DNA from: a virus
Length of the DNA stretch: 64,000 nt
IMG/VR virus record: IMGVR_UViG_3300046786_000121
Coordinates: 31,829 to 95,828 of that record
Strand: one strand, 5' to 3'
Position 1 is the first letter of the stretch; each line of letters starts with the position of its first letter. A program made the position numbers and the translations under genes. This document shows positions 1 through 64,000 of this stretch, piece by piece. The notes beneath the pieces are model-generated. The model searched no databases. It was not told where the DNA came from and saw only the letters and a program-made list of their open reading frames with translations.

Positions 1-2
1 CA

Positions 3-3000
3 TTTGGAAATAATAGATTCTTAGCTGTGGCAAGAGCAACTACTACTGCTGCATATAGCACAAACGGAACAACATGGACTTCTGTAGCACTTCCTACTAG
101 TGCTAACTGGAACTGTTCAGCGTTTGGTGATGATTCATTCCTTATTATTGCAGACGGTGGTACACAGGCATTAACATCATTTAGTGGTGAGACAGGAAGT
201 TGGGTTGACAGAACACTATCTGCAACATCTACTTGGGAAGAAGTTGCCTATGGTAACTTATCAGGAATTGGTAGATTTGCAGTAGTTGGAGCAACTAACG
301 CAGCTATGAGCATTGATTTACAATCAGCAAACCATCAGCTAGCAACTGGTCCACACGTAGTTACACAAGTACCAAGCGCAACAAGTATTAGATATCCTGC
401 AAGAACAACGGGAACAATTAATACTACCGCAGGTCTAACCGGAGTATTATATGCCCGTCCAGATAGCTTCTTTACACATAGACCATTTGACGGTGGTGTA
501 CAATTAGGCACAGGTAATCCAAGTCATGGTGCTCAAGCAATTCGTCAAAGTAAAAAGTATATTCGTTACCAATCTGGTAAAGGTATGATGTATACAACAG
601 GCGGATTATTTGCACCTAGCTATAATTTATCATCTGCAATTGCATTAAACACAGAAGTTAATAGTATTATTACATTTACATGTGATGATACTGATCACGG
701 ATTACAACCAGGAGCAGAAATCGAAATTATCGGAATGGTTTCGTTTGAATTTAACGGTGATTACATAGTTGAAAGCATTGTGGATGCTAGAAGTTTCCGA
801 GTAAGATCACATAGTGTCTTAAGCAGTACATCTGGATCATTAGGTACAGATTCTAAAGTAGTTCTAAAACGTTGGCATGGAGCCACTGTTCGCATTGGAG
901 CATTTGACGAACAAAACGGATTATTCTATCAATATGATGGACAAGAGATGGCTGTTGTTAAACGTAGTAGTACAAATCAATTGTCTGGAACTGTATCGGT
1001 TAATATAGAAAGCAATGCAGTTACTGGCATAGGTACAAGGTTCCAAGATCAATTAAAGGTCGGCGATAAAGTTGTATTACGCGGTATGAGTCATATTGTT
1101 ACTAGTATCTTAAACCAAACACAACTAACATTTGCACCTGATTGGCGCGGTGCTAACAGTATTGTTGGCGCAAGATTGTGTATAACTCAAGACTTGATTA
1201 TTAAACAAAGTGACTGGAACATGGATCCAATTGATGGAACAGGTCCAAGCGGGTATAACATGCTTCCATGGCGCATGCAGATGTTGGGTATGCAGTATTC
1301 TTGGTACGCGGCTGGTTTTATTGAATGGATGTTGAGAGGTCCAGACGGTAAGTTTGTATTCCTACATAGACTTCGTAACTCAAACGTTAACACAGAAGCA
1401 TATATGCGTACTGCTAACTTACCAGTACGTTATGAAGTTGAAAATGCTAGTGCAAAAAGCAAATTAGTTGCACAGATGTCCGCTGGACAAAATACTATGT
1501 CATTAACAGATGCTAGTAGATTCCCAACTACAGGCATTGTTTATGTTGATAATGAATTAATTTCTTACTCTGGAAAAACTGGAAACACATTAACTGGTTG
1601 TACTAGAGCAGCTTCTATGACTGCTTTTACAGCAGGACAGAACAGAACATTTACCGCAGGATCACCAAGCATACACTTAGTTAACAGCGGAGTTTCTTTA
1701 GTTAGCTGTACCACAAGTCCAACAATTAGTCACTGGGGTAGTGCGTTATTAATTGACGGTATGTTTGATTCAGATCGTGGTTACATCTTTAACTACGCTG
1801 GTACTGGTTTAAGTATTAGTACATCTAAACAAACAGCATTTATGATTCGACTAGCTCCTAGTGTTTCAAACGCACTTGTTGGTGATTTAGGTGAGAGAGA
1901 TTTGTTAAACAGAGCGCAGCTATTGTTAAATGAAATTGGATTAACAGCAGACAGTGGTACAGGTGCTATTGTTGTTGAAGGTATTTTAAATCCTAAGAAT
2001 TATCCAACTGATCCAACAAAGATTACATGGACTGGATTAAGCTCACAAGCTGCTGGTGGACAACCTAGCTTTGCACAAATTGCACTAGGTGGTTCTATTA
2101 ACTGGGGTGGTGTTGGAGCTACAACTTCAACTGCAACAGTGCAAGGTGCATTAACAACTAGTTTAGTTGCTAGATCGTTTAGTACAGTAACTAATAACGT
2201 TACAGCGGTTGCTAACCCTTCTGGAGTATCCGGTTATGCGTTAGCTATTCAAAGCGGTAGAAGTGATTTCTTAATTACAAATGCACAATACGATGCATTA
2301 CTGTCAACAACACCAATGCGTGTTGGTGATAGTTTAGCAGCAACAACATATATTACTGGTGGACAAACTATTACTTCTATTACTAGAGCATATCAATCGT
2401 CTAATTTTACACAGATTGTTATGAGTTCACCTGCTAACGTGTCTACTCCTCCAGGAAATACTGGCACTGTTGCAGTAAGTGCAAGTACTTCTATATCCTA
2501 TGCTAGAGCATTCAGCGTAGGTAGAAACGACTTCTTGGTAACAGATTCGGATTATGTAGCAAGTTACGCAGCAAACGGCGATTCGATCTCCGTTGGAAGT
2601 TACCTTGTTGCAGGACAAACTATTGTAAGTTCATCTCCGGGATATGCACTTGTATCGGGTGTTTCTTATACTCGTGTTGTTGTAAGCACAGCGGCCAATG
2701 CAACTAGCAACGCAGGAAGTGGTAACAACGTGACAACTACAGTTACAGCATCTGGAACTGCATCGTCATACGCTAGCACCAACTATCTGTTCTTTAATAG
2801 TGCATCATGGAATGCTTCGGGTGCATCTGTCGGTACTCGAGTAGCTACCAGCTTTACACAGTTTCCGGCGGGTACTGCGGTGAGTGCAGTAACGACACGA
2901 AGACTAGGAACTACAACAGTTATTAGAGCAACGTTTACTCAGAACTCTAATGCAACAATCGCTGCCGCAGCAACAGCTACATTCCAATTTGGTGATCCGC

Positions 3001-3221
3001 AGTATGCGTTACCGGGCGAACAGGTATTTTCTTTCGTAGCTAACCCTGGTAACACAACAAGTTTGGATTTAACAGAATTGAAAGAATTGACTACAACTGC
3101 GATCGGTGGACGTGGTGCGTTCCCGAATGGACCTGACGTATTAGCTATTAATATCTATAAGGTAACAGGAACAGCAACACCGGGTTCAGTTATTCTTCGT
3201 TGGGGAGAGGCGCAGGCTTAA
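3..3221 (+). CDS. Large virion structural protein (tail/baseplate-associated), 5'-truncated by window edge
   Basis: Frame is open from position 3 (FGNNRFLAV...). Beta-propeller-like N-terminal repeats, Ser/Thr/Gly-rich, three ~85-aa internal repeats, C-terminal WGEAQA typical of large structural proteins of T4-like aquatic phages. Confidence 0.75.
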   Translation, partial: FGNNRFLAVARATTTAAYSTNGTTWTSVALPTSANWNCSAFGDDSFLIIADGGTQALTSFSGETGSWVDRTLSATSTWEEVAYGNLSGIGRFAVVGATNAAMSIDLQSANHQLATGPHVVTQVPSATSIRYPARTTGTINTTAGLTGVLYARPDSFFTHRPFDGGVQLGTGNPSHGAQAIRQSKKYIRYQSGKGMMYTTGGLFAPSYNLSSAIALNTEVNSIITFTCDDTDHGLQPGAEIEIIGMVSFEFNGDYIVESIVDARSFRVRSHSVLSSTSGSLGTDSKVVLKRWHGATVRIGAFDEQNGLFYQYDGQEMAVVKRSSTNQLSGTVSVNIESNAVTGIGTRFQDQLKVGDKVVLRGMSHIVTSILNQTQLTFAPDWRGANSIVGARLCITQDLIIKQSDWNMDPIDGTGPSGYNMLPWRMQMLGMQYSWYAAGFIEWMLRGPDGKFVFLHRLRNSNVNTEAYMRTANLPVRYEVENASAKSKLVAQMSAGQNTMSLTDASRFPTTGIVYVDNELISYSGKTGNTLTGCTRAASMTAFTAGQNRTFTAGSPSIHLVNSGVSLVSCTTSPTISHWGSALLIDGMFDSDRGYIFNYAGTGLSISTSKQTAFMIRLAPSVSNALVGDLGERDLLNRAQLLLNEIGLTADSGTGAIVVEGILNPKNYPTDPTKITWTGLSSQAAGGQPSFAQIALGGSINWGGVGATTSTATVQGALTTSLVARSFSTVTNNVTAVANPSGVSGYALAIQSGRSDFLITNAQYDALLSTTPMRVGDSLAATTYITGGQTITSITRAYQSSNFTQIVMSSPANVSTPPGNTGTVAVSASTSISYARAFSVGRNDFLVTDSDYVASYAANGDSISVGSYLVAGQTIVSSSPGYALVSGVSYTRVVVSTAANATSNAGSGNNVTTTVTASGTASSYASTNYLFFNSASWNASGASVGTRVATSFTQFPAGTAVSAVTTRRLGTTTVIRATFTQNSNATIAAAATATFQFGDPQYALPGEQVFSFVANPGNTTSLDLTELKELTTTAIGGRGAFPNGPDVLAINIYKVTGTATPGSVILRWGEAQA

Positions 3222-3498
3222 CAATATATTTGGATCGTTCCCAGTTGGAAATTTTCGAATCCAACGATTTCTTAATAGAAATAATGTTAGTTCGAATATC
3301 ACCAATTTCCGTTGGGATCCTTCCAGATATTAGAAGCTGTTCGTGATTTCGATCAATATAGCCGACTTGTTCTTTTAATCTTAAAAGAAGGTCGGCTAAT
3401 TCTTTTTGTAAACTAGAATCTTCAATCTTAGAAATCTTTTCTTGATAATTTCTATAGTCTTCTAAGAATTTTTTATTTGTTTGTAGGGTAGGAATCAT
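3190..3498 (-). CDS. Hypothetical coiled-coil protein
   Basis: ORF coupled to the upstream minus-strand gene; ATG at 3498; overlaps gene 1 tail-to-tail by 32 bp. Confidence 0.6.
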   Translation of the reverse strand: MIPTLQTNKKFLEDYRNYQEKISKIEDSSLQKELADLLLRLKEQVGYIDRNHEQLLISGRIPTEIGDIRTNIISIKKSLDSKISNWERSKYIVKPAPLPNEE

Positions 3499-3868
3499 TT
3501 TCAAGCACCAATATAGTATCTAATTTTGCGCGAATTAGTTGATTATTTAAGGTTGTTTTTAAACCAGTATGCAAATTTTTTGGAAGCGAATCTAGTTGCG
3601 CCCAACATATAGTTTGATCTTTATTTGCTAGGAATTCTTGATCAACTAAGCATACATAAGTTCCGTACTCAAATCCTCTATCTTCACTAAGATAAAGTTC
3701 AATAGGAAGTATCCTACCGCTTGAGTATTGTTGTAAGAGTGGCTGAACATCTTCTAGCAAAGAATTAGTCCTAGCAAAAGTAGGAACTGTCCATTTTTCT
3801 TGTTCTAATAACAAGAAAATTCTACCACTATGTTTGTCTAAAAATAATAATCCGGCACGCTGTTGCAT
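3473..3868 (-). CDS. Nudix-fold-like protein lacking the Nudix box
   Basis: AGLLF...RIFLLL...W; LPIELY...FEYGTY..LVDQEF...W..LDSLPK.LH.G resembles phage Nudix proteins; start re-called 5 nt downstream of TAAGTA. Confidence 0.5.
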   Translation of the reverse strand: MQQRAGLLFLDKHSGRIFLLLEQEKWTVPTFARTNSLLEDVQPLLQQYSSGRILPIELYLSEDRGFEYGTYVCLVDQEFLANKDQTICWAQLDSLPKNLHTGLKTTLNNQLIRAKLDTILVLENDSYPTNK

Positions 3869-3876
3869 GCACATAC

Positions 3877-5499
3877 TTATACCGGATCTAGAGCTAGTCT
3901 CCAGTAACCTGATGCGTATTCGCCCTCAAAGCTCTTATACCATTGTCCACCATCGGCCCAACGATATTGTATTCCTGTTTTTAAATTTTGGAATATTAAA
4001 CTTGTAGGTGTAAATTTACTATTATCTGAAGGAATTATTGTATTATCAAGCTCGCTGATATCTGCATTAGCTTTATAAGCAACACCGTCATAGATAACTA
4101 TTTCTCCAGTTGCATAAACAATACCGCTACCGACTGGATAAGTTGATAATTCCCACATCGGTAATAAATCAATCCACGCAGAGCCGTTCCATTCTACAAT
4201 AGTATTTGCACGAATTACAGGATCAGAGTTGTTGTCATTTTTCCAGGCATCCGGGCCGTCATAATTGTAATATGTTGGCCTGTCAATAGTTGTTCCATTA
4301 TTGCTGCTATTGTTAACATCATCTAATACTAGATATCGTGTACCGGCAGCAATTGTTTGATCTGACTCTTCTTTATTTGGGCGTTTAGGATTAAACTTGT
4401 AAGGATCTACGATTGCATCGATCGTTGTTCTTCCACTAGGATATGTTTCGCTAATGATAACAGTATTAGAAGGTTTATCTTCGATAGTAACTAACATGAA
4501 TGTAGGATCTACTTCGTTGACTGTAAATGTTCCGCCAATTTCGCTACCATCTGGTTGTAAGAAATAAATCTTGCTGATGCCAGGAACATATCCGCCATAC
4601 AGATCTAAGATTTTAGACCAATCAATCCTATCACCTTGTTTTGATGGAACTGATAACCCAGTAGCTTCAACTACTTCACTTGGACTCACTATTGATAAAT
4701 CATAATCGTTTGTCTGACCGTTTGAACTCTTAAGTAAAAGCACACGCCAGTTACCTTCAACTTGTGGTAATCTAGCAGTAGCATCGCCGCCATATACTAA
4801 ATCGTCAAGACTCATTACATCACCAGACTCGGCAAATACATTCATTACTAAATTTCTAACAACACCTAGTTTCTTAACCTTAGTCGGTGGACTAATGTAT
4901 ATAGGCATATCAAACTCTAAGCTACATATATCAATCTCACTTTCTGTTCCTACAGGAATTGTTCTAGAACTAAAATTAAGAGATGAAAGATTTAAAACAC
5001 TTAGACTGGTCCAGTCGATATAATTGTCTGTGGTTTGGATTTCTAAACTAGGATTAAACAATACAAGAATTTGTTCAGTTAATTGTAACTTTTGATCAGT
5101 ATTACTAGTCCAAATGTCAGCCTTCATTTTTAATTTGAAAGGAGTTGGCATTAGACGTTCAACGGTGTATCCACCACCCTGATAATTTTTATAATCAACG
5201 CCGTCTGGTGTACTTTCCCAAGCACGTTCTCTAATGTTTAGCTTGCTAACAAAACTAGAATCGGATAATCTCGAAGTGTCCATTTCTAATCCAGTTATAT
5301 AACAACTAATTTTAGGAACACTTGGCATTTTATTTTCAGAGTTTTCTCTAATAATTGCAGCAACTTGCCTAGTCATGTCTCCGTATGTAACAGGTACAGT
5401 CTTGAGTGTACCGTCACCTGCTTGATATTTGAAGCCCATGAACACACGCATAAACTGTGTTACATATCTTCTTATCTGCCCATCATAAAAGAAATCCAT
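3877..5499 (-). CDS. Tail terminator / sheath stabilizer (T4 gp15-like) with C-terminal extension
   Basis: N-terminal FFYDGQIRRYVTQF...VPVTYG...P.IS..ITGLEMDTSR...QLTEQILVLFNP resembles gp15; adjacent to neck genes. Confidence 0.7.
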   Translation of the reverse strand: MDFFYDGQIRRYVTQFMRVFMGFKYQAGDGTLKTVPVTYGDMTRQVAAIIRENSENKMPSVPKISCYITGLEMDTSRLSDSSFVSKLNIRERAWESTPDGVDYKNYQGGGYTVERLMPTPFKLKMKADIWTSNTDQKLQLTEQILVLFNPSLEIQTTDNYIDWTSLSVLNLSSLNFSSRTIPVGTESEIDICSLEFDMPIYISPPTKVKKLGVVRNLVMNVFAESGDVMSLDDLVYGGDATARLPQVEGNWRVLLLKSSNGQTNDYDLSIVSPSEVVEATGLSVPSKQGDRIDWSKILDLYGGYVPGISKIYFLQPDGSEIGGTFTVNEVDPTFMLVTIEDKPSNTVIISETYPSGRTTIDAIVDPYKFNPKRPNKEESDQTIAAGTRYLVLDDVNNSSNNGTTIDRPTYYNYDGPDAWKNDNNSDPVIRANTIVEWNGSAWIDLLPMWELSTYPVGSGIVYATGEIVIYDGVAYKANADISELDNTIIPSDNSKFTPTSLIFQNLKTGIQYRWADGGQWYKSFEGEYASGYWRLALDPV

Positions 5500-6881
5500 T
5501 ATTCGTCCGCCTGTGGTCTAAGGGCTTTGCTCAAGCTCTGTTTCTCTTTCACTTGATGTCCGTTAATTGTATTAACATTATTGTTATTAATAAACGAAGT
5601 CTTGTGAGTCATTCTAATTTCACCCCATACTGTTGGGTGTGTTTCTGGATTAGTATTTGTATTAGCAGATCTTGCAACATAAACAATTCCTGCATATGTA
5701 ACCCTATCATTGATTACATATTCTGCAGAAGTAGTCCATGCTCCTTTATCTGTAGTTTTGTCGTAACCTTCATTGTTACTCATAGTCATTCTAGTCACAT
5801 CTTCTACCTTCATCCATCTTGTACCATTAAATCTAAACAAACGTCTAGGCAAATAATCTGTACGGAGATGATATTGTCCTTCGGTTGGCTGTAACGGGAA
5901 TGCAATTCCTGAAGTAAACGGAGCACCATTGGGAGGAATTCCATCTCCGTCACCTGTCATAGGTCCATCATAATTTGGACTTTGATAAACCGTAGATGCT
6001 GTAGATCCTACATAAATTGGATCTCCGTTACTATCAAATAACGGATTGCCGTTACCATCAGTTGCTTGTGTTTGCACACTTGCATCTAACACAGAATTAT
6101 CAGCAGTTACAAGTTCAACAGCACCGTCTGCATCTCGTTGAAGCATGTAATGTTTAGTTGTGTCATAACCACTCTTCGGAGCATCGAGTTCTGCTTGATC
6201 CAATACAGCTTGTGTAATCTGCATTTCTTTTTCGTATGTAGAAACAATATCTCTAAGAGTTGTTCCGTTTGGATCTGGATCACCGTTAGCATCTGTTTGC
6301 ACTTGATCAAGAATATCTTTGAATTCTTGGCTATCAACTAGCGGTTTACATTTTGCACGATATAGGTGTGGATACCAAGTTACAGAAAATCCTTCTGCTG
6401 CACGATTAACTTCTTCAACAACATAATATCGTTTTAACGCATATTGCAAATCATTATAAGCATACTCATCTTTTAAGTGAGGTAATTCGATTACATCACC
6501 ACTCATAATCTTACGACCAAGTTTTTCTACTGTATCGTTGATATGAAATGTGATAAAAATTGTATCATTTTGCAAGAATAAACCGAACTGACTCAAGTTA
6601 AAATCAATATCTGTTAGACTATAAACTCCACGTAGTAGGTATATGTCCGGATCATATTTGCGATCTCTATTCTCAAGAAACAACATATCTTGTATCTGAA
6701 AAGGATCGGTAGAATTATAAGTAGGAGTCGTAGGAGTATTGCCCTGTACAGAGCTTCCTGGTCCTAGGTACTTGTGTACAAATACATCAGTACCCCCAAT
6801 CTGGAACATCTCCCAAACGGATTTATCGATGAATTTAAAGTCATTTCCCTTTTGGGGACGGTATAGGCTTAATCTTGGCAT
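5499..6881 (-). CDS. Neck/head-closure protein (T4 gp14-like) with CBM5/12-like module
   Basis: LSQFGLFL..D.IFITFH...GDVIELPHL...YVVEEV pattern; start re-called to ATG 6881 (MPRLSLYR). Confidence 0.6.
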   Translation of the reverse strand: MPRLSLYRPQKGNDFKFIDKSVWEMFQIGGTDVFVHKYLGPGSSVQGNTPTTPTYNSTDPFQIQDMLFLENRDRKYDPDIYLLRGVYSLTDIDFNLSQFGLFLQNDTIFITFHINDTVEKLGRKIMSGDVIELPHLKDEYAYNDLQYALKRYYVVEEVNRAAEGFSVTWYPHLYRAKCKPLVDSQEFKDILDQVQTDANGDPDPNGTTLRDIVSTYEKEMQITQAVLDQAELDAPKSGYDTTKHYMLQRDADGAVELVTADNSVLDASVQTQATDGNGNPLFDSNGDPIYVGSTASTVYQSPNYDGPMTGDGDGIPPNGAPFTSGIAFPLQPTEGQYHLRTDYLPRRLFRFNGTRWMKVEDVTRMTMSNNEGYDKTTDKGAWTTSAEYVINDRVTYAGIVYVARSANTNTNPETHPTVWGEIRMTHKTSFINNNNVNTINGHQVKEKQSLSKALRPQADE

Positions 6882-6888
6882 AGTCATA

Positions 6889-6909
6889 TATTTAGCGGTG
6901 CGATAAATA
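6889..6909. promoter_or_regulatory. Back-to-back late promoters for the divergent neck genes
   Basis: TATTTA (6889-94) and TAAATA (6904-09) in a 33-bp intergenic gap. Confidence 0.7.
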
Positions 6910-6914
6910 ACAGT

Positions 6915-7673
6915 ATGAGCCAAATAGATCAATCCAGAGAACAGGTATACACTTACTGCAAAACCATGCTGGGCGACGGCATGATTGATGTAGAGCTAGA
7001 CCCTATACATTATCAAACCGCGCTAGATCGTTCTCTAGCAGTATTTCGTCAACGCAGCGATAACGCTGTTGAGGAAAGCTATGCGTTTTTGACCCTTAAT
7101 CAGGACCAAAACGAGTATATTCTTCCAAAAGAAATACAACAAGTTCGACAGATTTTTAGACGTAGTATTGGTTCTAGAACCGGTAATGGCTCTGGTGGTA
7201 CTGTTTTTGAACCATTTAACTTAGCCTATACAAACACTTATTTGTTAAGCTCAACCAACATGGGTGGATTATTAACCTACGAATTGTTCAGCCAATATCA
7301 GGAACTTGTTGGAAAAATGTTTGGTAGTTTTATTAACTTTACTTGGCAACCTCAAAGCCGTAAGTTAATGATTCAGCAGCGTCCTCGAGGTGGTGAAGAA
7401 GTTATGCTTTGGGTCTATAATACAAAACCTGACTTTGCTATTATCGAAGATACCTATGCAGGACAATGGATTAAAGACTACACACTTGCAAATTGCAAGA
7501 TGATGGTAGGACAAGCTCGTGAAAAGTTTGCACAACTAGCAGGGCCACAGGGCGGATCTAGCTTAAATGGCGCACAAATGAAATCTGAAGCTACAGCAGA
7601 TTTAGAAAGATTAACCAAAGAACTTGAAACCTATATTCCGGGCGGTACAGGATATAGCTGGATTATTGGTTAA
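6915..7673 (+). CDS. Neck protein (T4 gp13-like)
   Basis: YCKTMLG...IDVELD...WIKDYTLA.CKMM.GQAR.KF..LAGPQGG.SLNG pattern. Confidence 0.75.
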   Translation: MSQIDQSREQVYTYCKTMLGDGMIDVELDPIHYQTALDRSLAVFRQRSDNAVEESYAFLTLNQDQNEYILPKEIQQVRQIFRRSIGSRTGNGSGGTVFEPFNLAYTNTYLLSSTNMGGLLTYELFSQYQELVGKMFGSFINFTWQPQSRKLMIQQRPRGGEEVMLWVYNTKPDFAIIEDTYAGQWIKDYTLANCKMMVGQAREKFAQLAGPQGGSSLNGAQMKSEATADLERLTKELETYIPGGTGYSWIIG

Positions 7674-7680
7674 TTATTCG

Positions 7681-7709
7681 TTGACTTCTATTCTCTAATA
7701 CTTTACACT
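7681..7709 (+). promoter_or_regulatory. sigma70 promoter for dNMP kinase
   Basis: TTGACT-17-TACACT, SD GAGGAG downstream. Confidence 0.7.
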
Positions 7710-7729
7710 ATATCTAGTGAGGAGACATT

Positions 7730-8386
7730 ATGATTATAGGAGTCTGCGGATTTATAGGCAGCGGTAAAGATACTATTGCTGATTACCTAGTTAATTTCCA
7801 TGAATTTAGAAGAGAAAGTTTTGCATCTACTCTAAAAGATGCAGTAGCAGCAGTGTTCGGCTGGGATAGAACAATGCTAGAAGGGCGCACTAAAGAAGCC
7901 CGGGAGTGGAGAGAGCAAGTCGATCCGTGGTGGGCAGCTAGACTAGATATGCCTACATTAACTCCTAGATGGATCCTACAATACTGGGGTACTGAAGTTT
8001 GTCGTAAAGCATTTCACGATGATATTTGGATTGCTAGTTTAGAAAACAAACTTCGCACAAGTAAAGATAACGTGGTTGTAAGTGACTGTCGTTTTCCTAA
8101 CGAAATTGCAGCAATTAAAGCACAGGGCGGAAAGATTGTTTGGGTTCAACGAGGTAATTTGCCCGAGTGGTATGATATTGCTGTGCAGGCAAATTTAGGG
8201 CATAATTGGGCAGTGCAAGAGCTCAAAATGAAGAAGATCCATGCTAGTGAAACAAGTTGGGTTGGAACAGACTTTGATGCTATAGTTGATAACAACGGAA
8301 CCATTGACGATTTGTATAAGCAGTCCGCAGCTCTAATAGTCAGCAGTGAGGTCTCCCTGACGCCAAGTAATACCTTCTTTGCCTAG
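7730..8386 (+). CDS. Deoxynucleoside monophosphate kinase (T4 gp1-like)
   Basis: MIIGVCGFIGSGKDT P-loop; TPRWILQYWGTE; SDCRFPNE; HASE. Confidence 0.92.
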   Translation: MIIGVCGFIGSGKDTIADYLVNFHEFRRESFASTLKDAVAAVFGWDRTMLEGRTKEAREWREQVDPWWAARLDMPTLTPRWILQYWGTEVCRKAFHDDIWIASLENKLRTSKDNVVVSDCRFPNEIAAIKAQGGKIVWVQRGNLPEWYDIAVQANLGHNWAVQELKMKKIHASETSWVGTDFDAIVDNNGTIDDLYKQSAALIVSSEVSLTPSNTFFA

Positions 8387-8668
8387 TATTTGAGCACAAT
8401 TACTGCATACAGTTTTTAAATTTGTAGTTCGGCAATTATCCAAATTGCCGTCTACATGAAACACTTTGAATACTTCTTTGTGTGGACTCTTAAACCCACA
8501 CTTATCGCATTGTAGTTTGAGCTTGTATCCTGCCCTTGCCCATCTTGGAATTCCGTGATACAAACCATGGGCTGAGCAGACTTCACACAAACTTCTATAG
8601 TAAGTTCGTCCGTTTTTCTTATAATTTACAGCACGGGGGCGTTGTTCGCACCTACAAAGCGGTCTCAT
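8333..8668 (-). CDS. Zn-finger / HNH-like protein
   Basis: CxC, CxxC, CDKCG...HVDGNLDN....NLKTVCSNC; TAAATA 5 nt upstream of ATG. Confidence 0.7.
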   Translation of the reverse strand: MRPLCRCEQRPRAVNYKKNGRTYYRSLCEVCSAHGLYHGIPRWARAGYKLKLQCDKCGFKSPHKEVFKVFHVDGNLDNCRTTNLKTVCSNCAQILGKEGITWRQGDLTADY

Positions 8669-8772
8669 ACTAATATTTACACCTTTTCAATCCCTTTTCC
8701 GAACGGTATAACAAGCCAATTTTAGCAGATACCGCTAAATAATATGAGCAACTATTACCAGGAGATTAGGGA

Positions 8773-11700
8773 ATGGCACTAACATCACCAGGCGTACAAG
8801 TTACGGTAATCGACGAGAGTTTTTATACACCAGCTGAACCTGGAACTACTCCGTTAATCGTAATTGCAACAGCCGAGAATAAATCTAATGCAGCAGGCAC
8901 AGGCACTGCTGCTGGAACAACACAGGCTAATGCAGCCAAAGTGTTTAAAGTTACAAGTCAAAGAGAATTGGTTGACACCTTTGGTGTTCCGTTCTTTGAA
9001 AAGACTGCAAGTTCAACACCTATCCATGGTAGTGAACGAAATGAATACGGTTTACTAGCAGCATACAGCTTCCTAGGCGTAAGCAATTCAGCATTCATTA
9101 TGAGAGCTGACGTTGACTTAAACGAACTTGAACCTCAGACTACCGCCCCGGGAGCAGAACCAACAGACGGTACATGGTGGGTAGATACACAATCTACTGC
9201 ATGGGGTATCCAAGAGTGGAATGCAGCATCTGCACAAACTACAGGCGGTCAAAAGTTTGCTGCTAAAACTCCTATCGTATTAACTAACGACGATACATCT
9301 AAAATTTCAAATAACAAGCCAAAGGATTCAGTTGGTGTTATTGGAGATTACGCAGTTGTTATCGAAACTGGTTCTATATTCACAGAAGCAGCTAAGGTTT
9401 ATTACAAGAGAAACGCAACACTATTAGGTGGCGACACTTGGGTTGAAGTTGGTAGCAGTGATTGGGCATTAAGCAACCCAACAGTTACTGGTGCTAAAAT
9501 TACAGCAGTTGTATCTTCTGCTAACTCCGGTGATTTTAAAATTAACGAAACTACTGTAGCAGTTGTTGAAAACGATACATTAACAAACGTTGCTTCTACA
9601 ATTAACGGTTTAAACATCGATGGTGTTGTAGCAATTGTTGACGGTTCGTACTTAAAACTATACGCTGATCAAACAGCAGCATCTAATGGTGTTGACGCAG
9701 ACGGAATTATTAATATTTCTGTTGCAGGCGCAGCTACTAACGTTGACGTAGCCGACATTGTTGTTGGTAAGAGTTACAAAATTAAAACAGTTGGCACAAG
9801 TACAGATTGGGCAACAATAACTGGCGAAGCTGGTCCGTTTGTCGTTGGATATGAATTCATTGCAGAAGCAGCAGATTCAGGCGGTGACGGTACTGTTGAT
9901 ATTGACGTTGCTGTACTTTCTGGTATTGGTTTAACTGCCGGTGATTACTACTGCCCAGCACTACAACAAACTCCACACACAAATGTTCCTAACTTTAAGA
10001 GTACAGGAACTACTCCACGTCCAACAGGTTCTGTATGGATCAAGACAACTGAGCCAAATCAAGGTGCTCGTTGGAGAGTAAAGCGTTGGAATTCTGCTAC
10101 AAAATCTTGGATTGAGTACAGTGCTCCGATCTATTCTAGCACACACGCTGCACTATACTACCTAGATCGTAGTGGTGGCGGTGTTAACCTTGCCGTAGAT
10201 ACATTGTTTATTCAATCAAACTCTACAGAAGGAACACCAGAAACAGCAAACTTTAGACTATGGAAGAGAGCAGCATCTGGTAATACAGTTATTACTTCTG
10301 GTGTTGTTACTGGCGATACATTTGCAACAAACAACACTTTCTTTATCAATGAGTTTGATAAAGGTTCTTTATCGCTACACGGCGATGTAGAAGTTAGCTT
10401 CGAAGCTAACGGTGATGCAGAAGATGCTGATTTGTTTGCAGCAGCAGTTAACGCATTGAATTTACATCATGTTGAAGCAGTTGTAACTGTTGATAATAAG
10501 ATTCAATTGATCCACAAAACTGGTGGTGATATTAGATTATCCGACGATGTAGGCGGAACAATTGCTAGCTTGTTTACACCATACAATATTGTTACTGGTG
10601 TAGGCACAGCAAACTTCTATGAAATAGCAAGTGGTTATTTGGCTAGTAACTGGAAGCCATTGGCAGCTGACGGATTTACAGCAGCTGGTGATCCTCCATT
10701 AGCAGAAGCACAAGACGGACAACTATGGTACAATCCTAACTTCGGTGAAGTTGATATTATGTACCACAACGGTAATACATGGGTTGGCTATAGACATTCT
10801 ACAGCATTCCCTAGTACCGACGAAAACGGTCCAGTTGTAAGTGCAAGCCAACCAGCAAGTACATACGAAATTAACGGTCAGTTATGGATTAGCACAGCAG
10901 ATTTAGAAAACTTCCCAACAATGTATCGTTGGAACGCTGATGCCAGCGAGTGGCAATTAATTGACAAGACAGATCAAACAACTGAAGAAGGTGTATTGTT
11001 TGCAGACGCACGTTGGAACACTGACGGCGCAGCAGGTGATGCAACTATCGGAGAGTTGGCATTAAGCAATTTCTTAGATACAGATGCTCCTGATCCAGCA
11101 CTATATCCAAAAGGTATGTTGTTATGGAACCTACGTAGAAGTGGTGGTAACGTCAAACGTTATGCTAACAACTATGTTGACCTAGCAGCAGACAATGCAA
11201 GATATGACAACAACAATTCACCAGCAGGTGATGTGTATGTTGCAGGTGAAGGTCAAGCTCTTTACGCAACTGATCGTTGGGTAACAGCAAGTCCTAACAA
11301 CGAAGATGGTTCTGGTAGCTTTGGACGTAAAGCTCAACGTGCTTTAGTTGTACAAAAGATTAAGAGTGCAATCGATACAAGTTCAGAAGCAAGAGATGAA
11401 GAGCGTAGAAACTTCAACCTAATTGCAGCTCCTGGTTATCCAGAAGCATACAGCAATTTAATCAACTTGAACTTAGATCGCGGTATGACAGCATTCGTAG
11501 TTGGTGACACACCATTACGCTTGCCAGCTGATGCAACTAGCTTAACAGCTTGGGGTACTAACGCCAATGGCGCACTAGATAACGGCGATACAGGTATTGT
11601 TAGTTATGATGAGTACTCAGCAGTTTACTATCCAAACGGATTTACAACTGACCTAGGCGGTGCTAATGCAGTTGTTCCAGCATCACACATGATGTTGCGC

Positions 11701-12258
11701 ACAATTGCTCTAAGCGATCAAGTTAGCTATCCATGGTTTGCACCAGCAGGTACAAGACGTGGCGGCATTACTAACGCTACAGCAGTAGGTTACATCGATG
11801 CAGCAACAGGCGAATTCCAAAGTGTTGCATTGAACGAAGGACAACGTGATACATTGTATGACTTGAAAGTTAACCCAATTCCATTCTTTGTTGGAGTAGG
11901 TTTAGTTGCATACGGTCAAAAGACTCGTGCAAGAAACGCAAGTGCATTGGATCGTATCAACGTAGCTCGTTTAGTAGTATATCTACGTAGCCAGTTGAAC
12001 AAACTAGCTCGCCCATACATCTTCGAACCTAACGATAAGATCACAAGAGACGAAATTAGAGGCGCAGTAGAAAGTCTATTGCTAGAATTGGTAGGATTGA
12101 GAGCATTGTACGACTTCGCAGTTGTATGTGACGAGTCTAACAACACCAACGCTAGAATTGATCGTAATGAATTGTATGTAGACATTGCGATTGAACCAAC
12201 TAAAGCAGTTGAATTCATCTACATTCCATTGCGTATCAAGAATACAGGAGAGATTTAA
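8773..12258 (+). CDS. Tail sheath protein (gp18-like) with large insertions
   Basis: MALTSPGVQVTVIDES N-terminus; PWFAPAGTRRG, RINVARL, FEPND..TR, IEPTKAVEFIYI C-terminal motifs. Confidence 0.95.
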   Translation: MALTSPGVQVTVIDESFYTPAEPGTTPLIVIATAENKSNAAGTGTAAGTTQANAAKVFKVTSQRELVDTFGVPFFEKTASSTPIHGSERNEYGLLAAYSFLGVSNSAFIMRADVDLNELEPQTTAPGAEPTDGTWWVDTQSTAWGIQEWNAASAQTTGGQKFAAKTPIVLTNDDTSKISNNKPKDSVGVIGDYAVVIETGSIFTEAAKVYYKRNATLLGGDTWVEVGSSDWALSNPTVTGAKITAVVSSANSGDFKINETTVAVVENDTLTNVASTINGLNIDGVVAIVDGSYLKLYADQTAASNGVDADGIINISVAGAATNVDVADIVVGKSYKIKTVGTSTDWATITGEAGPFVVGYEFIAEAADSGGDGTVDIDVAVLSGIGLTAGDYYCPALQQTPHTNVPNFKSTGTTPRPTGSVWIKTTEPNQGARWRVKRWNSATKSWIEYSAPIYSSTHAALYYLDRSGGGVNLAVDTLFIQSNSTEGTPETANFRLWKRAASGNTVITSGVVTGDTFATNNTFFINEFDKGSLSLHGDVEVSFEANGDAEDADLFAAAVNALNLHHVEAVVTVDNKIQLIHKTGGDIRLSDDVGGTIASLFTPYNIVTGVGTANFYEIASGYLASNWKPLAADGFTAAGDPPLAEAQDGQLWYNPNFGEVDIMYHNGNTWVGYRHSTAFPSTDENGPVVSASQPASTYEINGQLWISTADLENFPTMYRWNADASEWQLIDKTDQTTEEGVLFADARWNTDGAAGDATIGELALSNFLDTDAPDPALYPKGMLLWNLRRSGGNVKRYANNYVDLAADNARYDNNNSPAGDVYVAGEGQALYATDRWVTASPNNEDGSGSFGRKAQRALVVQKIKSAIDTSSEARDEERRNFNLIAAPGYPEAYSNLINLNLDRGMTAFVVGDTPLRLPADATSLTAWGTNANGALDNGDTGIVSYDEYSAVYYPNGFTTDLGGANAVVPASHMMLRTIALSDQVSYPWFAPAGTRRGGITNATAVGYIDAATGEFQSVALNEGQRDTLYDLKVNPIPFFVGVGLVAYGQKTRARNASALDRINVARLVVYLRSQLNKLARPYIFEPNDKITRDEIRGAVESLLLELVGLRALYDFAVVCDESNNTNARIDRNELYVDIAIEPTKAVEFIYIPLRIKNTGEI

Positions 12259-12260
12259 AA

Positions 12261-12893
12261 ATGGCACTAACTTCATTAAATAGGATTTCAGTTCCACCAG
12301 CAGGCGGTAACTCTGGTACCGCTCTGCTAATGCCTAAACTCAAGTATCGCTTTAGAGTGATTCTTTTGGGTTTTGGAGTTGAAGCCAGCACTGAGCTTAC
12401 TAAACAAGTTGCGGACGTTAAGCGTCCAAACGTTTCGTTTGAAGAAATGGCAATCGACATTTATAACTCGAAGATTAAATTAGCAGGCAAACCAAGTTGG
12501 GAAGATGTTACTCTCAACTTGCGTGACGATGCTAACGGACAGATTCAGAAACTTGTCGGTCAACAAATTCAGAAACAATACGATTTCATGGAACAAGCTT
12601 CTGCACGTTCTGGTATCGACTACAAGTTCCAGATGAATATCGAAACTTTAGACGGTGGTAACGGTGCATTAGAGCCTAGCGTATTAGAAAAGTGGGAACT
12701 ATATGGTTGCTTCTTATCTGGTGTTGACTACGGTGAAGCTAACTATGCTACAAACGAGCCAATGACAGTTGCTCTAACAATCAAGTACGATAATGCTGTT
12801 CAATTCTCTGGTGCTAACGGCACTGGTATTGAGCGTGGCGTTGGTGCATTGGTTGGCAGAACAATCGGCGAGGCAGTAACTGGTCGTAGCTAA
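12261..12893 (+). CDS. Tail tube protein (gp19-like)
   Basis: Directly follows sheath; PKLKYRFRV, KLAGKPSWEDVTL, W.LYGCF..VDYG..NY. Confidence 0.88.
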   Translation: MALTSLNRISVPPAGGNSGTALLMPKLKYRFRVILLGFGVEASTELTKQVADVKRPNVSFEEMAIDIYNSKIKLAGKPSWEDVTLNLRDDANGQIQKLVGQQIQKQYDFMEQASARSGIDYKFQMNIETLDGGNGALEPSVLEKWELYGCFLSGVDYGEANYATNEPMTVALTIKYDNAVQFSGANGTGIERGVGALVGRTIGEAVTGRS

Positions 12894-12914
12894 TCACTAA
12901 AATGATTCAAAAGA

Positions 12915-12939
12915 GCCCAAGTTAAACTTGGGTTTTTTT
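12915..12939 (+). terminator. Intrinsic terminator
   Basis: CCCAAGT-TAA-ACTTGGG followed by T7. Confidence 0.85.
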
Positions 12940-12955
12940 GTGACATAAATATTGT

Positions 12956-14077
12956 ATGGCAGATAAATTCACAAGATTCCTCGGCGGCATTGGCAGCGGA
13001 CTTACTAATCCTAAAGGCGGATTAGCAGACTGGCGCCACGCCTCAAAAATATTCCTACCTAACTATTATAGACTTGCTCCTAGAACCAAGTTTATGTTTT
13101 ATGTTAGGTTTGAAATTGACAAATCGGTCTTAACATCAAACGTGTTTACTAATAGACATGCTGACGAAGTTGGTTATCTGATTAAGACTACAGATTTACC
13201 AAAATATAAATTTGATACTGTTACAAAAAATCAATATAACAGAAAGCATATTATCTATAAAAACTTCCAATATGAAAGTCTAGCAATGACTTTCAGAGAT
13301 GATAGTGCAGGTATTATGAATGCTATGTGGGCATTGTATATGAGCACATACGTTCAAGATAGATTAAATCCCGAGTTAGCTTTCTCTAAAACTAACCTAA
13401 GACAGTCCGGTGAAAGTCGTGATGCATTTAGATACGGTTTGGATAAACAAGGAAAATCCGCAGACTTCTTTAAGTCAATCAGCATTTATACAATGAGTAG
13501 ACGTAGATTTATTGGCTACACATTAATTAATCCAAAAATAACAAACTGGTCTCATGGTAGCTCTGATTACTCAGCTAGTGAGTTTAATGATATGTCAATG
13601 AATATTGAATACGAATCTGTACAATATTCAGCAGGCGAAGTTACACAAGGTACACCTAAAGGATTTGCTACATTATATTACGATAGTGTACCAAGTCCAT
13701 TAACTATTGCAGGCGGTGGCGTTGCTAATGTTTTCGGTGAAGGTGGCGTATTAGATGGAGTTGAGAGTGTCTTTGGTGACATTGCAAATGGTTCTGCATT
13801 TAGCAGCGCAGGCGGATTCTTAAGTACAGCTATTAAGGCAGTTAACACAGCAAAGAATTTTGGTAGATTAAGTAGTGCAGGCATTAAGGCAGAACTTACA
13901 GGTTTAATTACTAGCCCAGCGGCTGTTAGCGGAATTGTGAATACTGTTGGCGGAATTGTTGGCGCAGCATTTCCAAAAAATAATGGAGGCAATGCTAATA
14001 CCGAAGCCACCCAAAAAACAGTAGTTCCGGTATTTAAACTATCTGAAACAAGTAACCCAAGCAACTTCCAGCAGTAA
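12956..14077 (+). CDS. Tail tube-related baseplate protein (gp48/gp54-like)
   Basis: Tube-like fold pattern (LIKTTDLPKY...NQYNRK...TFRDD...YTLINPKIT.WSH...IEYE); position after tube gene. Confidence 0.6.
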   Translation: MADKFTRFLGGIGSGLTNPKGGLADWRHASKIFLPNYYRLAPRTKFMFYVRFEIDKSVLTSNVFTNRHADEVGYLIKTTDLPKYKFDTVTKNQYNRKHIIYKNFQYESLAMTFRDDSAGIMNAMWALYMSTYVQDRLNPELAFSKTNLRQSGESRDAFRYGLDKQGKSADFFKSISIYTMSRRRFIGYTLINPKITNWSHGSSDYSASEFNDMSMNIEYESVQYSAGEVTQGTPKGFATLYYDSVPSPLTIAGGGVANVFGEGGVLDGVESVFGDIANGSAFSSAGGFLSTAIKAVNTAKNFGRLSSAGIKAELTGLITSPAAVSGIVNTVGGIVGAAFPKNNGGNANTEATQKTVVPVFKLSETSNPSNFQQ

Positions 14078-14090
14078 TACAAGGTATAAT

Positions 14091-14456
14091 ATGTCAAACT
14101 TACCAACACCTCCAAAAGACGATAGCGGCGCTGCTACTAAACTATTTTTTGATACCTACGGAAAAGATCCGTTACAGTTCAATGCCAACGAAGTAGATGC
14201 TGCAATTGGTTTCTTTACTTCTAGAGGATTTGACAGCGATGCAGCTTCTGCAACAGCGGCAGTTTTGCTTAAACAAGCAAAGATAGACAGTATACCTGTT
14301 TTCAAGCTGCTTGATACCCTTAAAACGCTTACAGGCATACAGCTAAGTGCATTGGTTGGGGAAATTTTAAATAATAATCGTAGTCCTATTAGCACATTAG
14401 GATTTAGAGTAGTTGGTGTTGAAAAACAAAACCAAACTAGAAACATCTTTGCATAA
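14091..14456 (+). CDS. Hypothetical virion-module protein
   Basis: Fills gap; TAATG coupling to next gene. Confidence 0.7.
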   Translation: MSNLPTPPKDDSGAATKLFFDTYGKDPLQFNANEVDAAIGFFTSRGFDSDAASATAAVLLKQAKIDSIPVFKLLDTLKTLTGIQLSALVGEILNNNRSPISTLGFRVVGVEKQNQTRNIFA

Positions 14457-14896
14457 TGGTAAAATTCGCACAAGGTAAATTTGAAATGAAAAACCCTACA
14501 AAATATGTAGGGAAGAAAACCCCAATGGCTCGTAGCAGTTGGGAATTTGTCTTTATGAGAATGCTTGATGAACATCAAGGGGTTCAAAGTTGGGCAAGCG
14601 AAAGTATACAGATACCTTATAGAGACCCGTTGTCTGGAAAATATACAATTTATGTTCCTGATTTCTTTATTGTGTATGTTGATAAGAACGGAAGTAAACA
14701 TGCAGAAGTGGTTGAAGTAAAACCAGAAAGTCAAACCAAATTAGAAGCGGTGGGCAAGAGTCGTTACAATCAAGAACAATACGTAAAGAACATGGCTAAA
14801 TGGGAAGCCGCCAGTAAATGGTGTAAGCAGCAAGGAGTAAAATTCCGTGTTGTAAACGAAGGTGATATTTTCCATCAAGGTTCAAAACGTAGATAA
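14456..14896 (+). CDS. Head completion nuclease (T4 gp4-like, TnsA-type fold)
   Basis: KNPTKYVG...RSSWE..FM...W.SE...IPY....YVPDF....EVKP...N.AKWEAA. Confidence 0.88.
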   Translation: MVKFAQGKFEMKNPTKYVGKKTPMARSSWEFVFMRMLDEHQGVQSWASESIQIPYRDPLSGKYTIYVPDFFIVYVDKNGSKHAEVVEVKPESQTKLEAVGKSRYNQEQYVKNMAKWEAASKWCKQQGVKFRVVNEGDIFHQGSKRR

Positions 14897-14903
14897 GTAG
14901 TGT

Positions 14904-15383
14904 ATGACTAAAAAACTAGAAGAACTTTTTAATTTGGATGACAAGAAGACTAAAGATCTTCCTACAAAACCACCAATTAAAGAAGCTAGCGAAGTTGCTG
15001 ATATGGATCAAAGCTATGCAGCAGTTGAAGCAATCACTAAAACACTACCTCAAATTCAAGAGTTAGATAATCTTGACGAAGCTGAACTTGATAATCTAGC
15101 AAGTAAAGCCGAAGCAGCCTACGACGATTTAATGGATCTCGGAATGAACGTTGAAGTTCGTTATTCGGGTCGTATCTTTGAAGTTGCAGGGACAATGCTA
15201 GGGCATGCTATCACAGCTAAATCTAACAAGATTGAAAAGAAGCTCAAAGCTATTGACATTCAATTAAAGAAGTACAAGATTGACAAAGATAACAACGAAG
15301 ATCCAAACGATGTTATTAATGGACAAGGATACATTGTTACAGACCGCAATGAGTTACTCAAGAGATTGGGCAAAAAGGACTAA
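14904..15383 (+). CDS. Probable terminase small subunit (gp16-like)
   Basis: Helical; DLMDLG....R.FEVAG.ML...I.AK resembles PRAYEVAGQL of T4-like TerS; upstream of TerL. Confidence 0.5.
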   Translation: MTKKLEELFNLDDKKTKDLPTKPPIKEASEVADMDQSYAAVEAITKTLPQIQELDNLDEAELDNLASKAEAAYDDLMDLGMNVEVRYSGRIFEVAGTMLGHAITAKSNKIEKKLKAIDIQLKKYKIDKDNNEDPNDVINGQGYIVTDRNELLKRLGKKD

Positions 15384-15391
15384 ATATACGT

Positions 15392-15943
15392 ATGAAAACT
15401 TTTAAAGAATATCTCACCGAAAGTAAAAAAGTCTATGACTTTAAGATTAAAGTAGCGGGTGAACTACCAGAATCTTTCCAAGAAAACCTAAAAACAAGTT
15501 TGGGTCGTTGTGGAGTCTCTAAATTAGAGAAAGTAGCAACTACTCCAATTCAAGCTGTACCTTTAGATTTTCCTAACCACCCAAATACAGAAGTACATAT
15601 TTTTGAAGTTGTCTGTGATTACCCAGTAACAGCACCTGAAATTGTTACAGATATTAGAGCATTGGGCTTAGATGAAGCATGCTTTAAAGTTAGGGGTGCT
15701 AATGAAGATAGTGAAAGCCCAATGGTTGAACCAAAAGCTACATCACTATTAACTGACTCACAATACACAGAAGCAGAGAAAGTTAAGCAAAAAGATTACT
15801 TTGGAGACGACTTCAATAAAGGTTTCTTAAAAGATTTAGAAAAAGCATCTAAGGCTCGCAAAAAAGAAAACGAGCAAGGTGAATACAAACTGCCTAAGGG
15901 CAAAACTGATAAAGCAGGCACCAAGAGTGCCCTAGGGAGTTAA
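15392..15943 (+). CDS. Putative internal head protein
   Basis: N-terminus MKTFKEYLTE resembles the T4 capsid-targeting sequence; late promoter. Confidence 0.55.
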   Translation: MKTFKEYLTESKKVYDFKIKVAGELPESFQENLKTSLGRCGVSKLEKVATTPIQAVPLDFPNHPNTEVHIFEVVCDYPVTAPEIVTDIRALGLDEACFKVRGANEDSESPMVEPKATSLLTDSQYTEAEKVKQKDYFGDDFNKGFLKDLEKASKARKKENEQGEYKLPKGKTDKAGTKSALGS

Positions 15944-15948
15944 TACAA

Positions 15949-16932
15949 ATGGATTTTAATCAACTAATGGCAAAGATGCGTGAATTGGATGCTCCAGTTC
16001 AAGCAGCACCGCAAGCAGCAGTACAAGAATGTGGAGATCCGATGGGGATGCCTAGCGCAATGCCTCCGTCTATGAATGATCAACCACCTCCAGCACATCC
16101 TAGCATGAGTGTTAATTTAAACGCACAAGGCATGGACAATATCGAAAGTTTACTAAAGTTAATGACTAAGGTAAACCCAGACATGATCAATCAACCAACT
16201 GGTATGGCACCTCCATTACCTGGTTTAACTGCTGAGCCTAATGTTTTAAGCATTAAGCCTCCAATGCCGAGTCTAGGCAATTTAGACTCTGGTCCGTTAA
16301 AGATGTTACCAGACTTTGATAAAGAAGAACCACATTCGGAACCAGATGCTGATAACTTTGGCGGTCCAAGCGATAATGATGCAGATAACATGCCAGGCCC
16401 TGGTGATTTAGATCATGATGAACCGGATGCTGATAACATGGGCGGTCCAAGCGACATGGATGCTGATAATGATATCGACAACATTCAAAAGTCTATGGGC
16501 GACAACGACGGCGATGGCGATCATGACATGCACGATCACGAGATTGAAAAGAAAGACGACGATGAAAAAGAAAAAGATGAGTCGTGGGGCAACGGAGTTC
16601 AAGGTCGTGATAACGTTGATATCAAAGGTATCGACGCAGCAATTCCAAGCGGCGACGATCTAAACAAGCCTAAACAAACATTCCCTAAAGTTGCAGGCGG
16701 CGACAATCCGATGCAACGTAACGAAAGCAAAGAAGCTCTACGTGCAAGTATTCGTGCAGAACTTCTAAGCAGATTAAACGAAACTAGTGATGCAAAATTG
16801 AAGCGTTACAGTGACGCAGCATCTAAGTCAGTTGCAAAGTCTGCAACAGGAGATGATGATGGCAAGATGGGTAAGAGATTAGCAGGTGTAGAAAAAGCCC
16901 AGGCTAGATTAGATAAGAAGGGAGCCAAATAA
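15949..16932 (+). CDS. Pro/Asp-rich low-complexity protein (scaffold/internal protein-like)
   Basis: 327-aa ORF with SD GGAG; internal EPDADNxGGPSDxDADN repeat. Confidence 0.6.
   Translation: MDFNQLMAKMRELDAPVQAAPQAAVQECGDPMGMPSAMPPSMNDQPPPAHPSMSVNLNAQGMDNIESLLKLMTKVNPDMINQPTGMAPPLPGLTAEPNVLSIKPPMPSLGNLDSGPLKMLPDFDKEEPHSEPDADNFGGPSDNDADNMPGPGDLDHDEPDADNMGGPSDMDADNDIDNIQKSMGDNDGDGDHDMHDHEIEKKDDDEKEKDESWGNGVQGRDNVDIKGIDAAIPSGDDLNKPKQTFPKVAGGDNPMQRNESKEALRASIRAELLSRLNETSDAKLKRYSDAASKSVAKSATGDDDGKMGKRLAGVEKAQARLDKKGAK
16339..16473 (+). repeat. Intragenic tandem repeat, 81-nt period
   Basis: GAACC(A/G)GATGCTGATAAxxxGGCGGTCCAAGCGA at 16339 and 16420. Confidence 0.85.
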
Positions 16933-17288
16933 TGAGCGCAGTAACAAGAGTAAACGGTTTAAGAAATACCGTTGGTACATTATACATGGACAATTGCAAT
17001 ATGTTTGTAATTCAAGTCCAGAACGCTGCCAACAGTAACAGAGATCTACGTGCAGAAGATGATGCAGTTGACGAAGCAGTAGAATATATTGTTAAAGAAT
17101 TAAATCCTTTGGCATTCTTCGTAGTTGATGCTGCTACTGGACTTATCTATGTTGTTATGGATAAGAACATCAATAGTGCTAGCGAATTACAAACACGTAT
17201 TCGTAACATGGGTACAGCAGTTGGTGCTAACAGCATCGATGTTACAGGTACTGACGTTACTTTAGCAACAGCATTAACATTATCTTAA
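16932..17288 (+). CDS. Small virion structural protein (hypothetical)
   Basis: SD GGAG, TAATG coupling, followed by terminator. Confidence 0.7.
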   Translation: MSAVTRVNGLRNTVGTLYMDNCNMFVIQVQNAANSNRDLRAEDDAVDEAVEYIVKELNPLAFFVVDAATGLIYVVMDKNINSASELQTRIRNMGTAVGANSIDVTGTDVTLATALTLS

Positions 17289-17304
17289 TTTTTAAATTAA
17301 AACC

Positions 17305-17332
17305 AAATAGGCTCTTCGGAGCCTATTTTTTT
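17305..17332 (+). terminator. Intrinsic terminator
   Basis: AAATAGGCTC-TTCG-GAGCCTATTTTTTT. Confidence 0.92.
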
Positions 17333-17345
17333 CAGTAAATACAAT

Positions 17346-18932
17346 ATGGCAAAAAGTTTAGACGGCAATTTAATTAAGAAAGCTCATGCGCAACAAAGGT
17401 ATACCCTTGAAGAAGTAGAGCATCTAGAAAAGTGTATGGACCCAGTAACAGGACCATTATACTTTGCTAAAAATTTCTTAAAAATTCAACATCCTACTAG
17501 AGGATCAATTCCCTTTGAACCTTTTGAGTATCAAGAAAGACTAATTCAAGCCTATCACGAAAACAAGCAATGTATTGCGATGTTACCTCGTCAGATGGGT
17601 AAGACAACATGTGCTTGTGCATACTTGTTATGGTACACTATGTTTGTACCTGAAGCACAAGTACTGATCGCTGCTCACAAATATGAAGGTGCGCAGGATA
17701 TTATGAACCGTTACCGTTTTGGTTACGAGAACTTGCCAGACTTTATTCGTGCTGGTGTTTACTCGTACAACAGAAACACAATTGAATATGATAACGGATC
17801 ACGTATTCAAGCAGTAACGACTACAGAGAACACTGGTCGTGGTAAATCTCTTTCACTAATTTATTGCGATGAGTTTGCATTCGTGCAACCGCCAGAGAAA
17901 GCCAAAGAGTTCTGGACTGCTTTGTCACCAACATTGTCAACTGGTGGTAAGTGTATTATTACATCTACTCCAAACTCAGACGAAGATCAATTTGCGTTAA
18001 TTTGGACCGAAGCTAATAAACGCTTTGATGAGTTTGGAAATGAACAAGCATTAGGCACTAACGGATTCCATAGTTTCTTTGCACACTGGAATGAACACCC
18101 AGATAGAGATGAGACGTGGGCACAAACAGAACGTGCTAAAATTGGTGATGAACGTTTCCGTCGTGAATTTGATTGTGAATTCTTGATTTTTGATGAAACG
18201 CTAATCAACGCAGTACGTCTTGCAGAGATTAAGGGTGTAGATCCTAAAATGACAATGGGTCAAACACGCTGGTATAAAGATATCGATCCACGATGTACAT
18301 ATCTAGTAGCATTAGATCCTAGTTTAGGTACAGGTGGAGACTATGGTGCTATTCAAGTATTTGAAATGCCTAGTATGACACAGGTAGCAGAATGGCATCA
18401 TAACATGACTCCTATACAGAATCAAGTTAAGCACCTTCGAGAAATTTGCAAGTACATACACGATCGTGGACAAGAAAAGGGCGGAAATCCTCAAGTATAC
18501 TTTAGTGTTGAAAATAACAACGTTGGTGAAAGTGCATTAATTTGTATTACAAATATGGGCGAAGAAAATATCCCCGGATTATTCCTAAGTGAACCAATTC
18601 GTAAGGGTCATGTTCGTAGATTCCGAAAAGGTTTCAACACTACACACAAAACAAAGATTGCTTCTTGCAGCCAATTTAAGCATATGTTAGAAACAGGTAA
18701 AATGATAATATATTCTAAACCCCTAGTTTCTGAGCTTAAAACCTTCGTAGCACACGGAGTAAGTTTTGGTGCTAAAACAGGCGAGCATGACGATTTAGTT
18801 AGTGCTACATTGCTGATTATTAGAATGGCAGAGATCCTAGCAGACTGGGATCCAAAGATTTACGAGAAAATGACCGACAAGTTGACAGAAGAACAGCTAC
18901 CAATGCCTATATTTGTCAGCAGCGGTTTTTGA
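17346..18932 (+). CDS. terL: Terminase large subunit (gp17-like)
   Basis: PRQMGKTT Walker A, IYCDEFAF Walker B, ITSTPN, LDPSLGTGGD and HDDLV nuclease motifs. Confidence 0.96.
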   Translation: MAKSLDGNLIKKAHAQQRYTLEEVEHLEKCMDPVTGPLYFAKNFLKIQHPTRGSIPFEPFEYQERLIQAYHENKQCIAMLPRQMGKTTCACAYLLWYTMFVPEAQVLIAAHKYEGAQDIMNRYRFGYENLPDFIRAGVYSYNRNTIEYDNGSRIQAVTTTENTGRGKSLSLIYCDEFAFVQPPEKAKEFWTALSPTLSTGGKCIITSTPNSDEDQFALIWTEANKRFDEFGNEQALGTNGFHSFFAHWNEHPDRDETWAQTERAKIGDERFRREFDCEFLIFDETLINAVRLAEIKGVDPKMTMGQTRWYKDIDPRCTYLVALDPSLGTGGDYGAIQVFEMPSMTQVAEWHHNMTPIQNQVKHLREICKYIHDRGQEKGGNPQVYFSVENNNVGESALICITNMGEENIPGLFLSEPIRKGHVRRFRKGFNTTHKTKIASCSQFKHMLETGKMIIYSKPLVSELKTFVAHGVSFGAKTGEHDDLVSATLLIIRMAEILADWDPKIYEKMTDKLTEEQLPMPIFVSSGF

Positions 18933-18943
18933 TAAATATAACT

Positions 18944-21130
18944 ATGGACGCAACAAACAACATCGCCACCGATTTATTCTACAAAGTTAGAAGCAGATTC
19001 CAAGGGCTAAAACTTGGCAACGAACTCGGTGAAATTACAATCAACCCAGAAGAAGCACGTTTCTTCGACTTTGACTACATGGAAGGTGAAAATCCTATTG
19101 GACATGTTAGTATTAGTCTTGCTGAAGCAAACTCTATGAAAGTCTATTTTAGTTCAGGCATTACAGAATCAATGGACGATGGACAAAAGAATAGTTGGTA
19201 TGGATTTTTGAAAGAATTAAGAATGTTTGCCAAGCGTAGATTAATGGCATTTGACACTAGAGATATTGCCAAAGATAATTTAGATAAAAGAGATTATGCG
19301 TTTTTGAGTCAACAAAATCAGCCTCAAAAACAAACTGTTAATTCTGTAGTAACCCCAGTTGGAGAATCAATTATGAGTGAAAGTGCATTATATGGTAGCA
19401 AGACAATGAGCTATCAGAAACTAATGGACACTAGATTAATCATCAAACACAGCCATGCTGTTATGGATGACGCTGCACCTGGTGCAAGAAGCAGAAACAT
19501 TAGTGCATTGTTTGTTGAAAATCAAGATGGCGAAAGATTTAAGTACCCTTTCATTCATCTAGCAGGTGCTCGTGCTATGCAACGTCACGTTGCTAATGGT
19601 GGTGTACCATACGATGAAATTGGTGAAAGTATTATTAAGATGAGCGAAGAAATTGCTCAACTAAAGAGTTTTGGTAACTATGTTAATCGTAATGATTTAA
19701 TGAACAGCAGTACCAATAACATTGTTGAAAGAAGCACAGCACAACTAAACAACTTACGCGAAACCCTAGCAAAACTTGCAAAGCAAGGACACTATGAGGC
19801 TTATAAAGAATCTTTCCAGGCACAACCGCAAATGGAAGTTCCAGACGAAGTTGTAGAAGACTTTACAGAGAAATTCACAGTCAGAAATTTTAAAGAAGAT
19901 ATCAAATCTGTATTCCCAGTTCTGTATAGACTGATGAAGGAATCAGAAATAGGCTACTCCGACATAGTCGCAATGACCACACAACAGTCTATTAATAATG
20001 ATGAAGAAATTGCTGAGAACAGTGCTTTTGATCGTTTTGAATCATGGGTAATGGGTCTCGGCGAATCCAGTGCTATTACTAGTCAAGAACCAGAAGAACA
20101 ACAAGCTGCATTAAAGAGCCTACAAGAATTAGTAGGACAACATTTCCCAGCAGGTGTAGACGGCAGCAATGCTATCGAAAGCCTAAAAGGTATTATTGAA
20201 GACCCTGAACTATACAAAAGAATTAAGGCACAAGCCAGTGAAGATCCAGATAGCTGTGTACGCGGTTTAGTTAAGGATTGGTTAAGTTTAAATGCACCTG
20301 AGGTATTGGAGCAATTAGACTTCGGCGATTTTGTAGAAGAGCCGGTAGCAGCTGAAGTTCCAGCACCAGAAGCTGTTCCTCAAGAAAATGTTGAAGAAGC
20401 AGCAGCTACTACTGGGGATTACGAAATTGACGGCGATATGGCAACTGTGGAATTTGAAAGAGACGAAAATGGTATTCCTAGAGTAACTAAAGTTATGGTC
20501 GGAAGTACTGATATTACTGCTATTGAAAACTTAGAAGAAATTGCAAGTAATATCGACGAAGGCGAAGAATCTCCAATTGAAGATTATTATTTAATTTTAA
20601 GCATTGATATTGAAAGTGAATATAATGCAGCTGAGAGAGGATCGAGAGAATACGGATCTGGAATGCAATTAGAACCAGACTACGATGCGTATACTGAAGT
20701 TACTGGAATTACAGCATATGGCAACGGTAAAAAGGTTGCAATATACACTGACGATTTACCAGAAAGCACTCAAGAACAAGTTCAAAAAATTGCAGACGAA
20801 CAACACACTGACGACGATTATGACGAACCAGATGATTACTATGATGATCGTTACGAAGGCAAAGAAGAACCCGCTGAACAAAAAAATCACGGTATTAACG
20901 TACAAGAACTTGCAGAATTTATTCACACATTCTACGATAGAGAATCAGGCACATTCCCTAAAGGCCCAGAAGGCGTTTGTACAATGGTAGGCAAAAAGTA
21001 TGGCCCTCAGGCAGAACAAGTTGCTCGCAAATTTGTAGAAAGAATGGCTCCACAACAACAAGATCCACAATTGGCTGAATTGACTCGAATGAAACAACTA
21101 TCGGGTATTAGTCAAGGCATTGGAATGTAA
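18944..21130 (+). CDS. Large acidic hypothetical protein (probable head-associated)
   Basis: Long ORF; start re-called 5 nt after TAAATA; HLAGARAMQRHV core, acidic insertion. Confidence 0.7.
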   Translation: MDATNNIATDLFYKVRSRFQGLKLGNELGEITINPEEARFFDFDYMEGENPIGHVSISLAEANSMKVYFSSGITESMDDGQKNSWYGFLKELRMFAKRRLMAFDTRDIAKDNLDKRDYAFLSQQNQPQKQTVNSVVTPVGESIMSESALYGSKTMSYQKLMDTRLIIKHSHAVMDDAAPGARSRNISALFVENQDGERFKYPFIHLAGARAMQRHVANGGVPYDEIGESIIKMSEEIAQLKSFGNYVNRNDLMNSSTNNIVERSTAQLNNLRETLAKLAKQGHYEAYKESFQAQPQMEVPDEVVEDFTEKFTVRNFKEDIKSVFPVLYRLMKESEIGYSDIVAMTTQQSINNDEEIAENSAFDRFESWVMGLGESSAITSQEPEEQQAALKSLQELVGQHFPAGVDGSNAIESLKGIIEDPELYKRIKAQASEDPDSCVRGLVKDWLSLNAPEVLEQLDFGDFVEEPVAAEVPAPEAVPQENVEEAAATTGDYEIDGDMATVEFERDENGIPRVTKVMVGSTDITAIENLEEIASNIDEGEESPIEDYYLILSIDIESEYNAAERGSREYGSGMQLEPDYDAYTEVTGITAYGNGKKVAIYTDDLPESTQEQVQKIADEQHTDDDYDEPDDYYDDRYEGKEEPAEQKNHGINVQELAEFIHTFYDRESGTFPKGPEGVCTMVGKKYGPQAEQVARKFVERMAPQQQDPQLAELTRMKQLSGISQGIGM

Positions 21131-21170
21131 AGTTTCGTCAGCAGTTGGTGTGATTAAGACACCATAGATT

Positions 21171-21194
21171 GGGCACTTAGGTGCCCTTTCTTTT
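21171..21194 (+). terminator. Intrinsic terminator
   Basis: GGGCAC-TTAG-GTGCCC-TTTCTTTT. Confidence 0.9.
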
Positions 21195-21257
21195 GACTTG
21201 ATGTAAACTTTATTCTTGGCTAGCACGTTATATGTATATGCTAGGAGGCATTTATGT

Positions 21258-21563
21258 ATGAAACGTTTAGCTATTACTCTGATTGCGAGTCTGACACTTC
21301 TAAGTGGAACAAGCCAAGCAAATCCGCACCATATGAACCGACATGGTCATTATCACAATGTTCATCGTGCAGATTGGATTGCTCCTCTTGTGATAGGAAG
21401 CGTAGTAACGTATGCTCTAACAAGGCCCGCACCGCAGCCAGTAATAGTACAACAACCTCAGCAAGTGTATCCTAACATACCGCCAGCACCTATTGGCTAC
21501 CATTATGAAAATATTTTGGATGCTAACTGTAATTGTTACAGGCTGGTTCTTGTTTCAAACTAA
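21258..21563 (+). CDS. Exported His/Pro-rich small protein
   Basis: SD AGGAGG; signal peptide MKRLAITLIASLTLLSGTSQA; hydrophobic segment; terminal CNC. Confidence 0.7.
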   Translation: MKRLAITLIASLTLLSGTSQANPHHMNRHGHYHNVHRADWIAPLVIGSVVTYALTRPAPQPVIVQQPQQVYPNIPPAPIGYHYENILDANCNCYRLVLVSN

Positions 21564-21579
21564 CCTTAAAGGAAATATC

Positions 21580-21807
21580 ATGAAACTAATCGCAACTTTA
21601 ATCGCATCAGCATTTGCAGTATCAGCATTTGCCGCAGAACCAGCTAAGGCTCCTGCAACACCTGCTCCGGCAGCAACAGCAACAGCTCCAGCTAAGGCAG
21701 AAGTTAAGAAAGAAGACGAACTTAAGAAAGGGGCAAAGCCTGCAAAAAGTACTCCTGCCAAGGACGAAAAGGCAGCAGCACCAGCTACTAAGCCAGCGTC
21801 CAAGTAA
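21580..21807 (+). CDS. Exported Ala/Pro/Lys-rich small protein (Asr-like composition)
   Basis: SD AAGGA; signal peptide ending AFA-A; low-complexity mature part. Confidence 0.8.
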   Translation: MKLIATLIASAFAVSAFAAEPAKAPATPAPAATATAPAKAEVKKEDELKKGAKPAKSTPAKDEKAAAPATKPASK

Positions 21808-21808
21808 T

Positions 21809-22000
21809 TTAGGGTTAAACGAATCGGACGACGATTCGTGCAGCGAAGTTGATCTTCATGTTGCGTATCGCCGTCCGCAAGTTGTCACAGAAGAATACAA
21901 TCTCATTGACGATGATTCAGAATTACCAAAACACATTACAGACAGACTAGCTCAAATAAGAGCGTTGGCACTGGAAAAATATAAAGAAGTCCATGGTTGA
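21809..22000 (+). CDS. Acidic/helical ORF without a canonical start
   Basis: Open frame fills the gap to the terminator with a protein-like sequence; no usable in-frame ATG/GTG/TTG near its 5' end. Confidence 0.4.
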   Translation, partial: LGLNESDDDSCSEVDLHVAYRRPQVVTEEYNLIDDDSELPKHITDRLAQIRALALEKYKEVHG

Positions 22001-22015
22001 TACCTGGACTTTTTT
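21987..22015 (+). terminator. Intrinsic terminator
   Basis: AAGTCCA(T)GGT-TGAT-ACCTGGACTT then T-tract. Confidence 0.75.
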
Positions 22016-22050
22016 ATTGGAAAAATAATCATTTTATCTGTGGCTTTTTG

Positions 22051-22079
22051 TTGACTCTGCTAAATAAATCGTGCATAAT
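22051..22079 (+). promoter_or_regulatory. sigma70 promoter of the SSB operon, with a late TAAATA box in its spacer
   Basis: TTGACT-17-CATAAT; TAAATA at 22061-22066. Confidence 0.75.
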
Positions 22080-22138
22080 AGTTACTATGCACATTAAGGC
22101 ATACAAGCATTTTAAGGCATATATAGGAGGCATATAAA

Positions 22139-23149
22139 ATGGCTACATTAGCAGAAATCCGTGCGAAACTTCAAGAAGCACAATCAAAGTCCACAGGACA
22201 ATCCACCGGCGGTGGAGACAACGCAATTTACCCACATTGGAACATGGCCGAAGGCAAAGAAGCAGTAATTCGCTTGCTACCTGACGGTAATCCAAATAAC
22301 ACATTCTTCTGGGTAGAACGTGCAATGATCAAATTGCCGTTCGCAGGTATCAAAGGTGAAACAGATAGTCGTCCAGTTCAAGTGCAAGTTCCTTGCGTTG
22401 AAATGTACAACGACGGTTCAGTTTGCCCAATCCTTTCTGAAGTACGTGGTTGGTTCAAAGATAAGTCTTTGGAAGAAATGGGTCGTAAGTATTGGAAAAA
22501 GCGTAGTTATATTTTCCAAGGTTTTGTTGTTGAAGATCCTATCGGTGAAGACAAGAAGCCAGAAAACCCAATCCGTCGATTCATTATCGGCCCACAAATC
22601 TATCAAATCATTCGTAGTGCTTTGATGGATCCAGAGTTGGATGAACTACCAACAGATTACATGAAAGGTGTTGACTTCCGTATTGCTAAAACTAGCAAGG
22701 GTGGTTTCGCTGATTATTCTACTAGTAAGTGGAGTCGTCGTGAACGTGCTCTAAGCGAAGTTGAAACAGCGGCTTTGGCATCTAACGAATTATTCAACTT
22801 GTCAGACTTCTTGCCAAAGAAGCCAACTGATGTTGAGTTGAAAGTTATGAAAGAAATGTTTGAAGCATCTGTTGACGGCGAGCCATATGATATGGAACGT
22901 TGGGGTCAATACTTCAAGCCAGCAGGCATGGGCGGTGGCGGTACTGCAACCGGTTCCACAACACAACGCTCTGCTCCTACCCAGGCAGCATCTGCTCCAG
23001 CAGATGAAGATGATGCGCCATTCGATACAACTCCAGTGGCTCCTGTAAAAGGTGTTAACCTAGCAGATGCAGCATCACCTGCAGGTGGTGAAGGTGCAAG
23101 TCGTGCGCAAGATATCCTTGCCATGATTCGTAACCGTCAAAAGCAATAA
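22139..23149 (+). CDS. Single-stranded DNA-binding protein (gp32-like)
   Basis: AVIRLLPDG, CxE...CPI, YWKKRSY, FIIGPQIY, G.DFRI.K..KGGFADYSTSKW; upstream of uvsX. Confidence 0.88.
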   Translation: MATLAEIRAKLQEAQSKSTGQSTGGGDNAIYPHWNMAEGKEAVIRLLPDGNPNNTFFWVERAMIKLPFAGIKGETDSRPVQVQVPCVEMYNDGSVCPILSEVRGWFKDKSLEEMGRKYWKKRSYIFQGFVVEDPIGEDKKPENPIRRFIIGPQIYQIIRSALMDPELDELPTDYMKGVDFRIAKTSKGGFADYSTSKWSRRERALSEVETAALASNELFNLSDFLPKKPTDVELKVMKEMFEASVDGEPYDMERWGQYFKPAGMGGGGTATGSTTQRSAPTQAASAPADEDDAPFDTTPVAPVKGVNLADAASPAGGEGASRAQDILAMIRNRQKQ

Positions 23150-23160
23150 AGCTAAACTAA

Positions 23161-23190
23161 AGAGTGTGCAGGGTAAGCCTGCACTCTCTT
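23161..23190 (+). terminator. Stem-loop after ssb (weak terminator or stabilizer)
   Basis: GTGCAGG-GTAAG-CCTGCAC, poor U-tract. Confidence 0.5.
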
Positions 23191-23211
23191 ACCACCTAGG
23201 AGAATAAGAAT

Positions 23212-23424
23212 ATGGCAACAAACAAAACAGTATCTAAACTTGGCGACAAGTTAACAAAAGTAAACGAATCGTTTACTGTTAATATGTACGACAACGGCTT
23301 TATGGTAGAAGCTGGTGGTCGTAACAAAAAAGGTGATTACGTTAGTGCTAAAATTATGTGTACAACTGTAGACGATGTTTTATCACTAGTACGTGAAGCA
23401 TGCGAAATGGATAGGGACGTTTAA
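23212..23424 (+). CDS. Hypothetical protein
   Basis: SD AGGAG, ATG, 70 aa. Confidence 0.8.
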   Translation: MATNKTVSKLGDKLTKVNESFTVNMYDNGFMVEAGGRNKKGDYVSAKIMCTTVDDVLSLVREACEMDRDV

Positions 23425-23425
23425 T

Positions 23426-24505
23426 ATGGCAAAGGCATTTGATATTTCAAAATTTAGAAAATCGATTACTAAGTCTATTGAAGGTTTAAGTATCGGTTTC
23501 AATGACCCAACTGATTGGGTTTCAACAAACAACTACGCATTAAATTATCTTATCAGTGGTGACTTTAAGAAAGGTATTCCGCTAGGTAAGGTAACAGTAT
23601 TTGCTGGTGAATCAGGCGCAGGCAAATCATTTATCTGTTCAGGCAATCTAGTTGCTAACGCACAGAAGCAAGGTATCTATCCTATCTTGATTGACACAGA
23701 AAACGCACTTGATGAAGATTGGTTAAAAGCATTAGATGTTGATACTAGTCCAGATAAGTTGTTAAAACTTAACATGGCTATGATTGACGATGTTGCAAAA
23801 ACTATCAATGAATTCATTGCAGAATATAAACAAATGCCAGAAGAAGATCGTCCTAAGGTTTTGTTTGTAATTGATTCGTTAGGTATGTTATTAACTCCAA
23901 CAGATGTTAATCAATTCCAAGCAGGCGATTTAAAAGGTGACATGGGCCGTAAACCTAAGGCACTAACAGCACTTGTTCGTAATTGTGTTAACATGTTTGG
24001 AAGTTACAATATCGGTATGGTTTGTACAAATCATACATATGCTAGTCAGGATATGTTTGACCCAGATGATAAGATTAGCGGTGGACAAGGTTTCATCTAT
24101 GCCAGCTCAATCGTTGTTGCTATGCGTAAATTGAAGTTGAAAGAAGACGAGGACGGTAATAAAGTTTCAGAAGTAAACGGTATTAGAGCCGCTTGTAAGA
24201 TTATGAAGACACGTTATGCAAAGCCGTTTGAAAGTGTACAAGTTAAGATTCCTTACGAAACAGGTATGAATCCATATAGTGGACTGGTCGACTTGTTTGA
24301 AGCTAAAGGGATGCTCAAGAAAGAAGGCAATAGTCTTGTTTACACTACCGCAGATGGCGAAGTTATCAAACAATTCCGCAAGGCTTGGGAAAAGAATGAG
24401 AAGAACGGCCTTGACATTGCAATGGATGATATTTCAAAACACGGCGAAAAAACCGAATCAGTGATAACTAATAATGTTGAACCTGAAACGGAGATTACCG
24501 AATGA
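23426..24505 (+). CDS. uvsX: RecA-like recombinase UvsX
   Basis: GESGAGKS Walker A, IDTENA, VIDSLG, NHTY, SGGQG; start re-called to ATG 23426. Confidence 0.93.
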   Translation: MAKAFDISKFRKSITKSIEGLSIGFNDPTDWVSTNNYALNYLISGDFKKGIPLGKVTVFAGESGAGKSFICSGNLVANAQKQGIYPILIDTENALDEDWLKALDVDTSPDKLLKLNMAMIDDVAKTINEFIAEYKQMPEEDRPKVLFVIDSLGMLLTPTDVNQFQAGDLKGDMGRKPKALTALVRNCVNMFGSYNIGMVCTNHTYASQDMFDPDDKISGGQGFIYASSIVVAMRKLKLKEDEDGNKVSEVNGIRAACKIMKTRYAKPFESVQVKIPYETGMNPYSGLVDLFEAKGMLKKEGNSLVYTTADGEVIKQFRKAWEKNEKNGLDIAMDDISKHGEKTESVITNNVEPETEITE

Positions 24506-24735
24506 AAGAAGATTTAATTGCAGATATCTGGACACTTGTTATTGAACACATTCCAGAAAAACACAGAAAGGATCTGGCAGCAGACTTTGTTAATACACTA
24601 TTAGATTATGGTATTAAAGAAAGTGTTCTCCAGGGTCTGCAAGGTGTTGATGGCTATCTCGACGATGCAATTTCATATGCAATCGATGGAGAAGAAATCG
24701 AAGACGAAGATGATTATTACGAAGATGAGGAATAA
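24502..24735 (+). CDS. Small acidic hypothetical protein
   Basis: ATGA coupling, SD GGAG. Confidence 0.75.
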   Translation: MKEDLIADIWTLVIEHIPEKHRKDLAADFVNTLLDYGIKESVLQGLQGVDGYLDDAISYAIDGEEIEDEDDYYEDEE

Positions 24736-25191
24736 ATGAATTGGTACGATCGGGTTTCTAAGGATATTTCAAACATTCCTGATGCTGTGGCTTATTATGA
24801 AGCCGAATTACTGGCAGCAAAAGCAGATACTCGCATAGCGGGAAATTTAGAAAGGGCTGCTGCCAATATGCCCGGTATTGTTGAAAACCGATTTAATCAA
24901 CTTCAAGAAATCGAAGGTATCTTAGAATATCTAAACATCGAACTAAGACGCCTTCGTAGTCAACATTTTCGTAAGTATCTTGAAAACTACCAACGTTCTT
25001 TAAGTTCTAGAGACTGTGAAAAGTTTGTAGAAGGTGAAGCAGACGTTGTAGATTTTGAGAAAATCATTAATGATTTTGCCTTGCTACGTAACAAGTGGCT
25101 TGGCATTATCAAAGCATTAGACATTAAACAATGGCAGGTATCAAACATTGTTAAACTTAGAACTGCCGGATTAGAAGACGCAACATTATGA
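24736..25191 (+). CDS. uvsY: Recombination mediator UvsY
   Basis: Helical 151 aa; F.KYLE.Y.R.L...D.EK.V.GE; IIK.LD.KQWQ.SNIVK.R.AG; near uvsX. Confidence 0.75.
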   Translation: MNWYDRVSKDISNIPDAVAYYEAELLAAKADTRIAGNLERAAANMPGIVENRFNQLQEIEGILEYLNIELRRLRSQHFRKYLENYQRSLSSRDCEKFVEGEADVVDFEKIINDFALLRNKWLGIIKALDIKQWQVSNIVKLRTAGLEDATL

Positions 25192-26147
25192 AGATTTTAG
25201 TTACAGGCGGGTTAGGGCTAATTGGCCATCACGTTGTTAAAAAGTTAGAAGACTTAAATCACGAAGTTGTCATTGTAGATAGTAAAACCGATTATGGAAT
25301 TATTCCAGAGCTTGAGTTAAACTATCTAATGGAAGAACGTCTTAAATCTATTAAGACATCTAAGATTTATACTATGGACATTTCCGGAGAGGTAATGGAC
25401 TGGTTATTCGATCAAGTAAAACCTCAAGCGGTAATACATCTAGCAAGTTTTCCAAGACAAAAAGTAGTTAATGCTAATCCTGCATTAGGTGCTAGAACTA
25501 TGAGTGAAGGACTTTTAAATCTCTTAGAGATGTCAAAGAAATATAAAGTTTCTAGATTCTTCTATGCCAGCAGCAGTATGGTCTATGGAGATTTTACAGA
25601 CTTTGTAACAGAAGATGCGGTTTGCCGTCCACAAGGACAATACGGTATTATGAAACTAGCAGGAGAGTGGTTAGTTAAAGATTACCAAAAGCACGGCATC
25701 GATTACACTATTTTTAGACCTAGTGCAGTCTACGGTCCATTAGATGTAGAAGATAGAGTTATTAGTAAATTTCTATTAACCGCAATGCGTGGTGGAGTTC
25801 TAAAAGTAAATGGAGTTAACGAAACTCTAGACTTTACCTATGTAGATGATGCTGCTACAGGAATCGTAGATGCTGTTTTAAGTGAAAACACAAGAAACAA
25901 GACATACAATATTACTAAAAGTCATAGTAAAACATTACTTGCCGCAGCAGAATTAGCTGTTAAATTAGCAGGTAAAGGTACCATTGAAGTCAGAGAAAAG
26001 GATGCAGACTTTCCAAGTCGTGGCGCACTAAATGTAGATGCTGCACGTAAAGATTTTGGCTTTGATCCTAAAGTAGATATCGAAGAAGGCTTTGAAATCT
26101 ATTATGAGTGGTTAAAAAATTCTGAATACTGGCAAAAGAATCTTTAA
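25188..26147 (+). CDS. NAD-dependent nucleotide-sugar epimerase/reductase (extended SDR)
   Basis: ILVTGGLGLIG, SSSMVYG, YGIMK (YxxxK), RPSAVYGP, DFTYVDD. Confidence 0.92.
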   Translation: MKILVTGGLGLIGHHVVKKLEDLNHEVVIVDSKTDYGIIPELELNYLMEERLKSIKTSKIYTMDISGEVMDWLFDQVKPQAVIHLASFPRQKVVNANPALGARTMSEGLLNLLEMSKKYKVSRFFYASSSMVYGDFTDFVTEDAVCRPQGQYGIMKLAGEWLVKDYQKHGIDYTIFRPSAVYGPLDVEDRVISKFLLTAMRGGVLKVNGVNETLDFTYVDDAATGIVDAVLSENTRNKTYNITKSHSKTLLAAAELAVKLAGKGTIEVREKDADFPSRGALNVDAARKDFGFDPKVDIEEGFEIYYEWLKNSEYWQKNL

Positions 26148-26992
26148 GGAGTTAGTCCTTGACTCCATAGTCCTGGATATTGTTTTGCAATGTCGTAGAG
26201 TTTAAGATCAAATCCTGATCTTTCTTCTACTTTAATAGCTCTCATCTTTTTCTTCTTGGCAACAGAATTCCAATTTCCATTAAATACCGATTGTGAAATT
26301 TCTTCAGAAGTTTTTTGGATCTTCTTCTCCCATCCCGGACCTTCTCTTTTAGCAGAAATTTGTTCACCCTTCATTTGCTGACTGCCCATCATAGTAAGAT
26401 GCCATCCACCTTCGAGAACTCCATCACCGTAGTGTCTTGCAGTTTTATTTTTAGAACAATATAGCTCTGTAGTAGGAGTTGGCATAATATCAACTCGTGT
26501 TGTTTTAGTTCCTGGCCATTTTCCGAGAGTCATTTGCCAATCGAAGAAGCATGTTCTAACATCTTGTGCCCAAAACATTTTTCCATATTTGTCAACTAAT
26601 TTTTTTGATTCGTTGATTAATCTAGGATCCCAAATTTCGTCTAGGTCACTCATCATCATCCAATCATCTGACGAAACACTTCTAATTAAATCGGATAATG
26701 TGTCTCTCATTGATACTTCAACAATTCTACTATTAGATTTAAAGTCTGGATTATCGGTATTTCCAGAATAGTCTAGTTTTGATTTATCTATTTCTAAATA
26801 TTGATAGACTATCTTGTTCTTTATGTCTTCTGGCAGCGTACTATAAATTTTATCAAATTGTGCCGGATGATGTTGCAGACTAAATGTAGTATCTGTTTCA
26901 ACTATTACAAACTTATCTACATGTGGATTAAGATATTCTAATCTCACTCTAAGTAAATCAGTTTCGTTAAAGTATAAAAAGCTATCGATCAT
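26144..26992 (-). CDS. Glycosyltransferase family 17-like
   Basis: DSFLYFNE.DLL..RLEYL...VDKFVIVE...TFS; SDLDEI; GGWHLT. Confidence 0.85.
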   Translation of the reverse strand: MIDSFLYFNETDLLRVRLEYLNPHVDKFVIVETDTTFSLQHHPAQFDKIYSTLPEDIKNKIVYQYLEIDKSKLDYSGNTDNPDFKSNSRIVEVSMRDTLSDLIRSVSSDDWMMMSDLDEIWDPRLINESKKLVDKYGKMFWAQDVRTCFFDWQMTLGKWPGTKTTRVDIMPTPTTELYCSKNKTARHYGDGVLEGGWHLTMMGSQQMKGEQISAKREGPGWEKKIQKTSEEISQSVFNGNWNSVAKKKKMRAIKVEERSGFDLKLYDIAKQYPGLWSQGLTP

Positions 26993-27063
26993 AAGTATCC
27001 TATTTTAAATATTTAGCAATTATATGCGCAGATAAATATATCACAATAAAACGGTAACTTACA

Positions 27064-27684
27064 ATGAAACAACCTAGAATTAGTTATACTTTTTTCAATG
27101 ATGTATGGAAAAGTAACAAACCTGGTTTCTATGTCGAAATTGGTGCATGGGATGGTAGAAAGAAGAACAGCACCATTGTGTTAGAAAAGGCAGGATGGGA
27201 TGGCGTTGCTATTGAAGCAAGTCCTCCGAGTTTTGAATTATTAAAAAACAATAGACGATGTAGATGTCTAAATGTTGCAGTTTATGATCACGATGGAGAA
27301 GTCGAGTTTGCAATGTTTCCAGATCGCCCAGAGTGGAATGGTATCATTGAAACATATGGAGATTCACATAAGGAATTACTAAACAGTGCTAATCCTTCTA
27401 TAGGTTCTAGATCATCGGCTCCTGCAAGCATAATTAAAATTCCTTGTAAAAAATGGTCAAGTTTAGAATTACCGAGTCACATTGATTATCTACAGGTTGA
27501 TGTTGAAGGCGCAGAATTATCTATATTAAATTGTATCGATTGGGATACTACCACTATATCCTACATATGTTTAGAAGATAACAATTACGAAAAGGGAGAT
27601 ATGACCTATACTAGGTATATGGAGTCCTTAGGTTATGAATCTATTGCAAGACAAAATGTAGATTTTCTTTGGAAGAAAAAATGA
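27064..27684 (+). CDS. FkbM-family methyltransferase
   Basis: GFYVEIGAWDG...GWDGVAIEAS; IDYLQVDVEGAE. Confidence 0.9.
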   Translation: MKQPRISYTFFNDVWKSNKPGFYVEIGAWDGRKKNSTIVLEKAGWDGVAIEASPPSFELLKNNRRCRCLNVAVYDHDGEVEFAMFPDRPEWNGIIETYGDSHKELLNSANPSIGSRSSAPASIIKIPCKKWSSLELPSHIDYLQVDVEGAELSILNCIDWDTTTISYICLEDNNYEKGDMTYTRYMESLGYESIARQNVDFLWKKK

Positions 27685-28448
27685 AAAAGGTTGTTTTAGT
27701 TACAGGCGGATTTGACCCTATACATTCAGGGCACATTGCTTACATTAAAGAAGCGAAGAAATTAGGCGACATACTCGTTGTTGGTGCTAATTCGGATCAG
27801 TGGTTACGTGATAAGAAGGGCAGAGAATTTATGCCTTGGGAAGAACGTGCAACTGTGTTAAGTGCAATTTCTGAAGTTAGTAGAGTTATTAACTTTGATG
27901 ATGCTGACGGTAGTGCCAAAGATGCTATTAGAAAAGTTAGACAACTTTATCCCTATGAGCAAATAGTTTTTGCTAACGGTGGGGATAGAACTAAAACTAA
28001 TATACCAGAAATGGATTTGCTAGATTCGATGTTGCATTTAGAATTTGTGTTTGGTGTAGGAGGTGAACACAAAATGAATTCTAGTAGTTGGATTCTGCAA
28101 GAATGGAAAGCGCCTAAGACAGAACGCCCCTGGGGTTATTATCGTGTATTACACGAAGTATCTGGCATGAAAGTTAAAGAGCTTACTGTTAATCCTGGAT
28201 GCAGCTTATCGATGCAACGTCATCAAAATCGTGCAGAATATTGGATTGTAAGTCATGGTGCCTGTGTTGTTAATTCTATGATGGCAGGTGGATATGCACT
28301 GCCTCCTACGCTGTTAAAAGAACATTTAGAATATAAAGTTCCAGTTGGGGAATGGCATCAATTAACAAATCCGTACGATGTTCCTTGTAAGATTGTTGAA
28401 ATACAATACGGTGAAAAGTGCGTCGAAGAGGACATTGAAAGAAAATGA
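27681..28448 (+). CDS. Cytidylyltransferase (RfaE2/TagD-like) fused to mannose-6-P isomerase-type cupin
   Basis: TGGFDPIHSGH (HxGH), ANGGDR; C-terminal ERPWG..LSMQRH..RAEYW...HQLTN...EIQYG..C.EEDIER. Confidence 0.9.
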   Translation: MKKVVLVTGGFDPIHSGHIAYIKEAKKLGDILVVGANSDQWLRDKKGREFMPWEERATVLSAISEVSRVINFDDADGSAKDAIRKVRQLYPYEQIVFANGGDRTKTNIPEMDLLDSMLHLEFVFGVGGEHKMNSSSWILQEWKAPKTERPWGYYRVLHEVSGMKVKELTVNPGCSLSMQRHQNRAEYWIVSHGACVVNSMMAGGYALPPTLLKEHLEYKVPVGEWHQLTNPYDVPCKIVEIQYGEKCVEEDIERK

Positions 28449-29248
28449 ACAACTGGATATTTTTAAGTAAAGATGGTCAGGACCAATATATTAATATGTT
28501 TGCCATTGGTTCGGGCGGTAGAGTTATTAATTCAGCTGATTTTAATTTTTATGATAGCGAAGATCCTATTGTAATGAGAGGAATCTTAAAACATAAATTA
28601 ATGAAAAGATGTTGGCTTGAGGGCCGAGACTTTTATTTTATGGACACTGGTTATCTCGGAAATCAAAAAGGACCGTTGAATCCTATGGGATGGAAATATT
28701 ATCATAGGATTGTTAAAAATGATTTACAACACGATAAAATTGTTCCACGTCCAGACGACAGATTCAAAAAGCTAGCCATACCTATTCACAACTGGAAGAA
28801 GGGTGGTAAGAAAATATTAATAGCGAAACCAGACGAGAAACCTTGTATTTTCTATGATGTAGATCTAGAGCAATGGGTACAGGAAACTGTCGAAACCTTG
28901 AAGAAGTATACTGACCGTCCTATTGAAGTTAGAGAACGTGTTAAAAGTAGAACTGATAGAGTTATACACAATACACTTAAAGAAGCACTAGATGATGACG
29001 TGCATGCCTTAGTTACATTTAATAGTAACGCTGCAACTGAAGCAATCATGTATGGTTATCCAGCATTTACTCTAGCACCAACACATGCTGCAAAACCTGT
29101 ATCATTACAGGATCTAAGCAAAATAGAAACACCATACTACCCAGAACTAGATAAAGTCCATGCTTGGGCTAATCACTTAGCGTATGGACAGTTTCACGTA
29201 AATGAATTAAAAGATGGCACTGCCTGGAGAATTTTAAATGAGCAATGA
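28445..29248 (+). CDS. Capsule-synthesis (KpsS/KpsC-like) GT-B glycosyltransferase, paralog 1
   Basis: LVTFNSNAATEAIMYGYPAF...IETP...W..HLAY.QF...E..DG. Confidence 0.6.
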   Translation: MNNWIFLSKDGQDQYINMFAIGSGGRVINSADFNFYDSEDPIVMRGILKHKLMKRCWLEGRDFYFMDTGYLGNQKGPLNPMGWKYYHRIVKNDLQHDKIVPRPDDRFKKLAIPIHNWKKGGKKILIAKPDEKPCIFYDVDLEQWVQETVETLKKYTDRPIEVRERVKSRTDRVIHNTLKEALDDDVHALVTFNSNAATEAIMYGYPAFTLAPTHAAKPVSLQDLSKIETPYYPELDKVHAWANHLAYGQFHVNELKDGTAWRILNEQ

Positions 29249-30704
29249 TTTAATGTCAATATATGTTGGATATGATCCAAGAGAAGATATTGCATATAAG
29301 GTCTGTGAGTATTCGATTTATAAACATACGCCTGGTGCAAGTGTTAAACCGTTAAAACAAGATCAATTAAGAAGAGAAGGGTACTATACACGCCCTGTTG
29401 ATAACCTAGGAGCCACAGAATTTACATTTACAAGATTTTTAATTCCTGCATTACAAAATTATAAAGGATGGGCATTGTTTTGTGATTGCGACTTTGTATG
29501 GACAGAAGACATTGAAGAACTGTTTAAAAAAGCTGATGACAAATATGCAGTAATGGTAGTGAAGCACGATCATAAACCAACTAATGCTGTTAAGATGGAT
29601 GGAAAACCTCAGACGCAATATCCTAGAAAGAACTGGAGTTCGATGATCTTATGGAATTGCGGACATCCTAGCAATAAGAGACTAACACCAGAAGAAGTTA
29701 ACTCTCGTCCAGGTTCTTTCTTACATAGATTTGAATGGTTAGCAGACAGCGAAATTGGTTCTGTAGAAACAAAATACAATTTCTTAGTAGGTTGGAACAA
29801 CGAAAGCAAAGATGGTACTCCGGTAGCATACCACTGGACTGAAGGTGGTCCTTGGTTCCCTGCATATATGGATTGTCCATATAAGAATGTATGGTATCAA
29901 TACCTTATAGAATATGCAGATGAAGCAGGCAGAAATAACAACAGTGTACAGACTTCTATTACATGGGTTACCTGTCTTTCTAGAGAATATTATAACTATG
30001 CAGCAAACATTACAATGCCGTCGTGGACTAATTTACCAGGGGATGTTGTGTTTGTATGGGACGATAAGCCTGTTGATCTAGGATTTGGAACAATTTATAA
30101 CTTCTGGAAAGAAGTTGTATCGCCGGAAGATCCTTGGCTCAAAGAAGGCATGGGTGGTTCCAAAGCAGATAGGTTCTGGAAGAAGAGTCGAACACAGGTT
30201 TGGGCTGCACGTAAGTTTAAAGGTCTAGTTGTCTGGATAGATGCTGATATTCATGTATCGCAACCATTGACTAGAACAAAGGCTATGGAATTATTACATC
30301 CTAATCCTCGTATCTGGGCTAGTTTAGATTGTGGACAAGAGTGGCCACTAGCAGGTGATTGTCCAATTGATACCGGACTGGTTGCATTTAATACAAAGCA
30401 CCAAGACTTTGATAGATTTATTAGAGATTACTCTACTACATGGTACAACGGAGACATCTTTAAACTACCACAGCCTTATGATCATCATGCAGCAAATAAA
30501 GTTCGTGAAAAATGGCCAATGAAATCATTTACACCTAACTATAAACAATGGTCTAATCAACCTACAGAATTTATCAGCAGATTTGCCATGGAAAATAGTT
30601 ACGTGAAAGATTATTTTATACATTATCTTGGTATTGATAAAAAAGAACAACTAACTAACACAGTTGGCAATAAGGCTGATAAAAAAGAGAAAAAATCTAA
30701 ATGA
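29238..30704 (+). CDS. Two-domain GT-A glycosyltransferase
   Basis: N-domain YVGYDPRE, TEFTFTRF, CDCDF, PRKNWSS; C-domain VWIDAD. Confidence 0.85.
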   Translation: MSNDLMSIYVGYDPREDIAYKVCEYSIYKHTPGASVKPLKQDQLRREGYYTRPVDNLGATEFTFTRFLIPALQNYKGWALFCDCDFVWTEDIEELFKKADDKYAVMVVKHDHKPTNAVKMDGKPQTQYPRKNWSSMILWNCGHPSNKRLTPEEVNSRPGSFLHRFEWLADSEIGSVETKYNFLVGWNNESKDGTPVAYHWTEGGPWFPAYMDCPYKNVWYQYLIEYADEAGRNNNSVQTSITWVTCLSREYYNYAANITMPSWTNLPGDVVFVWDDKPVDLGFGTIYNFWKEVVSPEDPWLKEGMGGSKADRFWKKSRTQVWAARKFKGLVVWIDADIHVSQPLTRTKAMELLHPNPRIWASLDCGQEWPLAGDCPIDTGLVAFNTKHQDFDRFIRDYSTTWYNGDIFKLPQPYDHHAANKVREKWPMKSFTPNYKQWSNQPTEFISRFAMENSYVKDYFIHYLGIDKKEQLTNTVGNKADKKEKKSK

Positions 30705-31636
30705 AATTTGTGTCATATCTAGCTTGCCTTCCACCAAACAACAAGAATGTTGAAAAGGGGCAAATATTATCTAAGTTTGCACTTGGTGTTGGCTACATCG
30801 GTGACGAGTTAATCATTCATAATGATAGAACTCTTGTCGATGCTGATGTTGCAATGATGATAGGCTGGGTTCATGAGGACTCTAAGACTACACAACATCT
30901 TATTTTTAGAAAACAGATTATTGATAGACAAAAAAGTCTAGGTAAACGAGTATTGCTTGCAGATAGTAACTTGTTTTTATATAAAGATAAAGCTAATCCT
31001 CAACATTATCTTCGTTACAGCTTTGACGGAGTCTTTCCTAACACTGGCGAGTACTGCGATAAGGATATTGACCCAACTCGCTGGCAAAAACTGTCTGCTA
31101 ATCTAAATGTTCCCATTAAAGACTACAGAGATAACGGAAATCATATTTTATTATGCCTGCAACGTAACGGCGGATGGAGTATGGGCGGGTATGATGTCAT
31201 AGATTGGACCGCATCGACTATTAAAGAACTAAGAAAATATACTGATAGGGATATTATTATTAGAGCACATCCTGGAGACAGAAGTTCTAAAGAATATTTG
31301 CATCCTAGAAACCTAATGAAGAAAATTGGACTTCTAAAAGGTGTAAGATTGTCAAAACCAGATGCTGAATTGTCACAAGATTTAAAAAATTGTTGGGCGG
31401 TAGTAAACTACAATTCAAGCCCAACTGTGGGAGCTGCTATCGAAGGCTATCCTATTTTTGTAACTGATCCAGAACGTAGTCAATGTCGAGAAATTGCAAA
31501 TTTAAATCTTGCAGATATCGAAAATCCTGTTTTATTCGACAGGCAATCATGGGCCGAACGCCTAGCAATGTTCCATTGGAACTTCGATGAAATAGAAAGT
31601 GGTGAGTGCTGGTCACACATGAGAAAATATGTATGA
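30701..31636 (+). CDS. Capsule-synthesis-like glycosyltransferase, paralog 2
   Basis: LLCLQ, IIIRAHP, VVNYNSSPTVGAAIEGYP, IENP...R..W. Confidence 0.6.
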   Translation: MKFVSYLACLPPNNKNVEKGQILSKFALGVGYIGDELIIHNDRTLVDADVAMMIGWVHEDSKTTQHLIFRKQIIDRQKSLGKRVLLADSNLFLYKDKANPQHYLRYSFDGVFPNTGEYCDKDIDPTRWQKLSANLNVPIKDYRDNGNHILLCLQRNGGWSMGGYDVIDWTASTIKELRKYTDRDIIIRAHPGDRSSKEYLHPRNLMKKIGLLKGVRLSKPDAELSQDLKNCWAVVNYNSSPTVGAAIEGYPIFVTDPERSQCREIANLNLADIENPVLFDRQSWAERLAMFHWNFDEIESGECWSHMRKYV

Positions 31637-32346
31637 AGTTAGAAGTAATTACAAGTTTTAATAACGCCTATTATGATTTGATTGGTAAAGACTGTGTGGA
31701 AACATGGTTAAAGTACTGGCCATCAGATTTACAGTTAACATGCTATGTTGAAGAATTTGCACTGCCGGAACATTCTCGACTAAAGCAAATATCATTTGAT
31801 GAATTTAAACCAGAGTACTACGAATTTCAATCAACTGCTGACAAGCAAGTTAAAAAATTTGCCAAGAAGGCATGGAGTTTCATTCATGCCATGGAAAATT
31901 CAAAAGCAGATTGGATTATCTGGGTAGATGCTGATGTATTGACTACAGCACACATTGAAACATCACTAATTCAGTCAGTATTGCCACAACATGTTCTAAG
32001 TACGCACATGGGTGTTACATATACCGAATCTAAAGACGGAACTCCAGGAAGATGGTTTGTGCCGGAGACGGGATTTTTTGCAATCAATACACAACACGAG
32101 CAATTTCAAAATTTTAGAAGTGAATACAAACGTCACTATGTTGAAAGAGATACAAAACATCTCAGAAGATTCTATGATAACGATGTGTATGGATTTGTAT
32201 TTGAAAAATTAAATGCTCCAGGGTATGATTTGTGTAAAGGATTTACTAAACCCTACAAAACTCCCCTGAAGCATACTGTACTTGGACCGTACTTGTCTCA
32301 CTATAAAGCGAAACACTCAAAACATACGTTTAGCTTGGAGAATTGA
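31633..32346 (+). CDS. GT-A nucleotide-sugar transferase
   Basis: VITSF, KFAKKAWS, WIIWVDAD, ETGF, HYKA. Confidence 0.75.
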   Translation: MKLEVITSFNNAYYDLIGKDCVETWLKYWPSDLQLTCYVEEFALPEHSRLKQISFDEFKPEYYEFQSTADKQVKKFAKKAWSFIHAMENSKADWIIWVDADVLTTAHIETSLIQSVLPQHVLSTHMGVTYTESKDGTPGRWFVPETGFFAINTQHEQFQNFRSEYKRHYVERDTKHLRRFYDNDVYGFVFEKLNAPGYDLCKGFTKPYKTPLKHTVLGPYLSHYKAKHSKHTFSLEN

Positions 32347-33154
32347 TCCAATATTTTTCGTTTCTACGAACAATTAAATCAGCTCTATTACTTTTGCCAG
32401 TATCTTTACGCTTACCTTTTAGATGATCTAGGTAAGCTCCCCACTGACTATTGATCAATGGATGCCCTTCTCCCCTGAACAGACCAGCACTCCAGTCATA
32501 CCATTGCCATTCGGGGTGACGCTGTTTAACTTCTTTGCGAACTTCGTCAAAAACCCAACAATCATTCCACTCGCTCATTGAAAACAATCTTCCAGTGTCG
32601 TAGGCTTTTTGGAACTCTACAAGAAATTCTTGTGTAGCGGCATCCTTGAGATTCATCGAATACAAACCACACTCTGTGAATTTCTTTTCTCGACCTAAAA
32701 ACCCTAATCCAATTTCGGGAGCTGCCATTTTGTCGATAAAATGGTGGGGAACTGGGGTATGACATACCATGTCGGCATCCATCCAGAACAGAACATCGGC
32801 ATCGCAGTTGGCAGCAGCATGGCACACTGAATAAATCTTATGACTGAATCGAATAGCGTCCCATCGAAATCCAATGCCAGGTTGCTTGCCTTTAGGACCA
32901 ACCGGTCCTAGTGGAAATTCTCCACGAGCTTTTGGGTCATTTTTCCACTTTTCTTTAAATTCTACAAGTGCAGGAACAGTAGAATGTAAATCTCTCACAA
33001 CAAGATTTGGAGCAGTTTCAGTTACTTCACAATCTTCTGGGTAGACGTAAAGAGTCACATCGCTGGGCCATGTCTCTAAGAATGTTTGAATCATTCTTCT
33101 TCCATATTTTTCATAACCTGCCTTATGAAACGTGGTAACAACTGCTTTTTTCAT
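32330..33154 (-). CDS. GT-A nucleotide-sugar transferase
   Basis: VVTTF, RFSHKIYS, FWMDAD, ECGL, EWND, HLKG.RK. Confidence 0.78.
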   Translation of the reverse strand: MKKAVVTTFHKAGYEKYGRRMIQTFLETWPSDVTLYVYPEDCEVTETAPNLVVRDLHSTVPALVEFKEKWKNDPKARGEFPLGPVGPKGKQPGIGFRWDAIRFSHKIYSVCHAAANCDADVLFWMDADMVCHTPVPHHFIDKMAAPEIGLGFLGREKKFTECGLYSMNLKDAATQEFLVEFQKAYDTGRLFSMSEWNDCWVFDEVRKEVKQRHPEWQWYDWSAGLFRGEGHPLINSQWGAYLDHLKGKRKDTGKSNRADLIVRRNEKYWINSPS

Positions 33155-34134
33155 TATTTTGTATATCTCTTAATATCAGCTTCAACCATCATTTTAACAA
33201 GTCCGTCAAAGTCTGTTCTACGTTTCCAACCTAATACAGTTTCTGCCTTTGTTGGATTGCCACATAGGCTATGTAGTTCTGCTGGACGAACAAATGCTGG
33301 ATTAGTTTCAATATATTTCTGCCAATCTTCAATTCCTGCATACTTGAATGCACGTTCTAACAAGTCACCGATGGTATATTGCACACCGGTAGCAATAACA
33401 TAGTCGCCTGGTTCGGGTTGTTGCAACATTAGCCACATAGCTTCTACAAAGTCTCCGGCAAATCCCCAATCACGTTTAGCATCTAAGTTGCCCAAGACAA
33501 TTTTATCGGCTAGTCCCATTTTAATTTTAGCAACACCGTCTGTAATTTTACGTGTTACAAATTCTTTACCACGGATAGGTGATTCGTGATTGAATAAAAT
33601 ACCATTCGAAGCATGAAGACTATAACTTTCACGGAAGTTTACAGTCATCCAATAAGCATACAACTTAGCAACACCATAAGGACTACGTGGCCAGAACGGA
33701 GTTTTTTCATCTTGTTGTCCTCCGGATATTTCGATGCTGTTGCCAAACATTTCGCTAGTACTGGCTTGATAGTATCTAGTATCTGGACTGTGCTGTTTGA
33801 TAGCATTTAATATGTTTAAGACACCAACTGCATTTACTTCAGTGGTCATCTTATTAAGATCCCAACTTGCTCCTACAAAACTTTGTGCAGCTAGGTTGTA
33901 AAATTCGTTTGGCTTCAAACTCTTAACTAAGTGGTTCATACACCCGTCATCTGTGATATCACCGGTGATTAATTCGACATCATTTTCGATTCCGAGGAAC
34001 TTAATATTGTCAAGATTTGGATTAGAATATCTTTTAACTAGACCGTATACCTTATAATCTTTTTCTAAAAGAAGTTTTGCTAGGTACGGACCGTCTTGTC
34101 CAGTCATGCCTGTAACGAATGCGATTTTTTTCAT
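33154..34134 (-). CDS. gmd: GDP-mannose 4,6-dehydratase
   Basis: TGMTGQDG.YLA, YNLAAQSFV, QASTSEMFG, PRSPYGVAKLY, GILFNHESP.RG.EFVTRKI, RDWG. Confidence 0.97.
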   Translation of the reverse strand: MKKIAFVTGMTGQDGPYLAKLLLEKDYKVYGLVKRYSNPNLDNIKFLGIENDVELITGDITDDGCMNHLVKSLKPNEFYNLAAQSFVGASWDLNKMTTEVNAVGVLNILNAIKQHSPDTRYYQASTSEMFGNSIEISGGQQDEKTPFWPRSPYGVAKLYAYWMTVNFRESYSLHASNGILFNHESPIRGKEFVTRKITDGVAKIKMGLADKIVLGNLDAKRDWGFAGDFVEAMWLMLQQPEPGDYVIATGVQYTIGDLLERAFKYAGIEDWQKYIETNPAFVRPAELHSLCGNPTKAETVLGWKRRTDFDGLVKMMVEADIKRYTK

Positions 34135-34162
34135 GAATTTTCCTATCTGTAAAAACGTCTGT

Positions 34163-34170
34163 TATTTATA
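34163..34170 (-). promoter_or_regulatory. T4-type late promoter
   Basis: Perfect TATAAATA upstream of gmd. Confidence 0.7.
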
Positions 34171-34178
34171 GGGTCTTT

Positions 34179-34574
34179 TTATTTTATTTGCCAGACGTGA
34201 CAATTCTTCTGAATGTCAGTTACTTGGTACCTCTGAGACTTCATAAATTTATAATAGTCAACTGAATTACCCACTGACCCTTCTATCATGATTGTGGCTA
34301 TTGCACATCTCCAAAGTTGTTGTAAATTTGGTAAAACATGAACATATTCTTCGTCTATGAAAACAAAGTCAATGTCAGTTAATATGTTGGCACTATCTAA
34401 TTCTTCACGATAGATTAAATTTTTTGCTCTTACTGTATCGTCCTTAGGGTATACCACGAAGACTGTTTGAGCAGTATCTATTAGATCCTGTAAATTTCCA
34501 AAAGCCGAGCCGATTACCAAGACATTACGAAAATTCTTGTTAATTTTTTTCATCCGTTTTGCAAATTTACTCAT
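34179..34574 (-). CDS. Hypothetical (degenerate methyltransferase-like) protein
   Basis: LVIGSAFG...DFVFID; TAAATA upstream. Confidence 0.55.
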   Translation of the reverse strand: MSKFAKRMKKINKNFRNVLVIGSAFGNLQDLIDTAQTVFVVYPKDDTVRAKNLIYREELDSANILTDIDFVFIDEEYVHVLPNLQQLWRCAIATIMIEGSVGNSVDYYKFMKSQRYQVTDIQKNCHVWQIK

Positions 34575-34609
34575 AGATTAGCATTAAATACTAATATATT
34601 TATTGACTC

Positions 34610-35443
34610 ATGAAATTCAAAATTTACAAAGAATTTGGCGCATTGAACAGTGTGCCTGTGTTTGCTGCCTTAGAAGAAGGTATTAGAAAATCTGGATTTT
34701 CTGTGGTTGATAACGACCAAGATGTTGATGTTATATGGTCGGTGCTCTGGCAAGGCAGGATGAAAAATAATCAACAGGTATATGAAAGAGCACTACAAAA
34801 AAATAAACCGGTAATGATTGTTGAGGTAGGAAATCTATTAAGAGGACGTACTTGGAGATTGTCGCTGGGTAATATAAACGGCTCAGGAATCTTTGCAAAT
34901 CATGAAAATTTAGACATTTCTAGACCAGAAAAATTAGGAGTAAAATTATCTCCGTTAGTCGAAAATAGAAAAAATGAAATTCTAATTGCTTGCCAACATC
35001 ACAACAGTCTTCAATGGAAAGGACAACCTAATATGGTTAATTGGGCTGTTCAAAAAATTGAAGAAATTCGTAAATTTACCTCAAGACCCATTGTTGTAAG
35101 ACCACATCCTAGGAACCAATTCTCTTTAAATTATGCAGGCGTTAGAGTAGACATTCCACGACCAATACCAAATACATATGATGATTTCAATTTTGATTGC
35201 AACTATCATTGTGTTGTAAATCACAATAGTGGACCGGCGGTTAAGGCAGCAATTTGTGGTATACCAGTAATAACTGACGTATCAAGCCTTGCCTATCCAG
35301 TAAGTGATATAATTCAAAATATTGAAAATCCTGTTTTAAAAGATAGAGAAGAATGGTTTTTAAAATTGACGCACACTGAATGGACCCTTGACGAAATTGC
35401 CAGCGGTCATCCAGTTAAAAATCTCATTTCTACATTGAAATAA
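34610..35443 (+). CDS. Capsule-synthesis-like glycosyltransferase, paralog 3
   Basis: ILIACQ, IVVRPHP, VVNHNSGPAVKAAICGIP, IENP...REEW. Confidence 0.6.
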   Translation: MKFKIYKEFGALNSVPVFAALEEGIRKSGFSVVDNDQDVDVIWSVLWQGRMKNNQQVYERALQKNKPVMIVEVGNLLRGRTWRLSLGNINGSGIFANHENLDISRPEKLGVKLSPLVENRKNEILIACQHHNSLQWKGQPNMVNWAVQKIEEIRKFTSRPIVVRPHPRNQFSLNYAGVRVDIPRPIPNTYDDFNFDCNYHCVVNHNSGPAVKAAICGIPVITDVSSLAYPVSDIIQNIENPVLKDREEWFLKLTHTEWTLDEIASGHPVKNLISTLK

Positions 35444-35446
35444 TAC

Positions 35447-35475
35447 TTGACTCTTACAGATAATTCTGTTAGAAT
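35447..35475 (+). promoter_or_regulatory. sigma70 promoter (leaderless)
   Basis: TTGACT-17-TAGAAT, 6 nt before ATG 35482. Confidence 0.75.
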
Positions 35476-35481
35476 AGTTAA

Positions 35482-36669
35482 ATGGCAATATCTTTATACA
35501 TCGAAGACACCTTTACAGAGTTCTATGAACTGTGTATGGTAAATCCTGAAATACTGCAAAGACAAGACGCAGGGGCTTGCCAAAGTTTCTACGATTTAAT
35601 TATCATTAATGCCAGTCTAACTGCAAATCAAGGAAATTATCTTTTAAAGATTTTAGACAAGTACAAACACTTTGCTAAAAAATTAAATCTAGATTTTGTC
35701 GACACATTACCAAATTTAGTTTGGAAAAATTCTTTTAGAACATTAGATCTTTCTAAAACTGTTTCTGTAGAAAATACAGAAAAAGGCGTTAATGTATGCC
35801 TAAAATTTCCATATTCTTTAAAGAAAGAATTTGAAACAGATATTGAAAACGGCAAAGCAGATTCTACTAGTCGTTGGGATTCTGACAGAAAGTTGAGAGT
35901 ATTAAACTTGTATAATCACAACATTATTCAACTTCACGAATTTTGCCAAAAACACAATTTTGAGATTGACGAATCCTTTTTAGATGCTGTAAGTCAAGTT
36001 GAAGAAGTGTGGCAACATCAAGAAGATGTTTTGTGTTACAGTGTGTTTGAAGACGATAATCTAGTATTAAAAAATGCTGTAGATTCGTCTTTAACATATT
36101 GGAATGAAAATAAAACAGATTCGATTACCCATAATATGTTCCTGGCAAAATCTATGGGATATCCAGTAAAATTGCCATTTGCCGCAGAGACTGCAATTGA
36201 AAAAATTTCTTCAACTACAGAAAAAATGTTCTGGATGCAATCTGTAGAAGACTTTTTTAATTTGTATAAAGACGTAGGAGGCATTGCCTGTGTCTTGTTA
36301 GATAGAAATACAAAAAATGTTGTTGAATGGCTGGAAACTTTTGTAGAAACAGCCGATCGCCACTATGCACGTAATTTAATCAAGGTATGTTTTAGAGACG
36401 AAGCAGATAAATCTTCAAATCTAAATTCATGGATTAAAGACAACGGCTTAGGAGGCAAAGTAGACGAAGGCAAGATCCTTGTCTTTAATCATAAACCGCC
36501 TAAATGGTTGTTTACTAAGAGTGTAGATGTTAAAATTATTGTAACAAATAGTTATACTCCTCATAGTGAACCCATTGCATCTTCATGGTTATCAAGTCAT
36601 CCTTGCGTCTGCTATGTGGGAGATATAAAGCCCACGCCGCCAAGGAATAAGAAAATTGTCAGTTTGTAA
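35482..36669 (+). CDS. Hypothetical protein, possible helicase partner
   Basis: 395-aa ORF overlapping the uvsW start; weak HARP-like FPY...WD..K motif. Confidence 0.65.
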   Translation: MAISLYIEDTFTEFYELCMVNPEILQRQDAGACQSFYDLIIINASLTANQGNYLLKILDKYKHFAKKLNLDFVDTLPNLVWKNSFRTLDLSKTVSVENTEKGVNVCLKFPYSLKKEFETDIENGKADSTSRWDSDRKLRVLNLYNHNIIQLHEFCQKHNFEIDESFLDAVSQVEEVWQHQEDVLCYSVFEDDNLVLKNAVDSSLTYWNENKTDSITHNMFLAKSMGYPVKLPFAAETAIEKISSTTEKMFWMQSVEDFFNLYKDVGGIACVLLDRNTKNVVEWLETFVETADRHYARNLIKVCFRDEADKSSNLNSWIKDNGLGGKVDEGKILVFNHKPPKWLFTKSVDVKIIVTNSYTPHSEPIASSWLSSHPCVCYVGDIKPTPPRNKKIVSL

Positions 36670-38110
36670 ATTAGTAATTAAAGATGAAGTAAACATTAAG
36701 TGCGATGGCCTAAGCGTTGAAACAAGACGCAAAATTGTCAACAAACTAAAATTCGACTTACCTTACGCACGTCACATGCCTGCTTATAAACTAGGCAGAT
36801 GGGATGGCACAAAGACATACTTTGGTATCGGTGGAACTGGCTATCTTGCACATCTTGATGTTATTCTTCCAATTATCGAAGAATCCGGTTATGAGATTGA
36901 GATTGAAGATTTAAGGCAACATAGCACAATCGAATTCAATCACGTCACTGAAAACTATTGGGCAGACAAAGGCAAGACATGGCCCAAGGGACACCCGGAA
37001 GCAGGTAAGCCTATTGTTCTACGCGACTATCAATACGATGTAGTTAACAAATTTGCTGATAATCCTCAAGCACTCCAAGAAGTAGCTACAGGAGCAGGCA
37101 AGACTATTACAACAGCTACACTAAGCCATTTGTGTGAAAAATATGGACGCACAATGGTAATCGTTCCTAACAAAAGTCTTGTGGTACAAACTGAAGAAGA
37201 CTACCGAAATCTAGGATTAGATGTTGGTGTGTATTTCGGTGATAGAAAAGAATTAAACAAGACACATACAATATGCACTTGGCAAAGTCTTAACGTATTA
37301 GACAAAAACAGTTATGATTCCGATGCGCTAACACTTGCAGAGTTTACCGAAGGTGTTGCGGCAATTATTGTTGACGAGGTGCATCAAGCTAAAGCAGATG
37401 TTCTAACTAAGCTACTGACTCAGAACTTTAAGAACTGCGCTATAAGATGGGGTTTAACAGGAACTGTGCCTAAGGAAGCGTGGGAGTTTCAAGGCATACT
37501 TGCAAGCATTGGTCCAGTTATTAATCAAGTATCTGCACACGACTTACAGGAAAAGGGTGTGTTGGCCCAGTTACAAATTAATATTTTACAAACTAACGAA
37601 GTACAGGCATTTAGAAGTTTCTCAGACGAATATGCTTTCCTTGTAACAGACGATAGTCGATTAACTTGGATGGCAAATAAAATTAAAGAACTTTCACTAA
37701 GTGGAAATACACTGGTTTTAATTAATAGAATTGATACCGGTAACAAACTAATCGAACGCATCCCAGAAGCTGTATTTGTTAGTGGCGGCATGAAACTTGA
37801 CGACCGGAAAGAAGAATATGACGAAATTAAAACTGCTGATAACAAGATTATTGTGGCGACTTATGGTGTGGCCGCTGTGGGTATTAATATTCCAAGGATT
37901 TTTAATCTGGTTCTTATTGAACCCGGAAAGAGCTTTGTCCGAGTTATACAAAGTATTGGGCGAGGCATTAGAAAAGCGCAAGACAAGGACCACGTTGAGA
38001 TCTGGGATATCACATCTGCCTGCAAATACTCCAAGCGCCATCTCACGGAAAGAAAGAAGTACTACAAAGAGGCGAAATACCCCTTTACAATAACAAAAGT
38101 GAACATATGA
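36656..38110 (+). CDS. uvsW: SF2 DNA helicase UvsW-like
   Basis: LRDYQ, ATGAGKT, IVDEVH, GLTGT, QSIGRGIR. Confidence 0.92.
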   Translation: MSVCKLVIKDEVNIKCDGLSVETRRKIVNKLKFDLPYARHMPAYKLGRWDGTKTYFGIGGTGYLAHLDVILPIIEESGYEIEIEDLRQHSTIEFNHVTENYWADKGKTWPKGHPEAGKPIVLRDYQYDVVNKFADNPQALQEVATGAGKTITTATLSHLCEKYGRTMVIVPNKSLVVQTEEDYRNLGLDVGVYFGDRKELNKTHTICTWQSLNVLDKNSYDSDALTLAEFTEGVAAIIVDEVHQAKADVLTKLLTQNFKNCAIRWGLTGTVPKEAWEFQGILASIGPVINQVSAHDLQEKGVLAQLQINILQTNEVQAFRSFSDEYAFLVTDDSRLTWMANKIKELSLSGNTLVLINRIDTGNKLIERIPEAVFVSGGMKLDDRKEEYDEIKTADNKIIVATYGVAAVGINIPRIFNLVLIEPGKSFVRVIQSIGRGIRKAQDKDHVEIWDITSACKYSKRHLTERKKYYKEAKYPFTITKVNI

Positions 38111-38613
38111 AAATTTTAACCCTAAACAATAGATCTTTTGATCTAAATGACTTACCAGATGAAGTAGACGAAGATACAAGATTTTCTGTACTTGATAATA
38201 GTAATCCGAACGAACCGGATTTCTATTTCATGCCATTGATATTTCTTGAGTCATTTAACAGTCCTGCTATCTTACTAAATGTTGGAGGCTATGAAGTTCA
38301 AATGCCACTTGACTGGTGTATGGTAGTTGGAGATAAAGACTGTGGACTAGATCCAGAAGTATTACCGTTAACTAGTTTAAATGAACGGGGTTTTGACGCT
38401 TTCTCTTTTAATCCAGTAAATGGATTTAAGTGTGAATATTATCCTATTGAAATAGTAAACATCTATCAGGATGTTCGTTGGTATTTCCCAAAGATGAAGA
38501 ATGGACAATTATTAACAGTTCCATTACACGACGGACCTAATCCTCCGTGTGTATTCTTTGTTAAAGAGATTAGTAGACAAAGCGAAATTTTACAACTCGA
38601 CAAGGTGATTTAA
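38107..38613 (+). CDS. Conserved-looking hypothetical protein
   Basis: ATGA coupling; 168 aa. Confidence 0.75.
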   Translation: MKILTLNNRSFDLNDLPDEVDEDTRFSVLDNSNPNEPDFYFMPLIFLESFNSPAILLNVGGYEVQMPLDWCMVVGDKDCGLDPEVLPLTSLNERGFDAFSFNPVNGFKCEYYPIEIVNIYQDVRWYFPKMKNGQLLTVPLHDGPNPPCVFFVKEISRQSEILQLDKVI

Positions 38614-38957
38614 TGAAACAAGGTAAAGTATGGGGACAAACAGAATTGCTTGAAGCTAATGGTGTATTAGAATTTCATCGCATTGAAGCTAAAGCTGGTG
38701 GCGTGTGTTCTAAACACAAACACAAGTATAAGTGGAATGGCTTCTTTGTTGAGCAAGGAGAAATGATTATTAGGGTATGGAAAAATAACTATAGCCTAGT
38801 AGATGAAACACTTCTCAAAGCAGGACAATATACAAAGGTTGCACCGGGTGAATATCATCAATTCGAAGCAGTAACTGATTGTATTGCATTTGAATTGTAT
38901 TGGGCAGAGTTTGATCATGATGACATCGAACGTGAAACTGTAGGATTTACAAAGTAA
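38613..38957 (+). CDS. Cupin-domain protein
   Basis: KVWG, CSKHKH..K.NGF.V..G, PGEYHQF. Confidence 0.85.
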   Translation: MKQGKVWGQTELLEANGVLEFHRIEAKAGGVCSKHKHKYKWNGFFVEQGEMIIRVWKNNYSLVDETLLKAGQYTKVAPGEYHQFEAVTDCIAFELYWAEFDHDDIERETVGFTK

Positions 38958-39238
38958 TGGGAAACCTTAAACCAGGAGCCGAATATGTTTATGAACGTCA
39001 AGATGGCGTAGTGTATGCTCGAGAAAAAGGAGCACCTACACAAGAACGTACTGCAATTGGTTGGGACTGGGAACTTGAAACCAACCCTGCTAGGGTTAGA
39101 GGTGCAAGCATAGACAGTATTAGAGAAAATCAATTGTGGTATCAAATAAGACAAGAAGCAATGGTTAATCCTTCTTTGCATGAAGCCTTAGAACGTGTTA
39201 AAATGTTATACTACTTGAGTAAGAACAATGGCAAATAA
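38957..39238 (+). CDS. Hypothetical protein
   Basis: TAATG coupling. Confidence 0.75.
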   Translation: MGNLKPGAEYVYERQDGVVYAREKGAPTQERTAIGWDWELETNPARVRGASIDSIRENQLWYQIRQEAMVNPSLHEALERVKMLYYLSKNNGK

Positions 39239-39704
39239 ACATATAGATCTTTTTAAAGAGATAATCCCAGCAGTAGATTTAGGAATGAAAGATCTATGGG
39301 ATGCAGCCACTGACGAAGGCCGCAAAGAAATTAAAGGAGACTTTTGGAACCTTAATCGTTATATCAGTAATGTTAAGAGTACCAACAGAGAACTTCAAGA
39401 ACATTTTTTATTAACGACTAATGAGTTTTATAATAAAAATTGGGCATTGATTCAAAAGCATCCTAAGCTAGTCTGGCAGACATTATGTTTGTGTAGTCAC
39501 GAAACTAAGAAGACATATTTTCATGAATGGATTCCGTTAAAGAAAGCTAAAAATAAAAAAGTAGAATTTTTAGCAGGACTATTTCCAGATATGAAAATGG
39601 CAGATGTTGAAACATTGGCAGCTATAACTACAGATAAAGAGATCAAAGAATATGCTAAGGACCTTGGTTGGGACAAAAAGCAAATCAATGAAATTAAACT
39701 ATAA
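39228..39704 (+). CDS. Possible clamp-loader small subunit (gp62-like)
   Basis: LNRYIS..NE..N....KHPKL.W..L.......HEWI pattern, size, replication context. Confidence 0.45.
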   Translation: MANKHIDLFKEIIPAVDLGMKDLWDAATDEGRKEIKGDFWNLNRYISNVKSTNRELQEHFLLTTNEFYNKNWALIQKHPKLVWQTLCLCSHETKKTYFHEWIPLKKAKNKKVEFLAGLFPDMKMADVETLAAITTDKEIKEYAKDLGWDKKQINEIKL

Positions 39705-40371
39705 GTGTGAATTTTGTAACAAACTGTTTGCCAAAGAAAAAACTTTGGTTGTGCATATCTGTGAACAAAAAAGAAGACACTTAGGTAAAAATGAAAAACA
39801 TGTTCAGTTAGGACTATTAACCTTTCAGCGTTTCTATGAACTAACTCAACGCACAGCAAAACCTAAAACCTTTGATGAATTTGCTACCAGTAGTTTTTAT
39901 ACAGCATTTGTGAAGTTTGGTAGTTTCTTATCAAACACTAATCCGATATATCCGGAAAGATTTATCGACTATGTTGTTAAAAGTGGTATCAAGTTAGATC
40001 ATTGGTGCCGTGATGAATTATACGATAGTTACATCAGTGAGCTTATTAAAATTGAGCCTGCTGACGGTGCTATACAAAGAACAATTAGTAATATGATGTC
40101 CTGGGGAGATTCCAACAATGCTCCTTGGGAACACTATTTCCAATATGTTAATTTAAACAGAGCTACGCACGACATTAAAGAGGGCCTAATTAGTCCTTGG
40201 ATGGTGTTAAATAGCAAGTCAGGAAGAGACATGCTAAAGCGCATGAACGACGAACAATTGGAAATCATTAGTGCGGTGATCGATCCTCAGTTTTGGGCTC
40301 GACGATTTAAATCATTGCCTGCTGACGTAGAATTAGTTAAAGATGTCATTAAGGAGGCTAAGATACTGTAA
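39688..40371 (+). CDS. C2H2-type Zn-finger protein
   Basis: YKCEFCNKLFAKEKTLVVHIC; start re-called to ATG 39688. Confidence 0.7.
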   Translation: MKLNYKCEFCNKLFAKEKTLVVHICEQKRRHLGKNEKHVQLGLLTFQRFYELTQRTAKPKTFDEFATSSFYTAFVKFGSFLSNTNPIYPERFIDYVVKSGIKLDHWCRDELYDSYISELIKIEPADGAIQRTISNMMSWGDSNNAPWEHYFQYVNLNRATHDIKEGLISPWMVLNSKSGRDMLKRMNDEQLEIISAVIDPQFWARRFKSLPADVELVKDVIKEAKIL

Positions 40372-40595
40372 TGCCAAAACGACCAGAACCAGAGTACGAA
40401 GAAGAAGAATTGAAAGAAAATGAGGAATTTATTTCTCGAGATGATATAGAAATTGAAGTTGTTGTTGGCAATGAATCACCGGATGTGTATGTTAAGTTCA
40501 GTGGTTTCGACGATGAAGAAGATGCTGAAGAATACGCACAATTCTTAGCAGATACATTGCCTCTACTACTATTTGAAAGTACGAGATTACAATAA
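40371..40595 (+). CDS. Small acidic hypothetical protein
   Basis: TAATG coupling at both ends. Confidence 0.7.
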   Translation: MPKRPEPEYEEEELKENEEFISRDDIEIEVVVGNESPDVYVKFSGFDDEEDAEEYAQFLADTLPLLLFESTRLQ

Positions 40596-41164
40596 TGCCG
40601 GATATCGACATAGACTTTGTTGACAGAGAAAAAGCATTATCTCTTTTCAGGCACACTGGTGCTAGTAGAAAAGAAGATGGCAAACTCGTCAAACATAATA
40701 CAGGTGTATACCTACATGAGGTGCCTGTAGATCCTGTCACGGATCTATGTGCAATACCCTACGACGAAGCTGAAGAAGAAAAATATTTTAAAATAGACTT
40801 TCTTAACGTCAGTATCTACAAGGGTGTTAAGGATGAAGATCATTTAAATCGATTACTAACACAGGAACCGTTATGGGAACTACTAAAGGACGACACGTTC
40901 AGCAATCTATTGTTTCACGTAAACGGACATGGTGGGTTATTAAGAGAGACGGCACCACAATCTATAGAGCAACTAGCGGCAGTATTAGCGATGATACGTC
41001 CAGCCAAAAGACATCTAGTTGGAAAAGATTGGCAGACGATTTTGAAAAACGTTTGGGTAAAACCAGACGGAAATGAATACTATTTTAAGAAAAGTCATGC
41101 CACTGCTTATGCTGTTGCTATCGTTGTACAAATGAATTTGATATGCGAGCAGGCAGCAGAATGA
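40595..41164 (+). CDS. dnaE: Miniature DNA polymerase III alpha (family C) catalytic core
   Basis: MPDIDIDF, KHNTGVY, KIDFLN, LAMIRP, FKKSHATAYA in DnaE order within 189 aa. Confidence 0.85.
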   Translation: MPDIDIDFVDREKALSLFRHTGASRKEDGKLVKHNTGVYLHEVPVDPVTDLCAIPYDEAEEEKYFKIDFLNVSIYKGVKDEDHLNRLLTQEPLWELLKDDTFSNLLFHVNGHGGLLRETAPQSIEQLAAVLAMIRPAKRHLVGKDWQTILKNVWVKPDGNEYYFKKSHATAYAVAIVVQMNLICEQAAE

Positions 41165-41733
41165 ACTTAGATAAAGACGCATTTAGTTCTGCACAAGTAC
41201 AATCAAAATTATGGTTAGTACAACAATTAGAGTATTGTCTAAATGAAATGCACCCCACTGACAGTGACAATGGTTTTAGAATTTGGATACTTGCAGGCTG
41301 GTATGGATTGACTAATTTTCTAATTCGTACACGTAACAAAATACCTGTATTAGAAGTTAGAAGTTTTGATATTGATCCTAGCTGCGAAGAAATTGCAGAT
41401 AGCATTAATAATCTTTGGGTGTGGCAGGCATGGCAATTTAAAGCTCGCACTGGAGATATTAATCAATTGGTATATTCTCCAAAACCGGATGTTGTTGTAA
41501 ACAGTGCCATTGAGCACATGTCAGACAATGCGTGGTGGGATAATATTCCAGAAGGTACTATTGTTTGCTTACAAAGTAGTAACATGGATCATGATGATCA
41601 TGTAAATGTATTTTCTAATACTAGGGATATGTTAGAAAAATATAGATTACAAGAATGTTATTATGAAGGGGTGAAGAGATTTCAATACGACGATTCAGCA
41701 TTTAATCGTTGTATGATTATTGGTGTTAAGTAG
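41161..41733 (+). CDS. Class I SAM-dependent methyltransferase-like protein
   Basis: SKLWL, ILAGWYG, SFDID, VVNSAIEH. Confidence 0.7.
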   Translation: MNLDKDAFSSAQVQSKLWLVQQLEYCLNEMHPTDSDNGFRIWILAGWYGLTNFLIRTRNKIPVLEVRSFDIDPSCEEIADSINNLWVWQAWQFKARTGDINQLVYSPKPDVVVNSAIEHMSDNAWWDNIPEGTIVCLQSSNMDHDDHVNVFSNTRDMLEKYRLQECYYEGVKRFQYDDSAFNRCMIIGVK

Positions 41734-42097
41734 GTTTTCTAAGTAAAGTAATAGACTTTCGTTTAATACGTTTTACAATAATATCATTAAGACTAGTGCA
41801 AGGGCCAAATATAACTTTTACATCTTTTGTTGAAAAGTTTCTTATTGAGTATCGGAAATCTACAATTTCTCTTAGTAGAAAGATATTAATAGGAATCTGT
41901 CTGTTTGATTCCCACCACCAAGTTTCACCTAATGCTAAGAATCTAGCCTTATCAACGTCTGTTTTGATAAGACTATAATCATACATACTTGTAACCTGTG
42001 CGTCCTGATTAATGATGATGCCTACGTATTCCTGATCTACATGGTTTAACACGCTGATAAATGGAAAGTTCTGCTGTAAATTTTCTGTTATTCTCAT
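41726..42097 (-). CDS. Hypothetical protein
   Basis: 123-aa ORF, fills gap. Confidence 0.75.
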   Translation of the reverse strand: MRITENLQQNFPFISVLNHVDQEYVGIIINQDAQVTSMYDYSLIKTDVDKARFLALGETWWWESNRQIPINIFLLREIVDFRYSIRNFSTKDVKVIFGPCTSLNDIIVKRIKRKSITLLRKPT

Positions 42098-42124
42098 AGA
42101 TAAATATTGCTAAAGGTCCATAGT

Positions 42125-42940
42125 ATGCAAGCAATTTCAGTTTATTTATATCCAAACAAACTCGATGTATTTACAAATTTGCCGTCTGAATGGCTACAAG
42201 AGAGGTATCGTCAAGTGTACAATAGAAACGTTAAGATTTACAGAGGTGTAGATAATAGAGTAGATCTACAGGCTAGAAACTCTGATGAGAAAAAGCAAGA
42301 TATGACAGGCTATACTCTAGTGTTTCGTTTAATTGCTCGCGAAACACAAGAACTACTATTAGAAAAAGATTGCACAAGTATTAGTCTAACTGATGGTAGA
42401 GCATATGTTACATTAACTGAAGCAGAATTAGCTAACATAGAACCTGGATCATATCAATACTCAGTTGTTAAAGAAGTTAGAACAGATATAGACGAAGATA
42501 CGTATGTTGTTACTAGTAGAACACCTATGTATATCGATAGCCAATACGGCACATTAGCAACTATAGAAATTGGAAAAGGACTTAAAGGCGAACCATTAGA
42601 AACTACCAAAGTCATTGCTTTTAGTAAGCACCAATCCTTTGGAGAACCGTTTGACACTTACTATGTTAGTAGCATTATAGATGCTAGACCAGAATTATCA
42701 TCACCACAGAGCTTGCATACATTTCAAATCAACTTGTCAGCATATTCGGGCAACCTTACAATTCAAGGAAGCATTAGTGACGGTGGCAATCCACAAGTTT
42801 GGACAACTATAGAATCATTTACAGCTACAGATAGCTCTACTCTATATAAGAATGTTACTGGAAAGTATAATTGGTTTAGAGTAAAACATACACCTAGCAC
42901 CGCAAATACAGGAACTGTTGACAGTATATTATACAGATAG
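42125..42940 (+). CDS. Virion structural protein (BppU-like Ig domain)
   Basis: KIYRGVDN...VTLTE.EL..IEPG.YQYSV; G.YNWFRV; TAAATA at 42101. Confidence 0.6.
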   Translation: MQAISVYLYPNKLDVFTNLPSEWLQERYRQVYNRNVKIYRGVDNRVDLQARNSDEKKQDMTGYTLVFRLIARETQELLLEKDCTSISLTDGRAYVTLTEAELANIEPGSYQYSVVKEVRTDIDEDTYVVTSRTPMYIDSQYGTLATIEIGKGLKGEPLETTKVIAFSKHQSFGEPFDTYYVSSIIDARPELSSPQSLHTFQINLSAYSGNLTIQGSISDGGNPQVWTTIESFTATDSSTLYKNVTGKYNWFRVKHTPSTANTGTVDSILYR

Positions 42941-42946
42941 TATAAT
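42918..42946 (+). promoter_or_regulatory. Consensus sigma70 promoter (leaderless primase mRNA)
   Basis: TTGACA-17-TATAAT, 6 nt before ATG. Confidence 0.88.
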
Positions 42947-42952
42947 AATTGT

Positions 42953-43966
42953 ATGACTCTGGTTCTTGATAAGTTTCGTGCATTACTACCTCCTAAGACA
43001 AAGTCCAGCCCTAGCGGCTGGTTAAGTTTTAACGCTCCCTGTTGTCATCATCGCGGACACGCACATGATACACGTAAACGAGCAGGCGTTATGTTTAGTG
43101 ACGGAGTTGTTTATAATTGTTTTAATTGTAAATATACCGCTAATTGGCAACCAGGCAGAAGTCTAACAGAAAAATTTAAAAACCTGTGCAGATGGTTAGG
43201 AGCAAGTGACGACGAAATCAATACTATGATTTTTGAGGCACTGAAAACAGAAAGCCCCGAATACAAGCCAGAAGAATTCAAAGCAAAAATAGAGTTTACG
43301 GATAAAGAATTACCAGACGGTGCAATGCCGTTAGTTGATTGGCTAGATGCTAAACTTACCGAAGAGGAAGAAAAGCAATTAGTTAAAGTTGTCGAATACG
43401 TTGTAGATCGAGGATTTGATCCGCTAAGTAAAAACTTTTATTGGACACCCGAAGCCGGATATGCAGATAGAGTTATTCTACCATATTTTTATCAAGGTAG
43501 GATTGTAGGTAATACAGCACGTAAGATTAGAACTGGTATGCCTAAATACATATCAGATCAACATCCGTTCTTTGTCTATAATGTAGATAGTCAAGACGAA
43601 GATAATCAATATATATTTGTAGTAGAAGGACAGTTTGATGCTTTGTCAGTAGGGGGTGTTGGTTTACTCACCAACGAAGTGTCAGAACAACAGGCTAGGA
43701 TAATTAATAGCATGGGCAAGAAAGTTATTGTAATACCTGACCAAGACAAGGCAGGCACAGTACTAATGGAACAAGCTTCGGCGTTAGGTTGGGCTGTAGC
43801 ATTTCCTAGTTGGGAACCACACATTAAAGATTGTGCTCAAGCTGTAAAAGAATACGGCAAATTGTTTGTGATTGTTGATGCGATAAAAACAGCCACAACA
43901 AACTTAGGTAAAATCGAAATTGAAAAAATTCGATTGTTAAACAAATCGGAGAAACAGGATGCTTAA
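42953..43966 (+). CDS. DNA primase (gp61-like)
   Basis: Zn ribbon NAPCC...YNCFNC; TOPRIM VVEGQFDA, PDQDKAG, IKD. Confidence 0.9.
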   Translation: MTLVLDKFRALLPPKTKSSPSGWLSFNAPCCHHRGHAHDTRKRAGVMFSDGVVYNCFNCKYTANWQPGRSLTEKFKNLCRWLGASDDEINTMIFEALKTESPEYKPEEFKAKIEFTDKELPDGAMPLVDWLDAKLTEEEEKQLVKVVEYVVDRGFDPLSKNFYWTPEAGYADRVILPYFYQGRIVGNTARKIRTGMPKYISDQHPFFVYNVDSQDEDNQYIFVVEGQFDALSVGGVGLLTNEVSEQQARIINSMGKKVIVIPDQDKAGTVLMEQASALGWAVAFPSWEPHIKDCAQAVKEYGKLFVIVDAIKTATTNLGKIEIEKIRLLNKSEKQDA

Positions 43967-44075
43967 CAAACTATTAGATATACTCACCTATCCGTGGAGG
44001 AGATATCAAGAAAAGAAAGCATGGAAAAAGAGATTAGCTGAATTAAAAAAGCGTGATCCTTTCATCTACAAATGA
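43959..44075 (+). CDS. Small basic peptide (38 aa, not in ORF track)
   Basis: MLNKLLDILTYPWRRYQEKKAWKKRLAELKKRDPFIYK; SD GGAG; ATGA coupling to next gene. Confidence 0.7.
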   Translation: MLNKLLDILTYPWRRYQEKKAWKKRLAELKKRDPFIYK

Positions 44076-45022
44076 TACAATGGGGAATTAATGCTCTTAA
44101 TCACGGCAGCAGTCTTGCGGTGTTTAAGGATAACAAACTTATTTCAAATCAAGCGTGTAATAATGATGAACTAGACAGTTCAGTTATTAGGAATGCACTG
44201 CATAATGGATCACCTGATTTTATTTTTTGGTATGAACAGCCTTGGATTAAAAAGGCAAGACAATTAAAAGCCAAACAATGGAATAGAGCATTTGATCTAT
44301 CAGTCTTGCCAAAAAGTTATCTTAACAGAATACGAGTAAATTATGCGCCAGTCAATTATACACCGCATCATGCTAGTCACGCAGCCGCAGGCTACTATAC
44401 CAGTCCTTTTAATCACGCTGCTATTGTGGTACTCGATGCAATAGGCGAGTTTGAATGTGCGACTATCTGGGAAGCCAAACATGGTGAGATGAAAAAAGTT
44501 TGGAGTCGCAGTTATCCAAACAGTCTAGGATTATTCTATAGTGCGTTCACTGATTTCTTAGGAATGACACCTATTCAAGATGAATACCTACTTCAACAAA
44601 TGGCAACGAAGGGTGATCCTAAAAGATTTAGAGATAGCGTTAAACTTTATTTTAAGAAAGGCACACTGAATCTAGATTATAATTTTCACAAGGGCATTCA
44701 AGACTGGAGTTGTGAAACATGGAGTGAAGAAGATAAGTGCGATCTAGCTGCTGCTGTACAAGAAGAATTTGAAATACAAGTTGGCAGCGTTATGATGACT
44801 GCTAAACATTTAACTGGTTCAGATTGTCTAGTGTACATGGGCGGTTGCGCTATGAATTCTAAAGCAAATAAGAATGAAGTAGAGCCAAGATTTAAACACA
44901 TATGGTCATTGCCAAACCCAGGAGACCCTAGCAGTTCAATCGGTGCTGTGTTATATCATACAAAACAACGAGTGTGGGATTATAATTTTGGTGTTGTAAA
45001 ACACATACGGATTAGTGTATAA
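44072..45022 (+). CDS. Carbamoyltransferase (NodU/CmcH/TobZ) N-terminal Kae1-like domain only
   Basis: HHASHAAAGYYTSPF, VLDAIGE, SLGLFYS, DLAAAVQ, GGCAMN, PGD.S.SIGA. Confidence 0.85.
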   Translation: MIQWGINALNHGSSLAVFKDNKLISNQACNNDELDSSVIRNALHNGSPDFIFWYEQPWIKKARQLKAKQWNRAFDLSVLPKSYLNRIRVNYAPVNYTPHHASHAAAGYYTSPFNHAAIVVLDAIGEFECATIWEAKHGEMKKVWSRSYPNSLGLFYSAFTDFLGMTPIQDEYLLQQMATKGDPKRFRDSVKLYFKKGTLNLDYNFHKGIQDWSCETWSEEDKCDLAAAVQEEFEIQVGSVMMTAKHLTGSDCLVYMGGCAMNSKANKNEVEPRFKHIWSLPNPGDPSSSIGAVLYHTKQRVWDYNFGVVKHIRISV

Positions 45023-45030
45023 TAGTTAAT

Positions 45031-46464
45031 ATGATTAAAGATTACGGTTACGAAGTACAAAAGTTATATCTTGAACTAATGATGGCAGATGCGGAAGTAT
45101 TTGTTCGTTGTCAAGGTATCTTTGACCACACGTTGTTTGATAGAAAGTTACAAGACGCCGCGGAATTCATCAATGAATATGCCAAAGGCTATAATGTATT
45201 GCCAGACTTTGAAATGGTTAATGCAAGTTGCAGAACTGATCTAAAGAAACCTGAAGAAGTTAAAGAAGGGCACATGGATTGGCTCTTAGACGAATTCGAA
45301 AATTTTACTAGACACAAAGCACTTGAAAGAGCAATTATTAAAAGTAGTGAACTGCTTGAGAATAAAAATTATGGCGAAGTAGAAGCACTAATCAAAGAAG
45401 CTGTACAGATTGGTCTTGCTCGTGATATGGGTACAGATTACTTTGCTGATCCTCGCGGACGACTATTAGGACTTAAAGATAAGAACGGTCAGGTGTCTAC
45501 TGGTTGGGCTACTATGGACAAGAGATTGTTTGGTGGGTTCAACCGAGGAGAGCTTAATATCTTTGCAGGTGGATCTGGTGCAGGTAAGTCGTTGTTCTTG
45601 GCTAATCTAGGTGTAAACTTTGCAATGACTGGATTGAATGTTGTATACCTAACACTAGAACTTTCAGAAGCACTTGTATCGATGCGTATCGACTCAATGG
45701 TAACTGGTGTGTCGACTAGAGAGATCTTTAAGGATCTTGACGATGTTGAAATGAAAGTTAAGATGATTGGTAAGAAGGCAGGCATGTTACAGATTAAGTA
45801 TATGCCCAGTGGCAAGACAACCAACGACATTCGTGCATATCTAAAAGAATATGAAATCAAGTGCGGAAAGAAAGTTGACGTATTATTAGTTGACTACTTG
45901 GACTTGTTAATGCCTATTGGTAAGAAGATTTCGGCAGAGAACTTGTTTATTAAAGACAAGTATGTGTCAGAAGAACTTCGTAATCTAGCAATGGAAAAGA
46001 AGTGTGTGTTCGTTACTGCGGCACAGTTGAATCGAGGTGCTGTTGAAGAAGTTGAATTCGATCACAGTCATATCTCGGGTGGTTTGTCAAAGATTCAGAC
46101 AGCGGATAACGTGTTTGGTATCTTCACAAGTCGTGCAATGCGTGAACGTGGCAAGTATCAATTACAGTTAATGAAGACACGCAGTTCAAGCGGTGTTGGT
46201 ATGAAGATTGACTTAAACTTCGATATTGAAACACTAAAAATTACAGACTGTCCTGAGGACGAGCAAGAAAATAACGGTGCTACAAATAGAGGTAGTAGTA
46301 GCATTATTGAAAGCATTAAAGCACGTAGCACAGTTAAAGCTGATGCAGACGGAGTTATTAGCGATGATCCAACAGAGGGTCGATCTTTGGGCAAGGTTAG
46401 AGCTAACGTAGAAAGTAGCAAGCTCAGAGAAATTTTAAACAATCAATTTGGCGATGAAGACTGA
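45031..46464 (+). CDS. Replicative DNA helicase (gp41/DnaB-like)
   Basis: AGGSGAGKS, YLTLELSE, VDYLDL, TAAQLNR, TAD, MKTR. Confidence 0.95.
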   Translation: MIKDYGYEVQKLYLELMMADAEVFVRCQGIFDHTLFDRKLQDAAEFINEYAKGYNVLPDFEMVNASCRTDLKKPEEVKEGHMDWLLDEFENFTRHKALERAIIKSSELLENKNYGEVEALIKEAVQIGLARDMGTDYFADPRGRLLGLKDKNGQVSTGWATMDKRLFGGFNRGELNIFAGGSGAGKSLFLANLGVNFAMTGLNVVYLTLELSEALVSMRIDSMVTGVSTREIFKDLDDVEMKVKMIGKKAGMLQIKYMPSGKTTNDIRAYLKEYEIKCGKKVDVLLVDYLDLLMPIGKKISAENLFIKDKYVSEELRNLAMEKKCVFVTAAQLNRGAVEEVEFDHSHISGGLSKIQTADNVFGIFTSRAMRERGKYQLQLMKTRSSSGVGMKIDLNFDIETLKITDCPEDEQENNGATNRGSSSIIESIKARSTVKADADGVISDDPTEGRSLGKVRANVESSKLREILNNQFGDED

Positions 46465-46690
46465 GCGTATTGAATTATTAAAGTGGTTGCCCTCTGAGGG
46501 CGAAAATATCGAAATAGATTGGCCCAAAGTACATAAAACCATAGGCGTAGATCACACCAAATGGTTATTAAAACAAGAACTTAATCATTGCCAGCTTATA
46601 CTAGAGCGCAATGATATGTATTGTAGATTAGTTGCTGAATTCTACCACGAACGCACATTATTAAATTATCATCTAATGTGGGCTAAATAA
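46454..46690 (+). CDS. Hypothetical protein
   Basis: Overlaps helicase stop. Confidence 0.65.
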   Translation: MKTERIELLKWLPSEGENIEIDWPKVHKTIGVDHTKWLLKQELNHCQLILERNDMYCRLVAEFYHERTLLNYHLMWAK

Positions 46691-46693
46691 TGA

Positions 46694-47056
46694 ATGCGAG
46701 CAAAAGAATTTATTGTAGAACGTAGCAGCAGGCCCTTAAGAAAAAGCGCCAAAGCGTCAATCAGCGGCTTACGCAAAAACGCAGCCCTAGATAATAACAA
46801 TCACCCATATCTAGCATATAGAATGGGTATTGCTATGGCAGGTAGTCCAGACTATCCAATGGATCAGAGCGGTCCGTTAGGCAGTAGTTTTGTTACCACA
46901 GATTACACAGATGCAGATACAGAGATTCGTAAAGGTGCTGAAAAAGTCATGGGTGTACGAAGCCAAGAAGTTTCAGGCAAAGGTTCTGCAGAAATGGATT
47001 TAGTTAACACACAAGCAATTGTAGCTAAACCAAAAAAGAATAAGTACGGAGTTTGA
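46694..47056 (+). CDS. Putative internal head protein
   Basis: TAAATA 4 nt upstream; MRAKEFIVE N-terminus. Confidence 0.6.
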   Translation: MRAKEFIVERSSRPLRKSAKASISGLRKNAALDNNNHPYLAYRMGIAMAGSPDYPMDQSGPLGSSFVTTDYTDADTEIRKGAEKVMGVRSQEVSGKGSAEMDLVNTQAIVAKPKKNKYGV

Positions 47057-47057
47057 T

Positions 47058-47756
47058 GTGCTGTTACGTGAATTTGCAGAAACGCCAGTCGTCACAATTA
47101 ATAAGCGCCTAAATCCTAAACTATGGAATGATGGCAAACTTGATCTAGCCATTGCAGACAAGTTAAAAGAAATTGCAGAAGCATTTGTAGAATTTGTCGG
47201 TATTGATTTAGATATCGTTGATTTAACTATCACCGGATCTAATGCTAATTATACCTGGACAGATCACAGTGACTTAGATCTGCATGTTATTGTTTCTGGT
47301 TTACCATCAGACAACGATAGAGAACTATTCAATGCTAAAAAGACTCTTTGGGGTGATCAACACGATATCACTATCAAAGGTATGCCCGTAGAATGTTACG
47401 TTCAAGGTCAAGACGAAAAACACCACAGCACAGGCGTCTATAGCCTGTTAAACGCGGCGTGGATTGTTGAACCTAAAAAGATAAAGCCTCAGGTAGATGA
47501 TGCTGCTGTAGAAGCTAAAAAAGACGCTGTACTGCATGATATAGAAGTAGCTCTACTCAGTAAAGACTTAGAAAAGATTCGCACTGTTAAAGACAAGATA
47601 GTTAAGATGCGCAAAGCAGGCTTAGAACGTGCCGGAGAGTGGTCAACAGAAAACCTAGTTTTCAAAATAATTCGAAACCTAGGTTTGATTGATCAAATTG
47701 CGGAAAAGATCCGCGAACTTGAAGATGAGCAGTTGAGCCTAGAGCAGGCCCAATAA
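47058..47756 (+). CDS. Pol-beta superfamily nucleotidyltransferase
   Basis: ITGSNANY.W...SDLDLH (hG[GS]..DxD) plus VECYVQ third acid. Confidence 0.8.
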   Translation: MLLREFAETPVVTINKRLNPKLWNDGKLDLAIADKLKEIAEAFVEFVGIDLDIVDLTITGSNANYTWTDHSDLDLHVIVSGLPSDNDRELFNAKKTLWGDQHDITIKGMPVECYVQGQDEKHHSTGVYSLLNAAWIVEPKKIKPQVDDAAVEAKKDAVLHDIEVALLSKDLEKIRTVKDKIVKMRKAGLERAGEWSTENLVFKIIRNLGLIDQIAEKIRELEDEQLSLEQAQ

Positions 47757-47761
47757 TTAGG

Positions 47762-48469
47762 TTAATCGTCGCTGTTCTTAATACCGAACAACTGTAACAA
47801 GTTGATAAACAAGTTAATAAAGTCCAAGTAAAGGGTCAATGCACCCATAACTTCTACTGCGGTGCTATCACCGTCATCTACGCTAACCATTTCACGAATC
47901 TGTTGTGTGTCATAAGCAGTAAGTGCCAAGAACACTAAAATTGCAATAGCACTAATAAACATCTGTAGGGCCGTGCTGCCAATAAAGATGTTAATGATAC
48001 TAACAATGATAATAGCAATCAGCGCAATGAACGCATACTTGCCAATGCTGTCCAAACTTCGTTTAGTAAAGTAACCGTAAAAGCTCATTACCCCAAACAG
48101 TACAGCAGCTCCCATAAATGCTGATACAATACTAGCCATTGTATAGACAGCAAATACCACAGCAAGACTCAGGCCCATAACGGCAGCAAATGCACACAGG
48201 GTTAGAACAGCAACTTCCTTTGGGGGATCACTGTTAAGAATCACGGGCACAACAAACACAAATGCCAGAGGCGCTAGCATAACGACCCAGTGCATGATAC
48301 CTGTGAAGAAAAACTTAACTAGCTCGGGATTCAATCCCACGTAGGCTGATACCAGCATACTTACAAGTGTAGCTAGGCCCATATAGGCATAGACACGGCC
48401 CATGGCTTGATTAATAGCCGGTGCATCCCTGTAGATGCTAGTAGACATAAAATTGCCCAAAGTACTCAT
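47762..48469 (-). CDS. Bax inhibitor-1 / YccA family membrane protein
   Basis: About 7 TM segments; VYAYM, YGYFTKRSL, TAYDTQ.I, GALTLYLDFINLF. Confidence 0.93.
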   Translation of the reverse strand: MSTLGNFMSTSIYRDAPAINQAMGRVYAYMGLATLVSMLVSAYVGLNPELVKFFFTGIMHWVVMLAPLAFVFVVPVILNSDPPKEVAVLTLCAFAAVMGLSLAVVFAVYTMASIVSAFMGAAVLFGVMSFYGYFTKRSLDSIGKYAFIALIAIIIVSIINIFIGSTALQMFISAIAILVFLALTAYDTQQIREMVSVDDGDSTAVEVMGALTLYLDFINLFINLLQLFGIKNSDD

Positions 48470-48501
48470 TGCAAACTCCTTTAACGGTTGATAATAAGTT
48501 T

Positions 48502-48530
48502 ATTATATAGTATAATCGTCAGGCAGTCAA
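48502..48530 (-). promoter_or_regulatory. sigma70 promoter for the BI-1 gene
   Basis: TTGACT-17-TATAAT. Confidence 0.8.
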
Positions 48531-48603
48531 TGATAATTTGATTACAAAAATGTTAAATCTGATTAGATTTGATAAGTACGCATATATAACCAGGAGAAGT
48601 AAA

Positions 48604-49041
48604 ATGAAACTGCTACGCTGTACCGAGATTACAGAAAGACTTTTGACACTGATCAAAGATGATCCAGTGCGTCCTGAGATTCCGGTTGAACAGCGAGTAG
48701 ATTCTACTGGCTGTGTCTATGTACTAGAGAATGACGAGGGAACGCCAGTGGCTGTTACCTGCGTTAAGTTTTTGGAAAAGATTCCCGAAAGTGTAGAGGA
48801 TCTTGCTGACAAGGCTGTTAATACCAGCACAGCAGTATTCTATACAATTTGGAGTTATGCTGCGGGTGCGGGCAAAGAGCTATTAATAGCTGCCCAAAAA
48901 GACATCAGAGCCAGCGAACCAGAAATTGAAACTTTTGTAACCCTGAGTCCCAAGACTGAAATGGCTCGTAGGTTCCACCACAAAAACGGTGCAACAACCT
49001 ATAGAGAAAATTCAGACAGTGTTAACTATATTTACGATTGA
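48604..49041 (+). CDS. GNAT-fold protein resembling the malonyl-CoA decarboxylase catalytic domain
   Basis: AVFYTIWSY..GAG..L...FVTLSP; SD AGGAG. Confidence 0.55.
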   Translation: MKLLRCTEITERLLTLIKDDPVRPEIPVEQRVDSTGCVYVLENDEGTPVAVTCVKFLEKIPESVEDLADKAVNTSTAVFYTIWSYAAGAGKELLIAAQKDIRASEPEIETFVTLSPKTEMARRFHHKNGATTYRENSDSVNYIYD

Positions 49042-49928
49042 CCCGCAAGTTTCTTGAATAGTTTATCAATGCCCGTTTTAGTTTTCCAGGGTGTGAATTT
49101 AGAACTTGCAACGTGAGTTCTATAAATTTCAACTTCATAGGGATTAAGCTGTTGTTCGATAAACTTGGAATTTGTGTGCCAATCTAAAGATATTAGTTCT
49201 TTCTCAAACCCCTGAGTTAAATCCAGGGGTTTTCCACGAATAAAAAAGTCCGTGATTTTTTGAGTTAGTATCTTGTGATTACTCAAGCACAGGTGATTGT
49301 ATCTGCAATCATGTCCATTAAAATAGCCCGTGCCTTCTTCTAACAGCTCCGTCATGTTTTCTGCTGGGATGTATTCATTCCATTGTATGTCACTGAGATT
49401 ACCTTGAGCTATGTCCAGATCCGGATAGTGTTCTGCAGGTCCGAACAGTTGATCAAATCCCTTGATGATTAAAGGCTTGCGAAGTCTAAATCTACGAGTT
49501 TCATAGGCTATGGTAGCCATTCTGTTGGTTGCTTGTAGAATGTCCAGTTGCGGACGTTGAATATGCTTGATATAGTATTCTACAGCTCGGGCACGATCTT
49601 CACCTGCGGCTGTGTCAAAGTCTAGAATGTTCCAATTGCTGAGATGAGGCATGTCCTCAAAGTACCAATATCTATTGGGTGTAGTGGCAACAAACACCAC
49701 ATAGTCATCAGCTGAAAAGTTTGGAAGTTGTTCTAGGTATTGTCTTACAGCCCAGTCTTGACTGCTGCCTATCAAACTGTAGTTGTGCATGTTCACACTA
49801 CACTTGAGTTCTTGCCCTAGCTTGTGTGCTAGGTTTCTAGTCCATACCTGTTTAGGATCTCGCTGTGGGTTTAAGGCGCTCCAGCTATCGCCAAATATCC
49901 ATAAATTAACCGGGGATTTCATTGTCAT
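49032..49928 (-). CDS. SGNH-like hypothetical protein
   Basis: WIFGDSW block I; C-terminal D.RYNH. Confidence 0.55.
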   Translation of the reverse strand: MTMKSPVNLWIFGDSWSALNPQRDPKQVWTRNLAHKLGQELKCSVNMHNYSLIGSSQDWAVRQYLEQLPNFSADDYVVFVATTPNRYWYFEDMPHLSNWNILDFDTAAGEDRARAVEYYIKHIQRPQLDILQATNRMATIAYETRRFRLRKPLIIKGFDQLFGPAEHYPDLDIAQGNLSDIQWNEYIPAENMTELLEEGTGYFNGHDCRYNHLCLSNHKILTQKITDFFIRGKPLDLTQGFEKELISLDWHTNSKFIEQQLNPYEVEIYRTHVASSKFTPWKTKTGIDKLFKKLAGQS

Positions 49929-49962
49929 CGTGTATATATCACAGACCCTGTCCCCGGGTAAT

Positions 49963-50151
49963 TTATCTAGGCGTGTAGGTGTCTACTCTTGCGGCCCATT
50001 GTTCCCCGGATCTCTGCTCTTGTTGGCTGGCAAAGTCTCGGGCCAATTGCCAAGCTTCGTCTTCATTAACAACTAATCTACCCGAAAGATCCTGTCTTTC
50101 AACGCGGATCTTTGTCTTGAGATTTTGTGCTAGAACTCTGTATGCTATCAT
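49963..50151 (-). CDS. Small hypothetical protein
   Basis: SD AGGAG, TAAATA at 50170-50175. Confidence 0.7.
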   Translation of the reverse strand: MIAYRVLAQNLKTKIRVERQDLSGRLVVNEDEAWQLARDFASQQEQRSGEQWAARVDTYTPR

Positions 50152-50172
50152 GTTTTGCTCCTGTCCCTGTAT

Positions 50173-50787
50173 TTATTCGGGACTAGCGGGAGTTTCCGGT
50201 GGTATGTCAGTGGCTAGAAAGTTAAAGACAACGCAGAGTCTACCATCAAACTTTTCCGGACGACCTGTAGTGCGCCAGTGTGTACCGTCGAATTCATACC
50301 AACGATTAGCCTTGGGTTCTAGACTATAGCTTTCGGTGAGATTCTCGGGTCTTTCCCACTGTTCCAACCAACTACGCTCTTTGTAGAGCTGTGTGTTGCC
50401 GTCAGTGTCAAAGGGAAAGAATATGGCTGTTTGATGCGGACCCACTAGATCGATATGTGGCTGTTCGCGTCCTGTATCCCCGGGTTGACTGTTGATCACA
50501 CGCATTCTAAGTATGCGTTTGAGAGTTCGTCCGCTCTTTCTTAGAGCAGTGCGTAGAACCATTTCGCAGACATCTGAGATATCCGACAAGGGTTCATCAC
50601 AGTCCCAGGCCATGTGTGTCATCTGATACCAATCGTACAAGCGATTATCTTTAAGATGACTGGCGGGCACATATACCCAGGGCAACAGTGGATTACCCAC
50701 TCGTACCTGTACCATTTCTAATAAGTCTTCTTCCAAGACATTGTCTAATTGTGTTAATTTTGAGTCTAAGTGTGCGTAAGCGTCCAT
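50173..50787 (-). CDS. 2OG-Fe(II) oxygenase-like protein
   Basis: PHID, IFF..DTDGNT, FDG, R...VFNF; start re-called at SD GGAG. Confidence 0.6.
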   Translation of the reverse strand: MDAYAHLDSKLTQLDNVLEEDLLEMVQVRVGNPLLPWVYVPASHLKDNRLYDWYQMTHMAWDCDEPLSDISDVCEMVLRTALRKSGRTLKRILRMRVINSQPGDTGREQPHIDLVGPHQTAIFFPFDTDGNTQLYKERSWLEQWERPENLTESYSLEPKANRWYEFDGTHWRTTGRPEKFDGRLCVVFNFLATDIPPETPASPE

Positions 50788-50843
50788 GCTATCTCCTTGC
50801 TCTTTACTTAGCAGAATCAACAGTCCCAGATATAAGTATTGGC

Positions 50844-51392
50844 ATGCAGAAACAAACACAGGGCATATTTGCCCAAAATATCACGCTATACCACATTGCT
50901 CCCGAAGTCTATCAGCATAGACTAGGCATGTTTGACATGGAGTTAGATGGCACACACAGCTATAGTCTATCCAGCAGAGTACTAGATGATATCCCCCCAC
51001 TCAAGCAACAGATACAGGCCTGCATCACAGACTATGCTGCGACAGTTCTGGGCCTACTAGACACTGTGAACATAACAGAATCCTGGCTAAACAGCTATGA
51101 GCAGGATCAAACTATTCACCAACATCAACACCCAAATAGCATAGTTTCCGCAGTATGGTATTGGGACACAGAGCCAACTACTATAGAATTCCACAATCCC
51201 GCACAAGCTACAACCTGGACATTTAAACTACGCAGTAGATTCTCCGACACAGTCTCAGTTCCCGTTAAACAAGGTGACTTATTAGTTTGGCCCAGCTATC
51301 TACAACACAGTGCAAGAGCCGCAACAAATCGCAAGAGTCTAGCTGTTAACTCATTACCTAAGATTTGGGGTGATCGTTTGTGGCATAGCTGA
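50844..51392 (+). CDS. 2OG-Fe(II) oxygenase (TIGR02466-like)
   Basis: ESWLN, HQHPNSIVSAVWY, GDLLVWPSYLQH, R.SLA.N; TAAGTA 5 nt upstream. Confidence 0.8.
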   Translation: MQKQTQGIFAQNITLYHIAPEVYQHRLGMFDMELDGTHSYSLSSRVLDDIPPLKQQIQACITDYAATVLGLLDTVNITESWLNSYEQDQTIHQHQHPNSIVSAVWYWDTEPTTIEFHNPAQATTWTFKLRSRFSDTVSVPVKQGDLLVWPSYLQHSARAATNRKSLAVNSLPKIWGDRLWHS

Positions 51393-51475
51393 GAGTCAGA
51401 GAGCGCGAAGCGCACCGCGCAAAAAAGCAGATTTTTACTTGATAATCTACGCAGTTTATTGTATACTCACTGTAT

Positions 51476-51724
51476 ATGTACATTGAATTCAAACTGCCCA
51501 ATGGAAGTGCGGGACAAGCGCAAGCTCACTATAATAGACGTATACGACAAAGTATACATCAGTGGCTAGAAGCTAATAACATCACAGACTACGATATACG
51601 TCCACGTTTAGGCAACCATTACTATCTAGCGTTTACACTCTCAAAGGAAGAGCAATACACGCTGTTTCTATTGGCTTGGAACGAGCCTACGTTACCCATG
51701 CCCAAATTGGTAGTAGAGTACTAA
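51476..51724 (+). CDS. Hypothetical protein
   Basis: TTGATA-17-TATACT promoter at 51439-51467. Confidence 0.7.
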   Translation: MYIEFKLPNGSAGQAQAHYNRRIRQSIHQWLEANNITDYDIRPRLGNHYYLAFTLSKEEQYTLFLLAWNEPTLPMPKLVVEY

Positions 51725-51748
51725 AAAATGGCCGCGCAAATTTTTTAA

Positions 51749-51952
51749 TTATAAGAAATGTATAGGGTCTGGTGATTCTACACTAGCTGTACAGTGGCTA
51801 AAACGTAGTAAGAACTCTGTTCGAATGGCTCCGTCGGGCACCCAAAAACGTGTACGAGCTAGGTGGCATTCGTGTTCTAAGCCATGAAGTCGGACCCACT
51901 CCAATACACGGGCAAAGTCTGAATGCAGAGTGATTACATAGTACTGTTGCAT
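51749..51952 (-). CDS. Hypothetical protein
   Basis: 67-aa ORF. Confidence 0.6.
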   Translation of the reverse strand: MQQYYVITLHSDFARVLEWVRLHGLEHECHLARTRFWVPDGAIRTEFLLRFSHCTASVESPDPIHFL

Positions 51953-52188
51953 AGTAGTTCTAGTAGAATTTCTAGTATAACAGGATCGTAGGGAATGGGA
52001 GTGTACATGTTATTATATAGTGGATTATAGTAGTCTATAGAGAATTATAGTCTGCCCAAATGGGTCCTGCAGGGTAAAAAACTAGAGCGCTAAAAAATTT
52101 GGGTAGTAACTTTATCTTCTCAGGGTGGTGATTTGCTACCACTGTGGCGTTTTTACAACACTGCACACGCATATACCGGCCGGGGTTC

Positions 52189-52218
52189 ATTATAGCACCA
52201 CCACCTCCTGATGGTCAA
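52189..52218 (-). promoter_or_regulatory. Early promoter cassette 1
   Basis: ttggTTGACC-18-TATAAT; no ORF directly downstream. Confidence 0.6.
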
Positions 52219-52222
52219 CCAA

Positions 52223-52423
52223 TCAGCACCTCAGACTTCGATTCCCTCTCTCACTTTCTCTAAGATGGCTCCCACAGAGTCGATATGCGGCATCATCCCA
52301 CGCTGGAATCACGTCCGTCAACTGCCTGTGCTGTTTAGGATCCCAGGGCGCATCCCTGTAGTCCCGTACAGCGCAGCCTGTAAGACTAGCGCATAGCGCA
52401 AGCAATAGCACGATCCGTAGCAT
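52223..52423 (-). CDS. Small lipoprotein
   Basis: Lipobox LTGC; SD AGGAG. Confidence 0.75.
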   Translation of the reverse strand: MLRIVLLLALCASLTGCAVRDYRDAPWDPKQHRQLTDVIPAWDDAAYRLCGSHLRESERGNRSLRC

Positions 52424-52619
52424 CTGCGTAGTCTCCTAAGCCCTGTTCTTGTTCTATAGTATCCCACATCATTAGCTTGATTAGGCTACTGGCATCTACC
52501 CTATCCTGATGTGTGGGCATTGCCATAATCGTATCCTTAAGCTCGTCTTCATCACGGCAGGTCCAAAGGATCTCGGCAATGGCTATCTGCCTAGGGCTTA
52601 GTTTCTCAATGTGAATCAT
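52386..52619 (-). CDS. Hypothetical early protein
   Basis: Start re-called to MIHIEKL. Confidence 0.7.
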   Translation of the reverse strand: MIHIEKLSPRQIAIAEILWTCRDEDELKDTIMAMPTHQDRVDASSLIKLMMWDTIEQEQGLGDYADATDRAIACAMR

Positions 52620-52803
52620 AGTAGTCCAGTTCACTGTTACGGTTACCCAAGTAACCTGCATACATTGCAAGGAGCCCTAGGACTGCGACTACTGTAGAAC
52701 TAATCATTTGCTCGGTGGTTTCACTGTGCTCAATGCCACCTACGCCCCCAAAGACTAAGAGGAATCCTGCTAGGCTTACGATTGCGGCTGCTGTCTTGTT
52801 CAT
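52606..52803 (-). CDS. Small 2-TM membrane protein
   Basis: SD AAGGAG; two hydrophobic segments. Confidence 0.75.
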   Translation of the reverse strand: MNKTAAAIVSLAGFLLVFGGVGGIEHSETTEQMISSTVVAVLGLLAMYAGYLGNRNSELDYYDSH

Positions 52804-52826
52804 AGTATGCTCCTTTGTATGTCTAG

Positions 52827-52856
52827 ATTATAACAGGGGTTTTGGGCCCCTGTCAA
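52827..52856 (-). promoter_or_regulatory. Early promoter cassette 2
   Basis: TTGACA-18-TATAAT; ACAGGGG/CCCCTGT inverted repeat. Confidence 0.85.
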
Positions 52857-52859
52857 CCA

Positions 52860-53306
52860 TTATTTTACTTGTTGAAGACTCGCCACTTTGATAGTGAATA
52901 CTTCGTTGTCTGTGTCCCCGCGGAACTCTGATGCAAGGCAGTCCAGTTCTGCTTCGGCTTTCGTGATTTGAATGCCGTTGCGTGTGTATTCTACTTGAGG
53001 AACAAAGTCGTTGCGAACACGGGTGCAACGATAGTAGTATTCACCTTTGTGCTCGATGATGTGTGGATAGTCGAACCATTCGCCCCATGGCAGGCCCTGG
53101 TTCTGTGCTGGCAATTCGCCTGATGCTCGCTTGTCCTTAACCGCTTGGATGTTGTCGTATTCTACGCCTACACGGGCTTGGAATGTTGACAGCTTCATGA
53201 TTGGTTCTTTGTTTTTACGAACCTTCATTGGGCGGAGTGTTGTGAGCGTTGCGATAGTGCCGCGGCGCTTGTTTAGCAATTGCAGGATTTCGTTTGTTTG
53301 AATCAT
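52860..53306 (-). CDS. Hypothetical early protein
   Basis: SD AAGGAG; LPWGEW..YP.IIEHKGEYY. Confidence 0.85.
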   Translation of the reverse strand: MIQTNEILQLLNKRRGTIATLTTLRPMKVRKNKEPIMKLSTFQARVGVEYDNIQAVKDKRASGELPAQNQGLPWGEWFDYPHIIEHKGEYYYRCTRVRNDFVPQVEYTRNGIQITKAEAELDCLASEFRGDTDNEVFTIKVASLQQVK

Positions 53307-53335
53307 CTTAGCTCCTTTTGTGTGTGTATGTGTAA

Positions 53336-53364
53336 ATTATACAACCAAAATGTCTAGCTGTCAA
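53336..53364 (-). promoter_or_regulatory. Early promoter cassette 3
   Basis: TTGACA-17-TATAAT. Confidence 0.9.
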
Positions 53365-53471
53365 CCAAAAATCATAGTTCCTACCGCCGCGATCCATATC
53401 AGCAGAGCCTGGGCGATACCGTAGTGGAAGAGGAACCAAAACAGGGCGATCCATCCAATCAGTCTAATCAT
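53361..53471 (-). CDS. 36-aa hydrophobic peptide (not in ORF track)
   Basis: MIRLIGWIALFWFLFHYGIAQALLIWIAAVGTMIFG; own promoter and SD AAGGAG. Confidence 0.7.
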   Translation of the reverse strand: MIRLIGWIALFWFLFHYGIAQALLIWIAAVGTMIFG

Positions 53472-53498
53472 AGCCAACTCCTTTGTGTTGATGACTAG

Positions 53499-53527
53499 AG
53501 TATACTGTCACCTAGCCAAAATGTCAA
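53499..53527 (-). promoter_or_regulatory. Early promoter cassette 4
   Basis: TTGACA-17-TATACT. Confidence 0.88.
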
Positions 53528-53708
53528 CCAATCTTTGATTTAATTGATCCATCTCACTGGCTTCGACGTAGAAGTCTGTGGTGGGATCCCAGTAGCTGCC
53601 TTCCCGGGGATCGTAGTAGAGAACTCTATCGATGAACCAGAACGGCCCCTCGAGTCCATCACGGGGGAGCCACTTAGGATCCCGTGTGCCTAGAACCTTG
53701 AATCCCAT
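53508..53708 (-). CDS. Hypothetical early protein
   Basis: GLEGPF...VLYYDP.EG.YWDP.TDFY; TAATG coupling. Confidence 0.8.
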   Translation of the reverse strand: MGFKVLGTRDPKWLPRDGLEGPFWFIDRVLYYDPREGSYWDPTTDFYVEASEMDQLNQRLVDILAR

Positions 53709-53830
53709 TATCGGCTTTCGCGGACTGATTCGAGGATCTTAGCCTGCTTCTTCGCGATGTAGAAGCTGAATCCGAAACGGAAGACACGGACGAAGTGCAG
53801 TCCGCCTACCTTTTTGTATGTTAGAATCAT
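53708..53830 (-). CDS. 40-aa basic peptide (not in ORF track)
   Basis: MILTYKKVGGLHFVRVFRFGFSFYIAKK...; own promoter and SD. Confidence 0.7.
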   Translation of the reverse strand: MILTYKKVGGLHFVRVFRFGFSFYIAKKQAKILESVRESR

Positions 53831-53861
53831 CTTGGGCTCCTATTGCGTTGTTGATGTGTAG

Positions 53862-53890
53862 ATTATACCATCACTTGTCCAAAATGTCAA
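53862..53890 (-). promoter_or_regulatory. Early promoter cassette 5
   Basis: TTGACA-17-TATAAT; 32 bp identical to cassette 6. Confidence 0.9.
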
Positions 53891-53897
53891 CCATTTT

Positions 53898-54410
53898 TTA
53901 AAACTTTCCGCCTGGGCGAACAATGGCTGCACGATTGCCACATCGGCTACCGTCTTTAGCAGTCTGCCAGGTATAGTCGCAGGTTCCTAATGCCCCAGAT
54001 GCTGGGAATGCTCTAACCAAGGCTGCGAGAAGGATGCCTGTGCCTACTACCTTAACAACCGTTCCCCATCCTGTGTCCCAGAAACTGATTTCCGGTTCTT
54101 CCCTCGAAGGTTTCTGTGGGATTGACTTAGGAGTAATCCTTTCCTGAAACTCTGCTACTGTTTCGCTCTGCAGGATACAGTTGCTGCCATCTGTTGCATA
54201 GCTGGCAAAGTACCCCACATACCCGTCCTTGATAAACACATCCTTACCCTCGCTGGATCTGCGTTCCCAACCATTCTTCTCTCCATCGATGTAGAGTTGT
54301 TGATAGGCTTTGACGCAGGCTTCAGGCGAATTAAGCGGGAATCGTTCTACGGCAGCTTGACAGGTAGTTGCTAGGATTGCTAGGATTAGGAATGTTGCTA
54401 TAGAGCGCAT
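53898..54410 (-). CDS. Exported/membrane protein with Cys-containing C-terminal motif
   Basis: Signal peptide, TM segment, CDY.WQ.AKDGSRCG.RAA..RPGG. Confidence 0.75.
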   Translation of the reverse strand: MRSIATFLILAILATTCQAAVERFPLNSPEACVKAYQQLYIDGEKNGWERRSSEGKDVFIKDGYVGYFASYATDGSNCILQSETVAEFQERITPKSIPQKPSREEPEISFWDTGWGTVVKVVGTGILLAALVRAFPASGALGTCDYTWQTAKDGSRCGNRAAIVRPGGKF

Positions 54411-54436
54411 TGTATTCTCCTTCTTACAATGACTCT

Positions 54437-54465
54437 ATTATACCATCACTTGTCCAAAATGTCAA
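54437..54465 (-). promoter_or_regulatory. Early promoter cassette 6
   Basis: TTGACA-17-TATAAT, inside the 3' end of the upstream ORF. Confidence 0.9.
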
Positions 54466-54862
54466 CCAATTCCTTGCTGGATAATCCATTCGCCTTGGCC
54501 ATAGCCTTGATCTGCTCGGCTACTCTCTCACGGCGAGTTTCTTCATCACGGCGGGCCTTCTCGGCTTTGGCCAATGCTGCTTTCTTCTCTCGTTCGATCT
54601 TGGCTTCTTGGGCAAGGCGCTGCTTCTCTAAGCGTTCCTCGTATTCCTTGTCGGTTTCCAAGCGTTTGACAACCGCGACTGCCTCACCATAGGAATCCAT
54701 CTTGACAGTGATCCTGCCTCCGTGTAGAATCTCTTGTTCGGTGAAGTTTAGCCGAAAGTCTTCGAGTGCTTTGGCTGCTTCTCGGATTTCCTTGCCGTGA
54801 AATAGCTTTCTCAGAGGGATCCTCTTAGATTTCAGCTCAACGGTTTTGCGGGGCGCTGTCAT
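54446..54862 (-). CDS. Coiled-coil hypothetical protein
   Basis: 138 aa, charged helical C-terminal half. Confidence 0.75.
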   Translation of the reverse strand: MTAPRKTVELKSKRIPLRKLFHGKEIREAAKALEDFRLNFTEQEILHGGRITVKMDSYGEAVAVVKRLETDKEYEERLEKQRLAQEAKIEREKKAALAKAEKARRDEETRRERVAEQIKAMAKANGLSSKELVDILDK

Positions 54863-55142
54863 TGCTTTCTTTCAGTTGCTGACGAAGTTCCTGTGCTTGT
54901 CCCATAGCGTTGAATGCCTTATCTTGTGCATCCATGGTATAGAGGATCGCTGCCAAGCCTACGGTGCTCATGACGAGGTTGGTGATAATCAAGGGCCAAT
55001 CACGGACGCGAATCGCCACGAACAACCACATGAAACCTCCCACGACTAGGATCGAGGGGCCTTCAGGATAGTATCCTAAGCCGTTCACTCCAGTCCCCAC
55101 GATGAGGACCAGGGTGGCTAACCATTTAACGAATTCAGTCAA
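54837..55142 (-). CDS. 3-TM membrane protein
   Basis: Hydrophobic segments; ATGA-type overlap. Confidence 0.7.
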   Translation of the reverse strand: MTEFVKWLATLVLIVGTGVNGLGYYPEGPSILVVGGFMWLFVAIRVRDWPLIITNLVMSTVGLAAILYTMDAQDKAFNAMGQAQELRQQLKESNDSAPQNR

Positions 55143-55333
55143 ATCATCTCTCCTTCGCCGGAAGTCATGCAGTCTAGATCGTAATTTGCCTCTAGGATAT
55201 CTACTTCAAAGGTGTTAAGCTCAAAGGCTACGGATGTGTCGTAAACAGCATCAGGGAACTCACAGCCTGCTGCTACAAGTCCTTTGAGGTGTGCAAGTGC
55301 TTCTGTGAAGCGTGTGCGTTTTTGCTTTGCCAT
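55139..55333 (-). CDS. Hypothetical early protein
   Basis: Start re-called to MAKQKR after SD. Confidence 0.75.
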   Translation of the reverse strand: MAKQKRTRFTEALAHLKGLVAAGCEFPDAVYDTSVAFELNTFEVDILEANYDLDCMTSGEGEMI

Positions 55334-55361
55334 GTCCTGCTCCTTGTGTGTGTATGTGTAA

Positions 55362-55390
55362 ATTATACGACAGGATAGCCAAAATGTCAA
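55362..55390 (-). promoter_or_regulatory. Early promoter cassette 7
   Basis: TTGACA-17-TATAAT. Confidence 0.9.
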
Positions 55391-55393
55391 CCA

Positions 55394-55825
55394 TTATTTT
55401 GCCTGAGTGATCTCGCCCTGCTCATTGACGTTGAAGCTGCCGCCGATGAGTTCTGCCCCGTCGCCTTCTTCGATGACGAGCCTGATGCCTACCAGCTTCT
55501 CTCCCAGGCGCTTGATTAAGGATTCTTTGGAGTCTCCTTGGCCCAGGAACTGATCGTCTTCCTTGCGGAAAGCGTAAAGGACCTCGCCGTGCTTCTCAAT
55601 CTTGATAGGCACGATTTCGTAACCGTTCTCGTCACGCTCTGTGTCTGCTGCTGCTTCTGGATCGAGATCGTCTTTCCAATGGTTAATGAACTTGTCCAGT
55701 TCTTTGTTAGTGATGCCGGCTTTACGGAACATCTCTGCCATGGTGTAAAACATAATCTTCTCCTGCACCTTCCAGCCGAGCCAGAATGCAGCCACAAAGA
55801 CGAGAACGAGTTCGATGATATCCAT
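55394..55825 (-). CDS. N-anchored membrane protein
   Basis: N-terminal TM segment; TAATG coupling. Confidence 0.8.
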   Translation of the reverse strand: MDIIELVLVFVAAFWLGWKVQEKIMFYTMAEMFRKAGITNKELDKFINHWKDDLDPEAAADTERDENGYEIVPIKIEKHGEVLYAFRKEDDQFLGQGDSKESLIKRLGEKLVGIRLVIEEGDGAELIGGSFNVNEQGEITQAK

Positions 55826-56151
55826 TAGGCTTTCCTTGGGTGATAAAGAGCGGCTGCTTCCTTGCGAAGTGCTCCTGCTTTCTTGTATAATTCGTCTGCG
55901 GTATTCGACAGCGCGGCGCTACGGGCTTCTGTTAGCTTACTACCGCCGAACTCACGATCTATGTAGTACTGGATCAAGTTGTTCTTGATAAGGCTAACGA
56001 GATCGCCACCTTGATCATCTGGACAGATAAACCTGACGGGACACTTGCCCCAACTCTTATCGGATACGAACTCTGCGTAATACCGTCTATGATCCTTGTT
56101 GTGTGGATCAAAGGCTACTAAGGGCCTTGCAAGATATTCTAGTTTGCTCAT
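55825..56151 (-). CDS. Hypothetical early protein
   Basis: RP.VAFDP.NKDHR..Y..F.....WG.CPVRF. Confidence 0.8.
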   Translation of the reverse strand: MSKLEYLARPLVAFDPHNKDHRRYYAEFVSDKSWGKCPVRFICPDDQGGDLVSLIKNNLIQYYIDREFGGSKLTEARSAALSNTADELYKKAGALRKEAAALYHPRKA

Positions 56152-56177
56152 GTCTTTATTTAATAGTTAGATAATGT

Positions 56178-56206
56178 ATTATACTACCAAATGCTCGTCA
56201 AGTCAA
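56178..56206 (-). promoter_or_regulatory. Early promoter cassette 8
   Basis: TTGACT-17-TATAAT, abutting a terminator U-tract. Confidence 0.85.
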
Positions 56207-56208
56207 TC

Positions 56209-56245
56209 AAAAAAGGGCCCTCCGTGCATCAAAACAGGGAGGGCC
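56209..56245 (-). terminator. Intrinsic terminator
   Basis: GGCCCTCC/GGAGGGCC stem plus U6. Confidence 0.8.
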
Positions 56246-56259
56246 AAATGTTACCGCTA

Positions 56260-56275
56260 CCGGGAGCGAATCGGT
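56260..56275 (-). repeat. 16-nt 3'-UTR hairpin element, copy 1
   Basis: ACCGATTCGCTCCCGG, identical at 63742-63757. Confidence 0.9.
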
Positions 56276-56277
56276 TG

Positions 56278-56586
56278 TTACGCGGTAACAGCTTCTGCCG
56301 TCACGGCAGTAGTCTCAGGGGCCTTAGCAGCGGGGCCTGCGTTCTTTTTCGCCACATAGGCGATAGCAGCCAGGACCGCTGGGTTACCTGCACCATAACC
56401 AGTGGCGGTCAAGTGTGCGGCAATCTCAGCCTTAGTCATCTCATGCGGCAATGGAATCAAGTCCACGTCCGTATGTCCGTTCTTCGACAGGATCTTGATA
56501 CGCATGGTATCATTCGCGAAACGGATCTTAGTCTTACCATCAAGTGTAGAAACACCTGCAACTGCGAACTTCTTATCTGTAGCCAT
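56278..56586 (-). CDS. Hypothetical early protein
   Basis: SD GAGG, own promoter and terminator. Confidence 0.85.
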   Translation of the reverse strand: MATDKKFAVAGVSTLDGKTKIRFANDTMRIKILSKNGHTDVDLIPLPHEMTKAEIAAHLTATGYGAGNPAVLAAIAYVAKKNAGPAAKAPETTAVTAEAVTA

Positions 56587-56643
56587 TTAAATTACCTCTT
56601 CTGTATGTGTGTTAATCAATACCAAACCATTTGGTACAATTTT

Positions 56644-56672
56644 AATATAGCATCTCTGCTACCCTATGTCAA
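56644..56672 (-). promoter_or_regulatory. Early promoter cassette 9
   Basis: TTGACA-17-TATATT. Confidence 0.8.
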
Positions 56673-56676
56673 CCAA

Positions 56677-56856
56677 TTATTTTACCAAATTAGTCTGGAT
56701 CGTAACTGATTGTTTCTCGTCCAGGGCGGCGATGAATTCGTCGTCATAGACAAGATCCTGCATGGTGAGATCGATCATCGATTCCACCTTATCCATATCG
56801 GGAGTGCCCTCCCCGGCACACTCCACGGTGAATGTAAACTTATACTGGCGTGCCAT
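56677..56856 (-). CDS. Hypothetical early protein
   Basis: Start re-called to MARQYK after SD GGAGG. Confidence 0.7.
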   Translation of the reverse strand: MARQYKFTFTVECAGEGTPDMDKVESMIDLTMQDLVYDDEFIAALDEKQSVTIQTNLVK

Positions 56857-57457
56857 TCTTCGCCTCCACGCCGTCCTTAATCCACAAGGTGAGTTCTTCT
56901 TCGTTCTCACGCTCGTATTCTTCTAAGGTTGCCACGATATCGAATTCTTCGTCGAGTTCCTTTGGCAGGTCCACTTGTGCTTGCTTGCTACCGTTTGTGG
57001 TGTCGTAGCAGTCGTCCGAGCCATCCTCGTAGATACCTGCATACTCACAGCCTTCGCCCATATACAAGCAACGGACTTCGTAACCTTGGCTAACCATTGT
57101 GTCAAATGCGGCAATGGGTGGGCTCCACGCTGTTTGACAGTGCAGGACAATGGTGTTATCATCCATCCGCGTGTAACCTACTTCACAGAGATCCCACTTG
57201 GTGCCCCAATGCGTAATGTTCCAATCATACCAGCTGGAGAAGCCGTATTTGGCTACCATAGCCGCTTTCTTCTTCTCGCGAGCAGCCTGCTCTGGACCGT
57301 GTCCCCAAGTCGTTAAATCATCATCGACAAGTTCTTGGGGGCAAGGAATGATCGTCTGCAGAACCCCGACGTTGTTGTCGTGCGTTGCTTCAATTGCGTC
57401 GATCAAGGCTTTGTCAGCGTGTTTGATCGTGATGTTATTTGTGGTCCAATTAGGCAT
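56840..57457 (-). CDS. YubB/DUF1281 ferredoxin-like family protein
   Basis: MPNW..N.I.I, WYDWN..HWGTKWD, TAWSPP. Confidence 0.8.
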   Translation of the reverse strand: MPNWTTNNITIKHADKALIDAIEATHDNNVGVLQTIIPCPQELVDDDLTTWGHGPEQAAREKKKAAMVAKYGFSSWYDWNITHWGTKWDLCEVGYTRMDDNTIVLHCQTAWSPPIAAFDTMVSQGYEVRCLYMGEGCEYAGIYEDGSDDCYDTTNGSKQAQVDLPKELDEEFDIVATLEEYERENEEELTLWIKDGVEAKNGTPV

Positions 57458-57466
57458 CTCGGTTCC

Positions 57467-57649
57467 TTAGTTCAGTGAATCAATCATCTTGTTGAAAGTC
57501 TCGTCACCCCACTTGCGGCCCTGATAAGAGCAGATACCGCCAATGCGTTCCAGAGTGTTAATCTTCTCTGCATCAGTTGCATCGCTACGCATGATCTCTG
57601 CGGCTCTCTCTAACTGTTGCGCGACTGTGAGTTGTTGATCCTGTGTCAA
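57467..57649 (-). CDS. Hypothetical early protein
   Basis: TTG start with SD AAGGAG and own promoter. Confidence 0.7.
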   Translation of the reverse strand: MTQDQQLTVAQQLERAAEIMRSDATDAEKINTLERIGGICSYQGRKWGDETFNKMIDSLN

Positions 57650-57677
57650 TTGACTCTCCTTGTTAATCTATGCGTTA

Positions 57678-57706
57678 AGTATACAGCCAAAACGCATAGA
57701 TGTCAA
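57678..57706 (-). promoter_or_regulatory. Early promoter cassette 10
   Basis: TTGACA-17-TATACT; 11-bp inverted repeat around the -10. Confidence 0.88.
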
Positions 57707-57711
57707 CCAAA

Positions 57712-58038
57712 TTATGCCCCTTGATACAATTCGGCAGCGTTTACTGCGTATCCCATCAAGGCATCCTGTACAAGCTCGACGGCTTTGTAGCTTGTGCCAC
57801 CAATGTGCCATTCGCATTTGTGCAGGGGTGTGCTATACTGCTTCCAGTCGTAGATCGTTGCTACTGTGCCGTCTTCGCCTACGAGAATCCACTCTTGCGT
57901 AGTCTTATCGCCGCCACCTAAGCTGTCGCCGAACGTGGCAACCAGTGTTGCGAAGTCAGTTGTGATATAGCCTTGCAGGTGTGTGCCGTTGATCGAGTCG
58001 AAGTTGTCCTGGACTGTGTAAGTTGCATTGCGTGACAT
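57712..58038 (-). CDS. Hypothetical early protein
   Basis: GT.LQGYI...GDK...EW...ATIYDWK...WHIGG; start re-called. Confidence 0.8.
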   Translation of the reverse strand: MSRNATYTVQDNFDSINGTHLQGYITTDFATLVATFGDSLGGGDKTTQEWILVGEDGTVATIYDWKQYSTPLHKCEWHIGGTSYKAVELVQDALMGYAVNAAELYQGA

Positions 58039-58068
58039 GTCAGCTCCTATTGCGTTGTTGATGTATAG

Positions 58069-58097
58069 ATTATACAACCAAAATGCGTTGCTGTCAA
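58069..58097 (-). promoter_or_regulatory. Early promoter cassette 11
   Basis: TTGACA-17-TATAAT. Confidence 0.9.
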
Positions 58098-58504
58098 CCC
58101 AAAATGTAGGGTTTATTCCAGCGTCCCACGTTCACGTCAATGTAGTAAGCGGTATCGAAGTAGTCTGTCATCGCATCGCTGCGATCGTACCACTCATTGC
58201 CTTTTGCTGCTGCGAAGAGTTCAGTGAGGAACGCCTTGCAGTCGCCGGTGAAGTGCTCGTGGAACCAATAGGGGTTCACATCAATGGAATCCTTGGCAAT
58301 ATGAAGACGACGATCGCCTACAGGATCACGAGCCAGCGTTTCAGCATTGTAGTTGCCGATGAAGTCCAGCTTTCCCTGCTTGATGTTGATCATCAATGTG
58401 CTGTGATGATGAACTGCTAGGCTTGCTTTGACACCGTACTTTGTGCAGACTGCTTTGATTGCGGGTGCCAGCTTTGCCTTACGCTCTTGACTCATGTATG
58501 CCAT
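58094..58504 (-). CDS. Hypothetical early protein
   Basis: SD GGAG; D.SDAMTDYF..AYY.DVN.GRW.KPY. Confidence 0.85.
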   Translation of the reverse strand: MAYMSQERKAKLAPAIKAVCTKYGVKASLAVHHHSTLMINIKQGKLDFIGNYNAETLARDPVGDRRLHIAKDSIDVNPYWFHEHFTGDCKAFLTELFAAAKGNEWYDRSDAMTDYFDTAYYIDVNVGRWNKPYILG

Positions 58505-58535
58505 AGTTCGCTCCTATTGCGTTGTTGATGTGTAG

Positions 58536-58564
58536 ATTATACAACCAAAATCGTCAGTTGTCAA
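58536..58564 (-). promoter_or_regulatory. Early promoter cassette 12
   Basis: TTGACA-17-TATAAT. Confidence 0.9.
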
Positions 58565-58800
58565 GCCATTTCTTTGTAGACTTTGTAGCCCCTAGTCTGC
58601 AGAGTGTAGATTGCCTTGCGAATCTCAGAGGCTTTTGTGTCCTCCCAGTCCAGCATCTCCTTGGCAGCTTTGATAGTGTCATCATCACTGAACTCGCCGA
58701 AGTAGTAATGCTGATATCGATAGAACTTCTTCCCGTCCTCGTCCTTGAGCATCTGAATGGTGCCAATGCCCTTGTAGTCTACAATCTCGTTGAGTTTCAT
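58561..58800 (-). CDS. Hypothetical early protein
   Basis: SD AGGAG. Confidence 0.75.
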   Translation of the reverse strand: MKLNEIVDYKGIGTIQMLKDEDGKKFYRYQHYYFGEFSDDDTIKAAKEMLDWEDTKASEIRKAIYTLQTRGYKVYKEMA

Positions 58801-58801
58801 G

Positions 58802-58987
58802 TTATGCTCCTACGGGTGCGAACATCTTACGTCCCTCACGCATGAACGTGCGGATTGCGGCAGCTTCACGATTGTCCAGCTCATCGTTGTCCAGCTGTTC
58901 CTTCATGACAATAACCATGTCCAGCAGGCTCATACCGTATACGGCTCGCTTGTCTTCGATGATCTTGATTGCTTGCTTGATGTCCAC
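58802..58987 (-). CDS. Hypothetical early protein
   Basis: GTG start after SD AAGGAG. Confidence 0.7.
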   Translation of the reverse strand: MDIKQAIKIIEDKRAVYGMSLLDMVIVMKEQLDNDELDNREAAAIRTFMREGRKMFAPVGA

Positions 58988-59016
58988 GTCACGCTCCTTT
59001 GTGTTAGTATGACTCA

Positions 59017-59045
59017 ATTGTAATACCAAAAGGGGCTGTTGTCAA
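59017..59045 (-). promoter_or_regulatory. Early promoter cassette 13
   Basis: TTGACA-17-TACAAT; AAAGGGG/CCCCTTT around the -35. Confidence 0.85.
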
Positions 59046-59057
59046 CCCCTTTCAGAA

Positions 59058-59399
59058 TTACTTGCGTGTCACACGATAGATCGTTCCCTGCGCTGTAACT
59101 ACCTTCTCAGCACCTGCTGCCGCGAACATCTGTTCAATGTTGCTTGCTTCGCGTGTTAAACGATCTGCCGCTGTGGGCTTGTCGATCTTAACAGTGTAAA
59201 ACTTATCCCGGTAAGTGAGATAGACTTTGCTACGCATGAATGCCGAGCGTGTCAGTTCATGCAGTGCGTCTGCTTGCTGTTGTTGTGCTGTTGTGTAAAG
59301 TTGCTTCGATACAATGCTGCGGCGCTGTGCGTCCAAATACGCTGCCTGCTTGCTGTATTGTGTCTTAGCCGCTTGTGTGTCTAAATCTTTGCTTTGCAT
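59058..59399 (-). CDS. Hypothetical early protein
   Basis: SD GGAG; extended -10 TGTTATACT at 59439-59447. Confidence 0.75.
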   Translation of the reverse strand: MQSKDLDTQAAKTQYSKQAAYLDAQRRSIVSKQLYTTAQQQQADALHELTRSAFMRSKVYLTYRDKFYTVKIDKPTAADRLTREASNIEQMFAAAGAEKVVTAQGTIYRVTRK

Positions 59400-59489
59400 A
59401 TTGCGCTCCATTTAGTCCCTGCCTATTGCAGTGTCTCTAGTATAACACCATTTCGCAAAACTTTACCGAAAAATTAAAAAATATTTTGG

Positions 59490-59518
59490 TTGACATTTTG
59501 GACAGATGACCTTATAAT
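59490..59518 (+). promoter_or_regulatory. Inverted copy of the early promoter cassette
   Basis: ttggTTGACAttttggaca...TATAATagagtcat, 17-bp spacer. Confidence 0.88.
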
Positions 59519-59524
59519 AGAGTC

Positions 59525-59620
59525 ATAGGTTCGAAGGCTATCCCCGGGGTGGACGTCGAGGGCCACCGTGTGTGTCTCACGGTGCTGAAGGCAAAAAAAG
59601 GGCCCCGAAGGGCCCTAAAC
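59525..59620 (+). ncRNA. Candidate structured small RNA
   Basis: Strong promoter, no SD-led ORF, several GC-rich hairpins. Confidence 0.45.
59593..59616 (-). terminator. Intrinsic terminator
   Basis: AGGGCCC-TTCG-GGGCCCT plus U-tract on the minus strand. Confidence 0.9.
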
Positions 59621-59638
59621 CAACCACCAGGAGAAACC

Positions 59639-59815
59639 TTAGCTGTTCACAGTCTCGAACGGACTGAGCTCTTCGCTGTCCGCCACGCCCATGTCTTCGA
59701 GTGCGGCAAGCACTGTCTCGATGCTACACTCTAAGAGTGTTGCAATCATCTTAGCACTGTGGCCCTCGATGTAGAGTTCTTGAATGTCATACGACAGGTC
59801 TTTAATTGCGCTCAT
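59639..59815 (-). CDS. 58-aa HTH-like protein (not in ORF track)
   Basis: MSAIKDLSYDIQELYIEGHSAKMIATLLECSIETV...; SD AAGGA; ATGA coupling. Confidence 0.75.
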   Translation of the reverse strand: MSAIKDLSYDIQELYIEGHSAKMIATLLECSIETVLAALEDMGVADSEELSPFETVNS

Positions 59816-60042
59816 ACTGTTTCCTTTGATTTGACAAATATTACTAGATCATCTTGTGATACACGCTCATCGACACTCCACTCATCATCGTAGTAATCGA
59901 TCCATTGACGAAGTGCGGGTTCGTCATTATCGACTTCTCCGTTAAAGCCGAGCTCTAGAGCCTCTTCTTCTGTATCAGCCTCTACCCAGTATGATTCCTG
60001 GATAAGGCTGGTACGGCTCAATAAGAACTTATACTTCTTCAC
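59812..60042 (-). CDS. Hypothetical early protein
   Basis: VEADTEEEA motif; GTGA coupling. Confidence 0.7.
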   Translation of the reverse strand: MKKYKFLLSRTSLIQESYWVEADTEEEALELGFNGEVDNDEPALRQWIDYYDDEWSVDERVSQDDLVIFVKSKETV

Positions 60043-60167
60043 TTGGCAAGTTCGGTGCTCTGAGTCTTGACAGTATCAACGCCCTTGTCTAACATACGAG
60101 CGATGCCACTGAAGCCTACTGTTGCCAATACTAGTCCAAAGACTGTGCCTGCGATGAATGCTTTCAT
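60039..60167 (-). CDS. 42-aa membrane peptide (not in ORF track)
   Basis: MKAFIAGTVFGLVLATVGFSGIARMLDKGV...; SD AGGAG. Confidence 0.75.
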   Translation of the reverse strand: MKAFIAGTVFGLVLATVGFSGIARMLDKGVDTVKTQSTELAK

Positions 60168-60301
60168 GATTGCTCCTGTGAAGACTTCTTAGAGAACTTC
60201 CACTTGATGAACTGGAAGGCTGTTTGAACAAGACCTATGCGCCAAGCCCACATAAGATCCATAACTACCATACCAACTACGAATGCTACGATGATTTCCA
60301 T
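60164..60301 (-). CDS. Small membrane peptide
   Basis: Start re-called to MEIIVAF after SD AAGGAG. Confidence 0.7.
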   Translation of the reverse strand: MEIIVAFVVGMVVMDLMWAWRIGLVQTAFQFIKWKFSKKSSQEQS

Positions 60302-60329
60302 ATCAGCTCCTTTGTGTGTGTATGCGTGT

Positions 60330-60358
60330 ATTATATGCTCATTACGTGCGCTTGTCAA
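60330..60358 (-). promoter_or_regulatory. Early promoter cassette 14
   Basis: TTGACA-17-TATAAT. Confidence 0.9.
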
Positions 60359-60395
60359 GCACATTAGCAGCGGGGCCTACAGCCCCATGCCCTTT

Positions 60396-61607
60396 TTAGC
60401 CTGCGTCTTTCTCGTAGATAACAGTCTGTCCAAAGGGTGCTTCTGCGTCTGTGTTGCCTTTGACAATGAAGATAGTATCTACTTGATCCTCAGGACCCCA
60501 ACTGCCGCAAGGGTAGCCGTCTGTGAACATAATGAACTTCTTAGCCTCAATGCCTTCGTCAAGCATGAACTGGAAGTTAATATCAAAGTCAGTGCCGCCA
60601 CCGCCTTGAGGTTCGTAGTCCAAGAGGTCCAAACTGTTGTCTTGAGTAATCTTGACATAGTTGTAGATCTGTGTATCAAAGCACCACAGGTGAATACTGA
60701 AGTCCTCGTACTGGTCCATGATACCTTTAACTTCGCTGAGGAAGGTAGAAGCATCTTCTGTGCCAATACTGCCCGACATATCAACTGCAATAGCCACGTC
60801 AATAGTAGTATCCTGACGCATACCTGGGAGGATTGCGCCGCTGTGCATACTCTTACGATTAGGGCGAGTGAAGCTGTAATCGTTGCGGATAATGCTTTGG
60901 ATCTCTTGACGGATCAACTGGCGCCAGCTAATCTTAGGCTCAGTCATGTCCTTGATCAAACGCTGGATACCTGCGGGCACTTTACCTGCGCCAGCGGCAC
61001 TTGCACTCTGCACCATTGCTTCTTTGATCTCATCACGGATGCGTTGTGCGTCTTCCTTAGAGATAGTAGGGCGTCCGCCTTTGCCTTTCTCGCCTTCTTC
61101 ACCTTCACCGCCTGGGCTGTTGCCGTCCTCGTTGATGTGTTCGTCCAGCAAGTCGCCGAGCTGTTGCAAGAGTTGAGGCATACTGATCTTCTCTGCTTTA
61201 TCGTAGAGCTCGTCGTAGATCTCTTCCCATGCCATGCCACGATACTTGTTATCCTGGCAAATCTTTACTTCAGTAATCTTGTCGCCGATGCGCTCGTCTA
61301 CAAGGATCTGATTGACAGCAAAGTCCTGCGCGATGTTACTCAGTTGACGATCGCGGCTACCAACACGCCCAAAGTGATCAAACACGCAGTGGCAGATCTC
61401 GTGTCCGAACAAGAACTCCAGCTTCTTAATGCTGAGCTTTTGCACGAACTTGGTGTTGTAATAGAAGTCGCGTCCGTTAGTAGCGGCAGTAGGACACCAG
61501 TCGTCTGCTTCGATAAGACGCATACGAGTTGCCATGTTGCCAAAGAAAGGCGCTTTGAGTAGCAAGCCTACTCGGGCTGTGGTTAGTTTCTCGACGATTG
61601 GATCCAT
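60396..61607 (-). CDS. DUF2201-type metallopeptidase-like + VWA domain protein
   Basis: TAATNG, HEICH (HExxH), VDMSGS MIDAS, GGGGTDF, FTDGY. Confidence 0.92.
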   Translation of the reverse strand: MDPIVEKLTTARVGLLLKAPFFGNMATRMRLIEADDWCPTAATNGRDFYYNTKFVQKLSIKKLEFLFGHEICHCVFDHFGRVGSRDRQLSNIAQDFAVNQILVDERIGDKITEVKICQDNKYRGMAWEEIYDELYDKAEKISMPQLLQQLGDLLDEHINEDGNSPGGEGEEGEKGKGGRPTISKEDAQRIRDEIKEAMVQSASAAGAGKVPAGIQRLIKDMTEPKISWRQLIRQEIQSIIRNDYSFTRPNRKSMHSGAILPGMRQDTTIDVAIAVDMSGSIGTEDASTFLSEVKGIMDQYEDFSIHLWCFDTQIYNYVKITQDNSLDLLDYEPQGGGGTDFDINFQFMLDEGIEAKKFIMFTDGYPCGSWGPEDQVDTIFIVKGNTDAEAPFGQTVIYEKDAG

Positions 61608-61639
61608 GTTTCGCTTCCTAGTGTTGTCTGTATGTATAT

Positions 61640-61668
61640 ATTATACAATCAGACGTTGCCTCTGTCAA
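61640..61668 (-). promoter_or_regulatory. Early promoter cassette 15
   Basis: TTGACA-17-TATAAT, abutting a terminator. Confidence 0.9.
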
Positions 61669-61670
61669 CC

Positions 61671-61707
61671 AAAAAAGGAGGGAGAGTGAACCTAAATCCA
61701 CTCTCCC
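61671..61707 (-). terminator. Intrinsic terminator
   Basis: GGGAGAGTG/CACTCTCCC stem plus U6. Confidence 0.8.
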
Positions 61708-61716
61708 CTGCAATGG

Positions 61717-62822
61717 GCGAGGTCTTAATTCTCCATTGCAGAAAGCACATACTTACCAAAACGCTTGTGGAATTCGTCGAATGACTTCATCTTAGTAGCG
61801 TCGAAGGGCAAGTTATAGTTAGTCAAGCCAGTCTTGGCACCCATCACAACCAGCTCGGTTGGGAAGTTGTCCATCATGTAACGGAAGAAGCAGTCTGCCA
61901 TTTCGTCAAACTTCTTGTTCTTCTTCTCTGCTTGATCCTTGAGCTCGTAGCACAATGACACGGTCAAGGAATACATCGCTGAGACTTCCTTAATCTGCAA
62001 GTCTTTAACCTTGCCTTCAAGGATGTCAATTGCCTTAGGCAAACGACCTGCAATCTTGCGGTGAGCCATAAACTTAACAGCCAAGCCATCGCCAACAGCA
62101 CCAGCAACCAAGTTGTGGAGAGTGTCAATGTCAGTGTCGTCGTCTTTGAGCAAGTCGCTCACGAACACCCAAGAACGAGGAGTTGCGAATGCCTTGCTAG
62201 GACTCTTTGGATCAAAGTCATACAAGTCCTGCTTGGCAAAGCCCACATAACCAAGAACCTCAGGGTGGATTGCGTTCATAACAGCCCACTCTTGGAAGTC
62301 GTCAAAGTCAACCTTGGCTTCCAAGTGAATGAAGCGGTTAGCCAACGGAGCAGGCATACGGTATGTCACGCCACGATCGCCTTCACGGTTACCAGCGGCA
62401 ACCACGTCAACACCCTTAGGCAGTTCGTAGGTACCAACACGGCGGTTCAGGATCAACTGATATGCCGCGGCTTGCACAGCTGGAGGAGCGGAGTTAAGCT
62501 CGTCCAAGAAGATGATTGCTGTGGACTCAGGGTCTGTAGGCAGTTCAGCTGGGGGAGCCCAAACCATTGCGCCTTTGTCTGAGTTGTAATAAGGGATACC
62601 TTTGATGTCAGTAGGTTCCCACAATGCCAGACGCACGTCAACGACTTCGCGACCTGCATCTTCGCCAATTTGCTTGACGATATCGGATTTACCAATGCCT
62701 GGAGGACCCCACAGGAACACTGGACGGCGGGTGCCGATTGCTTTACGAATAGAACGCTTCGCGGCTTTTGGACCAACTTGGCGGACGGACATATCTGAAG
62801 ATTTTGCCATTTAAGACCTCGC
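61717..62822. repeat. Perfect 12-bp inverted repeat bracketing the MoxR gene
   Basis: GCGAGGTCTTAA at 61717-61728 and TTAAGACCTCGC at 62811-62822. Confidence 0.92.
61725..62810 (-). CDS. MoxR-family AAA+ ATPase
   Basis: WGPPGIGKS, IFLDELN, AAGNR, PLANRF, TPRSW. Confidence 0.93.
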   Translation of the reverse strand: MAKSSDMSVRQVGPKAAKRSIRKAIGTRRPVFLWGPPGIGKSDIVKQIGEDAGREVVDVRLALWEPTDIKGIPYYNSDKGAMVWAPPAELPTDPESTAIIFLDELNSAPPAVQAAAYQLILNRRVGTYELPKGVDVVAAGNREGDRGVTYRMPAPLANRFIHLEAKVDFDDFQEWAVMNAIHPEVLGYVGFAKQDLYDFDPKSPSKAFATPRSWVFVSDLLKDDDTDIDTLHNLVAGAVGDGLAVKFMAHRKIAGRLPKAIDILEGKVKDLQIKEVSAMYSLTVSLCYELKDQAEKKNKKFDEMADCFFRYMMDNFPTELVVMGAKTGLTNYNLPFDATKMKSFDEFHKRFGKYVLSAMEN

Positions 62823-62862
62823 TTTAAGAAAATTAAAAGTTACTGTGTTTCTCAGTGTCTAA

Positions 62863-62891
62863 AGTATAGCACCGAAGTGCCGTCCTGTCAA
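62863..62891 (-). promoter_or_regulatory. Early promoter cassette 16
   Basis: TTGACA-17-TATACT; GCAC-TTCG-GTGC in the spacer. Confidence 0.88.
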
Positions 62892-63640
62892 CCGGTTTTC
62901 TTCACATAATTCAACTGAGTAGTCTTGTCATCGCGTTGGGCTTTGATCTTAGCCTTGATGCGATGCTCTGAGTCCTTAGACAAGTCTGAGGGGAACCAGA
63001 AGTCAACAAACGATTCTCCCATGCGGGCCTGAATGCGATACTTATTGTATTCTTTGTTGAATCGTGTAGTGACAACAGTAATGTCGCCTACTATAGTGTC
63101 CCCTACATTCCCGGCGAGCTGTACGCTGCTGTAGACTTCACGCTTGACTTCTTGATTAACACGATCACGACGTGCGATGCTAGGGAGGCAACTGATGATT
63201 GCGAACTCCAGCATATTGCGTCCGGTGAACTGCTCGATGCAGGAAATCTTGTATGCCTGGGACTGGAACTCGTTGAGTCCGCCAGCGATAGCTTTCATTG
63301 TGTAGCTTGTGAAGTGTCTGCGATACTCTTCGCCTGCTTGACGATCTTCCTCAGTGACGAGGCTGAAGTCGTTCTTCTGTAGGCATTCGCGAACGATACG
63401 CTTGTTAGCACGTTTCGAGATCTCGGAAGTGTCTTGTCCTGTAACGATCCACTGATCCTCTTTGAGGTAGCCGCCATTGATACGATCAACTGCTGCTGCT
63501 AAGGCCCAGACATCTGCTGCTTGGAACACTGACGGGACTCTGACTTGAGTCATACGTGGCTCTTCGTAGTCGTCATCCTCGTGACCCAGACGCTGGATAT
63601 CACGTCTGCTCCATCCACTTACATCTACGAATCCTGGCAT
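62888..63640 (-). CDS. Hypothetical protein with OB-fold-like C-terminus
   Basis: SD AAGGAG; G.VGD.I...I.V...IKAKIK......T.LNYVK. Confidence 0.75.
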   Translation of the reverse strand: MPGFVDVSGWSRRDIQRLGHEDDDYEEPRMTQVRVPSVFQAADVWALAAAVDRINGGYLKEDQWIVTGQDTSEISKRANKRIVRECLQKNDFSLVTEEDRQAGEEYRRHFTSYTMKAIAGGLNEFQSQAYKISCIEQFTGRNMLEFAIISCLPSIARRDRVNQEVKREVYSSVQLAGNVGDTIVGDITVVTTRFNKEYNKYRIQARMGESFVDFWFPSDLSKDSEHRIKAKIKAQRDDKTTQLNYVKKTG

Positions 63641-63670
63641 ATCTCGCTCCTTGTTTTAAACAATAGCTCT

Positions 63671-63699
63671 ATTATATAGTCTAACTTAGAGTCTGTCAA
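63671..63699 (-). promoter_or_regulatory. Early promoter cassette 17
   Basis: TTGACA-17-TATAAT, abutting a terminator. Confidence 0.9.
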
Positions 63700-63701
63700 C
63701 C

Positions 63702-63728
63702 AAAAAGAAAGGACTCCTAAGAGTCCTT
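63702..63728 (-). terminator. Intrinsic terminator
   Basis: AAGGACTC-TTAG-GAGTCCTT plus U-rich tract. Confidence 0.85.
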
Positions 63729-63741
63729 CCTCAAACCCGCC

Positions 63742-63757
63742 CCGGGAGCGAATCGGT
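63742..63757 (-). repeat. 16-nt 3'-UTR hairpin element, copy 2
   Basis: ACCGATTCGCTCCCGG, identical at 56260-56275. Confidence 0.9.
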
Positions 63758-63774
63758 ATAGGTTTGAAAGCTAA

Positions 63775-64000
63775 TTACAGAGCTGAGCTGTGCATACCCA
63801 AAGCGCGAGCCTTGTAGCCAAGAGCTACGATCTCACGTGATGGCTTGCCAATCTCGTAAGTTGTAACCATAACGCCATTGCCTGCCTTGTGACGTTTAGC
63901 GTAGACAGCATAACCACTGTGACGAATGCGAGTAGCTTCGGCACGGATGTTCTTTACACCAAAGCGATGATTCGCTTCGGCTGCTGTCAATGTCTCGCCG
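63775..64000 (-). CDS. Winged-helix DNA-binding protein, 5'-truncated
   Basis: GETLTAAEA..RFGVKNIRA....IR.SGY.VY; frame open to the window edge. Confidence 0.7.
   Translation of the reverse strand, partial: GETLTAAEANHRFGVKNIRAEATRIRHSGYAVYAKRHKAGNGVMVTTYEIGKPSREIVALGYKARALGMHSSAL

Follow-up and report, generated by a model that had tools for sequence, protein, structure and literature searches.

Why would the early transcription units of a phage end, just ahead of their terminators, in tracts complementary to ribosome-binding sites (RBSs)? The question is raised by a 64,000-nt window, part of a 95.8-kb fragment from an uncultured jumbo phage whose complete relatives have genomes of 353-364 kb. 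In a first-pass annotation, four tracts complementary to the Shine-Dalgarno (SD) sequence were taken as a genome-wide layer of translational control in which the end of a gene locks a start. Our analysis demonstrates that the four differ in kind: two are copies of a conserved hairpin, one specifically complements the RBS of the very gene that carries it, and one is unsupported. Three of the four are conserved RNA hairpins that end early genes and whose loops mirror RBSs, in one case that of the gene itself. On sequence grounds, they suggest that early protein synthesis has an RNA-only brake, which would repress translation and could offset the strong early promoters, as had been proposed.

Genes were called with a codon-usage caller. 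A near-identity search for cultured relatives in a phage collection gave no match, and a tRNA scan returned none.

Table 1. Positions in the window of the tracts, hairpins, RBSs, terminators and promoters discussed in the text.
Feature	Positions	Strand	Details
Tract TTCGCTCC	63751-63744 and 56269-56262	-	two copies
Tract TAAGACCTCGC	61727-61717	-	3' end of the ATPase gene
Tract GGTTTCTCCT / GGUUUCUCCU	59629-59638	-	directly after the TAA of a 58-aa gene; generic complement of the common AGGAGA SD
Type A hairpin	61709-61740	-	fold with 8-bp stem and 16-nt loop holding stop codon and anti-RBS
Anti-RBS UUAAGACCUCGC	61717-61728	-	exact complement of own gene's RBS; UAA (61725-61727) inside
RBS and spacer GCGAGGUCUUAA	62811-62822	-	MoxR-like AAA ATPase gene (61725-62810), AUG directly after; partner of 61717-61728
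Intrinsic terminator after ATPase gene	61671-61708	-	13-bp hairpin and U tract
Promoter TTGACA-17-TATAAT	61668-61640	-	after the ATPase terminator
Type B hairpin, copy 1	63731-63767	-	outer 8-bp stem; inner CCG/CGG stem (63742-63756); 9-nt loop AUUCGCUCC
Terminator after copy 1	63702-63730	-	followed by promoter 63699-63671
Type B hairpin, copy 2	56250-56289	-	inner hairpin 56259-56275; loop AUUCGCUCC; CM score 74.6 bits
Terminator after copy 2	56209-56245	-	followed by promoter 56206-56178
Tagged RBS GGAGCGAA	58507-58514	-	136-aa gene 58094-58504; 8-nt complement of the type B loop
Tagged RBS GGAGCGAG	63643-63650	-	250-aa gene 62888-63640; 7 Watson-Crick pairs and one G-U with the loop
RBS GGAAGCGAAAC	61608-61618	-	DUF2201 VWA/metallopeptidase gene 60396-61607; partial tag (AGCGAA)

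Early and late terminators

All four tracts lie on the minus strand where they had been placed, each downstream of a stop codon and ahead of a U-tract terminator. The late terminators named for contrast (12915, 17305 and 21171) do have A/T-rich spacers without CTCC or CCTC. Run over the fragment and two complete relatives, the enrichment check that had been suggested found CTCC/CCTC between stop codon and hairpin at 5/5 promoter-adjacent terminators (a terminator and then a consensus promoter) versus 2/30 others (Fisher p=6e-5); one of these two is the 59629 tract, after whose terminator there is no promoter. The AGCGA shared by early RBSs was also borne out: 4/17 promoter-proximal genes of the fragment have it in the RBS window, versus 0/95 others. 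The elements do not form a genome-wide layer; only three were found per genome.

The ATPase gene and its own RBS

In the gene for a MoxR-like AAA ATPase, the complement between own RBS and own stop region is perfect over 12 nt, the sole outlier among the 110 genes compared here, and the same gene is again the sole outlier in two complete relatives (G001 and G002). Across 44 unique relatives, the longest complement averages 9.75 nt versus 4.2 nt after shuffling. The RBS and stop sites co-vary, giving 21 distinct duplex strings among the 44 relatives or loci, and even the identity of the stop codon is matched, TAA, TAG and TGA going with TTA, CTA and TCA before the AUG. When partners were permuted, the observed sum was attained in 0 of 20000 permutations. 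The best cultured relative of the ATPase, that of phage PA5oct (49% identical), lacks the cis pairing and has a complement of 4 nt only; in distant relatives (L251-L270), where a changed tag and loop were sought, only plain terminators were found.

The type A hairpin that presents the anti-RBS is built partly from coding sequence: the last codons, GCA-AUG-G, pair with CCAUUGC, and in relatives a change at the wobble position of the Ala codon is matched across the stem (gcN-atgg / ccat-N'-gc). When the 1185-nt mRNA was folded at full length, the end-to-end duplex was present in the minimum-free-energy structure, with base-pair probabilities of at least 0.97 for 11 of its 12 pairs. In a comparison with shuffled controls, as had been recommended, the ATPase anti-RBS pairs with the RBS of its gene at a duplex energy of -20.6 kcal/mol, a value reached by 1% of shuffled elements. 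Based on the own-RBS complement, the compensatory changes and the full-length fold, the idea that an end locks a start is well supported in cis for this gene.

A similar arrangement has been described for the icaR mRNA of Staphylococcus aureus: its 3' end carries an anti-SD motif, and when this pairs with the SD region of that mRNA, the initiation complex is blocked and RNase III is given a substrate (PMC3868564). As in icaR, a motif at the 3' end of the ATPase mRNA complements the SD region of its own transcript, and the variants and permutations above argue that this pairing is under selection. There are clear differences between the two. The ATPase motif overlaps the stop codon and its 3' UTR is about 55 nt, not the long (>100 nt) one of the icaR type; the element belongs to a phage and sits inside the loop of a small hairpin; and the complement spans the whole spacer and co-varies across many relatives. 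The likeness is an analogy of mechanism and not homology, and an initiation block or RNase III cleavage as in icaR would follow from a pairing that is predicted thermodynamically.

The direction of the effect could also be the opposite of repression, towards stabilisation or ribosome recycling. Closure of the 5' and 3' ends of the ATPase mRNA, possibly together with the contacts between loops and RBSs described below, might guard mRNA ends from RNases or place terminating ribosomes beside the start codon to re-initiate, a positive action that we consider unlikely. The stop codon does lie inside the pairing, which would leave a terminating ribosome adjoining the RBS. There is also the precedent of the hbs mRNA of Bacillus subtilis, in which a long-range 5'/3' UTR pairing of about 14 bp modulates the access of RNase Y to the leader and stabilises the mRNA rather than blocking initiation (PMC5737220). 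The ATPase mRNA likewise pairs its two ends at long range. However, the hbs pairing overlaps the RNase Y site in the 5' UTR, is not described as an initiation block and leaves the SD uncovered, whereas the ATPase duplex covers the SD and the entire spacer up to the AUG, which is expected to occlude 30S binding as in icaR (PMC3868564).

A conserved loop and a matching RBS tag

The two TTCGCTCC tracts lie in the type B hairpins, which share an identical 15-mer in the window. Copy 1 is located in the 3' UTR of a gene ending at 63775, and such a hairpin follows 4/5 close homologues of this gene. In copy 2 the last 8 coding nucleotides of a 102-aa gene (56278-56586) form the outer stem with downstream sequence, the stop codon being in an internal loop; in an unbiased set, the hairpin was found in 38/40 unique 3' flanks of homologues of this gene. 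The loop core UCGCU is invariant and UCGCUC is present in all flanks but one. Pairing was kept in 85% of cells, versus 29-47% in slid controls, with double changes at 9/10 pairs (RNAalifold on a MAFFT alignment recovered only the inner stem, which is 3 bp and mostly invariant, and the outer stem was specified by hand for these counts). There are two copies per genome and many further copies in IMG/VR, and in relatives the loop is also carried by unrelated stems in tandem arrays. We found no publication on the AUUCGCUCC hairpin family.

In its conserved part, UUCGCUCC, the loop is the exact complement of what is conserved in an RBS tag, GGAGCGAA. Only 2-4 RBSs are tagged here, and on this fragment GAGCGA is found in 2/16 promoter-proximal RBSs versus 0/94 others. 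The enrichment is plain in the complete relatives, with 13/43 promoter-proximal versus 11/402 other RBSs in one (p=1e-8) and 10/42 versus 7/413 in the other (p=2e-7). In a 364-kb genome, 14 of 18 occurrences of GGAGCGAA are within RBS windows. The tag of the 250-aa gene is retained in orthologues at 47-50% amino-acid identity, and orthologues of the DUF2201 gene have the RBS GGAGAGCGA(A/C). When loop and RBS were cofolded, their pairing was favoured by -4.5 to -10.7 kcal/mol.

The RBSs of the genes carrying type B hairpins are themselves untagged. For the two TTCGCTCC elements the lock on a gene's own start therefore does not hold: their partners are RBSs of other genes, so that they would act in trans or on read-through transcripts, and cis pairing of the first hairpin with the next RBS by read-through is absent from the minimum-free-energy fold. 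The backing for such partners comes from the complete relatives and not from the window, in which the TTCGCTCC loop has no advantage over shuffled loops in its duplex energies with RBSs. A lock in trans is plausible for the loop family, judging from these correspondences, and the tag could also be kept for another reason.

Alternatively, the type B hairpin may be a signal for protein binding or RNA processing (an operator for an RNA-binding protein, an RNase site, a 3' stabiliser or a termination helper) and its complementarity to the tag incidental, to which we give a low probability. A protein site would be expected to vary little, and the 15-mer is indeed nearly invariant over its whole length, stem included; the hairpin is always directly upstream of a terminator; binding energy is not in excess in the window; and no co-variation of loop and tag was found where the loop varies (AUU vs ACU), with GAGCGAG in 1/19 tags at ACU-loop loci. 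Against this stand the exact complementarity of loop and tag, the specificity of the tag for promoter-proximal RBSs, and RBS hairpins that in some relatives mirror the full 16-17 nt. In addition, the adjacent 102-aa protein yielded no RNA-binding fold; it is absent from cultured phages and had no match in Pfam, PHROGs, a PDB sequence search or the ESM Atlas, nor, as an AF2 model (pLDDT 80), in Foldseek at E<=0.001. An autoregulatory RNA-binding protein is therefore without support as the identity of this carrier.

The preferred reading of type B as a base-pairing element has parallels in bacterial small RNAs. In Alphaproteobacteria, the Cuckoo / CcsR (alpha-r14) sRNAs have variable, co-varying stems around a fixed, C/U-rich, anti-SD-like loop, with 2-4 adjacent hairpins each bearing the loop CCUCCUCCC (PMC4615179). 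Type B hairpins also combine variable, co-varying stems with one fixed C/U-rich loop, and stand as 2-3 tandem hairpins in some relatives. They differ in the loop (AUUCGCUCC, not CCUCCUCCC), in being single at each site in the window, in belonging to 3' UTRs of phage mRNAs rather than to a free-standing sRNA gene, and in matching a private RBS extension rather than a generic SD; there was no match to the Rfam covariance model of these sRNAs, nor any other in Rfam, at the gathering threshold or at E<=5. Bacteria also derive base-pairing sRNAs such as CpxQ, DapZ, SroC and MicL from 3' UTRs. Type B likewise has a conserved seed directly upstream of the intrinsic terminator of a parental mRNA, a terminator that could double as the 3' end of an sRNA, with the difference that the putative targets are early genes of the phage itself.

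In phage T4, RBSs of early transcripts (gene e, soc) are sequestered by a strand immediately upstream of the RBS, depending on the promoter used, and PeSL cassettes are repeated modules of an early promoter and a stem-loop that flank small ORFs. The early region studied here may resemble T4 in its repeated promoter-terminator modules and in RNA structure that would hide RBSs and so control translation, but here an RBS would pair with the distant 3' end of its mRNA or with a different mRNA. Terminator-promoter junctions and duplicated UTRs are present in the region; loops that complement an RBS, and the co-variation of such loops, do not belong to PeSLs. Action of the features at the DNA level, as parts of duplicated cassettes of this kind, as recombination remnants in the form of inverted repeats, or as targets of a regulator that binds DNA, is very unlikely. 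The region does consist of terminator-promoter junctions in series, with 5' UTR copies that are nearly identical, and the motif occurs in both orientations. Yet these UTR copies differ precisely in the tag, it is complementarity rather than identity that the compensatory changes preserve over 1.1 kb, the loop is fixed while its stems co-vary, and orientation to the gene is fixed, with anti-sense copies after stops and sense copies before starts.

Finally, the 59629 tract, for which the proposed lock is unsupported, is a generic anti-SD with counterparts only in the two closest relatives (L271 and L272) among 20 unique relatives and with late-gene RBSs as its best predicted partners; the fold of a putative small RNA in the gap at 59400-59638 is not significant (z=-1.3). 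Chance resemblance of C/U-rich spacers before G+C-rich terminators to an anti-SD fits this tract, with its shallow conservation and complementarity to AGGAGA only, and shuffled C-rich loops do bind SDs equally well, but as a general account it is extremely improbable, leaving co-variation, deep conservation and the early/late contrast unexplained, and for the other three tracts conservation and co-variation refute it.

A candidate RNA-based control of early genes

Taken together, our data make it reasonably probable that three early units end in conserved hairpins with RBS-complementary loops that work by closure in cis for the ATPase gene and by pairing in trans for the loop family. An exact complement of its own SD and spacer surrounds the stop codon of the ATPase mRNA. 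Once a full-length transcript is free of ribosomes at both ends, these would pair in vivo and occlude the RBS, which would limit the protein made per transcript, as in icaR. Two other early mRNAs, with untagged RBSs, carry the AUUCGCUCC hairpin before their terminators; the 3' end composed of hairpin and terminator may act in trans, by pairing with promoter-proximal early genes at their GGAGCGAA-tagged RBSs, and so weaken or stop the translation of these genes. More tentatively, this clade of uncultured phages with genomes of about 350 kb could run an RNA-only translational programme, in which the essential-looking early ATPase mRNA locks itself and is translated mainly during transcription, while the two early mRNAs shed sRNA-like 3' ends that switch off the tagged immediate-early genes together.

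Very few bacterial mRNAs are documented to hide an RBS by intramolecular 5'-3' pairing, and we found no phage example in the literature searched. The natural co-variation of the ATPase gene is unusually clean, down to the identity of the stop codon, and this makes the gene well suited, as it stands, to a study of how closure of an mRNA interacts with coupled transcription-translation and with termination. What the loop family suggests is that a class of phage genes can bear a private RBS tag and be addressed through it by RNA, which, if true, would be a compact shut-off mechanism needing no protein. Both parts are short and portable, so that testing them in reporters does not depend on knowing the host.

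Tracts before the early terminators

The 95.8-kb IMG/VR virus record, of which the window covers bases 31829-95828, has a completeness of about 27% according to CheckV. The AAA ATPase that it encodes shares 49% identity with the counterpart in Pseudomonas jumbo phage PA5oct, the near-complete metagenomic relatives measure 353 and 364 kb, and a search of a phage collection found no close cultured relative. On the minus strand, from about 52000 to 64000, we found a chain of transcription units, each with a TTGACA-17-TATAAT consensus promoter, followed by a short leader and by one small gene or a few of them. Only four of these units end in a U-tract terminator, and in several the stop codon lies inside the -35 box of the next unit. 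Two early genes form a conserved pair, one for a MoxR-like AAA ATPase and the other for a DUF2201 protein; the latter protein joins a metallopeptidase-like N domain to a VWA-like domain, and its PHROGs label, "HNH endonuclease", has no support from Pfam.

The first-pass annotation had placed an SD-complementary tract before each of the terminators at 56209, 59593, 61671 and 63702. All four tracts are exactly where it had put them, and the late terminators at 12915, 17305 and 21171, which it had described as lacking such tracts, indeed have A/T-rich spacers with no CTCC/CCTC. When terminators were called blind to the motif in this fragment and two complete relatives, CTCC/CCTC was present in the stop-to-hairpin spacer of 5/5 promoter-followed terminators vs 2/30 others (p=6e-5); the annotation had proposed to look for enrichment in early vs late operons. 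The AGCGA that it saw shared by early RBSs occurs in 4/17 promoter-proximal RBS windows vs 0/95 others. Based on these two enrichments, the pattern is real. The four tracts are, in fact, three different things: an anti-RBS within a hairpin at the 3' end of the ATPase gene (type A), two copies of a hairpin family with a fixed loop (type B), and the 59629 tract. As a control element the last is unsupported, because it is a generic UCUCCU complementary to the commonest SD, is seen only in the two closest among 20 unique relatives, and has late genes as its best predicted partners.

Coordinates of early-region features in the window
Feature	Position	Strand	Remark
Stop TGA within next unit's TTGACA -35 box	62886-62891, 58559-58564, 58092-58097		units without any terminator or spacer
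ATPase and DUF2201 gene pair	60396-62810	minus	own promoter each
ATPase gene	61725-62810	minus	
Type A, ATPase stop region	61728-61717	minus	UUAAGACCUCGC
Type A, ATPase RBS	62822-62811	minus	GCGAGGUCUUAA
Type B, first copy	63731-63767	minus	after gene ending at 63775
Type B, second copy	56250-56289	minus	after 102-aa gene
Near-identical leader copies (...ctacacatcaacaacgcaataGGAG...)	58505-58536, 58039-58069, and downstream of promoter 53890-53862		behind consensus promoters
Gap without genes	59400-59638		239 nt
Perfect 12/12 consensus promoter	59490-59518	plus	
12-mer GCCCCGCTGCTA	56325-56336, 60365-60376	minus	

Predicted pairing of the ATPase stop region with its own RBS

A stretch of 12 nucleotides that includes the ATPase stop codon is exactly complementary to the SD and spacer that abut the AUG of the same gene. 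When the RBS window of each gene was compared with the 3' window of that gene, the ATPase pair was the single outlier among all genes of the fragment (12 nt, next best 7), and the orthologous pair was recovered at 9 nt in both complete relatives; a few unrelated genes of one of these, G002, equal or exceed it (9-13 nt). Among the 80 of ~600 homologues compared, every relative with at least 77% amino-acid identity has both sites complementary and jointly changed, for example GGAGGUCUUAA/UUAAGACCUCC, ACGAGG.../...CCUCGU, AGAGGUUA/UAACCUCU, ACUGGAG/CUCCAGU, GGGGUCUUA/UAAGACCCC and GGGGGUUU/AAACCCCC; a UAG stop goes with CUA ahead of the AUG, and a UGA stop with UCA. Over 44 unique pairs, which hold 21 distinct duplex strings, the longest complement averages 9.75 nt vs 4.2 with shuffled 3' windows. 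Permuting partners among the loci gave a sum of 356 +/- 7 vs 429 observed, a value reached in 0/20000 permutations.

A local hairpin holds the anti-RBS in its 16-nt loop, and the stem of this hairpin shows co-variation at the wobble position of the Ala codon three codons upstream of the stop. In the predicted 1185-nt transcript, the 5'-3' duplex is part of the minimum-free-energy fold, with a probability of at least 0.97 for 11/12 pairs. In more distant homologues (70-74% identity), as in PA5oct, the terminators are plain and the pairing is absent. Sequences, folds, conservation and co-variation all belong to the observed case for type A, and this is the "end-locks-start" arrangement of the first-pass annotation, in cis; of its wider claim, the part concerning the 59629 tract is unsupported.

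A hairpin family and the RBS tag that it mirrors

Both TTCGCTCC tracts sit in one identical 15-mer, CCGAUUCGCUCCCGG, which folds into a 3-bp stem and 9-nt loop inside an outer stem of unrelated sequence, followed by the terminator. The exact 16-mer of type B occurs in 90 IMG/VR stretches, in most of them between a stop codon and a terminator with a TTGACA promoter. An unbiased sample was taken through the 102-aa protein: among 40 unique 3' flanks of genes for its homologues, 38 have the hairpin directly after the stop. The hairpin's core UCGCU is invariant and UCGCUC is present in all flanks except one. The stems vary (CCG/CGG, CGG/CCG, UGG/CCA, CAG/CUG, UCG/CGA), paired cells of the alignment make up 85% vs 29-47% with partners slid, 9/10 pairs show double changes, and the observed score is reached by 0/500 shuffles. 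By covariance-model search, each complete genome holds exactly two copies, which follow members of the two families whose genes precede the hairpin in the window. In some relatives (L003, L020, L025, L067, L072, L089), two or three type B hairpins lie in tandem behind one ~100-aa gene, with identical loops and unrelated stems (CCUAGG/CCUAGG, ACCG/CGGG, GUAG/CGAAAG-type).

The reverse complement of the loop, GGAGCGAA(U), is a recurrent RBS, falling in RBS windows at 14/18 of the occurrences of GGAGCGAA in the 364-kb relative. RBSs with the GAGCGA tag are concentrated in promoter-proximal vs other genes in the two complete relatives (13/43 vs 11/402, p=1e-8; 10/42 vs 7/413, p=2e-7), also in this fragment (2/16 vs 0/94, p=0.02). 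For the 250-aa gene and the VWA gene, orthologues at 47-82% protein identity retain the tag, and three near-identical leader copies differ precisely at it (CGAA, CUGA or CCCA as the 4 nt after GGAG). In each of the three genomes, the SDs of the two genes that bear type B hairpins are weak and lack the tag. A 666-683-aa gene of relatives (G002:280435-282486 = L168; L029, L047, L053), absent from this 95.8-kb fragment, presents its SD within a hairpin (ACCG-GGAGCGAA(A)U-CGGU) that is followed by the AUG. That hairpin mirrors the type B hairpin in full, over 16-17 nt, and is therefore a candidate kissing-loop partner. For type B, then, we observe sequences, folds, conservation and tag enrichment.

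In cofolding, contact between loop and RBS is favoured by -4.5 to -10.7 kcal/mol. Three results count against the type B reading, in which the loop would pair with tagged RBSs: in the shuffled-control check that the first-pass annotation had suggested, the loop binds RBSs of the fragment no better than shuffled loops; the ACU loop variant has no matching GAGCGAG tags; and no lineage with a joint change of tag and loop was found among the distant ATPase relatives examined. That type B is a protein-binding element is a live rival.

Possible mechanism and further early-region elements

We propose that nascent ATPase mRNA would be translatable and that its RBS would close when the 3' end has been completed and the ribosomes have left, and that tagged early RBSs may be targets in trans of the type B 3' ends. 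Repression as the sign of the effect is suggested by analogy with icaR (PMC3868564); it is possible that the pairing stabilises instead, for which hbs is a precedent (PMC5737220). Mechanisms of these kinds are already known: anti-SD pairing between the 5' and 3' ends, sRNAs with an anti-SD loop, among them the Cuckoo family (PMC4615179), and sRNAs derived from 3'UTRs. A search of a literature collection found no phage report, and type B has no Rfam match.

The gap beside the 59629 tract contains no tRNA; its plus-strand promoter is directed antisense into a four-gene minus-strand operon, and the fold of the resulting transcript is not significant. Finally, GCCCCGCTGCTA occurs twice in the window (0.08 expected), once within the 102-aa CDS and once between the VWA gene stop and the next promoter. 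It also lies between terminator and promoter in relatives (L093, L115), which makes it a candidate regulator site or upstream promoter element.

Follow-up and report, generated by a model that had tools for sequence, protein, structure and literature searches.

A conserved hairpin in the 3'UTRs of two phage early genes carries a loop complementary to an extended early-gene ribosome-binding site and may control early translation

What is known of post-transcriptional control in phages concerns mostly proteins (RegA, RegB), together with a few sRNAs aimed at host genes. In bacteria, base-pairing sRNAs such as CpxQ, DapZ and SroC are derived from 3'UTRs, and the hairpins of Staphylococcus aureus RNAIII, like RsaE/RoxS, share C-rich UCCC loops aimed at the generic G-rich Shine-Dalgarno (SD) sequences of a regulon. 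The closest known systems to the element described here are the cuckoo or CcsR1-4 (alpha-r14) sRNAs of Alphaproteobacteria, in which, as far as the cited accounts go, adjacent hairpins present one invariant anti-SD-like loop motif (PMC4615179, PMC8034643). In icaR of S. aureus, a 3'UTR anti-SD motif pairs with the SD and blocks translation (PMC3868564). The early genes of phage T4 share an extended SD, GGAGAAUAAAA, with the consensus GGAGRAYARAA, which marks them for class-specific shut-off by RegB/S1; RegB is a protein endonuclease helped by S1, and C at position 5 is counter-selected in its sites (PMC1702504).

The window, a stretch of 64,000 nucleotides from IMG/VR record IMGVR_UViG_3300046786_000121, belongs to an uncultured freshwater phage of about 350 kb, of which no cultured relative was found. 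Its minus strand carries the 16-nt sequence ACCGATTCGCTCCCGG at 56260-56275 and 63742-63757. The window has no further match even when up to three mismatches are allowed, two matches were obtained in 0 of 100 shuffles, and the whole 95.8-kb record holds the 16-mer exactly twice. As the initial annotation had stated, each copy lies between a stop codon and an intrinsic terminator, and the order at both is the same: stop codon, long hairpin, GC-rich terminator hairpin with a U-run, and consensus sigma70 promoter. The features around the two copies are the following.

56209-56245, minus strand: intrinsic terminator 3' of copy 1, GGCCCUCC...GGAGGGCC and a U-run
56249-56290, minus strand: copy 1 extended hairpin (RNAfold; covariance-model hit of 31.4 bits), with outer stem GUUACCGC/GCGGUAAC, inner stem ACCG/CGGU and the 9-nt open loop AUUCGCUCC at 56263-56271
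56278-56586, minus strand: 102-aa early gene ('VAKKN' protein, function unassigned) whose 3'UTR contains copy 1; the gene has the RBS GAGG, without the tag
63700-63730, minus strand: intrinsic terminator 3' of copy 2
63731-63767, minus strand: copy 2 extended hairpin (RNAfold; covariance-model hit of 33 bits), with outer stem CAAACC(U)/(G)GGUUUG, a 3x3 internal loop, inner stem CCG/CGG and the open loop AUUCGCUCC at 63745-63753
63775-64000, minus strand: 3' part of a winged helix-turn-helix (wHTH) gene (Pfam HTH_39, phrog_4973) whose 3'UTR contains copy 2; the contig ends within the gene

The nested fold with differing outer stems, read initially from the letters, was reproduced by RNAfold, which gave an unpaired probability of at least 0.91 at every loop base of both copies. 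The outer stem of copy 1 overlaps the final codons and the UAA stop (56278-56280) of the 102-aa ORF. The two carrier genes are mutually unrelated, and the 102-aa protein has no Pfam family. As in CpxQ, DapZ and SroC, the seed-bearing structure stands just 5' of the mRNA's own terminator, downstream of the stop codon, and it could act in trans on other RBSs. In contrast to that type, which has a linear 5' seed, the phage seed is placed in a hairpin loop, and both the putative regulator and its targets are viral; it is a candidate for such an sRNA.

Read as its reverse complement, the loop gives GGAGCGAA (hereafter, the tag), and no other extended RBS is as common in the early region of this phage clade. 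The sites in the window that bear the tag fully or in part are listed below.

58507-58514, minus strand: tagged RBS GGAGCGAA of a 136-aa gene (ATG 58504), complementary to the loop at 8/8 positions; duplex -13.1 kcal/mol
58992-58997, minus strand: GGAGCG(UG) preceding a potential GTG start of a small ORF ending at 58802; weaker candidate target
61610-61618, minus strand: imperfect tag GGAAGCGAA of a DUF2201 metallopeptidase/VWA-like gene (ATG 61607), partial and bulged; -9.5 kcal/mol
63643-63650, minus strand: tagged RBS GGAGCGAG of a 250-aa gene (ATG 63640), seven Watson-Crick pairs and one G-U; -12.6 kcal/mol

The complementarity that had been claimed for the 58504, 63640 and VWA-like genes was thereby recovered in full for the first, with one G-U pair for the second and in part for the third. 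The 58504 gene is promoter-proximal (promoter 58564-58536) and reads GGAGCGAA-CU-AUG, and the leader of this type is GGAGCGAACU-AUG. The tag of the 63640 gene is found 92 nt 3' of copy 2, after the promoter at 63699-63671. In the phage of the window the full tag is confined to these two RBSs, and the gene that follows copy 1 lacks it. Across 191,632 windows of the record, the tagged TIRs rank among the loop's best non-self targets; a canonical 16S tail, which may differ from that of the host, gives -6.5 and -9.7 kcal/mol with the same TIRs. A presenting hairpin was found for 30% of the tagged TIRs against 19% in shuffles, a modest enrichment. In RNAIII and RsaE/RoxS several loops with the same motif target SD regions; however, those are stand-alone bacterial sRNA genes, while the phage element is part of an mRNA and its 8-nt match is class-specific.

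In the window, the motif hairpin and the terminator hairpin are separate structures, and the motif hairpin is not itself an intrinsic terminator, while in a few relatives (L020, L073 and L074) a U-run follows the loop hairpin directly and the hairpin is itself the terminator. The hairpin might be an accessory of termination or mRNA stability, its loop being inherited with mobile promoter/terminator cassettes and not selected for pairing. It is always found directly upstream of a terminator hairpin or forming it, the early region is made of repeated terminator-promoter-leader cassettes, and its place is taken in a sister clade by another palindromic hairpin (GGNUAGGCCUANCC). However, this explanation is improbable, as structure alone does not need a 9-nt loop that is kept while stems, terminators and flanks diverge (proteins 62-78% identical), the motif is missing at the two remaining early-region terminators of the window, and the loop would have to match the tag by coincidence, at odds of roughly 1 in 10^4-10^5.

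The search for relatives in IMG/VR and the covariance model that had been proposed for this motif located the element behind the same two genes, wHTH and 102-aa. Near-complete genomes hold two strong copies, or three where one is tandem-doubled, and in some relatives two or three tandem hairpins with the same loop stand in the 3'UTR of the wHTH or another gene. All 72 distinct copies share the loop core UCGCU, and the loss of loop conservation that would have spoken against the motif was not seen. Variation in the loop is confined to positions 1, 2, 8 and 9, where the tag can still pair with the changed bases C8->U and C9->U through G-U. In the same 72 copies the inner stem is fully (100%) paired; compensatory double changes occur in 12, 8 and 1 sequences, and the stem variants include CCG/CGG, CCUAGG/CCUAGG, CCUUGG/CCAAGG, GUCACG/CGUGAC and CUGCAAG/CUUGUAG (one G-U pair). 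The covariation score was 0.275 versus 0.123 +/- 0.015 for shuffled alignments (0/500), and it was best at slide 0. Moreover, the fold was better on the sense than on the antisense strand in 61 of 90 cases (p = 4e-5), with twice as many G-U pairs on the sense strand. On this comparative evidence, the hairpin is a conserved structured RNA element and not a product of chance.

The strand data also bear on a reading at the DNA level, according to which GGAGCGAA/TTCGCTCC serves as a double-stranded operator (of the wHTH protein, for instance), placed just downstream of early promoters and, inverted, behind both genes, with the RNA hairpin incidental. As DNA, tag and loop are indeed one 8-bp site in opposite orientations, the distance from predicted transcription starts to the tags downstream is about 10-20 bp, and the wHTH regulator gene adjoins one copy. 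We regard such an operator as highly improbable, since the compensatory stem changes, G-U pairs and sense-strand bias indicate RNA, the distance from tag to start codon is RBS-like and fixed at 1-5 nt, and flanking inverted repeats of variable sequence are not needed by an operator.

A known unrelated Rfam family, which the initial annotation had considered, was not matched: Rfam 15 at E <= 10 gave only two chance lncRNA hits in window positions 50000-64000, and only tRNAs reached the gathering score in seven related loci. A tRNA T-arm/T-loop mimic, which calls for a G53-C61 closing pair and UUCRA with A58, was rejected: the loop reads UUCGC and so has C in place of A58, A is the usual closing base, and there was no match to the tRNA model. 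With the cuckoo/CcsR RNAs, so far as the cited accounts describe them, the element shares an invariant loop on highly variable stems and a copy number that differs between relatives. It was not assigned to them, because its loop is (A/G)UUCGCUCC in the 72 distinct copies and the loop given for cuckoo/CcsR is CCUCCUCCC; also, the 2-4 hairpins reported there follow a small DUF1127 gene, while 1-3 follow HTH_39 or no-Pfam genes here. The present element is phage-encoded, unlike its bacterial counterparts, and would target the phage's own private RBS extension and not the generic SDs that those accounts describe.

In the early regions of relatives, 129 of 575 GGAG-type TIRs contain the exact GGAGCGAA. 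Two complete genomes have 9 and 13 GGAGCGAA-N1-5-ATG sites versus 0-1 for a reversed control pattern, and most of these sites share the early block of about 15-17 kb and the strand of the hairpins. A GGAGCGA RBS was found nearby at 48/48 wHTH loci with the hairpin versus 2/18 without it, and the sister clade without the hairpin has no dominant tag. Counted by TIR, the tag occurs in 124/706 at loci with the hairpin versus 2/203 at hairpin-less loci (Fisher p = 1e-12), although the loci are phylogenetically non-independent and the co-occurrence amounts to perhaps one or two evolutionary events. No shift to GGAGCGAG tags goes with the U2->C loop variant. As no lineage with a joint change of loop core and tag was found among the relatives, the support consists of conservation and presence/absence.

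An invariant loop on variable stems is also typical of hairpins bound by proteins, and the element could be a recognition or processing site for a phage or host RNA-binding protein or an endoribonuclease, with the RBS complementarity secondary or otherwise used. An endoribonuclease would set the mRNA 3' end or mature a 3' fragment, as do CcaF1 and RNase E on CcsR RNAs. The tandem arrays of two or three identical loops resemble protein-sponge RNAs, the same two small genes are always upstream, one encoding a nucleic-acid-binding wHTH, and the cuckoo/CcsR hairpins are, in the cited account, bound by the upstream small protein (PMC8034643). Repeated-loop hairpins also follow a wHTH homologue in the distant pelagiphage HTVC008M; their loop matches no RBS class, a hint that such arrays may bind protein. 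The stretch is present in freshwater metatranscriptome libraries from at least five studies, and contigs of two RNA-library runs begin inside the loop at 63747, a weak hint of processing as these are assembled contigs. However, copy 1 is intact across RNA-library contigs, which bridge its gene, hairpin and terminator (again assembled contigs, from libraries that may contain DNA). A protein site also leaves unexplained the exact 8-nt complementarity to the clade's private tag and the joint presence/absence of tag and hairpin, and it names no candidate protein. We therefore consider it rather unlikely.

Since its sequence complements a private RBS extension exactly, the loop probably base-pairs with the RBSs that bear this extension and so controls early translation. 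The carriers do not bear the tag themselves: GGAGCG occurs in 0/50 wHTH and 0/37 'VAKKN' TIRs, and the duplex of the loop with the carrier's own TIR reaches -2.8 kcal/mol. The initial annotation had predicted a tagged RBS at the head of the transcript that begins beyond 64000; this prediction fails, since carrier genes are never tagged and the wHTH transcript of the closest relatives starts from a promoter of its own and uses an AAGGAAA RBS. This outcome favours action in trans or on read-through RNA. Self-circularisation is excluded as a general mode, because carrier mRNAs never hold a matching RBS; self-pairing of the icaR type, in which the mRNA's own SD is targeted, was rejected on the same counts. 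Likewise, copy 1 and the 58504 RBS cannot be shown to be the two ends of one transcript, as had been suggested: at least three promoter-like sites lie between them, and the promoter/terminator scan, which listed no minus-strand terminator at 58.5-56.3 kb, also missed the copy-1 terminator.

On balance, we lean towards a mechanism in which the 3'UTR hairpin loops of two early mRNAs pair with tagged RBSs, occlude the 30S subunit and tune or shut off early translation. A long hairpin just 5' of the transcript's terminator displays the single-stranded 9-nt loop (A/G)UUCGCUCC as an 'anti-tag'. Its partner in a possible duplex of 7-8 bp is GGAGCGA(A), which extends the SD on its 3' side in about ten promoter-proximal early genes and is private to the clade. 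The paired hairpin would hide the tagged RBS from the 30S subunit, and the early regulon would be tuned or shut off while the two carrier mRNAs accumulate. The acting form may be the full mRNA or a 3' fragment processed from it; alternatively, RNA read through the terminator, extending to a tagged RBS about 90-160 nt downstream, could act in cis. We infer that pairing would occur in the cell, that its effect would be repression rather than protection or activation, and that a small RNA may be released. Of the reusable anti-SD module proposed initially, the structured module with its fixed loop, covarying stems and sense-strand fold stands, as do the mirroring of a real RBS class and the co-occurrence of tag and hairpin; the shut-off itself is retained here as a conditional part.

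An extended SD common to phage early genes recalls the T4 RegB/S1 system, although the effector proposed here is RNA and that of T4 is a protein. The tag is not a RegB/S1 target site, as GGAGCGAA has C5 and G6, against GGAGRAYARAA with C excluded at position 5, and a search of the record and of two complete relatives for RegB (PF10715), in which no positive control registered, gave no hit. More tentatively, this freshwater jumbo-phage clade might possess an RNA-only, class-specific translational timer, in which two abundant carrier mRNAs or their processed 3' ends titrate about ten tagged RBSs and close the early programme, as an independently evolved RNA analogue of RegB. If this is true, the element would be a new family for RNA catalogues and an orthogonal tag/anti-tag pair for synthetic biology (8-nt tag, 37-42-nt hairpin, consensus sigma70 promoters), testable in E. 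coli with no need for phage culture. For the phages themselves, a virus-encoded anti-RBS hairpin and a private tag would provide compact and portable timing of a whole gene class, and would account for their oddly extended Shine-Dalgarno sequence.

The 16-mer ACCGATTCGCTCCCGG occurs exactly twice in the record, both times on the minus strand of the window, and no further copies were found in the whole record even when 2-3 mismatches were allowed. The two copies and the early genes with related ribosome binding sites (RBSs) are as follows.

56260-56275, minus strand: copy 1, after the stop of a 102-aa ORF (the VAKKN gene)
63742-63757, minus strand: copy 2, after the stop codon of an ORF truncated by the contig end (the winged helix-turn-helix, or wHTH, gene)
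58504, minus strand: 136-aa gene preceded by GGAGCGAA-CU-AUG
63640, minus strand: 250-aa gene preceded by GGAGCGAG-AU-AUG
60396-62810, minus strand: conserved early gene pair, a MoxR-like AAA+ ATPase (AAA_5/AAA_3) and then a DUF2201 metallopeptidase/VWA-like protein, the gene of the latter preceded by GGAAGCGAA

The extended RBS of the GGAGCGA class, GGAGCGAA, is called the tag, and the hairpin loop complementary to it, with the motif UUCGCUCC, the anti-tag. In both copies, a 3-4-bp inner stem closes the 9-nt loop AUUCGCUCC, the outer stems are unrelated to each other, and a separate terminator hairpin with a U-run lies 3' of the element. The initial annotation had placed the 16-mer in two 3'UTRs, between a stop codon and an intrinsic terminator, and had proposed this fold of an inner stem and loop within different outer stems; the location was borne out, as was the fold by structure prediction for both copies, with a predicted unpaired probability of 0.91-1.0 for each loop base. 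The presence of such an element before every early terminator was rejected, as the terminators near 59.6 and 61.7 kb have no exposed-loop hairpin of this kind. T-arm mimicry was also rejected, with C at the A58 position and A at G53.

The window makes up the final 64 kb of an IMG/VR record of 95.8 kb, for which CheckV gives a completeness of 27%. Judging from the encoded tail sheath and the large terminase, which shares ~52% identity with the terminases of Pseudomonas phage PA5oct and Sinorhizobium phage Phosso, the source is an uncultured jumbo myovirus with a genome of roughly 350 kb. Every RNA library containing the phage is labelled as freshwater. Near and distant DNA searches among cultured phages found no relative, and the only cultured homologue of either carrier gene was a 36%-identical wHTH in pelagiphage HTVC008M. 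From ~50 kb to the window end, the minus strand carries small genes with perfect sigma70-type promoters (TTGACA-17-TATAAT) and intrinsic terminators between them, and this part is presumably the early region. Several unrelated small early genes are preceded by near-identical promoter-leader cassettes (TATAAT-CUACACAUCAACAACGCAAUA-GGAGC...; 58504-58530, 58069-58097 and 53830-53890), which differ only after GGAGC (GAAC, UGAC, CCAAG) and resemble the mobile early promoter/stem-loop cassettes of T4-type phages. More than 600 relatives of the ATPase were found in IMG/VR; in this clade, the terminator after its gene has a large loop and does not mirror the tag. Phage tRNA gene clusters are located within a few kb of the early region of relatives (loci L024 6314-6563, L073 6662-6909, L003 20-259 and L072 5065-5138).

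The exact 16-mer was found in 90 IMG/VR stretches. About 63 instances are organised alike (a stop codon, then a variable outer stem, the 16-mer, a terminator and a promoter), ~8 GC-rich matches are apparently due to chance, and 17 matches are the reverse complement, serving as the RBS (hairpin) of other genes in other phages. In loci L004, L016, L018, L038 and L070, which come from another group of viral contigs with diverged flanks, this reverse complement, CCG-GGAGCGAAU-CGG followed by U-GUG, forms the conserved initiation region of a GTG-start endonuclease VII-like gene, called by eye from the sequence pattern; the SD is presented in a hairpin loop, an exact mirror of the 3'UTR hairpin.

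Homologues of both upstream proteins were collected so that the sampling was not biased by the 16-mer itself. The hairpin is kept in 37 of the 40 distinct 3'UTRs of the VAKKN gene, with the inner stems CCG/CGG, ACG/CGU, UCG/CGA, UUG/CAA, UCA/UGA and CUG/CAG and with loop variation limited to positions 1 (A/G), 2 (U>C), 8 (C>U) and 9 (C>U). The VAKKN protein could not be assigned to a Pfam or PHROG family, and neither the ESM Atlas nor, at E <= 0.001, a PDB fold search gave a match; its AF2 model has a pLDDT of 79. The product of the copy-2 gene is a winged helix-turn-helix protein (Pfam HTH_39, 1e-5), and the hairpin is present in ~40 of 55 distinct 3'UTRs of this gene and absent from an AT-rich sister clade. 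In the latter (L177, L182, L190, L193, L195, L203, L212), a palindromic hairpin, GG(A/U)UAGGCCUA(U/A)CC, is found instead at the same place before the terminator. Many relatives (e.g., L164, L172, L214) also carry the conserved word CCGGCACUCC after the wHTH terminator, directly 5' of the next TTGACA, which may be an operator or UP-like element and is absent from the corresponding spot of the window.

The ungapped alignment of 72 distinct copies showed an invariant loop core, UCGCU, and three inner pairs intact in every copy; 12, 8 and 1 sequences have compensatory double changes. For covariation, the score was 0.275 versus 0.123 +/- 0.015 for shuffled alignments (0/500) and dropped when the 3' partner was slid. 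Fold stability was higher for the sense strand than for the complement (61 of 90 cases, p = 4e-5), as was the number of G-U pairs (179 vs 91), which places the structure in the RNA of the gene strand. The idea that the word shared by tag and loop is a DNA operator is contradicted by the compensatory changes, the G-U pairs and the strand bias, and is very improbable. A purely structural role of the hairpin, which would not need an invariant loop, is also improbable, if less so.

With the covariance model built from the copies, strong hits were limited to the two 3'UTR hairpins, both in the record and in four larger relatives, two of which are 98-100% complete; one of the four has an extra, weaker tandem copy. 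In all of them the two hairpins lie ~7 kb apart on one strand. No matching family was present in Rfam 15, and no publication or Rfam entry was found for the element. The checks proposed in the initial annotation, i.e., the search for the 16-mer in the genome and relatives, the covariance model and the Rfam comparison, returned a conserved loop, a covarying stem and no known family. The element is confirmed, far beyond chance, as a conserved RNA hairpin of 3'UTRs, and the genomes of this uncultured freshwater jumbo phage clade carry two strong copies each.

The loop had been described as complementary to the RBSs of the 58504 and 63640 genes, and the computed duplexes agree with this: -13.1 and -12.6 kcal/mol with the two tagged translation initiation regions (TIRs), versus -6.5 and -9.7 kcal/mol for the canonical 16S 3' tail, which may not be the tail of the host. 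Both tagged TIRs are among the four best targets, besides the hairpins' own complement, in the 191,632 12-nt windows of the record. The remaining early leaders of the window have GGAGC and then other bases; therefore, the full tag is used sparingly by the window's own phage. In relatives, exact GGAGCGAA makes up 129 of the 575 GGAG-type initiation regions at the loci collected through the VAKKN gene, and the next-commonest classes are one-letter variants at position 8. Two complete genomes have 9 and 13 sites of the form GGAGCGAA-N1-5-ATG (0-1 for the reversed control), of which 6 and 10, respectively, are located on the same strand within the ~15-17-kb block holding both hairpins.

A GGAGCGA RBS was present within 2.5 kb at 48/48 distinct hairpin-bearing wHTH loci and at 2/18 hairpin-less ones. 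Tagged SD-type TIRs numbered 124/706 and 2/203, respectively (Fisher p = 1e-12), although the loci are related and the co-occurrence count therefore overstates independent events. The hairpin-less clade has generic AGAGGAAA-type sites only and no private RBS tag. Co-variation of loop and tag was not found, as U2->C loop variants came without accompanying GGAGCGAG tags, and no lineage with an altered loop core was found among the relatives searched. Hairpins presenting tagged TIRs for kissing were weakly enriched.

Binding by a protein, or processing, at the hairpin is a serious alternative, albeit a rather unlikely one. It would fit a loop that is invariant although the stems vary, the element's constant link with two small genes and the tandem copies: two or three same-loop hairpins stand in the wHTH 3'UTR of some relatives and, in L073/L074, in the 3'UTR of another gene, and in L020, L073 and L074 the loop hairpin doubles as the terminator. 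It would also fit HTVC008M, where three hairpins come after the wHTH homologue and two of these share the loop CUCGUAAAU, for which neither further copies nor a matching RBS class were found in that genome. This homologue (KC465899.1 about 91770-91870; L244:826-925) adjoins a phage-encoded ribosomal protein S21 gene. However, a protein-binding or processing site leaves unexplained the exact complementarity to the tag and the co-occurrence of tag and hairpin.

Five freshwater metatranscriptome libraries from different studies contained 37-75% of the sampled words of 55800-64000. Their contigs cover most of the region, and in two runs one contig spans the VAKKN gene, the hairpin and the terminator; these are assembled contigs of libraries that may contain DNA, and they show presence in RNA libraries, not transcript ends. 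Contig depth figures are unsuited to ranking genes. The bin 63472-63745 had little or no contig cover. The contigs of runs X2 and X4 start at 63747, inside the copy-2 loop, and that of X3 at 63762, which in assembled contigs is no proof of an RNA end. The loose contig end in X2 and X3 is Illumina adapter, and the observed ends would equally arise if random primers annealed to the sole unpaired stretch of a strongly folded 3' end. Contig ends with Illumina adapter were also observed at or beside the start codons of the 59411 gene and the VWA-like gene (59410 and 61604, one contig each).

The nearest described architecture is that of cuckoo/CcsR of Alphaproteobacteria (PMC4615179, PMC8034643), in which two to four hairpins lie side by side, with variable stems but the invariant loop CCUCCUCCC. 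The phage hairpin differs in its loop motif and lack of an Rfam match, its viral origin, its upstream genes and its target, the loop matching an extension private to the RBSs of the phage itself rather than SDs in general. Because of these four differences, it is not a member of cuckoo/CcsR, though its mode of action is plausibly similar. The closest logic is that of T4, whose early genes share the extended SD GGAGAAUAAAA, recognised by the RegB endonuclease with S1 for early-gene shut-off (PMC1702504). A RegB-type site was rejected, as the tag breaks the T4 consensus at position 5; a search for RegB homologues, run without a positive control, was empty.

The contig ends at 64000, and the closest relatives were used for the start of the wHTH transcript. 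The prediction of a GGAGCGAA RBS on the transcript that begins beyond this point failed: the wHTH gene of L024 and L062 has a promoter of its own, followed by a leader of ~55 nt, and AAGGAAA as its RBS. GGAGCG was absent from the carrier-gene TIRs (0/50 distinct wHTH, 0/37 VAKKN), and the best loop duplex with the window's VAKKN TIR was -2.8 kcal/mol. The idea of a 3'UTR anti-SD is shared with icaR (PMC3868564), which targets its own SD; because the carrier TIRs are untagged and the duplex with the own TIR is weak, icaR-like self-circularisation of the carrier mRNA is not the mode. In the window and in the genomes of relatives G001 and G005, the tag lies 92-158 nt 3' of the wHTH hairpin, on the gene right after the terminator and promoter. 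Anti-RBS action in trans or on read-through RNA, and not on the carrier's own RBS, is the best-supported reading of these sequences and appears moderately probable. The hairpin would act in trans on the tagged regulon, or it would act in cis on read-through RNA that reaches the tag downstream.

Follow-up and report, generated by a model that had tools for sequence, protein, structure and literature searches.

In phage lambda, the oop promoter (pO) fires against the rightward early genes and faces the 3' end of cII, which encodes a small HTH regulator; the oop unit has its own terminator and a defined product of 77 nt. The nut sites of lambda, the put sites of HK022 and ops are promoter-proximal elements, present a few times per genome, that combine a hairpin with a single-stranded or non-template motif; nutL and nutR point outward in opposite directions. 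To our knowledge T4 has no DnaA boxes, and hardly any replication origins or non-coding control elements have been mapped in jumbo phages. According to one study, lambda pO lowers transcription from pR and affects replication (PMC3985674). A review of T4 places oriE, oriF and oriG near switches in transcription direction and has them work through promoter-made R-loops; the promoters are middle promoters that depend on MotA, and the R-loops form in an unwinding element that is A+T-rich and has no specific sequence (PMC3016281). Two papers describe an RNA-DNA G-quadruplex and R-loop at CSB II that stop transcription and yield a replication primer (PMC3488243, PMC4176368), and two others present the PeSLs of T4-type phages as regulatory cassettes that are mobile and bring about the shuffling of genes (PMC2839356, PMC4122927).

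The element described here is well supported as an early, host-sigma-70-driven non-coding transcription unit. It is equally well supported that its first ~45 nt, predicted to form a 5' hairpin showing GUUCGAA and then an unpaired GGGGUGGACG, are a copy of a phage-specific module, and that this module always lies directly behind a strong promoter. Like lambda oop, the unit is short and non-coding, fires against early genes and lies near replication DNA; unlike oop, it has neither a terminator nor a defined product, shows no sequence similarity to it, and carries a module whose conservation does not depend on the facing gene. A promoter-made transcript acting in cis, as at T4 oriF(uvsY) and oriG(34), is likewise proposed for the module, and two relatives (G001 and G004) have it at a direction switch. 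Unlike the T4 origins, however, it combines a sigma-70 consensus early promoter with a G+C-rich module of fixed sequence; where a T4 oriF/oriG-type origin is concerned, the window has the promoter, but positions 59524-59576 are 64% G+C. The mitochondrial LSP-CSB II region resembles the module in having a conserved G-rich non-template block shortly behind a promoter, but belongs to another polymerase and domain of life, whereas the G-tracts of the module are short (G4-5, GG, GG, GGG) and the window copy has a G4Hunter score of only 0.92. We know of no sequence match to nut, put or ops, and unlike these the module is opposed to genes at 38 of 79 sites and has no known partner protein.

The window (the whole 64,000-nt stretch analysed) is a fragment of a jumbo myophage, and the whole contig is 95.8 kb long. 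Upstream of each of its early genes stand a terminator hairpin and a near-identical consensus promoter. A promoter scan found 11 perfect TTGACA-N17-TATAAT promoters in the window, against 0.03 expected. Nine are on the minus strand between 53.3 and 63.7 kb; the two on the plus strand are at 42918, among plus-strand genes, and at 59490-59518, the sole one on that strand within the early cluster of minus-strand genes. An earlier note on this DNA had described the latter as part of an inverted cassette 36/41 identical to the minus-strand cassette at 54429-54469, and alignment of the 41 nt gives the same count (88%). An exact second occurrence of its first 19 nt, TTGGTTGACATTTTGGACA, is confined to 54451-54469 on the minus strand, and on the plus strand the window has no other copy of this class, again as that note had it. 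The promoter shared with another cassette and the break of homology with the related locus L137 at this cassette are PeSL-like. PeSLs precede genes codirectionally, however, whereas this cassette is inverted, precedes no gene and no SD, and has an additional conserved module; promoter identity fits a PeSL-type cassette, and gene placement does not. The features of the locus are listed in Table 1.

Table 1. Features around the plus-strand promoter, with window coordinates.
Feature	Coordinates	Strand	Basis
Putative extended -10 TGTTATACT for the 117-aa gene (59058-59411)	59439..59447	-	Assigned by eye
Early-type sigma-70 promoter cassette (-35, 59490-59495; -10, 59513-59518; predicted start, A59525)	59486..59524	+	12/12 consensus match
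P1, predicted 5'-terminal hairpin	59525..59541	+	ATAG 59525-59528, loop GTTCGAAGG, CTAT 59538-59541
Unpaired G-tract motif GGGGTGGACG	59546..59555	+	Invariant alignment columns; R1 match
Lineage-specific 3' part	59556..59598	+	CCACC, CACCGTG/CACGGTG hairpin, A7 run
Intrinsic terminator of the 58-aa gene unit	59599..59616	-	Stem AGGGCCC/GGGCCCT, T7 tail 59598-59592
58-aa HTH-like early gene	59639..59815	-	ORF, translation, weak HTH_38 match

The minus-strand unit on which the promoter fires runs from 60358 to 59599 and comprises genes for 42, 76 and 58 aa. As in lambda pO/oop, promoter and unit are convergent: the 58-aa gene faces the promoter, which lies 75 nt past the one-way terminator of the unit, and this gene shares one conserved block with the promoter and module. 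By the terminator scan, the GGGCCC hairpin is the intrinsic terminator of the minus-strand unit, and on a plus-strand RNA it would be no more than a GC hairpin; the related locus L005 has a compensatory G-C to A-T change in it. An antisense effect of the plus-strand RNA on the HTH-like gene is possible, and overlap with the 3' end of that gene would require read-through of the hairpin, which is likely. On the other side, the putative TGTTATACT stands back to back with the plus-strand promoter, with an A/T-rich spacer between them, and is missing from the promoter scan because its -35 is poor. The 117-aa protein encoded beyond it has no relatives in IMG/VR.

The earlier note had proposed an sRNA of ~95 nt that ends at the GGGCCC hairpin. 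All of the features it listed are present in the plus-strand sequence, namely ATAG/CTAT, GGTGG (59548-59552) with CCACC (59563-59567), CACCGTG (59564-59570) with CACGGTG (59578-59584), and GGGCCC-CGAA-GGGCCC (59600-59615). The proposed end did not hold up: the plus strand has no U tract there (TAAACC follows), so that the hairpin and U tract of a terminator-ended sRNA gene are not found together in the window on the transcribed strand, a terminator scan to the window end gave no terminator-like plus-strand site in 59525-64000, and only 20 of 77 family members have such a site within 400 nt. The picture of the window is thereby corrected, as the supposed sRNA terminator belongs to the opposite strand. 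RNA beyond 59600 is C-rich, and Rho may for this reason end the plus-strand RNA. The predicted fold of a 96-nt RNA (-37.4 kcal/mol, z = -1.69) is unexceptional, 11 of 200 shuffles folding equally well. Nor are the two stems, which had been read as mutually exclusive, conserved. Only the window and L137 have CACCGTG/CACGGTG; in two of the eight members with GCCACCGTG, GGTGG/CCACC is disrupted and no compensating change restores it, and other GCCACCGTG members diverge 3' of that motif. GGTGG/CCACC and an apparent pseudoknot in L107 and L139 were thus set aside as quirks of subfamilies and not a family-wide structure.

The ATAG/CTAT hairpin had been called T-loop-like, and here the hairpin is backed by covariation (see below) while the T-arm or tRNA-like interpretation fails. 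A T-arm has a 5-bp stem, a G53-C61 closing pair and a 7-nt loop TTCRANN; the loop here is 9-10 nt, the position facing the G has A, U or G and never C, and ARAGORN predicted no tRNA genes in the window. No Rfam 15 family matched the window at its gathering threshold, and the best match below threshold (E = 0.44) was on the opposite strand, over the terminator.

Comparison with relatives of the locus shows a homology block with L137 that coincides with 59486-59815 (72-87% identity, against 37-47% in the flanks) and has its left edge at the cassette. Within it, the cassette is 82% identical; 59556-59598, conserved in L137 alone, has 74% identity and a single U.G change. The window, L005 and L137 have promoter, module and terminator in common, and both flanks are unrelated. 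The promoter-driven non-coding RNA of the earlier note is borne out as a genuine, selected unit and no stray cassette, in that the promoter and the sequence behind it are kept in the closest relative, and in that both belong to a family of 79 other sites. The same inverted arrangement is found at the same place in five relatives. With the model R1, 64 of 80 related loci were searched and only five have the module; the remaining 16 (L019-21, L031-32, L042-46, L050-52, L068-69 and L076) were left out as presumed duplicates, judged from identical promoter maps. The note had also suggested that the inverted pair could flip the 5-kb segment between its arms. Across the 80 related loci no series of inverted promoters occurs; each has at most two inverted consensus promoters, and hence no flipped segment was seen. 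No DNA similarity to the window region was found in GenBank phages.

The family was retrieved from IMG/VR with the pattern TATAAT-N5-12-TCGAA-N2-16-GGGGNTGGAC, which matched in 92 stretches representing 79 distinct sites (97 matches, reduced to 82 and then 79 by collapsing identical sequences); as the pattern demanded GGGGNTGGAC, variants such as the window copy were missed. The variable base N is A or G in all but two matches, and both exceptions are without a promoter; these (L146 and L171, with T or C and no -35) were treated as chance matches and removed. A promoter within two mismatches of the consensus is present at 76 of the 79 sites. The module can be defined as a consensus promoter, TCGAAC 7-12 nt past the -10, and GGGGRTGGACG 5-11 nt further on. 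It spans about +3 to +45, the spacing between loop and G-tract is variable, and the letters TCGAAC and TGGAC are invariant. Positions after GGAC stay G-rich with no fixed sequence, and beyond ~+45 the sequence varies across the family.

The R1 model matches the window at 59524-59576 (24.4 bits, E = 8e-6); this and L005 (21 bits) are the lowest scores, all others being 33-45 bits. The P1 loop of the window corresponds to the family TCGAA(C) motif, with G (TCGAAG) where C stands in all 79 other sites, and its GGGGTGGACG is one base shorter, before TGGAC, than the family form GGGG-R-TGGACG. With TCGAAG and no R position, the window copy is a diverged member, and it may be decaying. The window shares the P1 stem, and across the family the stem closing the GTTCGAAC loop covaries, with pair types AU/GC/UA/UG and GC/CG/AU/UG. 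In the long class the covariation of P1 is 0.504, against 0.166 in shuffles, none of 500 shuffles was as high, and controls with slid positions reached at most 0.138. An all-against-all column scan gave no covarying pairing partner for the G-rich part. The family appears to be undescribed so far: no report was found in motif-string and topic literature searches, Rfam or INPHARED, 17 of the 92 family loci gave no Rfam match at E <= 0.5, and the module 11-mers occur in aptamer, primer or eukaryote contexts among the literature matches listed. No literature was found that brings together jumbo phage, DnaA box and origin of replication, and a broader search likewise gave nothing.

That the module is phage-specific is well supported. 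A single match was found in 596 Gb of bacterial and archaeal genomes, and two family members used as queries against 50,697 GenBank phage records gave chance matches only (E = 7-9). The carriers are about eighty IMG/VR phage contigs, all uncultured, from T4-type jumbo myophages with their own replisome genes. Carrier genomes have one to three copies, usually one. G000, G001, G002 and G003 have one each, G004 has two that point outward in opposite directions, and no module was found in G005, a close relative that is 98% complete; three near-complete genomes of 353-383 kb have one copy, a fourth has two and a fifth none.

At 21 of 77 family sites the 400 nt downstream contain at least three DnaA boxes with up to one mismatch; upstream, the same criterion gives 0 of 79. 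In G001 (383 kb), six of the seven exact TTATCCACA sites fall in ~130 bp right after the module and are followed by repeat-rich DNA; GC skew is uninformative as an origin test in this genome because it tracks gene orientation. An array of nine exact boxes in G003 lies 14 kb from the module, G002 and G004 have no array, and the 95.8-kb window contig has neither an exact TTATCCACA nor a cluster. An oriC-like DnaA-box cluster is thus a feature of some relatives and not of the window, and DnaA boxes as a universal partner of the module are ruled out by the window, G002, G003 and G004. In both G001 and G004 the early cluster opens with a promoter that stands back to back with the module, where transcription changes direction. 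By a crude longest-ORF heuristic that makes all orientation counts noisy, divergent upstream genes are seen at 45 of 66 sites within 1.5 kb and at 27 of 34 sites between 1.5 and 5 kb, the downstream genes at 1.5-5 kb are co-oriented at 15 sites and opposed at 12, the module is antisense to both neighbours at 38 of 79 sites, and a co-oriented gene lies within 600 nt downstream at 12 of 79, 11 of which belong to the short class. The ORFs at these 12 sites form eight unrelated groups, and the module was on this ground rejected as the leader of one gene.

We tentatively prefer the reading that the module is a cis-acting, origin-type transcript which works through an R-loop or G-quadruplex. It would act at the place of its synthesis, where the G-rich nascent RNA and the non-template strand, 20-45 nt behind the promoter, could form a stable R-loop or RNA-DNA G-quadruplex; the polymerase would then be held or stopped, and the locus marked. 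In complete relatives the module would fire into DnaA-box and iteron-like DNA and provide a primer or activator transcript of the origin type. The window copy would do its work inside the early cluster, with no DnaA boxes; being without its own terminator, its transcript must run into the 58-aa gene unit, where it may be ended by head-on collision, antisense pairing and probably Rho. G4Hunter scores reach at least 1.2 in 54 of 77 elements and in 2 of 727 other consensus promoters of the same loci, a contrast with some circularity, since GGGG is part of the search pattern; a block of the CSB II kind would have at least four G-tracts on the non-template strand and a score of about 1.2 or more. 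The DnaA-box and direction-switch context in the family and the lack of a consistent end also speak for this reading. Against it stand the absence of the module from G005 and from most of the related loci searched, a DnaA link that is not universal and is missing in the window, a G+C-rich region where T4 has an A+T-rich one, the co-oriented genes at 12 of 79 sites, the tandem promoters downstream at 23 of 77, and the departures of the window copy from the family. It is also conceivable, if doubtful, that the module is a new, self-contained nucleic-acid device of giant phages whose 5' hairpin and G-tract the host RNA polymerase reads as they emerge, either priming replication through a G-quadruplex or R-loop as a counterpart of CSB II or reprogramming polymerase without nut, put or ops; if so, the 'start landmark' for replication or transcription, so far unmapped in an entire clade of uncultured jumbo phages, would be this module.

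Neither an R-loop nor a G-quadruplex needs the invariant TCGAAC and TGGAC or the covarying hairpin, and these point to sequence-specific recognition of the RNA. An early RNA acting in trans, or a processed 5' fragment of ~45-100 nt, could work away from its gene as a sponge or as the decoy or anti-defence RNA of the earlier note, with the GUUCGAAC loop and the single-stranded GGGGRUGGACG binding a conserved protein of host or phage or pairing with a conserved RNA. We regard this as possible though not probable. Exact conservation in the loop and the unpaired stretch with variable spacing between them, a covarying stem with U.G pairs workable only on the plus-strand RNA, a consensus early promoter independent of the neighbouring genes and confinement to phages would all suit such an RNA, and a trimmed 3' end in the window could be shielded by the GC hairpin at 59600-59615. 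Yet the terminator is inconsistent (20/77 sites), everything past ~+45 varies, Rfam gives no match, and the 64-kb window holds no complement of the G-tract elsewhere (at most two mismatches in 12); the frequent DnaA-box array and the fixed position heading early clusters would also be left unexplained. Alternatively the module, as hairpin and single-stranded motif or as its non-template DNA, may be a cis signal to the host RNA polymerase, conferring pausing or resistance to termination by the logic of nut, put or ops, so that polymerases starting here behave unlike those from ordinary early promoters. This we consider unlikely, although the constant place at ~+3 to +45, the combination of a fixed-loop hairpin with a fixed unpaired motif, the one to three copies per genome (with the G004 pair facing outward like nutL and nutR) and a tandem second promoter within 300 nt downstream at 23 of 77 sites speak for it. 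By eye, GGGGRTGGAC|G fits in one register the elemental pause consensus G-10 Y-1 G+1 (PMC6062546), but a 3/3 fit in one of ~11 registers is weak and has a high likelihood by chance. No partner protein was identified, downstream orientation is mixed by the noisy count (15 co-oriented against 12 opposed at 1.5-5 kb), and in the window and L005 a resistant polymerase would have at least 4.5-7 kb of early genes to cross in the antisense direction. We know of no resemblance of the module to boxA or ops beyond G-richness.

The remaining readings give the conserved letters a lesser role or a different one. In a local, lambda pO/oop-like arrangement, the convergent promoter would damp or insulate the 60358-59599 unit by collision and antisense RNA, the weakly promoted 117-aa gene would be shielded from read-through, and the module letters would be incidental in this lineage. 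The convergence 75 nt past a one-way terminator with no plus-strand terminator after it, the single block of promoter, module, terminator and 58-aa gene common with L137, and the 38 of 79 sites that are antisense to both neighbours by the noisy count are what such control would look like, and the report that lambda pO lowers pR transcription and tunes replication (PMC3985674) is in line with it. We think it rather improbable all the same, as the non-overlapping 5' module is conserved where the convergent genes are unrelated, the G001 homologue of the 58-aa gene lies 5 kb from its module, and most relatives do without the element. A small protein or leader peptide could start at the RTG of GGGGRTGGAC, which is GTG 59549 in the window, and have the consensus MD[GV][ED]; R is always A or G in true matches, first codon positions show a periodicity like GNN, and codon 7 is often the Arg-like CGN. 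The open frames, however, range from 6 to 98 residues with no conserved end, GTG is commoner than ATG, the G-run is spaced 0-3 nt from the start codon, and codon 5 varies at position 1 with a fixed Y at position 3, opposite to what a coding sequence would show. When the window is compared with L005, the GTG frames part after a 2-nt indel, with ~7 non-synonymous and 2 synonymous changes counted by hand on the alignment. Frame length, codon pattern and SD spacing thus fail and this reading, to which we give very little credence, was rejected; the earlier note had been correct that the GTG has no SD, though the G-run abuts it, and its view of the unit as non-coding fits a frame conserved neither in relatives nor in the family alignment. 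Just as improbable is a functionless product of cassette shuffling, or an inverted-repeat arm that flips 54.45-59.5 kb. The early promoters here are PeSL-like mobile cassettes, the L137 homology starts at the cassette, and a 19-nt exact inverted repeat is present, but the sequence behind the promoter is conserved family-wide, five relatives share the inverted arrangement in place, and no more than two inverted consensus promoters occur in any of the 80 related loci. Family conservation and covariation largely refute this reading.

A short, readily recognisable sequence marks one locus per genome across a broad set of uncultured giant phages. It joins a consensus early promoter, a covarying hairpin and a fixed G-tract, together at 21 of 77 sites with the only DnaA-box array of the genome, and offers a fixed point from which early regions and candidate origins can be annotated in phage genomes from metagenomes. 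No single neighbour gene is tied to it, as the candidate genes are absent from the window. A GIY-YIG-like 115-aa gene (Pfam 20.7 bits, under the cut-off of 22.6) is near 36 sites, and a 70-aa ORF, for which a single-sequence search for further relatives gave only two loci, is near 35.

The window, which carries myophage genes including those for tail sheath, large terminase and a DnaB-like helicase, covers the final 64 kb of an IMG/VR virus record of 95.8 kb in total (estimated completeness 27%). Its terminase shares ~52% identity with the terminases of Pseudomonas jumbo phage PA5oct and Sinorhizobium phage Phosso, and 60% with the one encoded by G001, the complete 383-kb genome of an uncultured phage. 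Every convincing gene between ~50 kb and the window end is on the minus strand, and G+C in this part rises from 35-42% to 45-50%. By segment, the early cluster (50000-64000) has 45-50% G+C and the structural and replication part (1-48000) 33-43%; G001 shows a like contrast (45-48% at 80-100 kb, ~40% elsewhere). Nearly every small early gene has a terminator hairpin ahead of it, together with a perfect TTGACA-N17-TATAAT promoter, and the window has 11 perfect copies of this promoter where 0.03 are expected. This is the layout that excerpts of two papers describe for the PeSL promoter-terminator cassettes of T4-type phages (PMC2839356, PMC4122927).

The plus-strand promoter at 59.5 kb, to which the earlier note had drawn attention, is real. 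It is the sole perfect plus-strand copy within the early cluster, and its likeness to a minus-strand cassette was confirmed (36 of 41 bases identical, the first 19 exactly). The only other perfect plus-strand copy in the window has an AT-rich, partly palindromic spacer and plus-strand genes around it. Also inside the early cluster is a pair of genes for a MoxR-like AAA ATPase and a DUF2201 metallopeptidase/VWA protein, with a consensus promoter before each; in G001 this pair lies ~150 kb away from the early region.

Positions of the features discussed, in the window and in the compared genomes
Feature	Sequence	Position	Strand
Inverted consensus promoter	window	59490-59518	+
Similar promoter cassette	window	54429-54469	-
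Homology block shared with L005	window	59486-59815	
58-aa HTH-like early gene	window	59639-59815	-
Head-on promoter	window	60358	
MoxR-like ATPase/DUF2201 pair	window	60396-62810	-
Second perfect plus-strand promoter	window	42918-42946	+
Module promoter, -35	G001	86973	-
First of ~24 early promoters	G001	87018 onward	+
Eight DnaA-box-like sites	G001	86760-86889	
TATAGTG-type repeats	G001	~86330-86560	
AAGTGTGA-type repeats	G001	~86220-86260	
CACAGCGGGGTCT(N)TGTG motif (example)	G001	85980-86100	
Nine exact TTATCCACA boxes	G003	346750-347023	single strand
Module copy 1 and first early promoter	G004	119749 and 119788	
Module match	L197 (CALKUR010000019.1)	1664-1707	-

From this promoter a ~95-nt sRNA with switching stems had been proposed, ending at the GGGCCC-CGAA-GGGCCC hairpin. 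Every stem listed is present in the sequence; the T7 run of the hairpin is on the minus strand, however, and the plus strand continues TAAACC. The 58-aa gene, convergent with the promoter, has this hairpin as its intrinsic terminator, and a terminator scan from 59525 to the window end found no plus-strand terminator-like site. The 96-nt RNA does not fold notably better than shuffles (z = -1.69), and within the window ARAGORN found no gene and Rfam no match. The specific model, switching stems included, does not hold; the observation behind it is real, and more general than could be seen from this one sequence.

Relatives were taken as the 80 IMG/VR loci encoding a DUF2201 protein 75-87% identical to that of the window. 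Similarity past the promoter was found in one of them only, L005 (the same contig as L137), with 78% identity over 165 nt. The alignment retains the promoter, ATAGGTTCGAA, GGGGTGGAC, GCCACCGTG, an A-run and the terminator, in which a compensatory G-C to A-T change is seen; a U.G change in the CACCGTG stem allows pairing on the plus strand only. Homology (72-87% identity per feature) is confined to a single block with unrelated flanks on both sides (37-47%), and the promoter, the module behind it, the terminator and the 58-aa gene therefore form one shuffled block, whose left edge lies at the promoter cassette. At the equivalent place, four more relatives (L022, L023, L025 and L059) carry a consensus promoter that is inverted and back to back with a forward one. 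Of the 80 loci, 64 were searched by profile; the element was found in these four and L005 only, always oriented opposite to the genes. The suggestion that the 5-kb segment between the two cassettes could flip finds no sign here, because no related locus has more than two inverted promoters.

The DNA behind these inverted promoters has TCGAA...GGGG(R)TGGAC in common. The pattern TATAAT-N5-12-TCGAA-N2-16-GGGGNTGGAC was matched exactly in 92 IMG/VR stretches, giving 79 distinct sites after duplicates were collapsed and two promoterless matches (N = T or C) were dropped. At all 79, N is A or G and a C directly follows TCGAA, though the pattern left that base free; the promoter is within two mismatches of the consensus at 76. 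Extra bases on both sides of TCGAA define short (33), medium (29) and long (17) classes, the last including the window. In the long class the 2-4 bp stem closing the GTTCGAAC(A/T)G loop covaries, with pair types AU 6, GC 4, UA 2, UG 1 and GC 11, CG 2, AU 1, UG 1; its score is 0.504, against 0.166 +/- 0.057 for shuffles (0/500 as high) and at most 0.138 for slid controls. Selection acts on an RNA-level hairpin. For the G-rich part, by contrast, no column of the family alignment covaries as a partner; it is a fixed, unpaired primary-sequence element, followed by ~14 variable but G-rich bases. The window copy misses the pattern by one base, has TCGAAG and was recovered by profile (24.4 bits, E ~1e-6 to 8e-6); it and L005 (21 bits) are the lowest-scoring members. 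Many medium- and long-class members (L085, L087 and L094, for example) have a second conserved hairpin, AGTTAGT-loop-ACTAACT, at +50 to +75, which is absent in the window.

A protein read from the RTG frame was considered and rejected, as the peptides range from 6 to 98 residues and share only MD[GVA][EDGK]... GTG is the commoner 'start' and the G-run abuts it, position 1 of 'codon 5' is variable while position 3 is always a pyrimidine, and the window and L005 differ in frame after a 2-nt indel. The predicted transcript would be non-coding, in line with the apparently non-coding RNA of the earlier note.

By profile, one module copy each was found in the phage genomes G000, G001, G002 (356 kb) and G003 (353 kb), and none in G005 (353 kb, 98% complete), a close relative of the window's phage; G004 (322 kb, terminal repeats) has two by pattern. 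Some contigs have two or three copies within a few kb (three in L148; two each in L145, L095 and L154), and in a clade with a TTGCCA -35 every copy is followed in tandem by a second promoter and a gene. Across 596 Gb of bacterial and archaeal genomes a stricter pattern matched once; the contig concerned, L197, comes from a Dechloromonas MAG, is 9.4 kb long, resembles the L111/L159 phage subtype and is probably a binned phage fragment, which gives a possible hint at the host. Among 50,697 GenBank phage records nothing better than chance was found, Rfam gave no match over 17 family loci, and the literature, searched with the motif strings included, gave no relevant description of the module. We place the window element, as a diverged member, in a family of promoter-proximal modules that is apparently undescribed and belongs to uncultured jumbo phages. 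The family unit is mostly single-copy, conserved and phage-specific, and joins a consensus host promoter to a module of ~45 nt.

Upstream genes run away from the element at 45/66 sites (within 1.5 kb) and at 27/34 (1.5-5 kb), and downstream orientation is mixed (19 vs 20 and 15 vs 12, respectively). Judged by the nearest ORFs, the element is antisense to both neighbours at 38/79 sites, and likewise in the window. A divergent promoter-like site lies within 230 nt upstream at 50/78 sites and a tandem one within 300 nt downstream at 23/77. The unit has no regular terminator: plus-strand terminator-like structures occur within 400 nt at 20/77 sites, fewer than the 26 on the opposite strand. The adjoining genes are not conserved along with the module. 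A GIY-YIG-like 115-aa gene (Pfam 20.7 bits, below cut-off) with a GP88-family gene is upstream at 36 sites and a convergent 70-aa ORF downstream at 35, both absent from the window; the few co-oriented downstream genes are mutually unrelated. In loci L085-L176 the 115-aa gene is the first divergent gene, ~65-440 nt upstream of the module, followed by the GP88-family gene (36/79 sites); its product is about the size of T4 endonuclease II. The small hairpin motif CACAGCGGGGTCT(N)TGTG is repeated in non-coding DNA of L085, L107, L022 and G001.

In G001 and G004 the early cluster has the module at its head, pointing away from the cluster and back to back with the first of the early promoters; the second G004 copy is near the cluster tail, in the direction of the genes. 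The G001 module promoter fires into eight DnaA-box-like sites in 130 nt, including six of the seven exact boxes in the whole genome, and this array and the repeats past it make up a gene-poor kilobase that looks origin-like. With one mismatch allowed, 21/77 sites have at least three DnaA boxes in the 400 nt downstream, and 0/79 have them upstream. The link is not universal: in G003 the nine boxes (274 bp) and the module are 14 kb apart, no array occurs in G002, G004 or G005, and the window's contig has no exact box. Placement at the cluster head and before such arrays is frequent, not obligatory. The window module has a like direction relative to the downstream early genes, with at least a further 4.5 kb of minus-strand early genes, including the MoxR-like ATPase and DUF2201, ahead of it. 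The simplest reading is that an ancestral boundary element may have become internal through cassette-mediated gene shuffling and is now diverging.

The unit is classed with phage early non-coding or origin-type transcription units. Tentatively, its very strong promoter may make a G-rich transcript which, with the non-template strand, would form an R-loop or RNA-DNA G-quadruplex whose action, in cis, would be that of a primer or activator transcript of origin type. G4Hunter scores reach 1.2 in 54/77 elements and in 2/727 other consensus promoters of the same loci, a partly circular contrast, and the window copy scores only 0.92. Active T4 origins are described as located where transcription switches strand and as working through R-loops made from promoters (PMC3016281); the conserved G-block of mitochondrial CSB II is likewise described as working through an R-loop (PMC3488243, PMC4176368), and the backward lambda promoter pO as tuning replication (PMC3985674). 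T4 unwinding elements, as excerpted, are A+T-rich and non-specific, which counts against this reading, as do DnaA arrays that are elsewhere or missing in some genomes and a complete close relative that has no module.

A further point against this reading is that a sequence-specific reader is required by the exact letters of TCGAAC and TGGAC and by the covarying hairpin. The alternative of an early RNA that acts in trans, or of a decoy, is somewhat doubtful. That the module is a nut/put/ops-like or pausing signal to polymerase seems unlikely; GGGGRTGGAC|G matches the G-10 Y-1 G+1 consensus, as excerpted from PMC6062546, which argues for it only weakly. Purely local interference with the 58-aa gene unit, of lambda-pO/oop type, is distinctly unlikely. 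Whatever the module's role, the window transcript must pass the hairpin into antisense of the 58-aa gene. Its RNA past 59600 is C-rich (C/G 1.3-1.8), and head-on polymerases together with Rho would be expected to limit it.
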